Virus record (IMG/VR): IMGVR_UViG_3300029867_000009
Span: 1 to 36,754 of that record
Length of the DNA stretch: 36,754 nucleotides
Source: a virus
Reading direction: 5' to 3' (one strand)
In this document: one piece after another, positions 1-36,754 of the stretch
How positions within the stretch are numbered: the first letter of the stretch is position 1
How the letters are laid out: each line of letters begins with the position of its first letter
The notes under the pieces: model-generated
Told to the model about the DNA's origin: nothing
Seen by the model: only the letters and a program-made list of their open reading frames with translations
Database searches by the model: none
Made by a program: the position numbers and the translations under genes

Positions 1-119
1 ATCTCGTCTGCTGTGTTAGGCGTGTAAGCCTGGCCGCCCCAAGTGTCGTCAATGATTGTGGGGAGAATGTCTTCGTGCATCATAACGCTGCGAATTATAC
101 CGTGATCGTATAGAGGAAC
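1..119. repeat. Terminal direct repeat copy A (identical to 36636..36754); circular-closure overlap
   Basis: Direct comparison shows 1-119 = 36636-36754 base for base. On the minus strand, 1..83 duplicates the first 83 nt of CDS 36290..36718. Confidence 0.97.
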
Positions 120-121
120 AA
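94..121 (-). promoter_or_regulatory. sigma70-like promoter inside the late operon, reading into the GNAT-fold gene
   Basis: The minus strand reads TTGTTC (121..116), 16 nt, TATAAT (99..94). The ATG of the downstream CDS (83, equivalent to 36718) lies 10 nt past the -10 with no SD between. Confidence 0.4.
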
Positions 122-124
122 TCT

Positions 125-373
125 TCATACTAAAATCCAGCCTTGTGTTTTATCACCTGAGATTTCAGATAGCTTTTTGATATACAGAATATTCCCTGCT
201 GTTCCTGAGGTGTCCATATATAGCTTTGTTTGCTCTGCAACTAGAACCCCTTCAGGCGATCCGGAACCTTCAGCTATTTGCAGGCGCGTGACCTGATCTA
301 ACCAAGTAGTGAACCGAATAACTGATTGTCCATTGTCATCGACTATTTTTCTATCAGGCTGTGCGATGGTCAT
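125..373 (-). CDS. Small virion-module protein of unknown function, in the position downstream of the gp10-like hub
   Basis: 82-aa ORF with an ATGA overlap with the upstream gene at 370..373. It has a C-terminal GSPEG...LYIKK...GW motif of the kind seen in phage tail-associated proteins. No family assigned. Confidence 0.6.
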   Translation of the reverse strand: MTIAQPDRKIVDDNGQSVIRFTTWLDQVTRLQIAEGSGSPEGVLVAEQTKLYMDTSGTAGNILYIKKLSEISGDKTQGWILV

Positions 374-1827
374 TTAATATCCGCCTCTAGCTTGATGAAT
401 ACTTTCTTGACCTGATCGCTACAGCCGAACCGGAACACCTCGAACCTTTCAGCTCTACCGTTCCTGCGCCATATAGAACGGTGATTAAACTCTCCGATCT
501 TGCCCATTGAGCGAATGCGGGGGTCTGTGTATGTCTTGCCGTCTAGGCTTCTATCCATCCATATCTTAGGATCTGTAACGTCGCTATTGCCTACGCCGCT
601 TTCTATGGTCAGTTCAATTTCTGGAACAAGTATTCTGTCGCCATTGTTTGAAAAGGGAACCGTTGCGATAGTGCTTATGATGTCTGCCCCGTATTCTCCG
701 AATATATCTAGATCAATCTCTCCTACACGCCCATCAACCGCGTCACCTATCAGAATGCGGGAATAAGCCTTAACCATGCTGTTTGCACGCCAACGTGTGA
801 GACTTGAAACACCCTCATCAATAAAGAGGCTCTTTCTTTCGTGCCAGCGCCCGCTAGTCATATCGTAGAAGATAGTTGTTGTCGGCAGTATCCAGCCAAC
901 GAACCTTGATCCGGCTTCTGAATAATGAAGGGCTGAAACTCCGCTTAACTGTACCTCTGTCAATAATTCTAAAATAACGTTGATGCCATCAGTCGATACA
1001 AGCTGAACATTGCCGCCAGATGATTGATATATTGATGGCTTTTCATTCTCGGATCCCCCGATGAAAAAGAAACTATCCGAGACATTCGCAAGGGAAAATG
1101 CGGCAAACACACCAACGTTAAGCGCCCCGCCCTCTACTCGAACGAAAGGAAATCCAGAACCGCCCGCATTACGGAACACCTCAATTGTTTCTGTGCCGGT
1201 GATATATAGCTGATTGTTACTAACTACAGGCGCAACAATATCGTCAGGGTCGGCCTCTGCTGTGCCAAAGTCTGTTGCGGTGTATACAAGCCCATTGTTC
1301 AGGTTTGAGACAATGAATTTCTTACTGTCAGTTGTGAACAAAAAGAACCCATCAATGAAAACTACATGCTGTGGGTTTCCGTTGGCCGTAAAGTCTGAAT
1401 CGGTTATTTCCTGAAAAGGCGTTCCTGCGTTCTCATCAAAAATATAACCCTTGCCGCCCGGCACCAATATACAAAGCTGGTTCCCATTATCAGCCATACT
1501 AACGCGCCCGTCGCCTTCAATAGTGCCTAGCGACGTAGTGGTGAAGCTTTCAACGCTTTGCGCGTCAACTGTCCTATTGAGCCTGTAAAGCATGTCACCG
1601 TTTACAAAGTACGGGATGCCGCCTTTATTGTGCGACCCACGATTAACTTGCTGGTTGGTGCCTGTTGTTGCTAATTGGTTGGATCCTGGCGTGCCCCATA
1701 AACTCTCATCAGCTAAACCGCCGCCTTGGTTAATATGCACATAAAGGTTTGTGCATTCCTGCGCTGATATAGGAAGGCTTCGGCTTACATAGAAACCGCC
1801 TGTTAATGGGAGTTGGGTTTTTACCAT
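370..1827 (-). CDS. Tail hub / packaged-DNA stabilization protein, P22 gp10-like
   Basis: 485 aa. The C-terminus (...HRSIWRRNGRAERFEVFRFGC...VFIKLEADIK) parallels the P22 gp10 C-terminus (...VLWKRVGRIRRLIGFKLRV...CQIRLE). Size and synteny with the gp4-like gene agree. TAATG coupling at 1827. Confidence 0.6.
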   Translation of the reverse strand: MVKTQLPLTGGFYVSRSLPISAQECTNLYVHINQGGGLADESLWGTPGSNQLATTGTNQQVNRGSHNKGGIPYFVNGDMLYRLNRTVDAQSVESFTTTSLGTIEGDGRVSMADNGNQLCILVPGGKGYIFDENAGTPFQEITDSDFTANGNPQHVVFIDGFFLFTTDSKKFIVSNLNNGLVYTATDFGTAEADPDDIVAPVVSNNQLYITGTETIEVFRNAGGSGFPFVRVEGGALNVGVFAAFSLANVSDSFFFIGGSENEKPSIYQSSGGNVQLVSTDGINVILELLTEVQLSGVSALHYSEAGSRFVGWILPTTTIFYDMTSGRWHERKSLFIDEGVSSLTRWRANSMVKAYSRILIGDAVDGRVGEIDLDIFGEYGADIISTIATVPFSNNGDRILVPEIELTIESGVGNSDVTDPKIWMDRSLDGKTYTDPRIRSMGKIGEFNHRSIWRRNGRAERFEVFRFGCSDQVKKVFIKLEADIK

Positions 1828-3452
1828 TAGCGATCCATTATCCTAAAATAACTATCCGTTTGCGCGGTTAGGTCGCCCGTTCCGGTGTTATTCGCTACTT
1901 GTAGCTTGACGTAATCATTTTGATCTAGCGTAACGTTTATATTTATATCAAAATCGCCGCGGTCTGTGCCACCTACAAGATTATTGATATCTCTTGTCTG
2001 CGTGTAAACATCAATAAAGCTTGTTGCGGAACTATCGAACTTTACAACCTTGACCGCCACGTCATTATTTGCAGGGCCTGCAATAACAAGGGATGATATA
2101 ACTGTGAACTCTCTAGGGTCGTTGCCAATGTGCCGTAGCTGTCCGTTACTTGGTTCATCAAAGTGCTGTAAATCCGTTGGCCCCCATGTTCCCGCGAGGT
2201 CAACAAATGTTGATGGTGATGAAATTGTAGTTGTTGCAGTACTATCAACGTTAAGCGTTCCTCCAACGTGTGTATTCGGCATTCCTTGGTTTCCCGACCA
2301 TGCGCTTGCCAATTCCACCTCTGTTATATTTGGCGTGATATTAGAATCAGACGCATCAGAAGTGCCGTTACGGGTAATAATAGCGCCCGTTATCTGCAAT
2401 GTTGATGGATTGGCAAAGTTAGCGGCTGCAAAATCAAAGAAAGAGGCGCTTGCCGGAAGGTCAATGTTCTGATTGCTTCTAAAGCGTGACTGCATAAGAA
2501 AGCTCGCGCCAGCCTCAAACAATGACCCCGTGAACCCCGAATCTAGGCCTCTAACGATAGACACATCAATGAAGTAACCGCCCGCCCATGCGCCTTTTAG
2601 AATAAGGTTAGGAGAGCCACCAAAGCGTCCAGTTCCAGACTCTAACCCCTGGCGGTAATTGTCGATAGTTCCAAGGGAAGTACAATTGTTGTAGTTAATG
2701 CGCGCAAACTCAAATGCTTCGTTGCCGGTATCGCTTACAATGTCATAAACCTGTGATCCCGCGCCCGTAACTTCGATGGCGTAATCTTTACCCAAAAGGT
2801 TGCCGCTGCCACCTACGGGAGATGTAAACATCGTGTAAGCGCCTGCGCTCGATATTAGCTTTGAAACATCGAAGTTATAGCCAGATAAATTCAGGCCCCC
2901 TACAGGAATTTCAATCTGTGTGGCTCCCATGTCAATAATGCCGTCAAGAAAGTATTCTTTGGTGCTGTCAAGCGCGCCTGATAGGTCCGAAGCGCTTTGA
3001 ACCAAGATTCTATTAATGCCGCCAAGTGATCCCGCTACGGCAAGAGTAACTTGATCATTTGATTTAGTGATGTTCATGCCGTCACCAGCAATCAATGTGG
3101 ATAATGTGGGGTCTTCAATGGTGAAGTCGTCTATAAGCTTGATGCCTGTCGCGCCCTGTTGCATACCAGATTTAACTTCAACGCTTTCTTGCGCATTAAT
3201 TGAAGTAATAATCCCGTCACCCCCAACAATGGAGCGAATGACCTTAGTTACACCTTGGTCGTCAAGAACCTGTGCGCCTGTTGCCTCGCCCCCTTGAACA
3301 ATGGTTCCCACAGTGCCGAACGCTGCAATCATATCAGATGCAGGGATTTTAAAGTTAACCCCCGCAGACACGAAATCAAACGTTGCATCACTAGGAATTT
3401 CCGTATTAGCCGGGAATGTTGATTTTCTTATGCCTTGGCTTCTAACTACCAT
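1827..3452 (-). CDS. Tail fibre/tailspike-like structural protein (541 aa)
   Basis: Long ORF in the virion module, rich in G/S/T/N beta-type segments (GGDGIITSINAQESVEVK, GDGMNITKSNDQVTLAVAG). It overlaps the adaptor gene by 11 nt. No family recognised. Confidence 0.45.
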   Translation of the reverse strand: MVVRSQGIRKSTFPANTEIPSDATFDFVSAGVNFKIPASDMIAAFGTVGTIVQGGEATGAQVLDDQGVTKVIRSIVGGDGIITSINAQESVEVKSGMQQGATGIKLIDDFTIEDPTLSTLIAGDGMNITKSNDQVTLAVAGSLGGINRILVQSASDLSGALDSTKEYFLDGIIDMGATQIEIPVGGLNLSGYNFDVSKLISSAGAYTMFTSPVGGSGNLLGKDYAIEVTGAGSQVYDIVSDTGNEAFEFARINYNNCTSLGTIDNYRQGLESGTGRFGGSPNLILKGAWAGGYFIDVSIVRGLDSGFTGSLFEAGASFLMQSRFRSNQNIDLPASASFFDFAAANFANPSTLQITGAIITRNGTSDASDSNITPNITEVELASAWSGNQGMPNTHVGGTLNVDSTATTTISSPSTFVDLAGTWGPTDLQHFDEPSNGQLRHIGNDPREFTVISSLVIAGPANNDVAVKVVKFDSSATSFIDVYTQTRDINNLVGGTDRGDFDININVTLDQNDYVKLQVANNTGTGDLTAQTDSYFRIMDR

Positions 3453-3936
3453 CTATTTCGTCCTGTGTACCGGTTTCTACACCAATTGCGCCCGTTGTCT
3501 CGGATAGGATCTCTTCTTCGGTACACCCATAGTATTTGCGGCTGTTCGTGCTGTTGTCGTAATTGCCAGAACCTCGCGGTAGCGTAGAAGGAAATGCGGT
3601 TTCACCTAACACAATTCCTAGCTGTTGCATTGTTTTCAGGCCGGACTCTGCCGCCCTAACTAATCCAGAGCTAATGTCTCCTCCATAATCGGGGGAAATC
3701 TCTATAGCTATGTTCGCAATAGCGCCCCGTAGAGCGCCAAGGGGGATAGTAACTTCATCACTGAGGCTTGTGACCACCGTATAGCCAAGTTTCACGCCTT
3801 GAGCGTCTAGGTCCAGCATGTAGTTGTTCATAGAAAAGATTGCATCACTGAACTCGTCAGCCTGCAATTCAGCGTCTGCACCTTGAACAAGTATGCGCTT
3901 TAATGATGCTTCTAGAACTTGTGCAGCGGTTGCCAT
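3442..3936 (-). CDS. Head-to-tail adaptor, P22 gp4-like
   Basis: 164 aa. ...IANIAIEISPDYGGDIS...AFPSTLPRGSGNYDNS... parallels P22 gp4 ...LACRIAPDYALEAT...PYPSRMPTGSGNSF... It lies downstream of the capsid gene. Confidence 0.65.
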   Translation of the reverse strand: MATAAQVLEASLKRILVQGADAELQADEFSDAIFSMNNYMLDLDAQGVKLGYTVVTSLSDEVTIPLGALRGAIANIAIEISPDYGGDISSGLVRAAESGLKTMQQLGIVLGETAFPSTLPRGSGNYDNSTNSRKYYGCTEEEILSETTGAIGVETGTQDEIDGS

Positions 3937-4074
3937 TTATTCGGCCTTTTTCTCTTTGGATTTCTTCTTAGGTCCACGCTTGCGTTTCCAGCCGAAGCCT
4001 TCAGCCGCCGCAATTGATCCCTCTGTTTCGTTAACTTCAAGCTCAACACCGCTTGGTTTTACCCACATACCCAT
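3937..4074 (-). CDS. Small Lys-rich ORF (45 aa) between the capsid and adaptor genes
   Basis: Hand translation gives MGMWVKPSGVELEVNETEGSIAAAEGFGWKRKRGPKKKSKEKKAE. GGAG lies 7 nt upstream of the ATG, and the stop abuts the adaptor ATG. It is below the ORF-track length cutoff. Confidence 0.45.
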   Translation of the reverse strand: MGMWVKPSGVELEVNETEGSIAAAEGFGWKRKRGPKKKSKEKKAE

Positions 4075-4088
4075 AATAACACTCCGTG

Positions 4089-4119
4089 AAAAGGTAGGGA
4101 GCCGCCGAAGCAGCCCCCC
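4089..4119 (-). terminator. UUCG-tetraloop hairpin plus short U tract immediately after the major capsid gene (leaky terminator or mRNA stabiliser)
   Basis: The minus-strand RNA is GGGGGCUGC-UUCG-GCGGCUCCC, a 9-bp stem with two G-U pairs, followed by UACCUUUUC. It lies 14 nt after the capsid stop, and (GA)5 sits at 4120..4130. Confidence 0.5.
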
Positions 4120-4132
4120 GAGAGAGAGAAGT

Positions 4133-5419
4133 TTAACCGAAGCTCTTACCGGCCATGAATGGATTCATAACGCCGTAAGCTGGTAGAATATCAACCCGAA
4201 GAACTTGCTTGTTCTGGATCAAGTTACCATCAAGAGCCATACGCATTGAAATACCGTCAACGTTAACTACGCTGTTGTCCATGCCGTGTAGCTTAGGAAT
4301 GTCAACAAAGCCCAATGTGAAGGCGTCAGGGTGCCAGAATAGATTAGGCTGGAAGGTTGTTGATGCAGCACCAAGTAGGGTGATGACATCAGTTGCAACA
4401 ATCGCGCTGTCTACAGTGTTATAGGCACCAGCGGCTTCAAAGATGGCTGGACCTGCGATAATGATAGTACCATCACCGGAACCGTCTAGTAGAGCATCCG
4501 CTGTAACAACGGCAGTAAATGGAACCTTAGCGCCGGTTTCATCAATGATCGGATCGCGTGTTGACTTATCAAGTGCGAAACGTCCAGAAATGCGGATAAC
4601 TTCACCAGCACGAATCTGAAGGTTAGCCTGGAAACCAGTGATCGCAACTGATTGCGTCATAGTGTCCTTGGCTGCAAGATAAGTAACAACCGGGTTAGTG
4701 TCGATAGCACCGGCACGATCAGCGCCAACCTCTGAGGAATATGTAGGTAGCGTATTAGCTGTGAACACGTCCATTCCAGCAAAGTTTCTAGTGATCAATG
4801 CTTTTTCGTGAGCTGTATCAACAAGTGAGTTACTACCTGAACCCAAAGAACGCTGGTCGCTAGCTAGGGCGCGCTGGGTGAATGGGTTAACATAGTATTT
4901 CCATGCTTTATCCATTGGTACGCCGTTAGCCTGCATTACTGCGCCAGCATCGGCCACATGATCCCATGTGCTAACTGCTGTGCCGTATGTACCAGAAAGC
5001 AAACCAGCATTTTTACTGATAAACGCTGCATAGTCACGCTCTAGGTCAGTTGCAAGGCGGGTAGCCATTGGACCAAAGATAGACTGAAGCTCGCCGGGCT
5101 TGCCTTTTTGGTCAAGCTCAATAGCTTCTTGTAGGCGGTTATACTCAACCCATACAGTACGCCATTCCTGGACTGTAGCAGTTGCCTTACCAGCAATCAG
5201 AGCGCTTGATGTTGAGGAAGTCAAATCACCAGTTGCATCAGTAAATGATGTGTAATCGTGCGGGCGCTTAACATCAACCTTGTCACCTGTTGACGGGTTA
5301 AACTGTCCTGAAATCAACTGTGTGTTAACGCCTTTTGACAGCACGCGAGCACTATCAAAAGCAGGGAGAAACTTACGAAGAAGTTTTCGTGTTATGTTGC
5401 TGTCTAAATTGTCAGCCAT
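4133..5419 (-). CDS. Major capsid protein (P22 coat / gp5-like)
   Basis: 428 aa, directly downstream of the scaffold gene. Length and order match the P22 coat family, and it is followed by a strong hairpin. Confidence 0.8.
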   Translation of the reverse strand: MADNLDSNITRKLLRKFLPAFDSARVLSKGVNTQLISGQFNPSTGDKVDVKRPHDYTSFTDATGDLTSSTSSALIAGKATATVQEWRTVWVEYNRLQEAIELDQKGKPGELQSIFGPMATRLATDLERDYAAFISKNAGLLSGTYGTAVSTWDHVADAGAVMQANGVPMDKAWKYYVNPFTQRALASDQRSLGSGSNSLVDTAHEKALITRNFAGMDVFTANTLPTYSSEVGADRAGAIDTNPVVTYLAAKDTMTQSVAITGFQANLQIRAGEVIRISGRFALDKSTRDPIIDETGAKVPFTAVVTADALLDGSGDGTIIIAGPAIFEAAGAYNTVDSAIVATDVITLLGAASTTFQPNLFWHPDAFTLGFVDIPKLHGMDNSVVNVDGISMRMALDGNLIQNKQVLRVDILPAYGVMNPFMAGKSFG

Positions 5420-5429
5420 TTCTAGTCAC

Positions 5430-6233
5430 CTATTTATAGACGGCCCTTTTGTTAATGTCCGGTTCTTTATCCGGTATGCCTGAACCACTAACAATAGATA
5501 CAGGCTTTGGGGCCGTGGTTGTTTTCCGTGTGCCTGTAAGCTTAGGTTTGACTTCAGAGTGAATATATACAGCGGCCTGTGCTAGTGACATTCTAAAAAC
5601 TTTATCACGTTCTACAGGGTCGTTAGCTAAATGGGCTGTAATCAGCGGTCCGTGTGCGTCATCAAGTATATGATAAAACAAACCTTCCGATATTCCATCC
5701 CGCGCAAGGATATTAGCGCTGTCATTCATTGCTGCTTCTTCAATACCGAATGATTTCGCTGAACCCTCGTATTTAGTTACACGCTGCTTTTGTACCTCTT
5801 GGTTCTCAACCTGCTTACGGTAAGTCTCTTGCTGGATTTGCGCTTCATGCGCCTGTTGTCCTGCATTAAACTCAGCACGTTTAATTATTGCCGCTTCCCT
5901 TGCCTCGACTTGAGCCTTGTATTTGGCCGGATCATCGAAATGTTCATCGGGGTTAGGGAGTGGCGGAAGTTCTGGTGCCTTATCCTCTGGCAGCTTGCCT
6001 TGCATTTCTGTTAACTGGCGTTGTAGGTCTTCAGCTCTGCGCTCTGCTGCGCGTTGTGCTCCAACCTTCTGCCCGATTAACTCGTTGACTTTAGCTTGCT
6101 GCGGTTCGTCAAAAGTAACCTTCGCTTCCTGTTCAACCGGGGCGTCACCCTCTGGCTGTTCTGCTTCTACCGGTGCCGACTCGGTAACAACATCTTCTAC
6201 GATGTCTTGCGGCTCATTCTGGAAATCATCCAT
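5430..6233 (-). CDS. Scaffolding protein
   Basis: 267 aa with an acidic N-terminus and a long charged helical/coiled region (AERRAEDLQRQLTEMQ..., QQETYRKQVENQEVQKQR). It lies between the portal and capsid genes. Confidence 0.7.
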   Translation of the reverse strand: MDDFQNEPQDIVEDVVTESAPVEAEQPEGDAPVEQEAKVTFDEPQQAKVNELIGQKVGAQRAAERRAEDLQRQLTEMQGKLPEDKAPELPPLPNPDEHFDDPAKYKAQVEAREAAIIKRAEFNAGQQAHEAQIQQETYRKQVENQEVQKQRVTKYEGSAKSFGIEEAAMNDSANILARDGISEGLFYHILDDAHGPLITAHLANDPVERDKVFRMSLAQAAVYIHSEVKPKLTGTRKTTTAPKPVSIVSGSGIPDKEPDINKRAVYK

Positions 6234-6315
6234 TTTTTAATGCCCTTATAGGTGTAAATGCCACGCTTCACCCAGCGCGTAGGGGTAGTTTATCATAAAG
6301 TTAACCAAATTCAAG

Positions 6316-8502
6316 TTAATCAATCTGTTCCTGTCCTTCAGTAACAACATTCGATTGTGTTATGAAATTATCTATGATGCCAGGGCCGGTGATAACGTCA
6401 GCGCCTGAAGCTTCTCGAATAGTCTTCATTGTGTCAGCGTTCGTGTTCAGCCTCTTAACCACATCATTCAAGGCTGTATTGGTTGCTTCCTGCATTTTGA
6501 GAAGCTGATTGAACTGCTGGTCACGGGCTTTTAAGTCAAGGTTTGAAGACTTCTCAGCGAATGTAACGTCCTGCTCTTGCGCCTTCAATTGAAGTTTAGC
6601 TGCTTCAATCTGGTTAAGCTGCTGCTTATTAGCTGTGTCAGCCTGTAATCGCGCTGCTTCAATCTGGTTTCTCTGGTGGTCAGCGTCTGCTTTCGCTTGC
6701 TCCGCTTGTGCCAGCACCATCTCAGCGCTCGGCTCTTGTGGCTGTTGTGCTGCACGGGCTGCCTGTTCCTTCTCATCGTCTGTTAGTTGGTCTTCAGGAA
6801 TCACACCACTACTTAATAACTGATGGCGTGAACGTTCGGCAATCTTATCAATGCCGGGTGTGGAAATGTTATTCAGTAGAATGTCTTGGCCAAGCGCAAT
6901 GATAGAAGGATCAATAGCAGCAAGCTCAAGCAATCCTTGCACAGTCTCTTGCTGGCGGCTGTTGAATGAAGGGCCAGCGGTGCAAGTCACATCATACTTG
7001 CCTATGGTCAAATCATTAAGCGTGACTTGCTCGCCTGTTTGTTGGTCAATAGTTACTTGGTTGATGTCCTGCATGTCGAATGAACCATCTTCGCTCATGA
7101 TCCGCACTTGTCTCTCAACATCGTAAACCTTCGGCAGTGCATCCAGTATTAAGCGGCCTGTCTGGCAAATAGCTATCTCAAGCGCTTTGAAGTATTTAAC
7201 CGTGATGTTGTTGGATTTCGTTTGAAGCTTCTCAATAGCCACGCCTGATTGTGCGTTAGGGTTGTTGCCCATGCCCGCAGCGAAGATACCAGACGCTGAA
7301 CCCATAATCTGTTGCATACCGTCAGACATAACACGCAGGCCTTGGTTAATCTGTGCGCCGCCGTTCTGCTGTGGTGGTCCTGGTACTGTAGCGTCATTGT
7401 TATAGAATTGAACAGGATCTGCATTGGTGTTTAGTGTGCGTAAAGAATCTGTATGCCCTTTAGCTTGCTCTGTGGTCATCCAGTACTTAGCACGCGGAGC
7501 TAGTGCGCCTTCCTCAATCTCACGGGATAGCGAGTAATTCATAACCCGCTGCGGGTCTACAAGCTTACGTACAGCGCCGTGATAGGTAGTCTTGTTCTCG
7601 ATAACCTTAAAGTTACCGTATGCAGGGACAAGAGGGATCTGACTAAAAACTGTTTCTTCTTCTTCTTCAAGCCATCCGTCTGCGTCAAACTTACGCATGA
7701 AGAACGTATCATCTTTAACCATGCGCGTGTCTTGAACTGTTTCACCAGCGGCGGCTAGTTCGTCTTCAATCTTCTTGAAATCTTCGTCGTTCTCAAACAC
7801 ACGGCCAAGGCTAGTCTTTACAAGCTCGCGCTCTGTCTGCTTTCGGTAATAGATATGCCCAATGACTACAGTTTCCGCCTTGTCAAAGTATGCGGTGGCG
7901 TCGTTGCCATCACTAACACTTGAGCCGGAACCTTCAGGCCATAGCTGCTTGAACTTCTCTGTAGGAATTGCGGATAACAGAAAACCATACTCACTGTCTG
8001 ATGCATCTCTATTCTGTGCTCCAACGTCAAACCAAACCCTGTCAGTGAAATTGTAGATTGGCTTTACAACAATGTCTTGGTCGAAACTATTGTCGTTCAG
8101 GAACTCACTAACAACCATCCATCCATCTATTCCAGATGTGACAACGTTGCGCCCTGCGTCTGCGTAAATTCCCTGTGCATTGGATAGGTTCTCGATATTC
8201 CTCACCATACCATCACGCAGCTCTGCAAGCTCTTTGGTCGCGTCGTTTCCTGCGGGGGAAATCTTAATGTCAAAGTCTGACTGTTCAATGTCTCCTGAAA
8301 TCTGGTCAACGATTGGTGAAGTCATATCAAATGTATAACGGGGCTTACCCTCGCAATCAGACCAGAACTTTGGTTCCCATTGACCATCAACCTTGGTAAC
8401 AAATAAATGATCGTCGCGGGCTAATTCCCTTTGATCATCATCGGCGGATTGTGCCTCTTCTAGTAACCGGATCGCTACTTCGTGTTTAGTAAAGTCTGGC
8501 AT
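6316..8502 (-). CDS. Portal protein (P22-type, with a long C-terminal helical barrel)
   Basis: 728 aa, immediately after TerL. The C-terminal Q/A/K-rich helical tail (QAKADADHQRNQIEAARLQADTANKQQLNQIEAAKLQLKAQEQD) resembles the P22 portal barrel. Confidence 0.85.
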   Translation of the reverse strand: MPDFTKHEVAIRLLEEAQSADDDQRELARDDHLFVTKVDGQWEPKFWSDCEGKPRYTFDMTSPIVDQISGDIEQSDFDIKISPAGNDATKELAELRDGMVRNIENLSNAQGIYADAGRNVVTSGIDGWMVVSEFLNDNSFDQDIVVKPIYNFTDRVWFDVGAQNRDASDSEYGFLLSAIPTEKFKQLWPEGSGSSVSDGNDATAYFDKAETVVIGHIYYRKQTERELVKTSLGRVFENDEDFKKIEDELAAAGETVQDTRMVKDDTFFMRKFDADGWLEEEEETVFSQIPLVPAYGNFKVIENKTTYHGAVRKLVDPQRVMNYSLSREIEEGALAPRAKYWMTTEQAKGHTDSLRTLNTNADPVQFYNNDATVPGPPQQNGGAQINQGLRVMSDGMQQIMGSASGIFAAGMGNNPNAQSGVAIEKLQTKSNNITVKYFKALEIAICQTGRLILDALPKVYDVERQVRIMSEDGSFDMQDINQVTIDQQTGEQVTLNDLTIGKYDVTCTAGPSFNSRQQETVQGLLELAAIDPSIIALGQDILLNNISTPGIDKIAERSRHQLLSSGVIPEDQLTDDEKEQAARAAQQPQEPSAEMVLAQAEQAKADADHQRNQIEAARLQADTANKQQLNQIEAAKLQLKAQEQDVTFAEKSSNLDLKARDQQFNQLLKMQEATNTALNDVVKRLNTNADTMKTIREASGADVITGPGIIDNFITQSNVVTEGQEQID

Positions 8503-8503
8503 A

Positions 8504-9955
8504 TTACCACCCTGAAAAATTAATCTTTATTGGTGCAGATTGTGCGGGCGGATTGTACATAGTCATCATTACCGCGTCTGCCTCGTTAGGGGATGCAATC
8601 TTGAGCTTCTTCATATCTTCCTTGCTCATGATCTGTTCTAACCCTTGTGCGTTCGGCTTACGTGGTATCCTGCAAAGCTGCGTTCTGAGCGAAACGATAT
8701 CACCTATACCGTCAACATTCAAACTTATCATTTCTGCAGGGTCAACGTACTTTCCCTTAATGACACAGTTGTAGGTGTTCTTGAAACGCCTCGCTAGTTC
8801 AATGTAATATTGCGCCCGGTTGTTCTTAAACGTGTCTGCGTAGGTTTTAACTTTGCTGTCTGAATCTCTGTCACCGTCTACAGGCATATAGGGAAGCTCT
8901 GCGTTATCCTGGCCTTTGCCTGATAAGCTACCCTTGAACATATGGTACTTGGTGTGCGTTCCTTTGAAGGCTTCTGATACTTGGAACTTTAACCCTGTTC
9001 CCATGCCGTCACCATCCCACACGAACCAATCAACATTATGATCCCGCGAGAGTTTGGTTGCCCATGAACACACTGCGTCTATCTCGCCTGTTTCTTTGGT
9101 GTGTACCTCTGTGATTATGCTGCCGTGTCGTATTGCAAAGCCCGCAGCGTCTCCGCCGTCATCAAATGGATCATGTGCAGCAATCTTAGCGCCCTGTGGC
9201 TCAAACATCGCTTTAAGGTGAGGGAGTTTGTGCGCGTCCTTGGCTGCGTCAAACCATTCTGGAAGGATAATGGAACCATCAACGCTGTCGTTAAACTTGC
9301 CTTCCCATACCCAATCATACTTAGTGCGGGGCATGGTGTTGAAATCGTGTTGCCGTATCTTTTCCTGTGCGTCGTTCCACCAAGGATTATCCCGCCAGTT
9401 CAACACAAGGATCATGTGAAGGTCATCCTCATAGTATCCGTTAGCGTCTAATTCCCTCTGGAACGGAACAATAAACCTTTGGCTAAATGGATCGCCGCTA
9501 GCTTCAGGGTTTGCCGTAAACCAGCATTCTGCGCCCTCTGTTCGGATAATCGTCGGGATTAGCTTATCAAGGCTCTCAGCGCTGGCGGTCTGCGCTTCCT
9601 CAAACCATGAAATAGGGTAGCCTTTAACTGACTTCACACTGTCAGGGTTACGGCGTGCGCCCTTGTATGTTGTCCTAGCTCCGTTGGGCGCAACTATCTT
9701 GGTTGCTTGCAAGTCCCAACCTTCAAGGCCAATACGCTCTACAATGCTATCCTTCAGCTCGTTATGAACAGAATCGTCTACACTGTCTTGGAACTCACGT
9801 AGGCACATGATTGATACGCCATCAGTGAGCATTTTAAAAACCATGCAGTCAGCAACGCCGATAGATTTACCGGAACCACGCCCGCCTATGATTATCTTTA
9901 GGGGCTTGTGAACACGTAAGAAGCGCTCAAGCTTGTCGTTAACTTGTAGCTTCAT
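8504..9955 (-). CDS. terL: Terminase large subunit
   Basis: Walker A GGRGSGKS, Walker B-like ISWFEEA and nuclease-domain acidic motif AHDPFDDGGD. 483 aa. Confidence 0.93.
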   Translation of the reverse strand: MKLQVNDKLERFLRVHKPLKIIIGGRGSGKSIGVADCMVFKMLTDGVSIMCLREFQDSVDDSVHNELKDSIVERIGLEGWDLQATKIVAPNGARTTYKGARRNPDSVKSVKGYPISWFEEAQTASAESLDKLIPTIIRTEGAECWFTANPEASGDPFSQRFIVPFQRELDANGYYEDDLHMILVLNWRDNPWWNDAQEKIRQHDFNTMPRTKYDWVWEGKFNDSVDGSIILPEWFDAAKDAHKLPHLKAMFEPQGAKIAAHDPFDDGGDAAGFAIRHGSIITEVHTKETGEIDAVCSWATKLSRDHNVDWFVWDGDGMGTGLKFQVSEAFKGTHTKYHMFKGSLSGKGQDNAELPYMPVDGDRDSDSKVKTYADTFKNNRAQYYIELARRFKNTYNCVIKGKYVDPAEMISLNVDGIGDIVSLRTQLCRIPRKPNAQGLEQIMSKEDMKKLKIASPNEADAVMMTMYNPPAQSAPIKINFSGW

Positions 9956-9957
9956 TC
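9943..9957 (-). repeat. 15-bp junction repeat, copy 1 (minus strand GAATGAAGCTACAAG)
   Basis: Identical to 10116..10130. It contains a stop/start ATGA overlap plus the codons for MKLQ. Confidence 0.95.
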
Positions 9958-10128
9958 AACCAACCTTGGTTGGCCTGCTATAGATAACATTCCGCCAACA
10001 CCAACAGTTAATCTAACATTGTAGTCTCTCAGCAATTGCAGCGTTATTTTAGCTAAGTGTGTTTTCCCACCAGAAAGCCATACGTTGTGCTGTAATATAC
10101 CTGCGTGTATTTGCTCTTGTAGCTTCAT
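9952..10128 (-). CDS. Mini-ORF B (58 aa) coupled to TerL
   Basis: Hand translation gives MKLQEQIHAGILQHNVWLSGGKTHLAKITLQLLRDYNVRLTVGVGGMLSIAGQPRLVE. Its TGA overlaps the TerL ATG (ATGA). It has the same first four codons as TerL. Confidence 0.35.
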   Translation of the reverse strand: MKLQEQIHAGILQHNVWLSGGKTHLAKITLQLLRDYNVRLTVGVGGMLSIAGQPRLVE

Positions 10129-10130
10129 TC
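10116..10130 (-). repeat. 15-bp junction repeat, copy 2
   Basis: cttgtagcttcattc on the plus strand, identical to 9943..9957. Confidence 0.95.
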
Positions 10131-10205
10131 GGTGCGGTCTTGTGCCTTGTTTCCACCGTATCCTTCAATAAGCCATTCTTGGTCAATAAGTGTTTCAGTG
10201 CTCAT
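10125..10205 (-). CDS. Mini-ORF A (26 aa) with a strong RBS
   Basis: MSTETLIDQEWLIEGYGGNKAQDRTE. AAGAGGG lies 6 nt upstream of the ATG, and the stop overlaps the mini-ORF B start (ATGA). Confidence 0.3.
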   Translation of the reverse strand: MSTETLIDQEWLIEGYGGNKAQDRTE

Positions 10206-10288
10206 TTTAACCCTCTTTTCCCTTTAAAAGTGTGAAATATTGTCTTACCCCCGTATATTTCGAGACTAACGACGGAGAAATGCAACTT

Positions 10289-10774
10289 CTAATCTTTATT
10301 ATCGGAGCTAACGAACTCGACAACCATCTTTGTGTCTGACTGAATAGCGCCACCGTTGGGGCCTGATAGCTCTTGTGTAACTTTATCGCCAAACCGCTTA
10401 GGGTTAAGCTTGGACATAGCCCATTTTCTAGCATTAACGCGAAGGTTTGCCCGTTGGATAGCGTCACCGTTAACAAGGACTTCACCGGATGCAGTCTTCT
10501 TGTAGTCAAAGCCAGAATCGTCAGCAATATCAATGATTTCGTCAAGGTAACGCTCGGCTTGAGCTTCTCGCGCACACGCATATTTCTCTTGAAACTCAGG
10601 GTACTTATTAAGCCACGCATAAACTGTGCTGGCTCCTGGCATATCATCAGGCTTACAAACGCTCTCTAAGCCTTCACCTTGAGCGATAGCTAGGCATAGC
10701 TTGGTTACGTTCTCTTCGTTGTATCCTGTGGGTCTACCTATGGCGGGTTTATTGTCTACGATAGTCATGATCAA
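10289..10774 (-). CDS. terS: Terminase small subunit (Sf6 gp1-like)
   Basis: GRPTGYNEENVTKLCLAIAQGEGLESVCK...STVYAWLNKYPEFQEKYACAREAQAE...LRVNARKWAMSKLNPKRFGDKV closely parallels the Sf6 gp1 sequence as I recall it. Confidence 0.85.
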   Translation of the reverse strand: MIMTIVDNKPAIGRPTGYNEENVTKLCLAIAQGEGLESVCKPDDMPGASTVYAWLNKYPEFQEKYACAREAQAERYLDEIIDIADDSGFDYKKTASGEVLVNGDAIQRANLRVNARKWAMSKLNPKRFGDKVTQELSGPNGGAIQSDTKMVVEFVSSDNKD

Positions 10775-10968
10775 TGCACCCTTTGCATAATCAGTATATA
10801 CCCCGACTTACCCTTGGATATTGTGGCGTTGTGGGTTTGCGGGCCTTTGTCTTCGTGCGTAGTGATTTTGAACTGTTGTGGCTTGGACATCATTTCGTTA
10901 ATGATTTCTGTAGGGACTTCGGTGTTTCCGTAGAACTCTCCGTCAAGCGTCATTTCGACATCTTCCAT
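10771..10968 (-). CDS. Hypothetical protein, first gene of the late operon
   Basis: 65-aa ORF with an ATGA overlap with the TerS start. Confidence 0.55.
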   Translation of the reverse strand: MEDVEMTLDGEFYGNTEVPTEIINEMMSKPQQFKITTHEDKGPQTHNATISKGKSGYILIMQRVH

Positions 10969-10987
10969 GATATTTCACCTATCTTGC

Positions 10988-11021
10988 ATAAAGCCCGCAG
11001 CATGAAATATTCATTATGCGG
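10988..11021 (-). terminator. Candidate intrinsic terminator ending the early-left operon
   Basis: The minus-strand RNA is CCGCA-UA-AUGAA-UAU-UUCAU-GC-UGCGG followed by GCUUUAU. The stem is imperfect and the U tract is weak. Confidence 0.3.
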
Positions 11022-11063
11022 TAGGGTTAGTATATATTACTTACGCCCACCGCAAAGTCTTTT

Positions 11064-11528
11064 TTATTTGGTTAGGTTTACGCCTTCACATCTTGCAGCG
11101 AAATTGAACAATCCTGGCTCAACTGAGATGCCTTTTTTCTTCAGCTCTACGCACATCATGATAATGTCGTATTCACCCTGGCGTTGGGCCGAGCGTATGA
11201 TTGATTGTTGCAGCTTCTTACAGCGTGTCACTGTTGATCCTAGTGGGATGCTTAAGCTAATGCCGCCAGTGAAGCCCGTTGTGCCTCTACCATAGTAACC
11301 GCTTGTGTACGTCGGGAGTATGCCCACTGTGAGTTTAGGCGCGTCACAAGTTACGGCCTCGCGTGTGAATAATGATTGGGAAGCTCTGCCATCACCGAAT
11401 GAATAAATGTTCTGGTTGTTGGTGTTGGCGGAATTGAAAGACGATTGCAAATTTGATTGCAAGCTGTCCTGTGCTACGGCCCCCGTCGTGAAACAGAGGC
11501 CGAGCACCACTAGAACCAGCCGGTTCAT
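11064..11528 (-). CDS. Secreted protein of unknown family (signal peptide, N/Q/S-rich head, 4 Cys)
   Basis: MNRLVLVVLGLCFTTGAVAQ looks like a signal peptide. TAATG coupling to the upstream gene. Confidence 0.7.
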   Translation of the reverse strand: MNRLVLVVLGLCFTTGAVAQDSLQSNLQSSFNSANTNNQNIYSFGDGRASQSLFTREAVTCDAPKLTVGILPTYTSGYYGRGTTGFTGGISLSIPLGSTVTRCKKLQQSIIRSAQRQGEYDIIMMCVELKKKGISVEPGLFNFAARCEGVNLTK

Positions 11529-12028
11529 TAATCTACTCGCGAATAGCTGATGTTAGTGGTGTAACGCTCACGTGTGTTTGTGTCGCTTCCATAACGGGTG
11601 GTTTCGTCAATGGTTGCGAATGTGGTTTCGAGGGCGTTGCTATTGAAAGCCACATCGAGTGAAAAACCATTAACGTTGGAAGTTCCGCGAACACGGGTGG
11701 TGCTGCGTGAGCGTGTGTATAGATCACGGTTGCCTGTGGTGGCTGTCAGTCCGTTGAAACTGTACGACGCGCTGGAGAACGTGCCGTTTGTGCGTGAACT
11801 GCCACGCTGGCGAATGCGGTAAGTGTCTGTTGTGACCATGTGGCTAAGGCTGAAGCCATTAGGAGCGCCTGAAGCATGATCGTTAGTGCTAATGCTAAGT
11901 CCATCAGTTACCGCCCATGAATTTGTATTTGAGTGAGTTACGCCGTTAACGTAAATGTTTGTGGTGTCCGTTGCGGCGGCACCAAACGATAAGGCTAGAA
12001 CGGCAGAAATCGCGAGTAGTTTTTTCAT
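11528..12028 (-). CDS. Secreted S/T/N/R-rich beta-type protein of unknown family
   Basis: The ATG at 12028 (MKKLLAISAVLALSFGAAATD...) is preceded by AGGAAG 4 nt upstream. The longer track ORF (to 12115) lacks an RBS. The NGFSL motif is duplicated. Confidence 0.7.
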   Translation of the reverse strand: MKKLLAISAVLALSFGAAATDTTNIYVNGVTHSNTNSWAVTDGLSISTNDHASGAPNGFSLSHMVTTDTYRIRQRGSSRTNGTFSSASYSFNGLTATTGNRDLYTRSRSTTRVRGTSNVNGFSLDVAFNSNALETTFATIDETTRYGSDTNTRERYTTNISYSRVD

Positions 12029-12076
12029 TAGTCTTCCTAAATTAAAGTTGTGACCAATGATTGTTATGTTTTTAAC

Positions 12077-12114
12077 TGAGGGGAATACAGCCTTACTGTG
12101 ACTATACCCCCTCA
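12077..12114 (-). other. Hairpin in the 122-nt spacer between the protease gene and the secreted-protein pair
   Basis: tgagggg (12077..12083) pairs with cccctca (12108..12114), with an inner ACAG/CTGT stem. No U tract follows on either strand. Confidence 0.5.
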
Positions 12115-12150
12115 ATGTGTTGCATTAAATCTTCTTGTGTTGCTGAATTA

Positions 12151-12648
12151 TTACATATGAATGATGTAGCTTATTGTTGGCTTTGGGTAAACTAGCTGCC
12201 CAATAATTTGCTCTGGCTTGTAGTGAGAATGTTTCACCTTAACCATTGTGCTGTAAACCTTGCCGTACCTGCCTTCATATGGGGCCTCGATTAAATACGT
12301 GCCGCTTGTTGTTTCAATGAATAAAACAGCGTGTGCAAAATACTCATCGTATCGACGGGCTTTCACATACATAACCCGCAGAGAGTTTCCTTGAGTGCCA
12401 ATTGCGTCTTCTATCTGGCCTTTGTAGGCAAGCGCCCAATCTTCGCAGTCACCCTGCCAATCAGCTAGTCTTAAATCAATGCCGTAATCTACAACGCCGT
12501 GCTTCTTGATGTCAGAAACATAAGTCCCGCGTTCCTGCACGTATTCGAGTGCGTGCTTAATTGCCTTGATGTTCTCTTTATGTGGGATTTGTGCGAGTGC
12601 TGGAACGGTAAACATTAGCATTACAGCGGTTAAAATAATGGTTTTCAC
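12151..12648 (-). CDS. Exported transglutaminase-like cysteine protease (BTLCP / LapG-like, PF06035-type)
   Basis: GTG start with GGAG 9 nt upstream. Signal peptide MKTIILTAVMLMFTVPALA|Q. Ordered motifs YVSD..DY..WQGDCEDWALAYK ... FAHAVLF ... YLIEAP match the GDCED[YF]A / HAVL / LD signature of BTLCP proteins. Confidence 0.6.
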   Translation of the reverse strand: MKTIILTAVMLMFTVPALAQIPHKENIKAIKHALEYVQERGTYVSDIKKHGVVDYGIDLRLADWQGDCEDWALAYKGQIEDAIGTQGNSLRVMYVKARRYDEYFAHAVLFIETTSGTYLIEAPYEGRYGKVYSTMVKVKHSHYKPEQIIGQLVYPKPTISYIIHM

Positions 12649-12650
12649 TT

Positions 12651-12821
12651 TTATTTCTCCAATGCCTTAAGTACGTCTATGCGAACTTGCAAAACCCTCT
12701 CTGCTATCAAGGGTATGTCTTCACCCCATCCAGTTACTGCGTGTGGTGTGCGGCCTATGTACCTGGCGAACTCTGCCTTAGTCTTGAAGCCTGCCGCGTG
12801 TAGCCTGTCTACAAAGTTCAT
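12651..12821 (-). CDS. Small HTH protein (Cro/YdaS-like, 56 aa)
   Basis: Hand translation gives MNFVDRLHAAGFKTKAEFARYIGRTPHAVTGWGEDIPLIAERVLQVRIDVLKALEK. ATGA coupling with the upstream ORF. Confidence 0.55.
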   Translation of the reverse strand: MNFVDRLHAAGFKTKAEFARYIGRTPHAVTGWGEDIPLIAERVLQVRIDVLKALEK

Positions 12822-12934
12822 AGGGATTTCTTAACCGCGTCGATCATTGAAGGAATTGCAACAAATAGCACCACCCCTACCAGTGCAGTTATTCCCGCAA
12901 CGTTGGCGGCAAAGCTTAATATCTGATCAATCAC
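12818..12934 (-). CDS. 38-aa single-TM peptide
   Basis: GTG start preceded by GGGAGAGAGAC. Sequence (M)IDQILSFAANVAGITALVGVVLFVAIPSMIDAVKKSL. The stop overlaps the next ATG. Confidence 0.4.
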   Translation of the reverse strand: MIDQILSFAANVAGITALVGVVLFVAIPSMIDAVKKSL

Positions 12935-13033
12935 GTCTCTCTCCCTGAATTAATGTACGGGCTTTTTGTCATTCTTCGTAAGGCTACCCGCATCCCCTCA
13001 CATCAGCCGGGTACGTCCCGGTCTACTTCTGAA

Positions 13034-13207
13034 TTAATCGCCGTCAGCCACATTTCCCGTAGGTGGCAGCAACTCTATTTTCATGCCCTTTAGCTGCATG
13101 TCATTGCCTCCAATGTGGACGCTCAGGGGATTTGTACATACAATCTCGTATGCAATGCCTCTGGTGGTGCGGCCTTTGTCGCCTAGCTTGAATTTATAAT
13201 TGTTCAT
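13034..13207 (-). CDS. Hypothetical 57-aa protein
   Basis: Verified codon by codon: MNNYKFKLGDKGRTTRGIAYEIVCTNPLSVHIGGNDMQLKGMKIELLPPTGNVADGD. RBS context GAGGGCGAGACATG. Confidence 0.5.
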   Translation of the reverse strand: MNNYKFKLGDKGRTTRGIAYEIVCTNPLSVHIGGNDMQLKGMKIELLPPTGNVADGD

Positions 13208-13377
13208 GTCTCGCCCTCTTTGTCTGCGGGTTGGTTAGTTTGCAGCCACTCAAGGAGGCTTTTGGCCTGGATCTTATCTAACGCGACCATGGCGGAACCA
13301 TCCCAATCATCTACACGTATAGCCAGTTCGTTGCCGCCCCAGTACACATGCAAGTCGTCTAACTTAAATTCACTCAT
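13204..13377 (-). CDS. Hypothetical 57-aa protein
   Basis: MSEFKLDDLHVYWGGNELAIRVDDWDGSAMVALDKIQAKSLLEWLQTNQPADKEGET. RBS context GGGGCGAGACATG. ATGA overlap with the next ORF. Confidence 0.5.
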   Translation of the reverse strand: MSEFKLDDLHVYWGGNELAIRVDDWDGSAMVALDKIQAKSLLEWLQTNQPADKEGET

Positions 13378-13675
13378 GTCTCGCCCCTGTGTTTGATGTG
13401 TTGAGCGGTGTGCGGCCCGGCATTAATGAACAGTCTCTGGCTTCCGGTCAGGATAATGCTATCGCTATTTTGCCTACTTCCTCTGGTATCTGATCATCTG
13501 CACACACCTTACTCAATACATACTCAGAACTTGTAACGAGGCCCCGCGTTACTAAGGCTAGCTGTTTTCCTCATGGTTCCCTTGCGGGCGTCGGCGGGCT
13601 GCAATCCCCTTAAGCATTTTAAAGACTGCCCATGTCTATCGCGCTTCTACTTTCAGCGCCGCTCGTTACCATCCT

Positions 13676-13703
13676 AATATACGTATTATTTACATCATTG
13701 CAA
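13676..13703 (-). promoter_or_regulatory. sigma70-like promoter (TTGCAA-16-TATATT), a paralogue of the leftward switch promoter
   Basis: On the minus strand, TTGCAA is at 13703..13698 and TATATT at 13681..13676. The spacer and the +1 region resemble the promoter at 18427..18454 (TATATTA-GATG follows in both). Confidence 0.5.
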
Positions 13704-13721
13704 GCCCTGAGTGAAAATAAT

Positions 13722-14045
13722 TTACATTACACGGATTATCTCAAACCCAAATTGTGTGTATTTTTCGCTCTCTTCTTTTTTTCGACGCGGGCGAGCAACC
13801 TTCTTACTTGGAAGTTTAACAAAGCCCTTCGGCACCACACGGAAATATAAACCCTTGTCTTTAGCATGTGTAACTAATCCCTTTTCAATCAATGAATGCA
13901 GCGGCCCAGATACCATGCTAGGTTCACAATCCATGTGTTCAGATATTTCAATTATCGACACGTACCGCTCTAACCGTCTAGCAACAGCCTCAATTGCTCG
14001 GTACAGGTGGTCTTCGCTAACGCCCTTCCTCTCGAACATGCTCAT
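13722..14045 (-). CDS. Winged-helix DNA-binding protein (MarR-like fold)
   Basis: 107 aa. VSIIEISEHMDCEPSMVSGPLHSLIEKGLVTHAKDKGLYFRVVPKG is a typical wHTH recognition-helix-plus-wing pattern, followed by a basic tail. Confidence 0.65.
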   Translation of the reverse strand: MSMFERKGVSEDHLYRAIEAVARRLERYVSIIEISEHMDCEPSMVSGPLHSLIEKGLVTHAKDKGLYFRVVPKGFVKLPSKKVARPRRKKEESEKYTQFGFEIIRVM

Positions 14046-14242
14046 TCTCCCACCAATGCGTTAAACATCAGAACGAACGCCGCATAGTCCCTGCCACTGA
14101 TTGTCCCTGTTGCCCATCCCCAACCGCGTTTCTTGGCTATCTCTGCGGGCATATCCCATGCTGAACGCTCGGGGTGTCCTTCTAGGTATTGGTCTACAGC
14201 TTGAGATGCTGCGATGTGTGCTTTTGATACCTTGTCGGTCAT
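14042..14242 (-). CDS. Hypothetical protein
   Basis: 66-aa ORF with ATGA overlaps at both ends. Confidence 0.65.
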   Translation of the reverse strand: MTDKVSKAHIAASQAVDQYLEGHPERSAWDMPAEIAKKRGWGWATGTISGRDYAAFVLMFNALVGE

Positions 14243-14469
14243 GGCTTTTCCTTCATAGCTCGCGGTGTGTAATCAGGGAAAGATATATTGAACTTTCTGC
14301 AATGCTTCTTGAGTGTAGACATTTTCAATTTAATGATCTTAGGGTTGCAGCACCATTCCAGAGTTTTACCCCTATCCGAATAAATCCGCAGCAATCTCGC
14401 TACCGGAGGAACTTTCATTTCTGTGCTTTCGACACCTCCAAACAGTGCCTGATTTGTATCCGCTTTCAT
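14239..14469 (-). CDS. Hypothetical protein (possible HTH)
   Basis: 76 aa. The ATG at 14469 is preceded by GGAAGGAAGGG 8 nt upstream. It overlaps the 3' 98 nt of the upstream ORF. An alternative start is the M at 14418. Confidence 0.5.
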   Translation of the reverse strand: MKADTNQALFGGVESTEMKVPPVARLLRIYSDRGKTLEWCCNPKIIKLKMSTLKKHCRKFNISFPDYTPRAMKEKP

Positions 14470-14575
14470 CTACTTTTCCCTTCCTTCCGAAACTTCCAAA
14501 TTTGCCACAATGGCAATAATGATCTCTAATATCATCCGCTGTTACGATTTTAGCGGGCCTTTTTACCTTAGCCAC
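14372..14575 (-). CDS. Small zinc-ribbon-like protein
   Basis: GTG start with GAGGA 6 nt upstream. A C-x-C ... C-x-x-H pattern is present (HYCHCGKFGSFG...VWRCRKH). Confidence 0.55.
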   Translation of the reverse strand: MAKVKRPAKIVTADDIRDHYCHCGKFGSFGRKGKVDESGYKSGTVWRCRKHRNESSSGSEIAADLFG

Positions 14576-14584
14576 AATCGATCC

Positions 14585-14893
14585 TCACAACTCCCCCCAG
14601 TGTGCGGCCACCTTTTTGATGTAGACTTTCAGCTCAGTATAGCGCAAGGCCTTCACAGAACACGCGTCAACAACCATCTTCATAGTTGGGCGGCGCTTAG
14701 GGCCTGAAAGAAGCAAGGAGCGCACACCGGCGTCTACAGCGTATGCAGGCAGGTGCTTTACTGCTGACATATAATCGTCTGCAATAACCTCGTTGATAGC
14801 CGCGTTCTGTTCCTGCTGTGGGAAATGTCCCAACATTGCCGCAAGTCTTAGCGCTTTTCTGCCGTGTTCGTTTTCGTCATGCAAAGAAGTCAT
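14585..14893 (-). CDS. Hypothetical protein (102 aa from the internal ATG)
   Basis: The track ORF runs to 15223 but overlaps the replication gene by 347 nt. The ATG at 14893 has GGGGGAAAG about 8 nt upstream and only a 17-nt overlap. Confidence 0.5.
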   Translation of the reverse strand: MTSLHDENEHGRKALRLAAMLGHFPQQEQNAAINEVIADDYMSAVKHLPAYAVDAGVRSLLLSGPKRRPTMKMVVDACSVKALRYTELKVYIKKVAAHWGEL

Positions 14894-15701
14894 CAGGGCT
14901 TTCCCCCATATTTTGGCTCCTGCTGGCAGCTTTTTCGAAACTCTCAGCTTGTTGTACAGCTCCTTGGCTGCCGCCTCCTCTCCTGCCTGGCCCGGAAATT
15001 CCCGCTTTGCTTCCACCATAAGAGTTTGCACACCAGTTGCGGAAAGTTGCATTCCAATCGAGTTTGACAGCTTTTGCACCAGAGACGCCGATCCAGTAGT
15101 TTGTGAATTTGTACAATTCGTCATTGATCTGTTCAGCGGTAAAGTTGTGCCTGTCTGCAATGGACTTTGCAAGCGGCTCACTAGGTGTCCAACCTTCTGG
15201 AAGTCTGGTTCCTTTTTTTGCATTAGATTTTCCCTTGGGTTCGAGAACTGCGACAGCGGTTCCCTCTATACTATTCTTATCTGTATCTGTATCTGTATCT
15301 GTATCTTTATGGTTCAACGTTTGTTCAACGTCCGTTGCAACTTGTTGTTTTTTAACAGGTTTTTGTGACGCTTTTCTAGCGGCTGCTGAAGCCTTGCCTG
15401 CTTTAGATGCGCGAGATTGTTTTGTAATCACCGCTTTTAAGTCATTATCAATACGGCTATGTCGCCACTCAATTTCATTTATGTTGAAGAACTCTTCCAA
15501 CGTCTGTTTAACGTCTGTCCAACGTTCGTTAGATAAGCGTGCAATCCTTGCAAGCTTAATATCGTTGTTTGGAAGTGGCTTTCCGCGTTGCCAGTAATTG
15601 AATATAAGCAAAAGGTATGCACCGTGCTCCTCTGTAGAAAGGTGCGCCGTGTCTGCAAGATAATCTGCGACATATAATTGAATGTATGGCAATGCGGCCA
15701 T
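14877..15701 (-). CDS. Replication protein: DUF1376 (YdaU-like) N-domain plus DnaT-like C-domain
   Basis: LPYIQLYVADYLADTAHLSTEEHGAYLLLIFNYWQRGKPLPNN matches the DUF1376 pattern. LPEGWTP...YKFTNYWIGVSGAKAVKLDWNATFRNWC matches the DnaT DNA-binding-domain pattern. Confidence 0.8.
   Translation of the reverse strand: MAALPYIQLYVADYLADTAHLSTEEHGAYLLLIFNYWQRGKPLPNNDIKLARIARLSNERWTDVKQTLEEFFNINEIEWRHSRIDNDLKAVITKQSRASKAGKASAAARKASQKPVKKQQVATDVEQTLNHKDTDTDTDTDKNSIEGTAVAVLEPKGKSNAKKGTRLPEGWTPSEPLAKSIADRHNFTAEQINDELYKFTNYWIGVSGAKAVKLDWNATFRNWCANSYGGSKAGISGPGRRGGGSQGAVQQAESFEKAASRSQNMGESPDDFFA
15278..15307. repeat. Hexanucleotide microsatellite (tatctg)x4 plus one imperfect unit, encoding a (DT)n linker
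   Basis: Read directly from the sequence. It translates to DTDTDTDTD between the two domains of the replication protein. Confidence 0.95.
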
Positions 15702-15745
15702 GGTGAGTCCTTAAATTAAGAAACTCCCGGCTTTTATATGGGGGC

Positions 15746-15840
15746 TTCTGAGGTTAATGTTCTGAGGATTGGGAGCGCAACTTAATGCTACCTCAGAAAC
15801 GCTTTCCACATCGGGCATGAAACCGATGGGGTGCGCTCCC
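15746..15840 (-). promoter_or_regulatory. Structured leader / iteron-like region upstream of the replication gene
   Basis: A 9-bp closing stem GGGAGCGCA (15771..15779) / TGCGCTCCC (15832..15840) encloses the nested hairpin CATCGG-8nt-CCGATG. The 8-mer TTCTGAGG occurs at 15746..15753 and 15760..15767, with an inverted copy at 15791..15798. Confidence 0.45.
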
Positions 15841-15847
15841 ATTGCGT

Positions 15848-15876
15848 ATAATATTATTTAGTTAGTCTTCGTGCAA
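15848..15876 (-). promoter_or_regulatory. sigma70-like promoter (TTGCAC-17-TATTAT) for the replication operon
   Basis: On the minus strand, TTGCAC is at 15876..15871 and TATTAT at 15853..15848. The predicted start site falls at the base of the 70-nt stem structure. Confidence 0.5.
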
Positions 15877-15877
15877 G

Positions 15878-16081
15878 TTATTTATGGTCTTCAAATACAG
15901 GTTCTACCCAGTAGATGGAATTGCGAGTGTATCTTTGTGAAAGCACAGATTTGGCTAATGCCTTGAAATATGGCATCTCCTTTTTGTCACTGTAGAACCC
16001 CAGTGCGGTGCTTTCACTACATATCACCCCTAGCTTCGGCTGTTTTACTTCTGTGCTGAATATGGTTTTGATGTCAGTCAC
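15878..16081 (-). CDS. Hypothetical protein
   Basis: The track ORF starts at GTG 16096. The in-frame GTG at 16081 has GAGGAG 8 nt upstream, so it is the preferred start. Confidence 0.55.
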   Translation of the reverse strand: MTDIKTIFSTEVKQPKLGVICSESTALGFYSDKKEMPYFKALAKSVLSQRYTRNSIYWVEPVFEDHK

Positions 16082-16199
16082 CGTCTTTCTCCTCACGCTT
16101 CCACTTTGCCCGCAGCTCCTGCATCTTCTTCGCTGCGCCGGGTTCGTACTTCTCTAGGTCTTTCACCGTTTTAAACTCCATCCAGCCTTTATTTTCCAT
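16074..16199 (-). CDS. Hypothetical 41-aa protein
   Basis: Verified codon by codon: MENKGWMEFKTVKDLEKYEPGAAKKMQELRAKWKREEKDGD. It overlaps its neighbours by 8-11 nt. Confidence 0.4.
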   Translation of the reverse strand: MENKGWMEFKTVKDLEKYEPGAAKKMQELRAKWKREEKDGD

Positions 16200-16344
16200 A
16201 GTCCTTCTCCCGCATTGATTTTGCTATCTGTTTGATTGCTTCAACGTGCGCCTTGGGTACCCTTACGCCGACCTTGACGAAGCCTAGGTCTTCCTGGCGC
16301 TGGTTGTAGGCGTTCTCTGCCTCTACTTGGCTTTGCTGTCTCAT
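16189..16344 (-). CDS. Small RHH-like protein (51 aa)
   Basis: Verified codon by codon: MRQQSQVEAENAYNQRQEDLGFVKVGVRVPKAHVEAIKQIAKSMREKDYGK. It has a strand-helix pattern like CopG/Arc and an ATGA overlap with the upstream gene. Confidence 0.45.
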   Translation of the reverse strand: MRQQSQVEAENAYNQRQEDLGFVKVGVRVPKAHVEAIKQIAKSMREKDYGK

Positions 16345-16553
16345 CCGAATAGTTTCTCCCAAAATGTCTTTTCTTTAACTTCTGGCTCGCGTTCTTCAAA
16401 ATGCTTGCAAATAGGAGCCTTCACATCACGGCAGTTAGGTGACTGACCGCTTACAATGTCCCGCTTATCCTCGAATGCGGGAGAATTACAGAGTGGCGGA
16501 AGTGGGGCTATAATATAAATCTCATAGTGCTTACATTCCCTGCAATAATTCAT
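16341..16553 (-). CDS. Cys-rich small protein (CxxCxH[YF] family, a paralogue of 19202..19669)
   Basis: 70-aa ORF MNYCRECKHYE...LCNS...SPNCRDVKAPICKHFEE. Confidence 0.65.
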   Translation of the reverse strand: MNYCRECKHYEIYIIAPLPPLCNSPAFEDKRDIVSGQSPNCRDVKAPICKHFEEREPEVKEKTFWEKLFG

Positions 16554-16579
16554 ATTCTCTCTCCGTTGTTTCTATAAAT

Positions 16580-16609
16580 AGTATATGGTAGACCATAACA
16601 GGAATGCAA
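16580..16609 (-). promoter_or_regulatory. Candidate sigma70-like promoter (TTGCAT-18-TATACT)
   Basis: On the minus strand, TTGCAT is at 16609..16604 and TATACT at 16585..16580, upstream of the CDS at 16553. Confidence 0.35.
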
Positions 16610-16645
16610 GGACTAAATGAGATTTCTTTTATTTTTTTGAGAGAG

Positions 16646-16678
16646 TCGGAGTGCAACGGGGGAAGCGCCACACTCCGA
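16646..16678. other. 8-bp-stem hairpin flanked by a T-run (5') and an A-run (3')
   Basis: TCGGAGTG (16646..16653) pairs with CACTCCGA (16671..16678), with a 17-nt loop. T-run at 16627..16638 and A-rich run at 16678..16690. A 12-bp palindrome ATGAGCGCTCAT lies at 16720..16731. Confidence 0.6.
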
Positions 16679-16743
16679 AATGAAAAATACATAAAACCGT
16701 ACTATCGGGTACTGTTAATATGAGCGCTCATTATAGCGAGGGT

Positions 16744-17151
16744 TTAAGCTAAAGCAATCATTTCTATCAGGTCTTGCCTGTCTACAGGAAGGAAGTGTTT
16801 CAAGATTGCGTTCATTGCGTCGTTATAGAGCCTGTCGAAATCCTCTTGCTTCATGCTCTTGAACGATATGCTTTCAGGAATAAACATAGCCCTGGTTGCG
16901 TGCGGAACCTCTATCCACTTGCCCCGCTGTAGTGTGGCCATTAACACAAACCTGAATTGTTCCACCGTGTCGTAGTCATCGCTATTGTCTACAACGATGT
17001 TCATCAAGGCGAAGAACTTGCGGTGATGCTGTGGATTGCGTGGCCTGTTGCCCTTCAATTCAACCAGCGCACCCTGTTTGGTCTTGTAATGCCAGTCAGA
17101 CGCTTCTTTATCTGCGGGGCTAAACCCTTCATATGTGCGCTGGAATAGCAT
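16744..17151 (-). CDS. NinB-like (DUF1367-like) recombination accessory protein
   Basis: NRPRNPQHHRKFFALMNIV and ESISFKSMKQEDFDRLYNDAM parallel lambda NinB NRSLDQNRKLWACLGDV and GQSTSRMRVGEFAELLELI. It lies adjacent to RecT. Confidence 0.45.
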   Translation of the reverse strand: MLFQRTYEGFSPADKEASDWHYKTKQGALVELKGNRPRNPQHHRKFFALMNIVVDNSDDYDTVEQFRFVLMATLQRGKWIEVPHATRAMFIPESISFKSMKQEDFDRLYNDAMNAILKHFLPVDRQDLIEMIALA

Positions 17152-18152
17152 TACTTTATCATGCCAAGCTGGTCTTCAAGTGCCGCCTCTAGCTCTTTCA
17201 GGTGTTCAGGTGTGCCGCCAGCGCGCAATACTTCTGTGTTGGCTACCTTGTGCATTTCACGGCAATTGTCTGCATCCCATTCGCTAGCCATCTTCTTGCA
17301 GTGGTCTTCAACGAAGTGTTCAATGTCTTCACTGGTTAGCTTTGGGCCAGCCTTAAGACGGTCAACGTGCTTTTCTTTCTCAGCCTTAAAGCCCTCAAAT
17401 TCTTCAGGCCATTCCTTGTATAGCTCTTTGATTAGGCTTTTAACTTTATCACTAGCCAAGAACTCTTCAAACGCTTCAGCCGTTGTGGTCTGCGTCATTT
17501 CATATACGGCGGCTTTCATATCCTTATGCACTGCCGTTTTCGTGCGGGTCGTTTTAGGTGTTGCCGGGGTGCTATTGTCTGCCTGCCCCATTTCGTCACC
17601 AGTATACAAACCACTTAGTTCATGTGGAAATGCTTTACGCAATGCCAGGGACTCGGCACACTTGGCAATCATAACGTCACCCATATTATTCCACATATGA
17701 GTTAAACCGCCGTCTCTTTTGGTCTGCGAATAGGCATCAAATCTTGCAATGCCCCATAGGACTTCAGTGAAATCAGAACGCATTACGCCGACCTTTGCGG
17801 CAGAAGGCGGGGTTTTAGCAATCCATACATCGCGCCATTGCCCATCGTCACCACACCACAGCGGGCCTACTTGCCCTGAATACTTCCCGCTTCTCTCAGC
17901 AATTAAACGGAACCCATCAATAGAGATTTGAATAGACATAACCTCGCGCTTGGCTTTGCTGTCCCATCGTTTAACAGCGAAAATCTGGCGTGTCAGCGGG
18001 TCAAGCTGTGTGCGTTGGCATTGGTGCAAGAATAATTGCAGCTCATCATCTGTAGACCCTTGGCAAATAGTTCTCTTAATTAGATCAATCTGCTTATCAT
18101 CATAAGCAACCATGTTTTGCGCCGGTTGTTCGTATTGTGCTAGCTCGTTCAT
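17151..18152 (-). CDS. recT: RecT-family single-strand annealing protein with a C-terminal extension
   Basis: [44 protein letters not shown] and [28 protein letters not shown] are typical RecT strings. About 140 extra acidic/helical residues follow. Confidence 0.8.
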
Positions 18153-18403
18153 TAGCCTCTCCCTAGTTTTGTGTAATCTGCTGGCATGTCCTCACGGATA
18201 AACTCGATTTCCTTATCAAGTACCGCTAGTATTTCCGCCTTCATGTCTGCGGTCTGGTATTCAGGATCGAAGTATTTCTTATCATCATCTGATCTATCAA
18301 TACGGTTCACAGAAAGCCAAGCCGCTAGTTCATCGGCGATCTTCAGAAACTTCACCTTGTCAGCTTCTATTTCTTCTATGCGGGCTTCGTCGTAATCGTT
18401 CAT
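18152..18403 (-). CDS. Strongly acidic small protein, first gene of the early-left operon
   Basis: 83 aa. By hand count, about 23 D/E against about 13 K/R. TAATG coupling to recT. Confidence 0.65.
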
Positions 18404-18426
18404 TTTGTCTCTCCTTGTTTCATCTT

Positions 18427-18454
18427 AATATAAGGGTTATTTTAAACATGTCAA
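18427..18454 (-). promoter_or_regulatory. Leftward early promoter (TTGACA-16-TATATT)
   Basis: On the minus strand, a perfect -35 TTGACA is at 18454..18449 and TATATT at 18432..18427. The palindrome CAACATTTTGTTG (18452..18464) overlaps the -35. Confidence 0.6.
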
Positions 18455-18461
18455 CATTTTG

Positions 18462-18490
18462 TTGTTGCTTTTGTAAAAGTAATGTATATA
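18462..18490 (+). promoter_or_regulatory. Rightward early promoter candidate (TTGTTG-17-TATATA)
   Basis: On the plus strand, the hexamers are at 18462..18467 and 18485..18490, upstream of the RBS AAGGAAA and the ATG at 18516. Confidence 0.4.
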
Positions 18491-18515
18491 TTAATAATGG
18501 AAAGGAAATGATTTA

Positions 18516-18746
18516 ATGAGTAAGAATAAACACACCAAACAGGCGGTTGCTAATGTTGAGTCGGCGCTTGTGAAGGCGCAAGTTAAGCTTGGCTCCCTTC
18601 TCGCTAGAACAGGTATAGCCGCCTCGCAGTGGTCCCAATATAAAGGCGGGTTCAATAGCCCTTCAGTAGAAAGATGGGTTATGGTTGAGATGGAATTAGC
18701 AGGCATTCTTGAAGAAATCAGGGAGCTTGAAAATGGACGCGAATAA
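18516..18746 (+). CDS. Cro/XRE-like HTH regulator
   Basis: 76 aa. LGSLLARTGIAASQWSQYKGGFNSP is an HTH pattern. It is the first gene of the rightward operon at the divergent switch region. Confidence 0.65.
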   Translation: MSKNKHTKQAVANVESALVKAQVKLGSLLARTGIAASQWSQYKGGFNSPSVERWVMVEMELAGILEEIRELENGRE

Positions 18747-19209
18747 ATTCCTTGTAGATTACATCAGGCCGGTATTGTCTGAAATGGATATGTTTAGCGC
18801 ACCTGCTGAAAAGCTTTTGCTAATGACGGCGTGCCACGAAAGCGGCGGTTTCAGAACAAAGGTTCAAGACGGTGGAGGCCCTGCAAGGTCTTACTTTCAG
18901 GTAGAGCCTACAACGCTTGAAGATCTATCGGATAATTACCTACGTTACAGGCCGCATAAAATACGTGTGCTTGAGAAGTTCGAGGGTGAAGGCGATAGCT
19001 TGGCAGAGATGCTGCTTGATAACCGTTACTCTGTGGCAGTTGCCAGGATGATCTATTCTCGCGTTCCTGAGCCGCTACCAGCCGTTGAAGACAATAAAAA
19101 CATGGCTAGGTACTGGAAGACATATTGGAACACACATCTAGGCGCTGGAACTGTTAAGAAGTTTCTTGCGGATTGGAAGTTATATAGGCCGGAGGGATAC
19201 CATGAATAA
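18733..19209 (+). CDS. Lysozyme-like / lytic-transglycosylase-like protein (endolysin candidate)
   Basis: ATG at 18733 with GGGAG upstream. TACHESGGF...GGGPARSYFQVEPTT resembles the E-S ... G-x-x-Q motifs of SLT-type enzymes. No signal peptide. Confidence 0.4.
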   Translation: MDANKFLVDYIRPVLSEMDMFSAPAEKLLLMTACHESGGFRTKVQDGGGPARSYFQVEPTTLEDLSDNYLRYRPHKIRVLEKFEGEGDSLAEMLLDNRYSVAVARMIYSRVPEPLPAVEDNKNMARYWKTYWNTHLGAGTVKKFLADWKLYRPEGYHE

Positions 19210-19669
19210 GTCCTTAGATGACATTAAAGATTGCGAAAACTGTGAGCACTTTCAGCGGAAATATGAATGGGTTCAGAATGGTGAGAGGAAGCATAGAAAA
19301 ACAAGACCTTCTGAATGCCAAAACGATGATTTTCCACCGATTGTGAATGGAGAAAGGTCATGCGCTCTTATGCGGTCCACCCTGTGTGGAAGAGAAGCGT
19401 CTGGATATGAGCATATAGATTGGATTGAGCGCCGCGATATTTCTAGAAGGTATTATGCGCATGTAGCCAAAATTAAGGAACATGCGAAAAAATGCCCGTG
19501 GACAGAGTCGATAATTTCTTTTTTTCTGCACCTATGCTTCATAATTCCCGGTATCGCCTACAAAGATAAAAAAGAAGAACCTCGTTATGCTGAGGCGCGT
19601 GAGCTTTATCCTTGGCCTAATGATCTTCCTCAATATCTGTCATTCAATCGTTTAAATAAGTGGGATTAA
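19202..19669 (+). CDS. Cys-rich protein with a C-terminal TM segment (CxxCxH[YF] family)
   Basis: ATG at 19202 (GGAGGG upstream, overlapping the previous stop). DCENCEHFQ...SECQ...ERSCALMRSTLCGREASGYE, with the hydrophobic stretch IISFFLHLCFIIPGIAY. Confidence 0.6.
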   Translation: MNKSLDDIKDCENCEHFQRKYEWVQNGERKHRKTRPSECQNDDFPPIVNGERSCALMRSTLCGREASGYEHIDWIERRDISRRYYAHVAKIKEHAKKCPWTESIISFFLHLCFIIPGIAYKDKKEEPRYAEARELYPWPNDLPQYLSFNRLNKWD

Positions 19670-19672
19670 GCT

Positions 19673-19852
19673 ATGAAAAAGTCATCAGTTGACACTCCAA
19701 AAAATTGTTTGATCGGGTGTATTTTGGCTGTTGCCCTTATGGTTCTTGCTGACGTTTTAGAACACTTCGGGTGGGTAGGTGAGGCTAAAGATTTCCTGAT
19801 CATTATGATTATTATGCGGCTCTATATCATGGAAAAGGGGTTAAGCTCATGA
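19673..19852 (+). CDS. 59-aa membrane protein
   Basis: Hand translation gives MKKSSVDTPKNCLIGCILAVALMVLADVLEHFGWVGEAKDFLIIMIIMRLYIMEKGLSS. ATGA overlap with the next gene. It is just below the track cutoff. Confidence 0.5.
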   Translation: MKKSSVDTPKNCLIGCILAVALMVLADVLEHFGWVGEAKDFLIIMIIMRLYIMEKGLSS

Positions 19853-19870
19853 GCAAACAGTCATCAGTTG
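19843..19870 (+). repeat. 28-bp gene-start repeat, copy 1 (AAGCTCATGAGCAAACAGTCATCAGTTG)
   Basis: Identical to 20178..20205. A 15-bp partial copy (AGTCATCAGTTGACA, matching 19859..19873) lies at 19680..19694. Confidence 0.95.
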
Positions 19871-20187
19871 ACAACATTTCAAAAGGCCCGTGGCATGTCG
19901 AATATGAATTAGACGACGACCACGTGCGCAATGGAATAGTTTTTGTTTGCAATCCAGAAACGGAATGTGACCAAACAGTTATTGCCACATTATCTAAGTT
20001 CGACGCCACAGACGAGGAGCAAAAAGCGAACGCCTATCTTATGGCTTCAGCGCCTGAAACATATGCGCTCTTGATGGAAATGAACCTGTATTTTCACGAA
20101 GGATACACGCCTGCAAACAAGTATGAGCAGGGTTTGCGGGATAGGGTTAAGGCTGCCATGGCAAAAGCTAAAGGGAAAAGCTCATGA
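19849..20187 (+). CDS. Hypothetical protein (conserved ANAxLxAxAPE-type phage motif)
   Basis: 112 aa with GPWHV... and KANAYLMASAPETYALL. It is bracketed by the 28-bp repeats. Confidence 0.7.
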   Translation: MSKQSSVDNISKGPWHVEYELDDDHVRNGIVFVCNPETECDQTVIATLSKFDATDEEQKANAYLMASAPETYALLMEMNLYFHEGYTPANKYEQGLRDRVKAAMAKAKGKSS

Positions 20188-20205
20188 GCAAACAGTCATC
20201 AGTTG
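20178..20205 (+). repeat. 28-bp gene-start repeat, copy 2
   Basis: Identical to 19843..19870. It covers the stop/start overlap and the MSKQSSV codons of the methyltransferase-like gene. Confidence 0.95.
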
Positions 20206-20864
20206 GCAAGCTGAGGGTGCTGATAGGTTGCGAGTATAGCGGGCGCGTGCGTGACGCTTTTATTGCGCTCGGCCATGACGCTATGAGCTGCGACCTTCTA
20301 CCATCAGATACCGAAGGCCCGCATTATCAAGGTGATGTTCTTGATGTTCTTGATGATGGATGGGACTTGGCTATCTTTCATCCCGTCTGCACATATCTGA
20401 CTATATCAGCCGAGTGGTGCTATACAGAAAAGGCGGGTCTGAAGGTTAAGCCTGGAACACTTTTTGGTGCTGCACGAAAAGAGGCACGAAAAGAGGCTAT
20501 CGCATTTACTGAAAAATTATGGCTATCAAAAATAAAGAGAGTGGCGCTTGAAAATCCAGTAGGCGTTCTTTCTACTCAATCGTGCCTGGGCAAGCCTACG
20601 CAAATCATTCATCCCAATCAATATGGTCACGACGCCAGCAAGAGAACATGCTTGTGGATACGAGGGTTGATGCCGTTGAGGCCAACAAAACTAATTGAAC
20701 CTCGTTGGGTTGACGGCAAACCCCGATGGGCAAACCAGACAGACAGCGGCCAGAATAAACTGGGACCGTCCAAGGACAGGGCGCACAAGCGGAGCCTTAC
20801 CTATCAGGGCTGGTCTGACGCTTTCGCGGAGCAATGGGGTGGTGACGCAAGGAGAACGGCATGA
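20184..20864 (+). CDS. DNA cytosine-C5 methyltransferase-like protein (small phage type)
   Basis: VLIGCEYSGRVRDAF (motif I region), FHPVCTYLT (motif IV with the catalytic Cys), ALENPVG (motif VI) and a C-terminal RSLTYQGWSDAFAEQW. Confidence 0.75.
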   Translation: MSKQSSVGKLRVLIGCEYSGRVRDAFIALGHDAMSCDLLPSDTEGPHYQGDVLDVLDDGWDLAIFHPVCTYLTISAEWCYTEKAGLKVKPGTLFGAARKEARKEAIAFTEKLWLSKIKRVALENPVGVLSTQSCLGKPTQIIHPNQYGHDASKRTCLWIRGLMPLRPTKLIEPRWVDGKPRWANQTDSGQNKLGPSKDRAHKRSLTYQGWSDAFAEQWGGDARRTA

Positions 20865-20872
20865 AGAAACCA

Positions 20873-21436
20873 TTAAGAGACGGCCTTCTTCTGAGCCACA
20901 CCCCTAGCGCCGAAAGCTCTATGCAGGTAAACAACAGACACGCCGAAATCGTCTGCAATGTCTTGGTTGCCACCCTTCTTGCCGGACCAAGCTTCTCTGG
21001 CCTCTTTAAAGCGGTCACGCACAAGCTTCTTCTTGGGGCCGGGCTTCGCTCCAGTTTTAGCAGCAGCGCGACCCGGTGCGGTCCTTGTGAACATAACGCC
21101 ACGTTTAACAGTGGTGAAGTGTTCCCAGCCTCTAAGCGGTATCAGCTCTTTGGTCTGCAAGTCGTAAAGGTCTGCACCCTTGTCGCCAATCATGCCAAGG
21201 AATACATCGAACTTATTGCCGAGCGCACCAAGGAACGGGACCACAAGCAAATCATTGCCTGGGTCACTGCGGAACGTAAGAGCAATATCCTTGATGTCAT
21301 CTTTACCCATACGCCATACATGCATAGCGTCAACGCCGTATTCAACGAGCTGTGCAGTCTGTTCCTCTATGGTGATTTCACCTTTAACAGCGCGTACAAT
21401 TCCGATTTTGTGCCGGTCGCCAACTTCATTGCTCAT
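20873..21436 (-). CDS. Resolvase/invertase-like protein with a degenerate catalytic core and a C-terminal HTH
   Basis: ATG at 21436 with GGAG 6 nt upstream. KIGIVRAVKGEITIEEQTAQL aligns to the resolvase GYARVSTxxQ region without the Ser. LLVVPFLGALGNK aligns to LDRLGRD without D/R/R. The HTH is NQDIADDFGVSVVYLHRAF. Confidence 0.55.
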   Translation of the reverse strand: MSNEVGDRHKIGIVRAVKGEITIEEQTAQLVEYGVDAMHVWRMGKDDIKDIALTFRSDPGNDLLVVPFLGALGNKFDVFLGMIGDKGADLYDLQTKELIPLRGWEHFTTVKRGVMFTRTAPGRAAAKTGAKPGPKKKLVRDRFKEAREAWSGKKGGNQDIADDFGVSVVYLHRAFGARGVAQKKAVS

Positions 21437-21451
21437 AAATAACTCCAAATG

Positions 21452-21484
21452 GGTCTTGTAATAGTTTATTGGTCTTGTTATATA
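21452..21484 (+). promoter_or_regulatory. Divergent control region: two 12-bp direct repeats plus a rightward promoter (TTGTAA-17-TATATA)
   Basis: GGTCTTGTAATA (21452..21463) and GGTCTTGTTATA (21471..21482), spaced 19 bp apart. The -35 is at 21456..21461 and the -10 at 21479..21484. Confidence 0.45.
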
Positions 21485-21522
21485 TAATGCATGTTAACGA
21501 GAAACACAAGAAGGGCAGAGAC

Positions 21523-21720
21523 ATGAACATCAAAGAATTAAACGCAATAACAAGCAACGATGATAATGTAATCGCTATTAGCTTGGCTTTGAACGCCCCC
21601 GGATATGGTGCTGGTTTATCATCTGCGCATGTCACTGATTGGGCAAAGGATATAGTGGCCAGCGGCCTAGTTGGGGATTTCTGGAACAAGGCAGAGGACT
21701 TGATGAATGAAACAGCTTAA
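21523..21720 (+). CDS. Hypothetical protein
   Basis: ATG at 21523 preceded by AAGGGCAGAGAC. 65 aa (the track ORF extends upstream into the promoter region). Confidence 0.6.
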   Translation: MNIKELNAITSNDDNVIAISLALNAPGYGAGLSSAHVTDWAKDIVASGLVGDFWNKAEDLMNETA

Positions 21721-21868
21721 TAAGATCAAATTTAAAACCGTTGCTCAATTGAAGGCTAGCCGCCGCACACCATTGACGGCGTTAATCAAAAGCTCTCGTC
21801 CTAGCCCTAGTGATGTTTGGGAAGATGCAGACTTTGCACCGGTCAACTGTCCCCCGAAGGAAGAATGA
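21707..21868 (+). CDS. Hypothetical 53-aa protein ending in a junction box (VNCPPKEE)
   Basis: Verified codon by codon: MKQLNKIKFKTVAQLKASRRTPLTALIKSSRPSPSDVWEDADFAPVNCPPKEE. GAGGA lies 8 nt upstream. Confidence 0.5.
   Translation: MKQLNKIKFKTVAQLKASRRTPLTALIKSSRPSPSDVWEDADFAPVNCPPKEE
21842..21861 (+). repeat. Junction box copy 1 (gtcaactgtcccccgaagga)
   Basis: 18/20 identical to 23923..23942. 21853..21871 is identical to 23761..23779. Confidence 0.9.
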
Positions 21869-22107
21869 TGATTAATCCACAACCGATAGAGACAGCCCCA
21901 AAGAATGGCAGTCCGGTTAGGGCCGGCACAGAGTCGAAAATAACACCTGGGCATTTCCCTTACGGGTTGATAGTGCGCTTTGAGAACGGCGGATGGGTTC
22001 TTCATGGCGGAGATTTGGACGGGCAGACGTATGACCCGCAGCCAACGTATTGGGACCCTGACGATATTGTCAACAAACCCCCCACCACATCAGAAGGGAA
22101 AGAATAA
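21865..22107 (+). CDS. Hypothetical protein (ETAPKNG motif, DUF551-like)
   Basis: ATGATG start at 21865 overlapping the previous stop. MMINPQPIETAPKNG... Confidence 0.6.
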   Translation: MMINPQPIETAPKNGSPVRAGTESKITPGHFPYGLIVRFENGGWVLHGGDLDGQTYDPQPTYWDPDDIVNKPPTTSEGKE

Positions 22108-22403
22108 TGGCTAGAAAGATTTTAGACGATCATCCCTTCAGATTATATTTGGGCAAATATGGAACTTACTTCACCCGAGAAGACGGCGATACGAACACAA
22201 GAGAAGTGACTGAGCTTTCAAATGAAGATGTTCTTAAATTGCTATGTGAAGGCCACGGCGCAAAGGATCGCGCTCAGGGTTACATCGGCCAACTGAATAT
22301 TATGCATGATGCTTTTGATAGTCTTCATAAGGAAAATGAGGCCCTTCAGAAGCGCCTTGATGAAAGCGCCATCAAAGGCCCCATGTCGCCGGAGACTGAA
22401 TAA
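22107..22403 (+). CDS. Hypothetical protein
   Basis: 98-aa ORF with TAATG coupling at both ends. Confidence 0.7.
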   Translation: MARKILDDHPFRLYLGKYGTYFTREDGDTNTREVTELSNEDVLKLLCEGHGAKDRAQGYIGQLNIMHDAFDSLHKENEALQKRLDESAIKGPMSPETE

Positions 22404-22720
22404 TGTGGATCATTTACAACAGCGACAACAGCCAAAACACCTGGGCTATCACCCTAAGGCACCCAGATGAAAACGGCGATGGTTGGGACGTAGTGCGCGG
22501 CCTTACCCAAGATCAAGCGAACAGGATATGCAAGGCTCATAACGGCGCCATCAAATGCCCGGTTCCTAACCCGTTTCAGTGTGACCAATGCGGCAAGGAA
22601 ATAACCAGTTGGACTACGCACGGCGAAATCATTCTTTGTGACGATAAATGCAAAGAAGATTGGATCGCAGAGGCGGGGGCTGAAGAAGCTGCCAACTGTG
22701 GCCCGAAGGATGAATCATGA
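22403..22720 (+). CDS. Hypothetical protein with a Cys cluster, ending in a junction box (ANCGPKDES)
   Basis: 105-aa ORF with CPVPNPFQCDQCGK...LCDDKC. Confidence 0.7.
   Translation: MWIIYNSDNSQNTWAITLRHPDENGDGWDVVRGLTQDQANRICKAHNGAIKCPVPNPFQCDQCGKEITSWTTHGEIILCDDKCKEDWIAEAGAEEAANCGPKDES
22691..22710 (+). repeat. Junction box copy 2 (gccaactgtggcccgaagga)
   Basis: 17/20 identical to copy 1. Confidence 0.85.
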
Positions 22721-23001
22721 TTGAGAAAGTAGCAAAGGCTATTGCCTACAGGGTTGTTACAGGCACTGAGCTATCGGCTGATGAGTATTGGGATAACATT
22801 GGGGATGTATCGAAAGAGCAATATACCCTAGATGCAAAGGCAGCGATTGAAGCAATGCGAGATCCAGATGCCTTAATGGAGCAGGTAACTGCCGATTGGG
22901 GCCTGTTTCTCGATAAGGTTGATTTTGAAGCATATTGGTTTGACCGAATAGATGCGGCGTTGAAAAGCGCCAACAAACGCCCAACAATGGGAGAAGAATA
23001 A
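22717..23001 (+). CDS. Hypothetical protein
   Basis: 94-aa ORF with ATGA and TAATG coupling. Confidence 0.7.
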   Translation: MIEKVAKAIAYRVVTGTELSADEYWDNIGDVSKEQYTLDAKAAIEAMRDPDALMEQVTADWGLFLDKVDFEAYWFDRIDAALKSANKRPTMGEE

Positions 23002-23231
23002 TGGATAATGAAACCATTGAAGACGGCATAGCCGCCAACATCGAACTTGGCTTGATGAGGGCTGTTGGGCCGGACAGCTTCCAACTGACAGATATTGGCA
23101 TCGCCTATGCCGAAAACATGGCCTTTATCAATGCTCACGATGAAGAAAGCCGGTCAATGGCCGCGTTTGCTGCTGGTTATCGGGCAAGCGCCAACAAAGG
23201 CCCAGTACAGGACAAAGACAATGTGGGATAA
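23001..23231 (+). CDS. Hypothetical protein
   Basis: 76-aa ORF. Confidence 0.65.
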   Translation: MDNETIEDGIAANIELGLMRAVGPDSFQLTDIGIAYAENMAFINAHDEESRSMAAFAAGYRASANKGPVQDKDNVG

Positions 23232-23445
23232 ATTTTACAATTGGTTTTGGGAGAGTTTGCCACATAGGATTGCACAATTCCTGTGGAGCTTTCGCCCTGA
23301 TAACTGTGAGGTTGAAGGCTGTTGCAGAAAAGGCGCTCTTGGCAATGAGAATGTAATAGATGGCGTTATCGTTTGTGACTATTGCCACATGAAAACAATG
23401 ACAGCCAACAAACGCCCAACAAACAACGGAGATGGAAATGTCTGA
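23221..23445 (+). CDS. Hypothetical Cys-rich protein
   Basis: ATG at 23221 (MWDKFYNWFWESL...), overlapping the previous stop by 11 nt. CEVEGCC...VCDYCH. Confidence 0.6.
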   Translation: MWDKFYNWFWESLPHRIAQFLWSFRPDNCEVEGCCRKGALGNENVIDGVIVCDYCHMKTMTANKRPTNNGDGNV

Positions 23446-23776
23446 AAAAATCAGAATAGAAACGCTTTCAGATGTGATGGATTTACCGGCTGAACAAATC
23501 GCTGAATTTCTTACTGATTTACAGGCTGCACACACTACCCTGCAAATCGTTTGCACCTTGTCTGGACAAAAGCCGAGTGAGCATTTTGCAGGTCACGTTG
23601 ACTTCATGGCTGACGGCAAAAAGAAGCAGAACATCAAGGTTGTCATTACACCCCTATCAGTGGGCGACCGCTCGAACGCTCAAATGAAACGTGAAATGCA
23701 ATCCGAGAACATAGCCCTGCACGTTGATTTTATACGTGAACAAAATCGTGACACCAAAGGCCCGAAGGAAGAATGA
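23432..23776 (+). CDS. Hypothetical protein ending in a junction box (TKGPKEE)
   Basis: 114-aa ORF. The second ATG at 23438 is better spaced from the GGAG. Confidence 0.65.
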   Translation: MEMSEKIRIETLSDVMDLPAEQIAEFLTDLQAAHTTLQIVCTLSGQKPSEHFAGHVDFMADGKKKQNIKVVITPLSVGDRSNAQMKREMQSENIALHVDFIREQNRDTKGPKEE

Positions 23777-23779
23777 TGA
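23761..23779 (+). repeat. Junction box copy 3 (cccgaaggaagaatgatga)
   Basis: 19/19 identical to 21853..21871. Confidence 0.9.
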
Positions 23780-23958
23780 CCTCAGACTTACATATAAATG
23801 AGCTTGCCCTGAAGTGCAAAAATATCATTGATGCTTGCTTGTGCAGAAACGGAATATACGGGGACAATTCTTTGATCGCTATGGTTATTATGGCAGAGCT
23901 TAAGGCTCAGGGTATTGAGCTTGTCAACTCACCCCCGAAGGAGAACGCAGATGGATAA
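23773..23958 (+). CDS. Hypothetical protein ending in a junction box (VNSPPKENADG)
   Basis: 61-aa ORF with ATGA coupling. Confidence 0.6.
   Translation: MMTSDLHINELALKCKNIIDACLCRNGIYGDNSLIAMVIMAELKAQGIELVNSPPKENADG
23923..23942 (+). repeat. Junction box copy 4 (gtcaactcacccccgaagga)
   Basis: 18/20 identical to copy 1 and to copy 6 (24509..24528). Confidence 0.9.
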
Positions 23959-24169
23959 GCCAATGACAGACCTTGAGTTCTTGCGGGAAACAACCCCTCG
24001 CTCACTGGCCGTTATAAACAGCATTCGGGGCAACATTGCTGATTTGCATCCTGTGGATAAGATTGCTTTCCTGAATGTAATCAGCCAAGCGGTCACGGAC
24101 CTTTGGGGAATCCACAAGGCAGAGACAGTAATGAGCGCCATCAAACCCCCGGAGAAATCAAGTGAGTGA
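23951..24169 (+). CDS. Hypothetical protein
   Basis: ATG at 23951 with AAGGAG 7 nt upstream (supplied by the junction box). 72 aa. Confidence 0.6.
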   Translation: MDKPMTDLEFLRETTPRSLAVINSIRGNIADLHPVDKIAFLNVISQAVTDLWGIHKAETVMSAIKPPEKSSE

Positions 24170-24323
24170 GGAGCAGGGTCTTGAGGCGGCGTGGCGAAAG
24201 CTGCGAAACCGCATAACAAAGAAGCCGCATGACACAAACGAGGCGTGGAAAGAAACAGCCGCCGAAGTTGTGCGCGCTTACATAGTCAACTCACGCCCGA
24301 GCAAGTCAGGAGAGCCAGAATGA
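24162..24323 (+). CDS. Hypothetical 53-aa protein carrying a diverged junction box (IVNSRPSK)
   Basis: Verified codon by codon from GTG 24162 (GGAGA 7 nt upstream). TGA at 24321 overlaps the next ATG. Confidence 0.45.
   Translation: MSEEQGLEAAWRKLRNRITKKPHDTNEAWKETAAEVVRAYIVNSRPSKSGEPE
24285..24304 (+). repeat. Junction box copy 5, diverged (gtcaactcacgcccgagcaa)
   Basis: 16/20 identical to copy 4. Confidence 0.7.
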
Positions 24324-24544
24324 AGAAAGATTGGGACCGCGACGGATGGATAATTGCCTATCCCGACTATACTTTGCCCTACACTTTCAGGCCCACTCGT
24401 CGCGATGCGATTGCGAGCTTTGTTGAGAATTGGGTTGGTGGCGGTTGGGCAAGCATAAGGCGGCAAACTGGTGCCAAGTGCATCAAGGTTCACTTAGTTG
24501 ATGGATGGGTCAACTCACCCCCAAAAGACAGCGCCGATGACTGA
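24320..24544 (+). CDS. Hypothetical protein ending in a junction box (VNSPPKDSADD)
   Basis: ATG at 24320 with AGGAGA upstream. 74 aa. The track ORF's upstream GTG extension overlaps the previous ORF. Confidence 0.6.
   Translation: MKKDWDRDGWIIAYPDYTLPYTFRPTRRDAIASFVENWVGGGWASIRRQTGAKCIKVHLVDGWVNSPPKDSADD
24509..24528 (+). repeat. Junction box copy 6 (gtcaactcacccccaaaaga)
   Basis: The first 14 nt are identical to copy 4. Confidence 0.85.
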
Positions 24545-24911
24545 CAGGACATATGACATAGAACCTTTCGTATACGTGAAAATGACCGCAAGAGGCAAAT
24601 GGAATAAACGAGAGCAACTATACCTTAGAAACAAAGGCTACTTACAGATGCTTGGCCTGGACTATCAAGAAGGATGGGGCGTTACGTTTGTTTTAACAAT
24701 GCCTAAGAGCTGGTCAAAAAAGAAACGGGAGGCAATGAACGGCGAGGGAGTTAGACGCCCGAAATGGAAAGACATTGATAACCTACTGAAGTCTTTCTTT
24801 GACGGCCTTAGTTATGACGATGGAACCATAGCAGAAACTGGACCCATGCGGAAAATATGGGGAGAAAGGGGTAAGATTATAGTTCACCAAAGAGTTGCGG
24901 ATTACTTTTAA
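24537..24911 (+). CDS. rusA: RusA-family Holliday junction resolvase
   Basis: RRPKWKDIDNLLKSFFDGLSYDDGTIAE matches the RusA K-P-D-x-D-N-L-x-K ... D-D signature. ATG at 24537 overlaps the previous stop. Confidence 0.7.
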   Translation: MTDRTYDIEPFVYVKMTARGKWNKREQLYLRNKGYLQMLGLDYQEGWGVTFVLTMPKSWSKKKREAMNGEGVRRPKWKDIDNLLKSFFDGLSYDDGTIAETGPMRKIWGERGKIIVHQRVADYF

Positions 24912-24948
24912 TTAACCAGATTTAAGTTAACTAGAGAGAGGCGAGACG

Positions 24949-25257
24949 ATGAGAGACTTTTTAATTAAACTGCTGGGCGGATATACAAAAGACGGCGAGT
25001 TTGACCGCACACTTAAGGCTGTACAGCACGCACAAACCGAACGAGACAAGGAATGGGGCGCTAAGACTGCCAAGCGTGAAAAGGAAGTCGCCGCTTGTTT
25101 ACTTGCGCGAATAGAGAAGACAACCGGAATATTCCTCAAGCTGGCAGAATGGAATCACAAACGGCAATATAAGTCTTCACATATCTACAAAGAAGCTAAT
25201 GCATTAAAATCTGAAGGCATGGACCTTAGTATGAACAGAAATAAATGGTGCGCCTAG
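24949..25257 (+). CDS. Hypothetical protein
   Basis: 102-aa ORF with RBS context GAGAGGCGAGACGATG. Confidence 0.65.
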   Translation: MRDFLIKLLGGYTKDGEFDRTLKAVQHAQTERDKEWGAKTAKREKEVAACLLARIEKTTGIFLKLAEWNHKRQYKSSHIYKEANALKSEGMDLSMNRNKWCA

Positions 25258-25260
25258 TTC

Positions 25261-25596
25261 GTGCTTATACCGAAGAAAGTCAAACATAACCGGATTAAGC
25301 CTAAGCGCGCTGAGAAGCCCTCGAAGGTAGAACAGGCACACATGGACCAAGTACGGTCTGTTGGGTGCCTGTTGCGCTATGTGGGGTGTTCTGGTGCTGT
25401 GGAAATACATCATATCTTACACATGCAGGGGAAACGTGTCAGGCGGGATCATCGCTATGTTGCGCCGCTGTGTTCTCACCACCATAGAAGCCATGAAGGT
25501 ATACACGGTCTTGGGTCTGAAGAGGCCTTCAGGAAGATGTATGATATTGATTTGGTGGCGTGGGCTGTGAATGCCTGGGAGGAATCTTCTTCTTAG
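25261..25596 (+). CDS. Ref/DUF968-like HNH-type protein
   Basis: VGCLLRYVGCSGAVEIHHIL...RRDHRYVAPLCSHHHRSHEGIHGLG fits the C..C...HH...D..PLC..HH pattern. The GTG start is uncertain. Confidence 0.6.
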   Translation: MLIPKKVKHNRIKPKRAEKPSKVEQAHMDQVRSVGCLLRYVGCSGAVEIHHILHMQGKRVRRDHRYVAPLCSHHHRSHEGIHGLGSEEAFRKMYDIDLVAWAVNAWEESSS

Positions 25597-25804
25597 GTTC
25601 CATAGCAAGATTGTGGCGGCGTTCTTCTCTCACCTGCCACAATTTAATGGCAATACCCGTAACGGCTACAAATAGAGTTATTAAAATGCCATATGCTGGT
25701 GCATTAGCCCCTATGCTGTCTAGCCATGATAAACCGGATACTGTAGCGCTACCGCTTGCGCCCACTATCATCATTCCGGCCCCGGTTTTCCCTGTTAAAG
25801 TCAT
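25529..25804 (-). CDS. Two-TM holin-like protein, last gene of the late operon
   Basis: 91 aa with hydrophobic segments GAGMMIVGASGSATVSGL and YGILITLFVAVTGIAIKLW followed by a basic tail. ATGA coupling. Confidence 0.5.
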   Translation of the reverse strand: MTLTGKTGAGMMIVGASGSATVSGLSWLDSIGANAPAYGILITLFVAVTGIAIKLWQVREERRHNLAMEPKKKIPPRHSQPTPPNQYHTSS

Positions 25805-26430
25805 TTTGGCGCTTTCTCAATAGGCGGGCGGAACACCGACATAATAAGACTATTCCGGCCTCTAGTAGTATAATTGGGACTAGCCACAACGGATGCAAGC
25901 CCACTAATGCGCCCCATAAGTCTAGAAATATTCCATCCATCCCGCTTCCCACCACTAATAATTACTGCTATCTGTGCAGCGTTCAGGGCTAAAATGCACC
26001 ACGCATAGTTGTAATATATAATGTTGATTCCTGCAAGTAGCTGTTTGAATGGTGTTTGCTGCGAGTGTCCACCGCTGTATAGTAGTATTTTAATTATAAG
26101 CAGTGCGGATATAATAGCGGATAGGCCCAATATAATGCCCATTTCATCGCGGCCTTTTCGTGAATACCTAACGATTAAAGATAGGGTTGCTAGATCAAGA
26201 GCGCCAGCTATCCCATACATAGCAACGTTTGTAAGTAGCGTACCGTGTGCCGCAGCATATTCAAACACAAACGCCAGCAATAGATTTAAGGCACACACAG
26301 CGCCAATAATAAACAGTGTGGGGTGCCAAGTGTCAGGCTTTTGTACCGTAGGCAATGAAAGGCCAAGCATCCCAAAGAAGCACAGAGCCATAATCACATA
26401 GGGGGTATATTGTGCAATCTCGTAGCTCAT
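25801..26430 (-). CDS. Polytopic membrane protein (5-6 TM) of unknown function
   Basis: The ATG at 26430 overlaps the upstream stop (ATGA). There are repeated hydrophobic 18-22-aa segments. No family recognised. Confidence 0.65.
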   Translation of the reverse strand: MSYEIAQYTPYVIMALCFFGMLGLSLPTVQKPDTWHPTLFIIGAVCALNLLLAFVFEYAAAHGTLLTNVAMYGIAGALDLATLSLIVRYSRKGRDEMGIILGLSAIISALLIIKILLYSGGHSQQTPFKQLLAGINIIYYNYAWCILALNAAQIAVIISGGKRDGWNISRLMGRISGLASVVASPNYTTRGRNSLIMSVFRPPIEKAPK

Positions 26431-26687
26431 TTTTCGCAAAACCTTTCTGCAAGGTCGTTGTTATCCGCAATCTTGTCTAGATCTTGCTTTACATAGTCAG
26501 GCCACGGCTCACGGGTTAACCAAGCTTTAGTTTCCTCTGAAAACTTCTGGCTTTCAAACCAAGTGCAGTCTGTAGCAAGTTTAACTCGTATTGTGGGAGT
26601 TAGAAAACTACAAGCGCTTAACGATGTCAGCGTCAGTAGAAGAATTGTTAATCTTCCTATGCTCCGAAGCTTCTTTCCTGATTTCAT
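26427..26687 (-). CDS. Lipoprotein (o-spanin-like or exclusion lipoprotein)
   Basis: ATG at 26687: MKSGKKLRSIGRLTILLLTLTSLSAC with lipobox LSAC. The mature part has C..W...S..T..W...N....C spacing as in Rz1-like lipoproteins. Confidence 0.55.
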   Translation of the reverse strand: MKSGKKLRSIGRLTILLLTLTSLSACSFLTPTIRVKLATDCTWFESQKFSEETKAWLTREPWPDYVKQDLDKIADNNDLAERFCEK

Positions 26688-26808
26688 CTTGCTTGTCTCT
26701 GCTTTCAAGTTCAGCTTTTCTAGCACCGTCTGCTTTTAACTCCGCATCCCTAGAATTTTGCATTCCAATTCCAAGGATACGAAGAAAGCTTTTAACAATC
26801 TCAAGCAC
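26608..26808 (-). CDS. Small coiled-coil protein overlapping the lipoprotein gene out of frame (i-spanin-like)
   Basis: GTG start. 66 aa with a weakly hydrophobic N-terminus and a charged helix. The 80-nt overlap with the lipoprotein ORF resembles an Rz/Rz1 arrangement. Confidence 0.35.
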   Translation of the reverse strand: MLEIVKSFLRILGIGMQNSRDAELKADGARKAELESRDKQDEIRKEASEHRKINNSSTDADIVKRL

Positions 26809-27065
26809 TAACCGCCGCCGGGCAATGTATCGTCGCCAGGAAGTACCGGAGGGTCCGGAACAATAACCACGCGATTAGGCGCAATGTCTTTTGCTTTACC
26901 GAAGTTGAGCGCGAGGAACTCAATAATTCCGTAGATTTTACCTACAAGTTCGTCATCTTTCGGTGTTGGTGTTAGTGCAACAATAGCCTTTGCTCCCACC
27001 ATCAACGAGAGTAGTGCTGTTAGCCAAGCAGGCGCTTGACCAAATAGTTCTAAAACAGTCTCCAT
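26808..27065 (-). CDS. Small membrane protein (holin candidate)
   Basis: 85 aa with the hydrophobic stretch APAWLTALLSLMVGAKAIVAL followed by TPTPKDDE. Confidence 0.5.
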   Translation of the reverse strand: METVLELFGQAPAWLTALLSLMVGAKAIVALTPTPKDDELVGKIYGIIEFLALNFGKAKDIAPNRVVIVPDPPVLPGDDTLPGGG

Positions 27066-27077
27066 AACAAATCCATT

Positions 27078-29291
27078 CTAAGCTAGTGCGGCTTCTGCCG
27101 CTGTGCCGATCAGCCGCTTGCTGCCCTTACGGCTAACAGCCCGGATCGTATCCGAAGTTATAACACTGTTGCTAGCGTCTGTAAAATCTGTGCGCTCTAA
27201 GCCAATGAAGGTGCTTACACCGTCACTAGTTCCAACATCAATGAGTCCTTGGCTTACAGATACCGATGAAACCGCATTGCTTGTACCGTCGAGTAAGGCG
27301 TTTGCGTTTGCAACGAATAAAACCTTTTCGTCGTTGTTTATTTTGGTGCTTTGAGCCGCAGTTTGCGCGTATGCCTGAATTCTCAACAAGCTCAGTGACG
27401 AAGTTAGTGCAGGGTTAAGACCATCGACATCGAGCCCTATGCGTAAAATTGCTGTTGCATTGTCCAAGTTGCCAAGAGCTTGAATCACCTGCCCAACTTG
27501 GACGCCATCAATTTTAACGGTGAGCGTATCGGTTCCGCTAGTGTCGAAATCCCAATCAAGTAAATGCCATACCCCATCATCATAAGCCTGTGAGGTTGTC
27601 ACTGTTGAAGTTGTGGAACCATCCCCAATCTGTACACGAATCGTCCCGTCTGCCAGCATAACAGCCTGTATTTGGCTTCCTATCTTTGCTGTGTCCTGGC
27701 GGGCATAATATGTCTCGATTGTGGTGTTTCCTGAAGAATTGAAGGCTATTATTGAGCCTACCGGTCCGGTACCAAAATCAAAATCAGCATCAAACTGCCG
27801 TTCTAGGTAGCGAGCAGAAGTAAACCCACTGTACGCCATCAACTCAGCGCCGGTCTCTACTGCGGCTTTCGTTAGGGTTCCGTTGACGGATAGGTCGTTA
27901 GATTTTACGCTTCGATCCTCCACTGCAATCACTATTGACACATTATCAATAGAAAGATCAGATGTGCCTGTAGTAACAAACTCAAGCTGATTTTGTCCTG
28001 ATTCAGCGGTGAAATACTCTGTAAATGTTCCTGTTGCTGCCCTAACTGTACCAAGTCCGAACGGTACTCCTCCCGAAGCTGAAAGTCTTATCTGTATCTG
28101 CCCTGCTGTGAATGATGTAACTGTGTACGTGATGGCATAAGTCTTTCCCGTGACGAAAGAGACAGCCTGCGTCAGTTCTGAGGGGGTGCCCGCCGCCTTG
28201 GTCGCAACACCAGCAGCGATAGTCCATCCTGTACCTTTAGTCCAAGCTGTGTCACTGGCGAAGTCACCATTAGTAACCAACTCACCACCGATAGACTCAG
28301 CGGTACTATCAGACAAAGCAGCCAAGCGGATATCACCGGGCTTTGATCCCGAATTGAAATCTTTTGTTATTTGAGTTGCAACGCTATCGCCACCTGAGCC
28401 GATAACATAATCAACAATGAATACGCCAACGCTGGTTCCTATAATGAACGAAGTTGCGCTACTGATTTCCACACTTGTAATTGTGCCGGTTACTGTCGGT
28501 CCTGTTGTTGCTGATGTGTTCATAATGAAGTCAGCAGACGCTAGGGCGGTGTCGATCGCAGGAACGGACTCGAATATATAAACGTCCGTAGCCGATGCCA
28601 TAACACATAGACCGCTTGCATCAATATCACCAGTGACCAGAGCAATTGCACCTGTTCCATCAGTAACATCATTAACATTTGATAGAGAACCTTCATGGTT
28701 TACCCATGATGAACCCGCCGCCGTCATTGCTTCAATTGTAGGGAAGGGGAGTGAACTTGACCCGTCTATCTCTGCGCCTGATAGGGCTGTGATTGCAACG
28801 TCATTTACCGTGTCATTAACAATCCCATCACCGTTAGCAGTTCCCCACGTTACGGTAGACATATTAAAGCTTGCGACGTCTTGGTCTGCAAGTTGGTTGC
28901 CTGTGGTGTTCCTGCGCCTAACCTCGTCTTTCTCAAGGTCTATTGTGACAATGCCTGAAGAAGTACCTATAACAATGACGCCGTTTAATGCGTCTACAGA
29001 TGTTGCGCCAACGAGAACCCATGTTTTAAACAAAGATGCAGCGCTCGCCGTAATATCAAAGTCTGACAATAAAGCAGCTTCAAGAACTAAACCATTAATT
29101 TTGGGTAGTGTCTGCCCTATGGTAGAAGATGCCCCGGCGCGCCAATCTAGACTATCGAGTGAAATATCATAAACATCATCATCAATAACATTAGCTGTTG
29201 TTTTAAGAACTGCGGTAAATGCCGTATCAGATGTTGAGCCTACAAAAGCGTTAATCCCCGCCGTTGTTGCGCCTACAAATGTATTTGTCAT
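27078..29291 (-). CDS. Tail fibre / receptor-binding protein with carbohydrate-binding and lectin-like regions
   Basis: 737 aa. GELVTNGDFASDTAWTKGTGWTIAAG is a CBM-type motif common in phage fibres. WHLLDWDFDTSGTDTLTVKIDGVQVG is LamG/ConA-like. Confidence 0.65.
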   Translation of the reverse strand: MTNTFVGATTAGINAFVGSTSDTAFTAVLKTTANVIDDDVYDISLDSLDWRAGASSTIGQTLPKINGLVLEAALLSDFDITASAASLFKTWVLVGATSVDALNGVIVIGTSSGIVTIDLEKDEVRRRNTTGNQLADQDVASFNMSTVTWGTANGDGIVNDTVNDVAITALSGAEIDGSSSLPFPTIEAMTAAGSSWVNHEGSLSNVNDVTDGTGAIALVTGDIDASGLCVMASATDVYIFESVPAIDTALASADFIMNTSATTGPTVTGTITSVEISSATSFIIGTSVGVFIVDYVIGSGGDSVATQITKDFNSGSKPGDIRLAALSDSTAESIGGELVTNGDFASDTAWTKGTGWTIAAGVATKAAGTPSELTQAVSFVTGKTYAITYTVTSFTAGQIQIRLSASGGVPFGLGTVRAATGTFTEYFTAESGQNQLEFVTTGTSDLSIDNVSIVIAVEDRSVKSNDLSVNGTLTKAAVETGAELMAYSGFTSARYLERQFDADFDFGTGPVGSIIAFNSSGNTTIETYYARQDTAKIGSQIQAVMLADGTIRVQIGDGSTTSTVTTSQAYDDGVWHLLDWDFDTSGTDTLTVKIDGVQVGQVIQALGNLDNATAILRIGLDVDGLNPALTSSLSLLRIQAYAQTAAQSTKINNDEKVLFVANANALLDGTSNAVSSVSVSQGLIDVGTSDGVSTFIGLERTDFTDASNSVITSDTIRAVSRKGSKRLIGTAAEAALA

Positions 29292-29587
29292 GTTGCATCC
29301 TGTACCGAAACCGTTGTATTTCCGCCTTCACCGATAACCCAAGTCTCATCACCCGCACCGATTGGTGTTGATTGCACAAGATCGCTAACCGGCTCTCCCC
29401 CGTCGAAGTGAGGAACCTTAAGCCCGAAGCGATCATCTGCGCTTGGTGATGTAGCCGCAAGCACTACCCGCAAGGTTCTTATTCCTATGTTTTGGAAGAA
29501 TATTTGAGTACCTGAAGTAATTCCTAGCTCATCATGCAGGCTTGTCCACACGTGCGCGTCAACTGTTACGTCTTGATAGTCTGCCAT
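29288..29587 (-). CDS. Hypothetical tail-module protein
   Basis: 99-aa ORF with ATGA coupling to the fibre gene. Confidence 0.6.
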   Translation of the reverse strand: MADYQDVTVDAHVWTSLHDELGITSGTQIFFQNIGIRTLRVVLAATSPSADDRFGLKVPHFDGGEPVSDLVQSTPIGAGDETWVIGEGGNTTVSVQDAT

Positions 29588-29588
29588 T

Positions 29589-30026
29589 TTATTTCCTTCG
29601 TCCTTTGAATTTTTTGACCTTAATTTTCTTAGGGTCTTTAATTCCGCCGTTCTTTTTATCGTCAGTTATATCGCGCAAGCTTTGTCTGTATGTCTTAAGC
29701 TCGCTATCAGGTAAAAGAGTTTCAAGAACTCGGATCGTATCTCTATCTGTTTCGGCAAGGTTTTTATTGCGTTCTGATCTTACATCTTCCCACGCCTCAT
29801 GGTCAATGCCTGCCAATTCTTCGGATGATCGCGGTACTGCGCGCCTATATGCAGTTAAAACACCGCCTTCAACCTGCGGCCTTGTCCAGCTACCCAGGCG
29901 GTGAGTTGCCCGGGCAAACTCCGCTTCGTGTCCCTCAACCTCTTCATACTGCTTTGGGTTCTTCTTGCGTGCATCGTCCTGATACGCGGGAAATAGACCG
30001 TCTGATTTTCTGCGATAAAGTTTCAT
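29589..30026 (-). CDS. Tail fibre assembly/chaperone-like protein
   Basis: WEDVRSERNKNLAETDRD...LKTYRQSLRDIT fits the R..RN.LL..tD ... YR..LRDi motif of fibre assembly proteins. Confidence 0.5.
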   Translation of the reverse strand: MKLYRRKSDGLFPAYQDDARKKNPKQYEEVEGHEAEFARATHRLGSWTRPQVEGGVLTAYRRAVPRSSEELAGIDHEAWEDVRSERNKNLAETDRDTIRVLETLLPDSELKTYRQSLRDITDDKKNGGIKDPKKIKVKKFKGRRK

Positions 30027-31111
30027 TATGTTGATTCCGAATAATAAACCGTGATTGTTCCGCCCGAAAACGTTCCTGATAATATTTCAAATTCTAAACC
30101 ATTCATAGTGCCAGCAATAACCGGTGTGCGGCCATTTGCCCTAGACCAACTTGTTTGCAATGGTGTAGCTGTATTATCGTTCTTTCCGCTGCAATCCCAC
30201 GACCAAATTCCAGTTGCGCCGTTTCTAACTAGCGTGCCTGTGGCTGATTGTGTGCTTGAGCCGTCGATGTTGTTAATCCGTACAATATGAAGGATAGAAT
30301 TGCTTGTTGATGCTGTTGCTACGGCGCTGTTGTCGAAGAAAATGGCCGTCGAGAAATACCCAGAGGTTTTAACAACTGAATCGTCTAGAACCTGCATTCT
30401 CAAGCGCGTTGACGTGCTGTAGTCCATTCCGGAGCAAACAATCATTACCGAAAGGGCTGTTGCCGGTATGCCTGTAACTTGGAAACTAGACCCGCTTGTA
30501 GGCGAAGTCTCTGCAAGCTTTGTCCAAGGGAATGCCCCAGAAACAGACCCCCACTCTGTAGGGCTTGAAGTTGGATCATTGCCAAGGTTAACGCCCGTAA
30601 GTGACTTATAGAGGTTTCCAGCGTCGTCTTGTACAATATTACCTGTTGTGTATGTAACGTTAATATTCCACACGCGAATGAAGTTCAAAACCTCCCATTG
30701 CACGGCGCTTGATGTTGGGTCGGTTCCAATGTTCCCGTTAATCAGTGATCTATAATATAGCCTATCGGAACCTTGCACGATGTCATCAAGGCCATATTCA
30801 ACCGCGTTATTCCATACAGCAAAGACTGAGCCGCTACCAGACTGCCCAACGTTGTCAATGTTAAAAATCTGGTTGTCAGCACTGTCTGTTAAAATAACCC
30901 GCGCCGTTCCAGAATAGAAAACATTCCCAACCCTGCCATCAGCAGAAAGAATAACCGGGTTTGTATTTGCGTTGTCTTCGTTAATGTCTGAAAACGTGTT
31001 TTTCGGGTCTGTAGTTCCTGAATCGAAGAAACTAAGCTTACCGTCTGCAACAACATTGCCGCTACTGTCAAAATACTGTGGCCGTGGGTTTAAATATCTG
31101 TTAGCTGCCAT
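30026..31111 (-). CDS. Tail fibre with two CBM5/12-like repeats
   Basis: ATG at 31111 (AGGTGA upstream). The N-terminal YFDSSGNVVADGKLSFFDSGTTDPKNTF...NPVILSADGR is typical of fibre/spike N-domains. YGLDDIVQGSDRLYYRSL...DPTSSAVQWE is duplicated as YTTGNIVQDDAGNLYKSL...DPTSSPTEWG. Confidence 0.7.
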   Translation of the reverse strand: MAANRYLNPRPQYFDSSGNVVADGKLSFFDSGTTDPKNTFSDINEDNANTNPVILSADGRVGNVFYSGTARVILTDSADNQIFNIDNVGQSGSGSVFAVWNNAVEYGLDDIVQGSDRLYYRSLINGNIGTDPTSSAVQWEVLNFIRVWNINVTYTTGNIVQDDAGNLYKSLTGVNLGNDPTSSPTEWGSVSGAFPWTKLAETSPTSGSSFQVTGIPATALSVMIVCSGMDYSTSTRLRMQVLDDSVVKTSGYFSTAIFFDNSAVATASTSNSILHIVRINNIDGSSTQSATGTLVRNGATGIWSWDCSGKNDNTATPLQTSWSRANGRTPVIAGTMNGLEFEILSGTFSGGTITVYYSEST

Positions 31112-33371
31112 TTTCTTGTTCACCTGTAACTAATGTAATTGCAAGCACGGATGCAAGCGCGGGGAAGTCCCGTTGTATATATTCAATAGCGGGCCTGTTT
31201 TGAGGCGAAACTTTTAAAGCACCCGAAACGCCCCTAGCTTGGCCGACTGCGTCTATTACGGGCCTAACAACTGGCAGCCTTCCGAATGGCCCCAATATAT
31301 CAAGAATGGCGCTGACAGCAGGCGCAGAACCTTTCGGCTTGGTTGATGCTGGCGTAACCACGTCAGCAGCGCTTCTTTGCAAGTCTCGGAGCTGTTTAAG
31401 GGCCGTCTTGTTACCGGCAAAGATAATATCTAGCTTATCACCAAATTTATTCAGGGACCGGTTAAACGCCGCAGGGCTAAATTGTTGAACGCCACCGCTT
31501 TTATTAGAAACTGCAGAGATAGCATCTTCAAGCGCATGGAAAACAACGCTCGACTGAAGGTTTCCAATCGCGACCTTTCCATTGGGCGCATTACGTAGCG
31601 CCGCCAATGTACGGGTCAGGCCCTCTCTGGTGGTGCCGGGTAGCGTTAGCGTCTTAAACACCTCAGAAGCTTCAACGGTTGGTACCCTAGAACCTTTCTT
31701 TGTAGATACTAGCTTGTTGGCTAAATCTTTAGGGTCAAACTCTGTCTTCAGTTGAACGACTGCAGCCCGCGCCTGCTTTAGAATATCAAGCGTATTTTGT
31801 TGGCCAGTCTTTTCAATTGCAGAAAATGCGATATTTAATTCATCGTCTAACGCTTTAAGGACCGGCCTAACGAGCGCTACAGATGTTGCCCCTTGTCCGA
31901 AGTTATCTGCGCGTGAAATGGCGTTTAAAGATTGCCTGAAATCCTCGAAATTATTAAAGCTTAGCGGTTCTATTATGTCGCCGCCCTTAACGAATGCTTC
32001 CACAGCGTCAGGGTTTTTATTGATACCAAATTCAACAAGCAAATCATCGAGCGCCTTAACCTGATTGCCGGGTATATTTGAAATCCGTTTAATTTTTTTT
32101 CTTTCAGGAATTGCGGCGGCTATATCGTCAGTAACAATCGGCGCACGCGCTAGCTCTGGGTCTGCATCGCTTGCCGCCTGATAAAGCCTGTTCTTTTCAG
32201 TACGTAATATTTTGCGCCTGCCCGTTAGAGCGTCTTTAATTGAAGCACCCACATCATCAGGAAGCCCAAGATCATCGACCAAATTTTCTGCGTTTCTCTC
32301 GAATGCAGCGCTGATCTGTTGCTTGCGCTGCCGTAACGGGGAAGTTATAGCCCTAGCGGCTTCATCTGCGCGACCAAGCAAGGTTTCCTCTGCACCAAGG
32401 AAAATGTCGTCCTGGGTTATGATACCACGGGTTGCCGGTATATCTTGAGCTGCAAACCTTGCCGCACGTTCCGCCTGAATAGGGTCAACACCTGTGCGGA
32501 TTTGAGAAATCGCAGTGTTGTTGAGATCGTCAAAAGACACATCGGAGGCGTCAAGAGCGTCGGTTAATTCTTTAGTTGGTGTACCCTGCGGTGTAATCAA
32601 TTGGCCAGCAGGGGCTTTTCCAGTTATCCGCCTTAATGCCGCACTAGCCACGCGACCAAGAACAGGAAGGAAAATCTCAAGGCTAACGCCCAATCCGCCG
32701 CCCACACCCGCCGCTTGTAATGTTTCATCTAAACTTCTCCCTTGTCCACTTGCTATAGTAGCCGCCTCTGCTGCACCTAAAACGCCCGTAGCGCCTGCCC
32801 TACCTAATAGTGACGGGATCCTAGCAACTTGTGCCGCTGGTGCCAAGAATGGGGCAACTTCAGCGAATATCTGGCCACCAACAAAACTAGGCGACTCTGC
32901 CAACTTTTCAACGCGCAAGCGCTCTTCTTCTGTTTGCGGGTCAAGAAGACCAACCCCGCGACCTAATGTTTTGACACCTTCGCCAGTACCCTGGCCAAAT
33001 TCTTGTATGCTCTGTCTACCACCAATTACCTGTGATGGGTCAATCAAATCCTTGCCAGTTATCTGACGGGCTGCAAAGTTAATTCCCTGCGTGACAAGAT
33101 CTACGGGCAGGCCAAGTGTTCTATTTATTATCTCACCAGCTTGACCAATGCGCTTCTGTATGTCGTCTCCGGAAAAACTAAATTGCTCAATTCCTTCAGG
33201 AAAATCAAACCCTGGGCCAGATGGAAGAGGTGGGATTTGCCGCTGTGCTTGCGGCGGTGCTTGTTCAGCAGGCGCAGACATATTAGCAATCGCCGACTGG
33301 ATCTGTTCCGGTGTGGCGCTATCAGGGAAAGTTAAAACCCTGCCGTCTGGCAATCTTACTGTTTTAGCCAT
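31101..33371 (-). CDS. Large internal virion / ejection protein candidate (gp16 position)
   Basis: 756 aa, last of four coupled genes between the GNAT-fold gene and the fibres. Ala/Gly-rich with hydrophobic glycine-rich stretches. Confidence 0.5.
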   Translation of the reverse strand: MAKTVRLPDGRVLTFPDSATPEQIQSAIANMSAPAEQAPPQAQRQIPPLPSGPGFDFPEGIEQFSFSGDDIQKRIGQAGEIINRTLGLPVDLVTQGINFAARQITGKDLIDPSQVIGGRQSIQEFGQGTGEGVKTLGRGVGLLDPQTEEERLRVEKLAESPSFVGGQIFAEVAPFLAPAAQVARIPSLLGRAGATGVLGAAEAATIASGQGRSLDETLQAAGVGGGLGVSLEIFLPVLGRVASAALRRITGKAPAGQLITPQGTPTKELTDALDASDVSFDDLNNTAISQIRTGVDPIQAERAARFAAQDIPATRGIITQDDIFLGAEETLLGRADEAARAITSPLRQRKQQISAAFERNAENLVDDLGLPDDVGASIKDALTGRRKILRTEKNRLYQAASDADPELARAPIVTDDIAAAIPERKKIKRISNIPGNQVKALDDLLVEFGINKNPDAVEAFVKGGDIIEPLSFNNFEDFRQSLNAISRADNFGQGATSVALVRPVLKALDDELNIAFSAIEKTGQQNTLDILKQARAAVVQLKTEFDPKDLANKLVSTKKGSRVPTVEASEVFKTLTLPGTTREGLTRTLAALRNAPNGKVAIGNLQSSVVFHALEDAISAVSNKSGGVQQFSPAAFNRSLNKFGDKLDIIFAGNKTALKQLRDLQRSAADVVTPASTKPKGSAPAVSAILDILGPFGRLPVVRPVIDAVGQARGVSGALKVSPQNRPAIEYIQRDFPALASVLAITLVTGEQENGS

Positions 33372-34489
33372 TATTGCGCCTTATCAGGGTTTGGTGTTAA
33401 TTTCCCGTCTACGAAAATAAAGTCTGTAGTTTGCGCTTGCTGTGGTTGGTCTTCCCTATTAAGCCAATCCGCAACGGTATTTCCTTCACTTAAGAACGTT
33501 ACCTGTTCCCTCATGTATTTAAGAAGCTTCTTTTGTGCATCTTGCTTATTTTGTAACCAGACTTTTAAGTCAGAAGGTGACATGTTTGTAGGAACCGCCG
33601 TTTGCATGGCAAGCTTCAATTCGCCCTCGCTTAATGCGCCAAACGTAACAGAACCAACAACATCAAGGCCAAGCCTAGAAGCAGCATTTTCAAATGCAAG
33701 AGTGGATGCTCTTATAGACGGGAAGAAGTTAGAAACTACACCAGTTGACGCGCCCCTTTCAATTGCCTCAATAGCATCTCCAAGAGTGTTGATATTTGCT
33801 TTTATTGTTGTCGCGGCCTCGAAGCCTTTTTCTACCTGTTTAACCGTGAGTACCACTTGTTGCTTTTTAAAGTCGCGCTTTCCCTGCTCGACTGTTTTCT
33901 TTTCTTCTATCTCTCCGCTTGACGAAACCTTAAGGCCAGCAAGCTGCTCAGGGGTTGCTTTTGGGCGAGCGCCGACTGGAAGATTAACAACTTTTCCGTC
34001 TCTAACCGTTGGAATTACAGAAATCACATTCCCGCTTTCATCAACAATGTCTATGGGCGCAAAAGTTCTGCCTTCTTGTCCTTTTGGCGCTTTTAAAAAT
34101 CCGCCTTCAATAGCAGCCTGAACACCAAGGTTTAACGTCTGTCCTAGTCTCTGAAATGCGTTTGGGTCACCACCTAGTGCTGCTTCGGAAAGGTCCAAGA
34201 TGCCTTGAGTGTCGGAAGGGTCGCCGCCTAACTCACTGATAAAGCCCACACGTTCAGAGGCAAGTCTTTGAATGCCTGCAATGTCTCCACTATCAAATAG
34301 AAGCTTTGCGCGCCTAATGTCATCAGCAGCGGCCTGCTTTCTGTCTTTGTCTAACTGTCGCGCCTGCTGCTGCTGTAACGCTTGAAACTGCGAACCGCGA
34401 CCTTGAACGCCTTCGCCAAAGGCCTGTAAGCCCGTACCGATTTGTTGTAAAGTGCTTGGTGTTTGTCTTTGTATTGGTGCAAATGCCAT
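33371..34489 (-). CDS. Internal virion / ejection protein candidate
   Basis: 372 aa with a Q/G-rich N-terminus. TAATG coupling. Confidence 0.5.
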   Translation of the reverse strand: MAFAPIQRQTPSTLQQIGTGLQAFGEGVQGRGSQFQALQQQQARQLDKDRKQAAADDIRRAKLLFDSGDIAGIQRLASERVGFISELGGDPSDTQGILDLSEAALGGDPNAFQRLGQTLNLGVQAAIEGGFLKAPKGQEGRTFAPIDIVDESGNVISVIPTVRDGKVVNLPVGARPKATPEQLAGLKVSSSGEIEEKKTVEQGKRDFKKQQVVLTVKQVEKGFEAATTIKANINTLGDAIEAIERGASTGVVSNFFPSIRASTLAFENAASRLGLDVVGSVTFGALSEGELKLAMQTAVPTNMSPSDLKVWLQNKQDAQKKLLKYMREQVTFLSEGNTVADWLNREDQPQQAQTTDFIFVDGKLTPNPDKAQ

Positions 34490-35671
34490 TTAAAACGCTC
34501 CTATAGCTGTACCAATGCCGCTGGCGAGACTACCAATTCCACCTAAAATACCCTGGTTAGGCGTCAATGATGGAAGGCCCGGCAATCCAGCAACCTGTGA
34601 AGCTGAACCCGTAGCGATATTGGCTAGAATGTTCGCAAGGTTCTGTGTTGATCCGCCCTGTTGAGCGCCTGCACTAGCGATTAAATCCGCAATGTTTCCG
34701 GTTCTCTGTCCTACAATTCCAGACACGCCTAACCCTTGTTGATTAATTAAGTTAGCTAATGCGCTGCTTGTTGCGCTGGCTTGGCCTGCAATCTGTTCTC
34801 CGGCACGCGTGCGCCCTTGAGCAAGTTGTTCGCCAGCTCTTGTGCGACCAAGCGAAACCTGCTCACCAGCTCTTGTGCGGCCCTGTGCGAATTGTTCGCC
34901 TGATAGTGCTCTGCCTTGTGCAAGCTGTGAGGCTATGCTTCCGCGTCCTTGTGCAATGTCTTGGCCTGCCCTTGTTCTGCCTTGTGAAATGTCTTGACCT
35001 GTTCCAAGGAATGCTTGACCGCCAAATAATCCGGCCTGTTGTGCTAGCTGTGCCGCTTCGCTGCTAAGGCCAGCCTGTTGACCTGTTGCGCTCAATCCTT
35101 GCTGTGCCAAAGAACCAAGCCGGTTAAACTGGTTTCCAAAATCCTGCGAGGCCAAGCCTACCGCTTGCTCCTGCAATGCCCGTAGAACATTACCGCCGCC
35201 AAGCCCGCCAGTGGCCGAAGCATTACGAACTAGCGATCTTTCTGCCTCGTCTCGAAGGAAATTTTGGCCTGGGCTTGCTTGAAAGTCTGCAAACGCTTGT
35301 TGTTGCGCCTGTGGTCCTAATGCACCAGATAGCGCGCCTTGTAGGTTAAACGCCGAAGCGCCACCTTGTGCGAACGGGTCAAATCTGCCACTTGCAAGGC
35401 CAAGGTCTGCGCGACCGGTCTGTGTTCCGGCCATAACCTGATTTAAAGCGCCCTGTAATCCACCTTGAAGCGCCGCCTCTGAGCCCAACAAACCGCCTTG
35501 TATCGCGGATTCTATACCCGCCAACCCGCCTTGCAGCGCTGTCTCTGATCCTAGCAACCCTGCCCTGCGTGCGGCTTCTGACGCCTGAAACCCGGTGCCT
35601 AATGCGGCTTCTGATCCTGCTAATCCTGCTTGTAGCGCTGCTTCTGATCCTGATAATCCTATATGTGGCAT
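34490..35671 (-). CDS. Gly/Ala/Gln-rich repeat protein (ejection protein candidate, gp20 position)
   Basis: ATG at 35671 (MPHIGLSG...), 2 nt after the upstream stop. 393 aa with two 11-residue repeat arrays and a C-terminal glycine zipper GILGGIGSLASGIGTAIGAF. Confidence 0.6.
   Translation of the reverse strand: MPHIGLSGSEAALQAGLAGSEAALGTGFQASEAARRAGLLGSETALQGGLAGIESAIQGGLLGSEAALQGGLQGALNQVMAGTQTGRADLGLASGRFDPFAQGGASAFNLQGALSGALGPQAQQQAFADFQASPGQNFLRDEAERSLVRNASATGGLGGGNVLRALQEQAVGLASQDFGNQFNRLGSLAQQGLSATGQQAGLSSEAAQLAQQAGLFGGQAFLGTGQDISQGRTRAGQDIAQGRGSIASQLAQGRALSGEQFAQGRTRAGEQVSLGRTRAGEQLAQGRTRAGEQIAGQASATSSALANLINQQGLGVSGIVGQRTGNIADLIASAGAQQGGSTQNLANILANIATGSASQVAGLPGLPSLTPNQGILGGIGSLASGIGTAIGAF
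34781..34999 (-). repeat. Degenerate 33-bp tandem array (~6.5 units) encoding GEQxAQGRTRA repeats
   Basis: The protein reads GQDISQGRTRA GQDIAQGRGSIA SQLAQGRALS GEQFAQGRTRA GEQVSLGRTRA GEQLAQGRTRA GEQIAGQ. Confidence 0.85.
35462..35659 (-). repeat. Degenerate 33-bp tandem array (~6 units) encoding GLxGSEAALQx repeats
   Basis: The protein reads GLSGSEAALQA GLAGSEAALGT GFQASEAARRA GLLGSETALQG GLAGIESAIQG GLLGSEAALQG. Confidence 0.85.
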
Positions 35672-35672
35672 T

Positions 35673-36290
35673 TTAAAACCCTCGCCCTGTGTTAGCTCGC
35701 CCGAATATTCCAGCGTCGAAAGCACCACGACCCCGCGCACTGGTCGGAGCGGCGAACCCTCCACCTTGTGTGCCTTGTTGCCCTAACAGACTTAAAATGC
35801 TGTTCACCCCAGAGAAATCACCTTGCCCGGTTAGGTTTCCGAGAATGGCGTCTATATTAGGAACGGTTGCGTTAGGTGTCGCAGCAGGTTGGGGCACAAA
35901 GTCTGGAAGCTGAACACCCTGCAGGAATGATGTATCAACACCAATTTGCTGCGGGGAAAATCCTGAGAAGTCTAGAGGGTCACCTAGAATGGCGTTTTGA
36001 AACTGTTCTAACCCGGTACCGAGAACACCTTGAGCGCCAACGTTACCTTGCTGAAGCGCTGCAAGTTCAACAGGCACACCTTGGCCAACAACATCGAGCG
36101 CGCCTTGAATGCCAGCGTTACGTGCAAAATCAGCCTGCGGAAAAACACCTAGTACATCTTGTCTAGCTTGGCCTGTCTGCTGTTCTATGAACTGCCGCAA
36201 TTGGGCGTTCTGTGCTTGCTGGTTCTGTACATTCTGCTCGGAAGCTGAACTTGTGCCGCCACCGAAAACAGTTTGAAATATACTGCCCAT
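35673..36290 (-). CDS. Gln/Gly-rich internal virion / ejection protein candidate (gp7 position)
   Basis: 205 aa with TAATG coupling to the GNAT-fold gene. Confidence 0.5.
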   Translation of the reverse strand: MGSIFQTVFGGGTSSASEQNVQNQQAQNAQLRQFIEQQTGQARQDVLGVFPQADFARNAGIQGALDVVGQGVPVELAALQQGNVGAQGVLGTGLEQFQNAILGDPLDFSGFSPQQIGVDTSFLQGVQLPDFVPQPAATPNATVPNIDAILGNLTGQGDFSGVNSILSLLGQQGTQGGGFAAPTSARGRGAFDAGIFGRANTGRGF

Positions 36291-36718
36291 TATTTAATTT
36301 CCTGCTTCATTTCGTCACGGGTTATACCCATGATGTCCTGGTCGTAGATTCGACCTTTCAACATAAAGGAACTGCGTGTTATTCCTTCAGACTTAAATCC
36401 GCAAGCGGCTAGAAACTGCCTAACGTTAGGGTACACTCGCGGTACGTAACAATCAATCTTTTTGCATCTGGCTACATTATCCAACACCCAAGCCATAACT
36501 TTCTTGCAGCTTTCAATGCTGTGTTCCTTGCGGTAATCCTTCAATATATGGGTATGGCCTTGCAGCGTAATTCCTGTTAGCCAGTGCAGGCGGTAAACGC
36601 CAATCAAAGACCCATCAACAATGCACCCAAGGAATATCTCGTCTGCTGTGTTAGGCGTGTAAGCCTGGCCGCCCCAAGTGTCGTCAATGATTGTGGGGAG
36701 AATGTCTTCGTGCATCAT
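36290..36718 (-). CDS. GNAT-fold acetyltransferase-like protein in the virion module (P22 gene-14 position)
   Basis: 142 aa. The C-terminal half, KKVMAWVLDN...KKIDCYVPRVYPNVRQFLAACGFKSEGITRSSFMLKGRIYDQDIMGITRDE, has the GNAT beta4-alpha3...GF..EG pattern. Confidence 0.55.
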   Translation of the reverse strand: MMHEDILPTIIDDTWGGQAYTPNTADEIFLGCIVDGSLIGVYRLHWLTGITLQGHTHILKDYRKEHSIESCKKVMAWVLDNVARCKKIDCYVPRVYPNVRQFLAACGFKSEGITRSSFMLKGRIYDQDIMGITRDEMKQEIK

Positions 36719-36754
36719 AACGCTGCGAATTATACCGTGATCGTATAGAGGAAC
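36636..36754. repeat. Terminal direct repeat copy B (identical to 1..119)
   Basis: Direct comparison. Confidence 0.97.

What the first reader, a model, noticed from the sequence alone, without database searches (positions are those of the whole stretch)
11064..12028. Translationally coupled pair of orphan secreted proteins completing a three-gene exported module
Seen: the two ORFs are joined by TAATG at 11528, and both start with textbook signal peptides (MKKLLAISAVLALSFGAAA|TD and MNRLVLVVLGLCFTTGAVA|QD). The first mature protein is dominated by S/T/N/R/G, with alternating strand-like segments and a duplicated NGFSL motif. The second has an N/Q/S-rich head (QSNLQSSFNSANTNNQNIYSFGDG), a Gly-rich strand (YYGRGTTGFTGGISLSIPLG) and four Cys. 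Both contain NIY-x-x-G near the mature N-terminus. I cannot place either in a family. Together with the protease gene they sit at the extreme 3' end of the early-left operon, just before the late promoter, which is a typical moron position. A 122-nt spacer with a hairpin (12077..12114) separates them from the protease. Inference: the three genes form an envelope-remodelling or exclusion module, possibly a protease with its substrate or partners, or a surface fibre or amyloid-like pair. This is my best candidate for an undescribed system in the window.
Basis: partly seen in the sequence, partly recalled or inferred. Interest (0 to 1): 0.65.

Follow-up and report, generated by a model that had tools for sequence, protein, structure and literature searches.

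The report
Conserved secreted gene pair of marine phages
The two coupled genes are real, but they are not orphans tied to the neighbouring protease: they are one copy of an uncharacterised two-gene cassette for exported proteins that recurs in vibriophages, hundreds of cyanophage genomes and marine metagenomic phages.

Summary
On the minus strand, gene A (12028..11528, 166 aa) and gene B (11528..11064, 154 aa) overlap in TAATG. Both begin with signal-peptide-like N-termini, and A is under purifying selection (dN/dS 0.14-0.27).

B is not an orphan. A full HMMER scan found 25 remote relatives sharing four invariant cysteines and an I-P-L motif; 17 of the 25 sequences in that family alignment match phrog_1755 (function unknown). 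tblastn with a cyanophage member hits 447 phage records.

In all 14 loci with readable upstream sequence (13 plus the window), the B-type gene directly follows a gene for a signal-peptide-bearing, S/T/G/N-rich protein of 101-258 aa. The spacing is usually an overlap or 1-3 nt, at most 67 nt. These partners show no detectable similarity over their bodies. In 9 of the 11 tested, a short motif sits at predicted mature position 9 (8 in one).

None of the other loci has a BTLCP gene within the sequence retrieved. In the nearest full relative, two small ORFs fill that slot. The trio is therefore not supported, but a conserved pair is.

The AlphaFold model of B (pLDDT 73.5) has no PDB fold match. Function is unknown. 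My leading guess is an exported A-B envelope complex used for superinfection exclusion or receptor masking; a lysis role is the main rival.

The parts
11528..12028 (-). Gene A: 166-aa exported protein. Signal peptide about residues 1-19 (MKKLLAISAVLALSFGAAA|TD). The mature part is about 50% S/T/G/N, with no Cys and no hydrophobic segment. It is the variable upstream partner of the cassette.
   Evidence: ORF and sequence; composition and hydropathy; dN/dS 0.14-0.27. Homologues: P0001 84% (L002), P0003 (L003), L066 partner 45%. Motif NGVTHS at mature position 9.
11064..11528 (-). Gene B: 154-aa exported protein. Signal peptide about residues 1-19 (MNRLVLVVLGLCFTTGAVA|QD). It has an N/Q/S-rich flexible head, an amphipathic beta-hairpin (about 59-93) and a long helix (98-131) plus a short helix (142-149). 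Four Cys (61, 103, 126, 147) are invariant across the family. It is the conserved partner of the cassette.
   Evidence: 25 remote homologues; alignment A4 with invariant C61, P95, C103, C126, C147; phrog_1755 / phrog_848 matches; AlphaFold model pLDDT 73.5.
11526..11530 (-). TAATG stop/start overlap that couples translation of A and B.
   Evidence: Sequence. The same TAATG is present in L002, L066, L067 and L068; a GTGA overlap or 1-3 nt gaps occur in L069, L062 and L063.
12033..12038 (-). Shine-Dalgarno AGGAAG, 4 nt before A's ATG. It supports the 166-aa start over the 103-aa public call.
   Evidence: Sequence; conserved in L002.
12076..12116 (-). Hairpin in the 122-nt spacer between the BTLCP gene and A. 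It has no U-tract, so it is not a canonical terminator. By eye, only the inner stem looks kept in L002 (not tested by a fold or pair count).
   Evidence: Fold -27.3 kcal/mol, z = -3.2; alignment with L002.
11017..11054 (-). Strong hairpin directly after B's stop codon. An A-run lies on one side and the T-run lies on the + strand side. It is a terminator-like boundary of the cassette.
   Evidence: Fold of 10969..11070: -31.5 kcal/mol, z = -4.4; sequence.
12151..12648 (-). BTLCP / LapG-like cysteine protease gene with a signal peptide. It is a neighbour, not a conserved partner of the pair.
   Evidence: Pfam Peptidase_C93 29.3 bits against a 27-bit cut-off; match to LapG structure 4u65 including the GDCED and AH-VL motifs. 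Absent from the sequence retrieved around 12 other A-B loci.
12651..12821 (-). 56-aa Cro-like HTH gene. It is kept upstream of the pair in the closest relative, L066.
   Evidence: Pfam P22_Cro below the family's cut-off (17.7 vs 30.2 bits) and phrog_409; 42% identity, E = 2.8e-14, to the L066 58-aa ORF.
12818..12934 (-). 38-aa ORF with one hydrophobic (transmembrane-like) segment. It overlaps the HTH gene's start and was not called in the public record. A 52-aa ORF with a similar hydrophobic segment holds the same place in L066.
   Evidence: No sequence similarity between the two small proteins. Membrane topology was judged by eye; no predictor was run.

Best explanation
A and B are one instance of a conserved, phage-borne two-gene cassette that is independent of the BTLCP protease.

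Shown:
- The genes are translationally coupled.
- Both products carry Sec-type signal peptides.
- B belongs to a widespread family with four invariant cysteines.
- A occupies the position of a highly variable S/T/G/N-rich partner, whose only shared feature is a short motif at its predicted mature N-terminus.

Inferred mechanism:
1. Both proteins are exported to the periplasm in near-equal amounts.
2. B folds into a domain stabilised by two disulfides (a beta-hairpin plus a long helix).
3. B binds the conserved N-terminal strand of A.
4. The A-B complex sits in the periplasm or at the outer membrane of the infected cell.
5. B acts as the constant scaffold. A acts as the variable, specificity-determining surface.

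Most likely role (weakly supported): superinfection exclusion or receptor masking. The complex would block adsorption or DNA entry of further phages, and would keep progeny from sticking to cell debris.
For: Pair conserved:
- In all 14 loci with readable upstream sequence, the B-type gene directly follows a signal-peptide S/T/G/N-rich gene.
- These loci are the window, L002, L066, L067/L068, L069, L062, L063, S-CAM7, S-RIP1, L070, L071, Vpas_PP24, S-RSM4 and NATL2A-133.

B family:
- 25 hits at E <= 1e-3. C61, P95, C103 and C126 and C147 are invariant.
- 17 of the 25 aligned sequences match phrog_1755.
- tblastn with the S-RIP1 member hits 447 phage records.
- The model has pLDDT above 77 for residues 60-154.
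- BFVD fold matches are all to uncharacterised cyanophage and vibriophage proteins.

Partner motif:
- 9 of 11 partners carry [TNHQ]-G-x-[TYKMS]-x-[SA] at predicted mature position 9 (8 in one).
- No shuffle in 20,000 reached even 5 of 11.

Independence from BTLCP.

Variable-specificity idea:
- Between Vibrio phages 1.232.O and D279, B is 87% identical and A only 43%.
- The adjacent tail-fibre-like genes are unrelated.
- Nucleotide similarity stops about 130 nt into A and resumes about 40 nt before B.

Context: the cassette often follows tail-fibre genes (L062, L063, L067, L070, S-RIP1). From my own knowledge, the receptor-blocking genes llp (T5) and cor (T1/phi80) sit in the same place.
Against: - No experiment or fold match gives a function. 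PDB Foldseek and sequence searches are empty.
- An A-B interaction was not tested. A's AlphaFold model failed (pLDDT 28).
- With signal peptides removed, the partner proteins show no profile similarity. They could be analogues rather than homologues.
- The N-terminal motif was defined after looking at the sequences, and the cleavage sites were set by eye.
- Between the window and L066, A (45%) is no more diverged than B (41%). Hypervariability of A is therefore not general.
- The cassette is carried by phages of three morphotypes (T4-like myoviruses, T7-like and P22-like podoviruses). From my own knowledge the T4-like and T7-like cyanophages are lytic; lifestyle was not tested here. Small hydrophobic, membrane-like ORFs lie next to it in at least 6 of the 14 contexts. 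That fits a lysis role about equally well.
- Known exclusion proteins such as Llp are lipoproteins; neither A nor B has a lipobox.
Confidence: 0.35

Rival explanations
1. The pair acts in host lysis. It would be an outer-membrane-disrupting or lysis-timing module, functionally like spanins or antiholins, possibly working with an adjacent small membrane protein.
For: - Here the cassette sits directly upstream of the small terminase gene. From my own knowledge of P22, that is where P22-like phages keep holin, endolysin and Rz/Rz1 (window gene order).
- In the T7-like cyanophages S-RIP1 and NATL2A-133 it lies between the tail fibre gene and TerS, flanked by small ORFs with hydrophobic segments. 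From my own knowledge of T7, the holin and spanin genes sit there.
- L070 has a 72-aa ORF with two hydrophobic segments just upstream, and Vpas_PP24 an 89-aa hydrophobic ORF just downstream.
- The family's 447 tblastn records are almost all cyanophages, suggesting a core rather than accessory function. I know of no canonical spanins annotated in cyanophages.
- No Pfam endolysin was found among the window ORFs tested.
Against: - Neither protein has the defining spanin features: no N-terminal membrane anchor, no lipobox (sequences).
- The window has a separate plausible lysis cluster after the tailspike gene: an 85-aa membrane protein and a lipoprotein with a weak Rz-like hit.
- In L066 the pair lies next to an SSB gene in an early-type region. 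In S-CAM7 and S-RSM4 it lies among early or auxiliary genes.
Confidence: 0.22
2. The BTLCP protease, A and B form one functional module, with A or B as substrate or partner of the protease.
For: - The three genes are adjacent and co-oriented, and all three products have signal peptides.
- The spacer sequences downstream of the BTLCP homologue in L006 and upstream of A in L002 resemble each other and the window. The arrangement is probably shared by the closest relatives (75-84% identity).
Against: - 12 other A-B loci lack a BTLCP in the sequence retrieved.
- L066 keeps the membrane-protein + HTH ... A-B frame with two small ORFs in place of the protease.
- The closest cellular BTLCPs (40% identity) sit by EAL-domain and flagellar genes with no A or B.
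- L003 shows A behind a different upstream sequence.
- BTLCP genes are reported to move between unrelated river phages as a single gene (PMC11283719).
Confidence: 0.07
3. A is a small outer-membrane beta-barrel or a surface protein, and B is its periplasmic assembly or export factor (a mini usher or secretion pore). The pair would remodel the cell surface for adhesion, nutrient uptake or immune evasion, as a classic moron or auxiliary gene would.
For: - A-type partners are about 80-235 residues once the signal peptide is removed.
- They are predicted beta-rich and end in an alternating strand with an aromatic residue at or near the C-terminus (SWY, SAF, FSQ, YSRVD).
- B has a conserved amphipathic hairpin followed by a long helix.
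- Its weak geometric resemblance is to TolC / MtrE-type repeats (TM-score 0.27, E >= 0.5).
Against: - The partners are very polar. The maximum 11-residue hydropathy of the mature part is 0.2-1.9 (at most about 1.3 in 10 of the 11 partners tested) and the window protein's GRAVY is -0.71.
- Most do not end in an aromatic residue.
- The TolC similarity is not significant.
- There are no OMP Pfam hits.
Confidence: 0.15

Closest known systems
phrog_1755 / phrog_848 (PHROGs families of unknown function; 'gp165' and 'hypothetical cyanophage protein' in cyanophage records)
   Same: B and its relatives match these profiles. The window protein scores E = 2.8e-4 over residues 89-152, and family members reach 1.1e-16. 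They share the signal peptide, the four Cys and the I-P-L motif.
   Different: The families carry no function and no Pfam or NCBIfam model. The window protein is a distant member (at most 46% identity to anything else). I found no description of the fixed pairing with an upstream exported partner.
Receptor-blocking / superinfection-exclusion proteins next to tail-fibre genes (T5 Llp, T1/phi80 Cor; T4 Imm + Sp as a two-protein case)
   Same: These are small, phage-encoded, exported, non-structural proteins. They are often at the end of the tail-fibre module, fast-evolving, and present in lytic phages too. The comparison rests on my own knowledge of these systems.
   Different: Llp is a lipoprotein and Imm is an inner-membrane protein. 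A and B have cleavable signal peptides and no lipobox. There is no sequence or fold similarity. No phenotype was tested.
Two-component spanins (lambda Rz / Rz1)
   Same: These are also two coupled or overlapping genes for envelope proteins. Cysteines are important. They are often near holin and terminase genes and are very diverse in sequence.
   Different: The i-spanin needs an N-terminal membrane anchor and the o-spanin a lipoprotein signal. Neither is present here.
LapG-LapA (BTLCP protease and its adhesin substrate)
   Same: The neighbouring gene is a true BTLCP with the catalytic GDCED motif and His.
   Different: LapG substrates are giant type-1-secreted adhesins with an N-terminal retention module. 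A and B are small Sec substrates. The pair does not co-occur with BTLCP elsewhere.

Membership tests
B-type family (phrog_1755 / phrog_848, cyanophage gp165-like) | Significant profile or sequence match | tested here: met
   phmmer E = 1.6e-29 to 7e-4 for 25 representatives. phrog_1755 E = 2.8e-4 for B itself and 17 of the 25 aligned sequences match, best 1.1e-16.
B-type family (phrog_1755 / phrog_848, cyanophage gp165-like) | Four conserved cysteines and the I-P-L motif after an amphipathic hairpin | tested here: met
   C61, P95, C103, C126 and C147 are invariant in 25 sequences. The alternating hydropathy of the strands is conserved.
B-type family (phrog_1755 / phrog_848, cyanophage gp165-like) | Preceded by a gene for an exported S/T/G/N-rich protein | tested here: met
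   14 of 14 loci with readable upstream sequence.
LapG / BTLCP protease-substrate module | Substrate and protease genes co-occur across genomes | tested here: not met
   No BTLCP found by tblastn in the sequence retrieved around 10 other A-B loci, and none annotated beside the pair in S-RSM4 or NATL2A-133. The nearest BTLCP homologues lack A and B.
LapG / BTLCP protease-substrate module | Substrate carries an N-terminal retention module with a di-alanine cleavage motif and is exported by a type 1 system | tested here: not met
   A and B are 150-170 aa with Sec signal peptides. The only AA run in A lies in the signal-peptide cleavage region.
Two-component spanins (Rz / Rz1) | i-spanin with an N-terminal transmembrane anchor and periplasmic coiled coil | tested here: not met
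   Both N-termini are short and end in AxA sites. There are no other hydrophobic segments. No PHROG spanin hit.
Two-component spanins (Rz / Rz1) | o-spanin with a lipobox Cys | tested here: not met
   A has no Cys. B's only N-terminal Cys is in VLGLC, which is not a lipobox (sequence).
Curli subunits (CsgA / CsgB) | Tandem imperfect repeats of the curlin type (Pfam Curlin_rpt) | tested here: not met
   No Pfam hit at E <= 1. Internal alignment is no better than shuffles.
Small outer-membrane beta-barrels (OmpX / Ail / Lom type) | Family profile match and a C-terminal aromatic beta-signal | tested here: not met
   No Pfam or NCBIfam match. A ends in ...SYSRVD. The AlphaFold model is uninformative (pLDDT 28).
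Lipoprotein receptor blockers (Llp / Cor type) | Lipoprotein signal; gene next to the receptor-binding protein gene | tested here: inconclusive
   No lipobox. Tail-fibre adjacency is seen in several relatives but not in the window.

The most novel reading that the evidence does not exclude
The A-type / B-type pair, perhaps together with an adjacent small membrane protein, is a previously unrecognised envelope-acting system that is close to universal in marine cyanophages and also present in vibriophages. Two readings fit. It could be a new class of outer-membrane-disrupting lysis proteins that fills the 'missing spanin' gap in cyanophages. Or it could be a two-component receptor-masking system whose variable subunit co-evolves with the tail fibre.
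Probability: 0.22. Interest if true: 0.8.

Novelty: new variant of a known kind. Interest (0 to 1): 0.55.

Why it matters
tblastn with one cyanophage member of the B family hits 447 sequenced phage records. These cover T4-like and T7-like Synechococcus and Prochlorococcus phages; other family members hit about 30 Vibrio phage records. Despite this the family has no name, no Pfam model, no solved fold and no function.

It always travels with an exported, fast-diverging partner. It also turns up in a P22-like marine phage. Together these turn a set of 'hypothetical proteins' into a defined two-gene system.

The system can be tested genetically in culturable hosts such as Vibrio crassostreae phages or cyanophage-Synechococcus pairs. 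Either likely role would bear on how marine phages compete and how infected cells die. A role in outer-membrane lysis would address a real gap for cyanophages. A role as a variable exclusion or masking device would matter for phage competition.

For this window specifically, the result removes the attractive but unsupported idea of a protease-substrate trio.

Tried and rejected
- Pfam, NCBIfam, PHROGs and PADLOC scans of A and B: only a weak phrog_1755 hit for B.
- megablast and tblastn of A and B against 50,697 phage records, even at E <= 10: nothing.
- Word-indexed search of 5.8 billion proteins: only near-identical fragments.
- IMG/VR, JGI metagenome and GTDB genome scans for A, B, BTLCP, P0009 and sub-alignments: no confirmed relatives, or no usable pattern.
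- AlphaFold of A with 3 sequences: failed, pLDDT 28.
- PDB sequence searches with single sequences and with profiles: no credible hit.
- Foldseek of the B model against PDB: best E = 0.14.
- Internal repeat in A, and A-versus-B similarity: no better than shuffles.
- A first profile comparison of the A groups gave E = 8e-7. I rejected it because the signal vanished once signal peptides were removed.
- Related phages with TerL 67% identical: no synteny upstream of the terminase genes, so no positional information.
- P0026, a 1926-aa hit to B: an ankyrin/NACHT protein, so spurious.
- One family member hit Pfam OEP at E = 3e-5. I treated it as unsupported; possibly the coiled-coil tail seen in P0010, but the member was not identified.
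- B-family search on plasmids: none.
- Literature searches for the PHROG ids, cyanophage spanins and exported cyanophage proteins: nothing specific.
Full report
**1. What is in the window.**
The window is nearly all of NCBI contig NVUW01000011.1 (assembly GCA_002733205.1, 37.3 kb). It is a P22-like phage genome: Sf6-type small terminase, Terminase_3, P22 portal and coat. The genes of the finding lie on the minus strand. Their order is:
- a 38-aa ORF with one hydrophobic segment (12934..12818);
- a 56-aa Cro-like HTH (12821..12651);
- a BTLCP protease (12648..12151);
- a 122-nt spacer with a hairpin;
- gene A (12028..11528);
- gene B (11528..11064);
- a strong hairpin;
- a 65-aa ORF, then TerS and TerL.

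**2.
- A's stop and B's start share TAATG.
- A has an AGGAAG ribosome-binding site.
- Both proteins start with a charged n-region, a hydrophobic core and an AxA site, and neither has another hydrophobic segment.
- The public gene call for A is a truncated 103-aa version. A metagenomic homologue (P0001, 84% identity) is full length.
- Comparison with two metagenomic fragments gives dN/dS of 0.14-0.27, so A is a real protein-coding gene.
- One fragment (L002) also carries TAATG followed by a B homologue, so the coupling is conserved.
They give no alignment score above shuffled controls.

**3. B is not an orphan.**
Curated libraries are silent on both proteins. Word-indexed and BLAST searches found only near-identical fragments.

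A full HMMER pass over 1.84 billion cluster representatives found 25 relatives of B at E <= 1e-3; the best is P0009 (46% identity, E = 1.6e-29). One further hit, an ankyrin/NACHT protein, is spurious.

The family consists of proteins of 154-276 aa with these features:
- N-terminal signal peptides;
- an N/Q/S-rich low-complexity head;
- two conserved amphipathic strands separated by a variable Gly/Ser/Tyr loop;
- an invariant proline in an I-P-L motif;
- four invariant cysteines (B: C61, C103, C126, C147).

Of the 25 sequences in the family alignment, 17 match phrog_1755 and 7 match phrog_848, both of unknown function. No member shows a credible Pfam match (single-member hits to OEP and DUF485 only), and none matches NCBIfam.

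An AlphaFold model built from this alignment has mean pLDDT 73.5 (above 90 for residues about 100-150). It shows strands at 50-93, a 34-residue helix at 98-131 and a short C-terminal helix. It has no significant match among solved structures (best E = 0.14). Among predicted viral structures it matches only uncharacterised proteins: S-CAM7, P-SSP3, P-SSP10 'Gp165', S-RIP1 and some entries without names.

tblastn with family members finds the gene in about 30 Vibrio phage records. With the S-RIP1 member it finds 447 records, almost all Synechococcus or Prochlorococcus phages of both T4-like and T7-like types.

**4. The pair is the conserved unit.**
I examined every locus where sequence upstream of a B-type gene could be read. 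In all 14, the B-type gene is directly preceded on the same strand by a gene for a protein of 101-258 aa. That protein has a signal peptide, 36-57% S+T+G+N (measured in 11 of them), almost no Cys and no hydrophobic segment. Spacing ranges from overlaps (TAATG, GTGA) to 67 nt.

The 14 loci are:
- the window and L002;
- L066 (holds P0009);
- L067/L068 (P0010), L069 (P0011), L070 (P0019) and L071 (P0021);
- Vibrio phages 1.232.O, D279 and Vpas_PP24;
- cyanophages S-CAM7, S-RIP1, S-RSM4 and NATL2A-133.

L066's partner is clearly homologous to A (45% identity, E = 3e-45). The other partners are not detectably similar to A once signal peptides are removed. hhalign then gives E about 0.1-0.2, the same as a reversed-sequence control. 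An earlier E = 8e-7 was a signal-peptide artefact.

A short motif is nevertheless shared. [TNHQ]-G-x-[TYKMS]-x-[SA] occurs at predicted mature position 9 (8 in one case) in 9 of the 11 partners tested. None of 20,000 composition-preserving shuffles gave even 5 of 11. S-RSM4 and NATL2A-133, seen afterwards, show the same P-N-F-T-Q-G-S-M-x-S start. The motif was defined after inspection and the cleavage sites are my own estimates, so I treat it as strong but not formal evidence.

**5. The BTLCP is not part of the unit.**
The protease call itself is sound. Pfam C93 scores just above its cut-off. The match to LapG structure 4u65 includes the GDCED cysteine motif and the His motif.

Four results separate it from the pair:
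- tblastn finds no BTLCP in the sequence retrieved around 10 other A-B loci. None is annotated beside the pair in S-RSM4 or NATL2A-133.
- The nearest cellular BTLCPs (40% identity) sit beside EAL-domain and flagellar genes, without A or B.
- L066 has a small hydrophobic ORF and an HTH homologous to the window's (42% identity, E = 2.8e-14) upstream of its pair. Two unrelated ORFs of 61 and 62 aa sit where the BTLCP sits here.
- A river-virus study reports that BTLCP genes spread between unrelated phage clusters as single genes (PMC11283719).

Only the closest relatives (L002, L006) may share the trio, judging from similar spacer sequences.

**6. What it might do.**
Shown: two coupled genes; two exported products; a conserved partner with four cysteines; a variable partner with a conserved mature N-terminus.

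Inferred: an equimolar periplasmic or outer-membrane complex, in which B is the constant scaffold and A the variable face.

Two contextual patterns compete.

(a) Tail-fibre adjacency and variability.
- The cassette follows tail-fibre-like genes in L062, L063, L067, L070 and S-RIP1.
- Between two related vibriophages, B is 87% identical and A is 43%, while the adjacent fibre genes are unrelated.
- Nucleotide similarity breaks about 130 nt into A and resumes about 40 nt before B.
- This is the pattern of receptor-blocking genes such as llp and cor (my own knowledge). It favours exclusion or receptor masking.

(b) Lysis-type position.
- The cassette lies directly before TerS here and in T7-like cyanophages.
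- Small ORFs with hydrophobic segments often lie beside it.
- The family is close to ubiquitous in cyanophages, which suits a core function such as outer-membrane disruption.

Against (b):
- Both proteins lack the spanin hallmarks.
- The window has a separate candidate lysis cluster after its tailspike gene.
- Several relatives carry the pair in early or auxiliary regions.

I rank exclusion or masking first (about 0.35, including the complex model). Lysis comes second (0.22), a surface-protein plus assembly-factor reading third (0.15), and the BTLCP trio last (0.07).

**7. Novelty and verdict.**
B's family already exists in PHROGs and in cyanophage records as 'hypothetical'. The window therefore adds a distant member rather than a new family. 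What I could not find described is threefold:
- the fixed pairing with an exported variable partner;
- the partner's N-terminal motif;
- the module's spread across podo- and myoviruses of Vibrio, cyanobacteria and uncultured marine hosts.

The finding is real and moderately interesting. Its value shifts from 'orphan trio with a protease' to 'local copy of a widespread, uncharacterised two-gene envelope cassette'.

Noticed in passing
window 12151-12648 (-): A phage-borne BTLCP / LapG-like cysteine protease with a signal peptide and an intact GDCED and His motif. Its closest cellular homologues (40% identity; L004, L005) sit next to EAL-domain, LexA-like (Peptidase_S24), cold-shock and flagellar genes. 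Its target in this phage's host is unknown.
   Followed up: partly
window 12650-13720 (-), especially 12818-12934: The public gene calls leave this stretch empty. It nevertheless holds a 38-aa ORF with one hydrophobic segment overlapping the start of a 56-aa Cro-like HTH, plus two 57-aa ORFs (13207..13034 and 13377..13204). The small-ORF + HTH arrangement is kept in L066.
   Followed up: partly
window 11528-12028 (-): The public gene call for A (P0002, 103 aa) starts at an internal Met (window 11839). It omits the signal peptide and 63 residues. The ribosome-binding site and a full-length homologue support the 166-aa form.
   Followed up: yes
L003 (ENA contig, 576 bp) 125-576: The first 102 codons of an A homologue are joined, at a CGCG microhomology, to the reverse complement of the 38-aa ORF / 57-aa ORF region. 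The sequence upstream of A is also different. This is either a real inversion in a related phage or a chimeric assembly. The contig was seen in two samples.
   Followed up: partly
L074 (S-RSM4) 2324-3241; L065 (S-RIP1) 3683-4324; L075 (NATL2A-133) 2084-3115: In these three cyanophages the B-type reading frame overlaps the 3' end of the partner gene in another frame. No ATG, GTG or TTG precedes its signal-peptide-like segment. Annotated starts are far downstream, or the gene is not annotated at all (S-RSM4). This suggests a non-canonical start or a programmed frameshift.
   Followed up: partly
L064 (S-CAM7) 3884-4393: The annotated start of gp027 (4022) cuts off a signal peptide. An ATG at 3884 gives MLKHLFVGALISFSCSPVLA, a full-length family member.
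   Followed up: yes
window 25801-27065 (-): A candidate lysis cluster lies directly after the tailspike-like gene (27078..29291). It holds an 85-aa hydrophobic protein (phrog_9685), a 99-aa lipoprotein with an LSAC lipobox and a weak Rz-like spanin hit, and a 212-aa multi-pass-looking protein. No endolysin domain was recognised in any window ORF tested.
   Followed up: partly
window 18709-19209 (+): A 166-aa ORF with a strong match to phrog_3108 (unknown function). By eye it carries an E-S ... S-Y-F-Q-V-E pattern like lytic transglycosylases, but it has no Pfam hit. It could be the missing endolysin.
   Followed up: no
window 11017-11054: A strong hairpin lies after B's stop codon. Its T-run is on the + strand side and only an A/U-rich tail is on the coding side. 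It looks like a bidirectional or antisense-facing terminator.
   Followed up: partly
L062 vs L063 (Vibrio phages 1.232.O and D279), locus positions 4340-5430: Nucleotide similarity covers the partner gene's first ~130 nt (signal peptide and N-terminus) and all of the B-type gene, but not the body of the partner gene or the upstream tail-fibre genes. This marks a sharp mosaic boundary inside the partner gene.
   Followed up: partly
window 11001-12000: GC skew changes sign relative to the neighbouring genes: coding-strand skew is -0.21 for A, against +0.03 to +0.25 for most neighbours. GC content is only slightly raised (0.49-0.50 against 0.47). Probably the many ACN, TCN and AGC codons for Thr and Ser account for the skew.
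   Followed up: partly

Follow-up and report, generated by a model that had tools for sequence, protein, structure and literature searches.

A BTLCP-family gene with a predicted signal peptide in the genome of a marine P22-like podovirus

The window analysed here, the whole stretch of 36,754 nt, contains an open reading frame that had been proposed, from its sequence alone, to encode a phage-borne, exported, LapG-like cysteine protease. The locus raises the question of whether this is a genuine phage gene, where its product belongs within the BTLCP (PF06035) family, and what an exported protein of this kind might do during infection. That it is a phage gene was confirmed, as the window is the genome, small and nearly complete, of a marine P22-like podovirus. 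The MAG label, Thalassobium, is alphaproteobacterial, whereas the relatives of the phage infect Gammaproteobacteria, and the probable host group is the marine ones, such as Vibrio, Shewanella and Alteromonadales.

A selectively maintained gene and its predicted export

The 165-aa frame had been placed exactly; it lies on the minus strand, the plus-strand translation being filled with stops (Table 1). All of the strings quoted in support of the proposal were found in its translation and in the same order: MKTIILTAVMLMFTVPALA followed by Q, then YVSD, DY, WQGDCEDWALAYK, FAHAVLF and YLIEAP. A sibling copy from Tara Oceans (L108), 75% identical, has AGGAG ahead of an ATG start. Comparison of the two copies gave a dN/dS of 0.12, and the gene is thus under purifying selection. 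Its composition is typical of the phage (GC 44.2% and GC3 47.0%, compared with phage gene means of 47.7 ± 2.2% and 47.2 ± 6.3%), and a recent foreign origin was rejected on the closeness of these values. Because of the low dN/dS, the Shine-Dalgarno sequence and the phage-typical composition, we conclude that the frame is a real, selectively maintained gene.

The suggestion of a cleavable signal peptide was supported by a rule-based reading of the N-terminus, which has the classical features: K2, a 13-residue strongly hydrophobic core with a maximum 12-mer Kyte-Doolittle value of 2.67, and P-A-L-A preceding Q, giving A-x-A at −3/−1. A hydrophobic N-terminal segment is present in 11/11 members of the subfamily described below. 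We also considered a SAR-endolysin type of N-terminus, and rejected it on the strongly hydrophobic core, a Gly/Ala/Ser/Thr content of only 35% and the AxA site. Since a signal-peptide-like N-terminus is common to the subfamily, and since LapG and HvyA, both characterised BTLCPs, are located in the periplasm (PMC4241560, PMC13090378), we infer that the protein is exported to the periplasm.

Table 1. Positions of the BTLCP gene, its sequence elements and its neighbours in the window.
Feature	Position	Strand	Basis
BTLCP (Peptidase_C93) gene, 165 codons plus stop, GTG start	12151..12648	minus	ORF list, Pfam, AF2, Foldseek, dN/dS
Shine-Dalgarno GGAG, 8 nt upstream of GTG	12657..12660	minus	read directly in sequence
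Predicted signal peptide, residues 1-19 (MKTIILTAVMLMFTVPALA), cleavage before Q20	12592..12648	minus	rule-based reading
Pfam BTLCP profile match, residues 24-120	12289..12579	minus	same span aligns to LapG 4u65_E
D67-C68-E69-D70, putative nucleophile Cys68 between calcium-site Asp and Glu	12439..12450	minus	GACTGCGAAGAT read directly in DNA
Putative catalytic His106 (CAC) in FAHAVLF	12331..12333	minus	read directly; His in 60/61 relatives
Glu121 (GAG) at canonical triad Asp position (YLIEAP vs YVLDN)	12286..12288	minus	MAFFT, hhalign, identical His+15 spacing
Subfamily-specific C-terminal lobe, residues 122-165	12154..12285	minus	LapG alignments stop at HAVL; not alignable
56-aa Cro-like HTH gene	12651..12821	minus	phrog_409 transcriptional regulator, E 1.9e-4; weak P22_Cro match
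Orphan secreted protein, 166 aa from ATG, Ser/Thr/Asn-rich	11528..12028	minus	downstream, co-oriented; predicted signal peptide (MKKLLAISAVLALSFGAAA, then T)
Second orphan secreted protein, 154 aa	11064..11528	minus	co-oriented; predicted signal peptide (MNRLVLVVLGLCFTTGAVA, then Q); weak phrog_1755 match

A divergent BTLCP with a putative Cys-His-Glu triad

The profile search that had been recommended gave a match to PF06035 above the gathering cut-off, albeit marginally (29.3 bits, E 8.8e-7, with the cut-off at 27), and the same family was precomputed for the protein together with its three closest clusters. Pseudomonas fluorescens LapG (4u65_E) was matched by phmmer at E 1.5e-4 and by the subfamily profile at E 6e-6. 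With 4 sequences as input, AlphaFold2 reached a pLDDT of only 61, and the fold matches of that poor model were all non-significant, whereas the model built from 61 sequences had a pLDDT of 89.2 and a pTM of 0.83. LapG structures took the first six places among the PDB matches of the latter (Foldseek probability 1.00, E 1.3e-5 to 5.6e-3), with TM-scores of only 0.42-0.50, and ranked below them were other transglutaminase-like cysteine proteases, including TglA, CPR-C4, PeiP and vasohibins. The structural comparison suggested beforehand therefore returned a transglutaminase-like (papain-like) fold with LapG as the closest solved structure. We conclude that the likeness is not accidental and that the protein belongs to the BTLCP (PF06035, LapG/HvyA) cysteine protease family; the earlier assignment to exported BTLCPs (Peptidase_C93) with GDCED...HAVL motifs is sustained by profile, motifs and fold and, as regards export, by the signal-peptide reading. 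Protease activity would be expected of such a protein.

D67, C68 and D70 are each present in 61/61 relatives and E69 in 58/61. In LapG and DvhG, a LapG-family protease, the D-C-E residues form a calcium site needed for activity, and the equivalent D316A/E318A and C317A variants of DvhG are inactive (PMC13090378). The putative calcium-site residues Asp67 and Glu69 are thus conserved in the phage protein. The suspicion that Glu replaces Asp at the third triad position proved correct, with Glu121 placed there by MAFFT and by hhalign against the BTLCP of Shewanella phage 3/49. Over the 61 relatives this column holds D in 51, E in 8 and N in 1, and every E falls within one subfamily. As aligned, Glu121 is chemically equivalent to the Asp/Asn of the family; because the D241N allele of HvyA is functional (PMC4241560), this position seems to tolerate change.

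The protein belongs to a rare subfamily with the putative triad Cys68-His106-Glu121, for which 9 representatives were found at E<=1e-10 among 1.84 billion proteins. Within the subfamily the C-terminal lobe keeps G129, Y143, G150 and Y154. When the subfamily alignment was run against viral, reference-genome and metagenome contigs, only generic BTLCPs came up, and re-scoring of those matches with HMMs left true members in two loci (L001 and L002), so that the genomic-context evidence for the subfamily is thin.

Comparison with LapG, HvyA and other phage proteins

The label 'LapG-like' was not supported, whether taken to mean orthology or function. The protein scores 26.5 bits against the NCBIfam LapG equivalog NF045674, the cut-off of which is 320, and its 61 nearest relatives, with a best E of 2.8e-46, all fall far short of this value too. 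Sequence similarity to LapG ends at the His motif, and the region of the LapD-binding C-terminal lobe, with its Trp-binding pocket, shows no detectable conservation in sequence. Neither LapD, nor a T1SS, nor a giant adhesin is encoded within the window; the substrate motif DP...[T/A/P]AAG is absent from all phage proteins, in which [TAP]AA[GV] was observed 2 times with 3.4 expected. Cellular homologs that are 40% identical have uninformative neighbours (EAL, S24 peptidase, cold-shock protein and flagellar genes), and LapD, T1SS and adhesin were not found at these loci, the only protein of this kind nearby being an EAL-only one for which no LapD periplasmic domain is recorded. Because of the low equivalog score, the unalignable C-terminal lobe, and the lack of LapD, adhesin or cleavage motif nearby, we conclude that the protein is not a LapG ortholog. 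It shares with LapG (P. fluorescens 4U65, Legionella pneumophila 4FGO) and DvhG the Pfam family, the transglutaminase-like fold, an N-terminal signal peptide, a GDCED Cys flanked by calcium-site Asp and Glu, and the His in HAVL. It differs from these adhesin-release proteases in its Glu at the third triad position, its shorter length and its unalignable C-terminal lobe, and in being phage-encoded with no LapD/DvhD partner, T1SS or adhesin close by.

Nor is LapG the only characterised BTLCP, as the sequence-only reading had it. HvyA of Caulobacter crescentus is a second, with a different role: it is a stand-alone, Sec-exported periplasmic BTLCP without a LapD partner, and through its catalytic activity it stops cells from forming a capsule and controls how susceptible they are to phage (PMC4241560). 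Like HvyA, the phage protein has a signal peptide (by prediction) and no gene for a LapD-type c-di-GMP receptor partner. HvyA depends on its catalytic residues, and by way of the cell surface it has a bearing on the interaction of phage and host (PMC4241560). The likeness is one of description. HvyA has 272 aa and a Cys-His-Asp triad, and its gene is chromosomal, lies within a locus for capsule export and is regulated with the cell cycle.

The earlier remark that no phage LapG had been described holds in the narrow sense only, for several isolated phages already have annotated genes for exported BTLCPs: a 'transglutaminase Cys peptidase' in Shewanella phage 3/49 (S349_45), a 'BTLCP-like protein' in Shewanella phages 1/4 and 1/40, further BTLCPs in Rhizobium phages L338C and RHph_I4, and a 'transglutaminase' in Caulobacter phage CcrPW, which was the top viral fold match (BFVD). 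These were reached only by fold search and by queries with canonical BTLCPs; neither megablast with 8-20 kb nor tblastn with the protein found a match among 50,697 phage records. Judged by their N-terminal sequences, they are likewise small, phage-encoded proteins of exported types, with a signal peptide in 3/49 and L338C and a lipobox (lipoprotein) in 1/4, and hhalign related our protein to S349_45 with a probability of 96.5%. They differ from it in having the canonical Asp, ∼26-29% identity and no counterpart of the C-terminal extension, and in gene position, that of 3/49 lying after the tailspike beside lysis genes and others near baseplate or tail genes. A 2024 study of single-virus genomes from river water reports that BTLCP was identified more often than any other auxiliary gene, PF06035 genes being spread over many viral clusters without relation to one another, apparently by horizontal exchange (PMC11283719). 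Such cassette-like behaviour is matched here by the different flanking genes of the sibling copy, although the two cases are likened by description, the river-water genes being from freshwater viruses and the present one marine and of the rare Glu type. Phage BTLCPs are therefore not new, and the present gene adds a further phage-encoded case.

Gene neighbourhood and possible roles

The BTLCP gene lies where regulatory and replication genes meet the terminase genes, just upstream of TerS. A related phage, Vibrio phage 340E47.2, has small ORFs of other kinds at this place before TerS, and the BTLCP gene thus occupies a variable accessory slot. TerS relatives in IMG/VR were on short contigs with no shared synteny. 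The HTH gene, immediately upstream, ends with a TAA stop at 12651-12653, leaving a 2-nt gap to the BTLCP GTG, and the two genes are probably translationally coupled. Scans for promoters and terminators, and Rfam, gave nothing usable for early versus late expression; a terminator-like hairpin at 12868-12886 falls within a small coding ORF.

On the downstream side the 166-aa secreted protein is possibly encoded in the same transcription unit. It had homologs in sibling phages only, and the search with the 154-aa protein found only itself. Three consecutive co-oriented genes with predicted signal peptides might form an envelope module, in which the BTLCP protein would process or cross-link the other two, Gln/Lys cross-linking being possible for transglutaminase-like enzymes (PMC4241560). 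The two downstream genes do remain paired in a sibling phage contig (L109), but the linkage to the BTLCP gene is not conserved, since the sibling copy has other flanks and cellular homologs lack these neighbours. A 122-bp gap separates the BTLCP gene from the next gene, and neither neighbour carries a recognisable cleavage motif, so that we regard a maturation enzyme of this kind as improbable.

The alternative raised in the sequence-only reading, that the protein is a Sec-exported papain/transglutaminase-fold peptidoglycan peptidase serving as the missing endolysin, or else as a lysis accessory, fares still worse. P22 lysis genes sit just upstream of TerS, the position that the BTLCP gene holds here, and the BTLCP gene of Shewanella phage 3/49 adjoins a lysis block. 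Yet the BTLCP of phage 3/49 stands next to a separate M15 endolysin, and in the Vibrio relative, as in the present phage, lysis genes lie on the opposite strand. No lysin was detected in the window with Pfam, NCBIfam or PDB, but tblastn against annotated phages found a transglycosylase-type endolysin candidate at 18733-19209, with relatives in 151 phage records, several of them annotated as endolysin or lytic murein transglycosylase; its product carries an E-S...YFQVE motif, and a holin-like ORF (19673-19852, 59 aa, two TM) lies nearby. The BTLCP protein itself matched no lysin family, its gene is flanked by neither holin- nor spanin-like genes, its signal peptide is of the ordinary cleavable rather than the SAR type, and its cellular homologs occur in non-phage contexts. 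PeiW and PeiP of methanogen (pro)viruses are likewise virus-encoded Cys-His proteins with a transglutaminase-like fold that act on the envelope, as the present protein presumably does, and they bring phage-derived pseudomurein endoisopeptidases into the fold family. They are, however, weak fold matches only (E 0.08-0.24; psiM2 PeiP E 0.27), cut archaeal pseudomurein cross-links, have extra binding repeats, and contrast with a protein whose phage has a separate endolysin candidate. A part in lysis therefore seems very improbable.

On balance we favour, with some reservation, an accessory, periplasm-targeted BTLCP protease with which this P22-like marine podovirus remodels the surface of its host. 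The infected cell would export the precursor via Sec and remove the 19-residue signal peptide, and the mature 146-residue enzyme would act in the periplasm, where it might cut or, less likely, transamidate a host envelope protein that anchors a surface structure. The cell surface would be altered as a consequence, and this could help progeny to be released or to spread, or could guard against re-adsorption and superinfection. Action free of c-di-GMP control would be expected, because no LapG-type C-terminal lobe is recognisable in the sequence and there is no LapD-type partner. Both the host-envelope substrate and the benefit to the phage are inferred.

As for the target of such a surface-remodelling protease, we rank the periplasmic retention segment of a large adhesin ahead of a component of capsule or polysaccharide export, and both ahead of others, while holding each of them only tentatively. 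An analogue of LapG would cut a LapA-type giant RTX adhesin within its N-terminal retention module, at the di-alanine [T/A/P]AAG site, independently of LapD, and free infected cells from biofilm. Lap-type systems are common in marine Gammaproteobacteria (Vibrio, Shewanella, Alteromonadales), the probable host group. LapG is also the best solved-structure match, the catalytic Cys and His and the D-C-E calcium site are conserved, and DvhG keeps LapG-type specificity at only 33% identity (PMC13090378). Against this stand the equivalog score, nearest relatives that are all non-LapG BTLCPs, low TM-scores with an unaligned C-terminal lobe, the absence of partner genes in the window and at the cellular loci and of the cleavage motif from the phage proteins, and a mature length of ∼146 aa compared with ∼181-186 aa in the LapG crystal constructs; moreover, BTLCPs have other targets, as HvyA shows (PMC4241560). 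We consider release of an adhesin in this way possible but doubtful. Alternatively, the periplasmic enzyme might inactivate a component on which the assembly of capsule or surface polysaccharide depends, with the result that the capsule of infected cells is lost or never built. HvyA, which works without LapD, blocks capsulation and governs phage susceptibility (PMC4241560), is a precedent; the top viral fold match is a Caulobacter phage protein, and the BTLCP gene of Rhizobium phage L338C lies a few genes from a 'polysaccharidase'. However, the substrate of HvyA is itself unknown and heterologous BTLCPs complement HvyA in some cases only (PMC4241560), and there is no capsule-related gene in the window. 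Capsule loss is accordingly a rather unlikely outcome, and the weaker of these two candidates.

We put forward tentatively that a LapD-independent BTLCP strips a surface anchor from the host, with shedding of a giant adhesin or blocking of the capsule, and that infected cells thereby leave the biofilm or become non-adsorptive. BTLCP genes are recurrent in phage genomes, to which the present copy adds a clear-cut case in a P22-like genome that is small and nearly complete, evidence of purifying selection, and the definition of a rare subfamily with a putative Cys-His-Glu triad and a distinct C-terminal lobe. For experiments, Shewanella phages 3/49 and 1/4, which are in culture, offer a better starting point than the present phage. 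If true, the stripping of surface anchors would be the first functional role for the widespread viral BTLCP 'auxiliary genes', here carried out by a divergent Cys-His-Glu subfamily. Should exported phage BTLCPs cut adhesin anchors or block the capsule, phages would directly rewire biofilm attachment and the state of the cell surface, and this would bear on dispersal, on superinfection exclusion and on phage therapy against biofilms.

The target gene, its product and its fold

The target gene is a minus-strand ORF of 165 codons with a GTG start (ORF listing), and its plus-strand translation contains many stops. All the strings quoted in the sequence-only reading are present and match exactly (MKTIILTAVMLMFTVPALAQIPHK...YVSD...DY...WQGDCEDWALAYK...FAHAVLF...YLIEAP...); strand and start codon are added here. 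As read from the sequence, a Shine–Dalgarno-like GGAG lies 8 nt 5' of the GTG and only 2 nt separate the GTG from the TAA that ends the preceding 56-aa gene, a spacing that makes translational coupling of the two genes probable. Comparison with the 75%-identical copy on a Tara Oceans scaffold gave dN 0.144, dS 1.19 and dN/dS 0.12; the target is a working gene under purifying selection.

In a Pfam search, PF06035 (Peptidase_C93, BTLCP) scored 29.3 bits over residues 24–120 (E 8.8e-7; gathering cut-off 27 bits), a marginal pass that bears out the proposed family membership. Pseudomonas fluorescens LapG (4u65_E) was matched by the target at E 1.5e-4 (phmmer) and by the subfamily profile at E 6e-6. 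An AlphaFold2 model made with 61 relatives reached pLDDT 89.2 and pTM 0.83; a poor first model from four sequences (pLDDT 61) was discarded. The best six PDB matches of the good model were LapG throughout (probability 1.00, E 1.3e-5 to 5.6e-3), followed by other transglutaminase-like cysteine proteases (TglA, CPR-C4, PeiP/PeiW and vasohibins), in agreement with the expected fold. TM-scores against LapG were only 0.42–0.50, and therefore the two have a core in common and much else that is unlike.

D67, C68 and D70 are invariant in all 61 relatives, and E69, H106 and D46 are conserved in 58, 60 and 59 of them respectively. The sequence-only reading was right to question the third triad residue: both MAFFT and hhalign place Glu121 opposite the canonical Asp of YVLDN, at the same spacing, His +15, as in canonical BTLCPs. 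The column holds D in 51 relatives, E in eight and N in one (n = 61), every Glu belonging to the target's own subfamily. Because the D241N allele of HvyA is functional, this position evidently tolerates variation (PMC4241560). In DvhG, a LapG-family protease, the Asp and Glu on either side of the Cys make up the calcium site, and activity is lost in D316A/E318A or C317A variants (PMC13090378); the target nucleophile is flanked likewise (D67-C68-E69).

By rule-based reading, Lys2 at the N-terminus is followed by a strongly hydrophobic core of 13 residues (maximum 12-mer Kyte–Doolittle value 2.67) and by P-A-L-A|Q, with only 35% Gly/Ala/Ser/Thr, and a similar segment is found in 11/11 subfamily members. 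By these rules it fits an ordinary cleavable Sec signal, as first suggested. A SAR anchor was rejected because of the hydrophobicity and composition of the core.

Distribution of the subfamily and of other phage BTLCPs

Among 5.8 billion proteins, a word-indexed search returned only four clusters, holding the target itself, one homolog of 75% identity and two of ~40%; the member of the target's own cluster is on a 37,307-bp contig in a MAG that carries the label Thalassobium sp. When 1.84 billion representatives were searched exhaustively with a profile, 60 matched at E<=1e-3 but only nine at E<=1e-10. Contigs from viruses, reference genomes and metagenomes, scanned for the subfamily, held generic BTLCPs only. 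The ~40%-identical homologs are chromosomal, with S24 peptidase, cold-shock protein, EAL protein and flagellar genes as neighbours, and neither LapD nor an adhesin was found at their loci. The trio common to both loci (Table) is divergent from a 545-aa EAL protein and could be a small islet or regulated unit.

Canonical BTLCP queries found Shewanella phage genes annotated 'transglutaminase Cys peptidase' (3/49) or 'BTLCP-like protein' (1/4 and 1/40), and also found Rhizobium phages L338C and RHph_I4, Xanthomonas and Erwinia jumbo phages and a Methanosarcina virus. A BTLCP in a phage is thus not new: phage-borne exported BTLCPs are already known, and the target adds a member of a rare Cys-His-Glu subfamily. 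S349_45 of phage 3/49, which has a predicted signal peptide, is flanked on one side by the tailspike gene and on the other by an M15-type endolysin accompanied by holin-like and Rz-like genes. A lipobox is present in the phage 1/4 protein, and a predicted signal peptide in that of L338C. The top viral fold match of the target was the 'transglutaminase' of Caulobacter phage CcrPW, with five further viral proteins matching at E<4e-3. IMG/VR holds more architectures, among them four tandem paralogs on one contig and a domain within a 798-aa virion/tail-like protein (Table), the latter suggesting delivery of the protease from outside the cell in some phages. In river-water single-virus genomes, BTLCP is reported to be the auxiliary gene most often identified, with horizontal transfer across viral clusters (PMC11283719).

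Genome setting and the endolysin question

The window comprises the nearly complete genome of a P22-like podovirus, with P22-type portal and coat, Terminase_3 TerL, Sf6-type TerS, scaffold, head–tail adaptor, head closure, ejection protein and tail fibre, together with RecT, NinB, RusA, a DUF1376/DnaT replication protein and a DNA methyltransferase, which confirms that the protease is phage-encoded. No integrase or CI-type repressor was recognised in the window. The target lies between regulatory/replication genes and TerS, the minus-strand order being 38-aa membrane peptide, 56-aa Cro-like HTH protein, BTLCP, orphan secreted proteins of 166 and 154 aa, 65-aa ORF and TerS.

Features of the window and of related loci
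Feature	Location	Strand	Description
Target BTLCP	12151–12648	-	165 aa
Unlisted 38-codon ORF	12818–12934	-	GTG start; GGGAGAGAG upstream; single-TM peptide MIDQILSFAANVAGITALVGVVLFVAIPSMIDAVKKSL
'Terminator-like' hairpin	12868–12886		within the 38-codon ORF
Two consecutive orphan proteins	11064–12028	-	between BTLCP and TerS; Ser/Thr/Asn/Gly-rich; each with a predicted signal peptide
Region compared with L110	11724–13084		sibling-phage contig, ERZ28654044 scaffold, 576 bp
Endolysin candidate	18733–19209	+	158 aa; phrog_3108; HESGG...YFQVEP
Holin-like ORF	19673–19852	+	59 aa; two-TM; 3' of endolysin candidate
Probable lysis block	18733–19852	+	phrog_3108 protein, Cys-rich 167-aa ORF, holin-like ORF
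Three proteins after tail-fibre gene	25801–27065	-	85-aa one-TM; 99-aa lipoprotein (LSAC lipobox); 212-aa five-TM
Protein in ejection-protein block	33371–34489	-	372 aa
L001, cellular homolog locus	8487–10344		S24 peptidase (LexA/UmuD-like), cold-shock protein, BTLCP
L002, cellular homolog locus	4285–6146		same trio
L004, viral contig (IMGVR_UViG_3300028045_000001, 240 kb)	2280–8405		four BTLCP paralogs in ~6 kb
L005, viral contig (IMGVR_UViG_3300005264_000138, 31 kb)	7263–9659		GDCEDFA...HAVL...YVLDN in 798-aa protein

The TGA stop of the 38-codon ORF overlaps the ATG of the HTH gene, and the ORF is also open in L110 (86% nt identity). The orphan pair is conserved in a second sibling-phage contig, L109, and beyond sibling-phage fragments no homologs were found in 5.8 billion proteins. 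In L110 the 5' part of the 166-aa gene is joined head-on to the 38-aa peptide/57-aa ORF region, implying an inversion or deletion that removed the HTH and BTLCP genes, or an assembly chimera. The three proteins after the tail-fibre gene, of which the lipoprotein gave a weak Rz-like spanin match (E 0.009), could be parts of a spanin or holin, or could serve in superinfection exclusion.

Because P22 keeps its lysis genes in this same slot, the proposal that the target might be a missing endolysin was tested carefully. Sequence searches against Pfam, NCBIfam and the PDB gave no recognisable lysin in the window. Relatives of the phrog_3108 product, which PHROGs lists under 'unknown function', occur in 151 phage records, and several carry the annotation endolysin, putative endolysin or lytic murein transglycosylase; the probable lysis block that holds it is on the strand opposite the structural genes. 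Vibrio phage 340E47.2, which has coat, portal, TerL, replication and NinB homologs in common with the window, likewise places its endolysin and holin-like gene at a divergent locus on the opposite strand, and has small, unrelated ORFs in its own slot upstream of TerS. Given that arrangement and the window's own candidate, the slot is an accessory region that varies within this lineage, and no endolysin is missing. With a separate candidate available, and neither holin nor spanin among the target's neighbours, it is highly improbable that the target is the phage lysin. The 372-aa protein, whose residues 202–347 match the 'endolysin' PHROG phrog_26675 (E 2.9e-14) and which has no match in Pfam or PDB, is probably a virion-associated wall-degrading domain for entry.

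Possible role and host

The name LapG-like does not hold as an identity. The target scored 26.5 bits against a cut-off of 320 for the NCBIfam LapG equivalog, and the best of its 61 nearest relatives (E 2.8e-46) also fell far below it. Alignments with LapG go no further than the His motif, and the C-terminal lobe, which in LapG houses the LapD Trp pocket (PMC4359373), is thus not detectably conserved; LapD, a T1SS and a giant adhesin were all absent from the window. The site DP...[T/A/P]AAG is absent from all phage proteins, in which [TAP]AA[GV] occurs twice against 3.4 expected. That the target 'is a LapG' is therefore not supported, and LapG-like shedding of an adhesin seems rather unlikely; it is plausible that it works in a LapG-like way, as a calcium-dependent periplasmic Cys protease on an envelope protein. 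LapG is indeed characterised, but is not the sole such member. HvyA of Caulobacter is a stand-alone periplasmic BTLCP whose catalytic activity prevents capsulation and renders cells phage-sensitive, and its authors note that BTLCPs act on lineage-specific periplasmic targets (PMC4241560). Capsule control of this kind is an unlikely role for the target, and maturation of the two co-encoded secreted proteins a very unlikely one.

We lean towards a more general mechanism, in which the gene would yield a Sec-exported BTLCP cysteine protease carrying the family calcium site. During infection the enzyme would work on a host envelope protein in the periplasm and would remodel the cell surface, to the phage's benefit, free of c-di-GMP/LapD control. 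The source contig NVUW01000011.1 is binned in a MAG labelled Thalassobium (Alphaproteobacteria), which is probably not the host because its TerL and endolysin are related to those of gammaproteobacterial phages and the window has a GC content of 47%. The phage's relatives infect Pseudomonas, Escherichia, Vibrio, Shewanella, Alteromonas and Pseudoalteromonas. A phage contig in a MAG bin is weak host evidence, and we therefore treat the host only as a marine proteobacterium, probably a gammaproteobacterium. For work on the role of phage BTLCPs, cultured Shewanella phage systems are better suited than the target.
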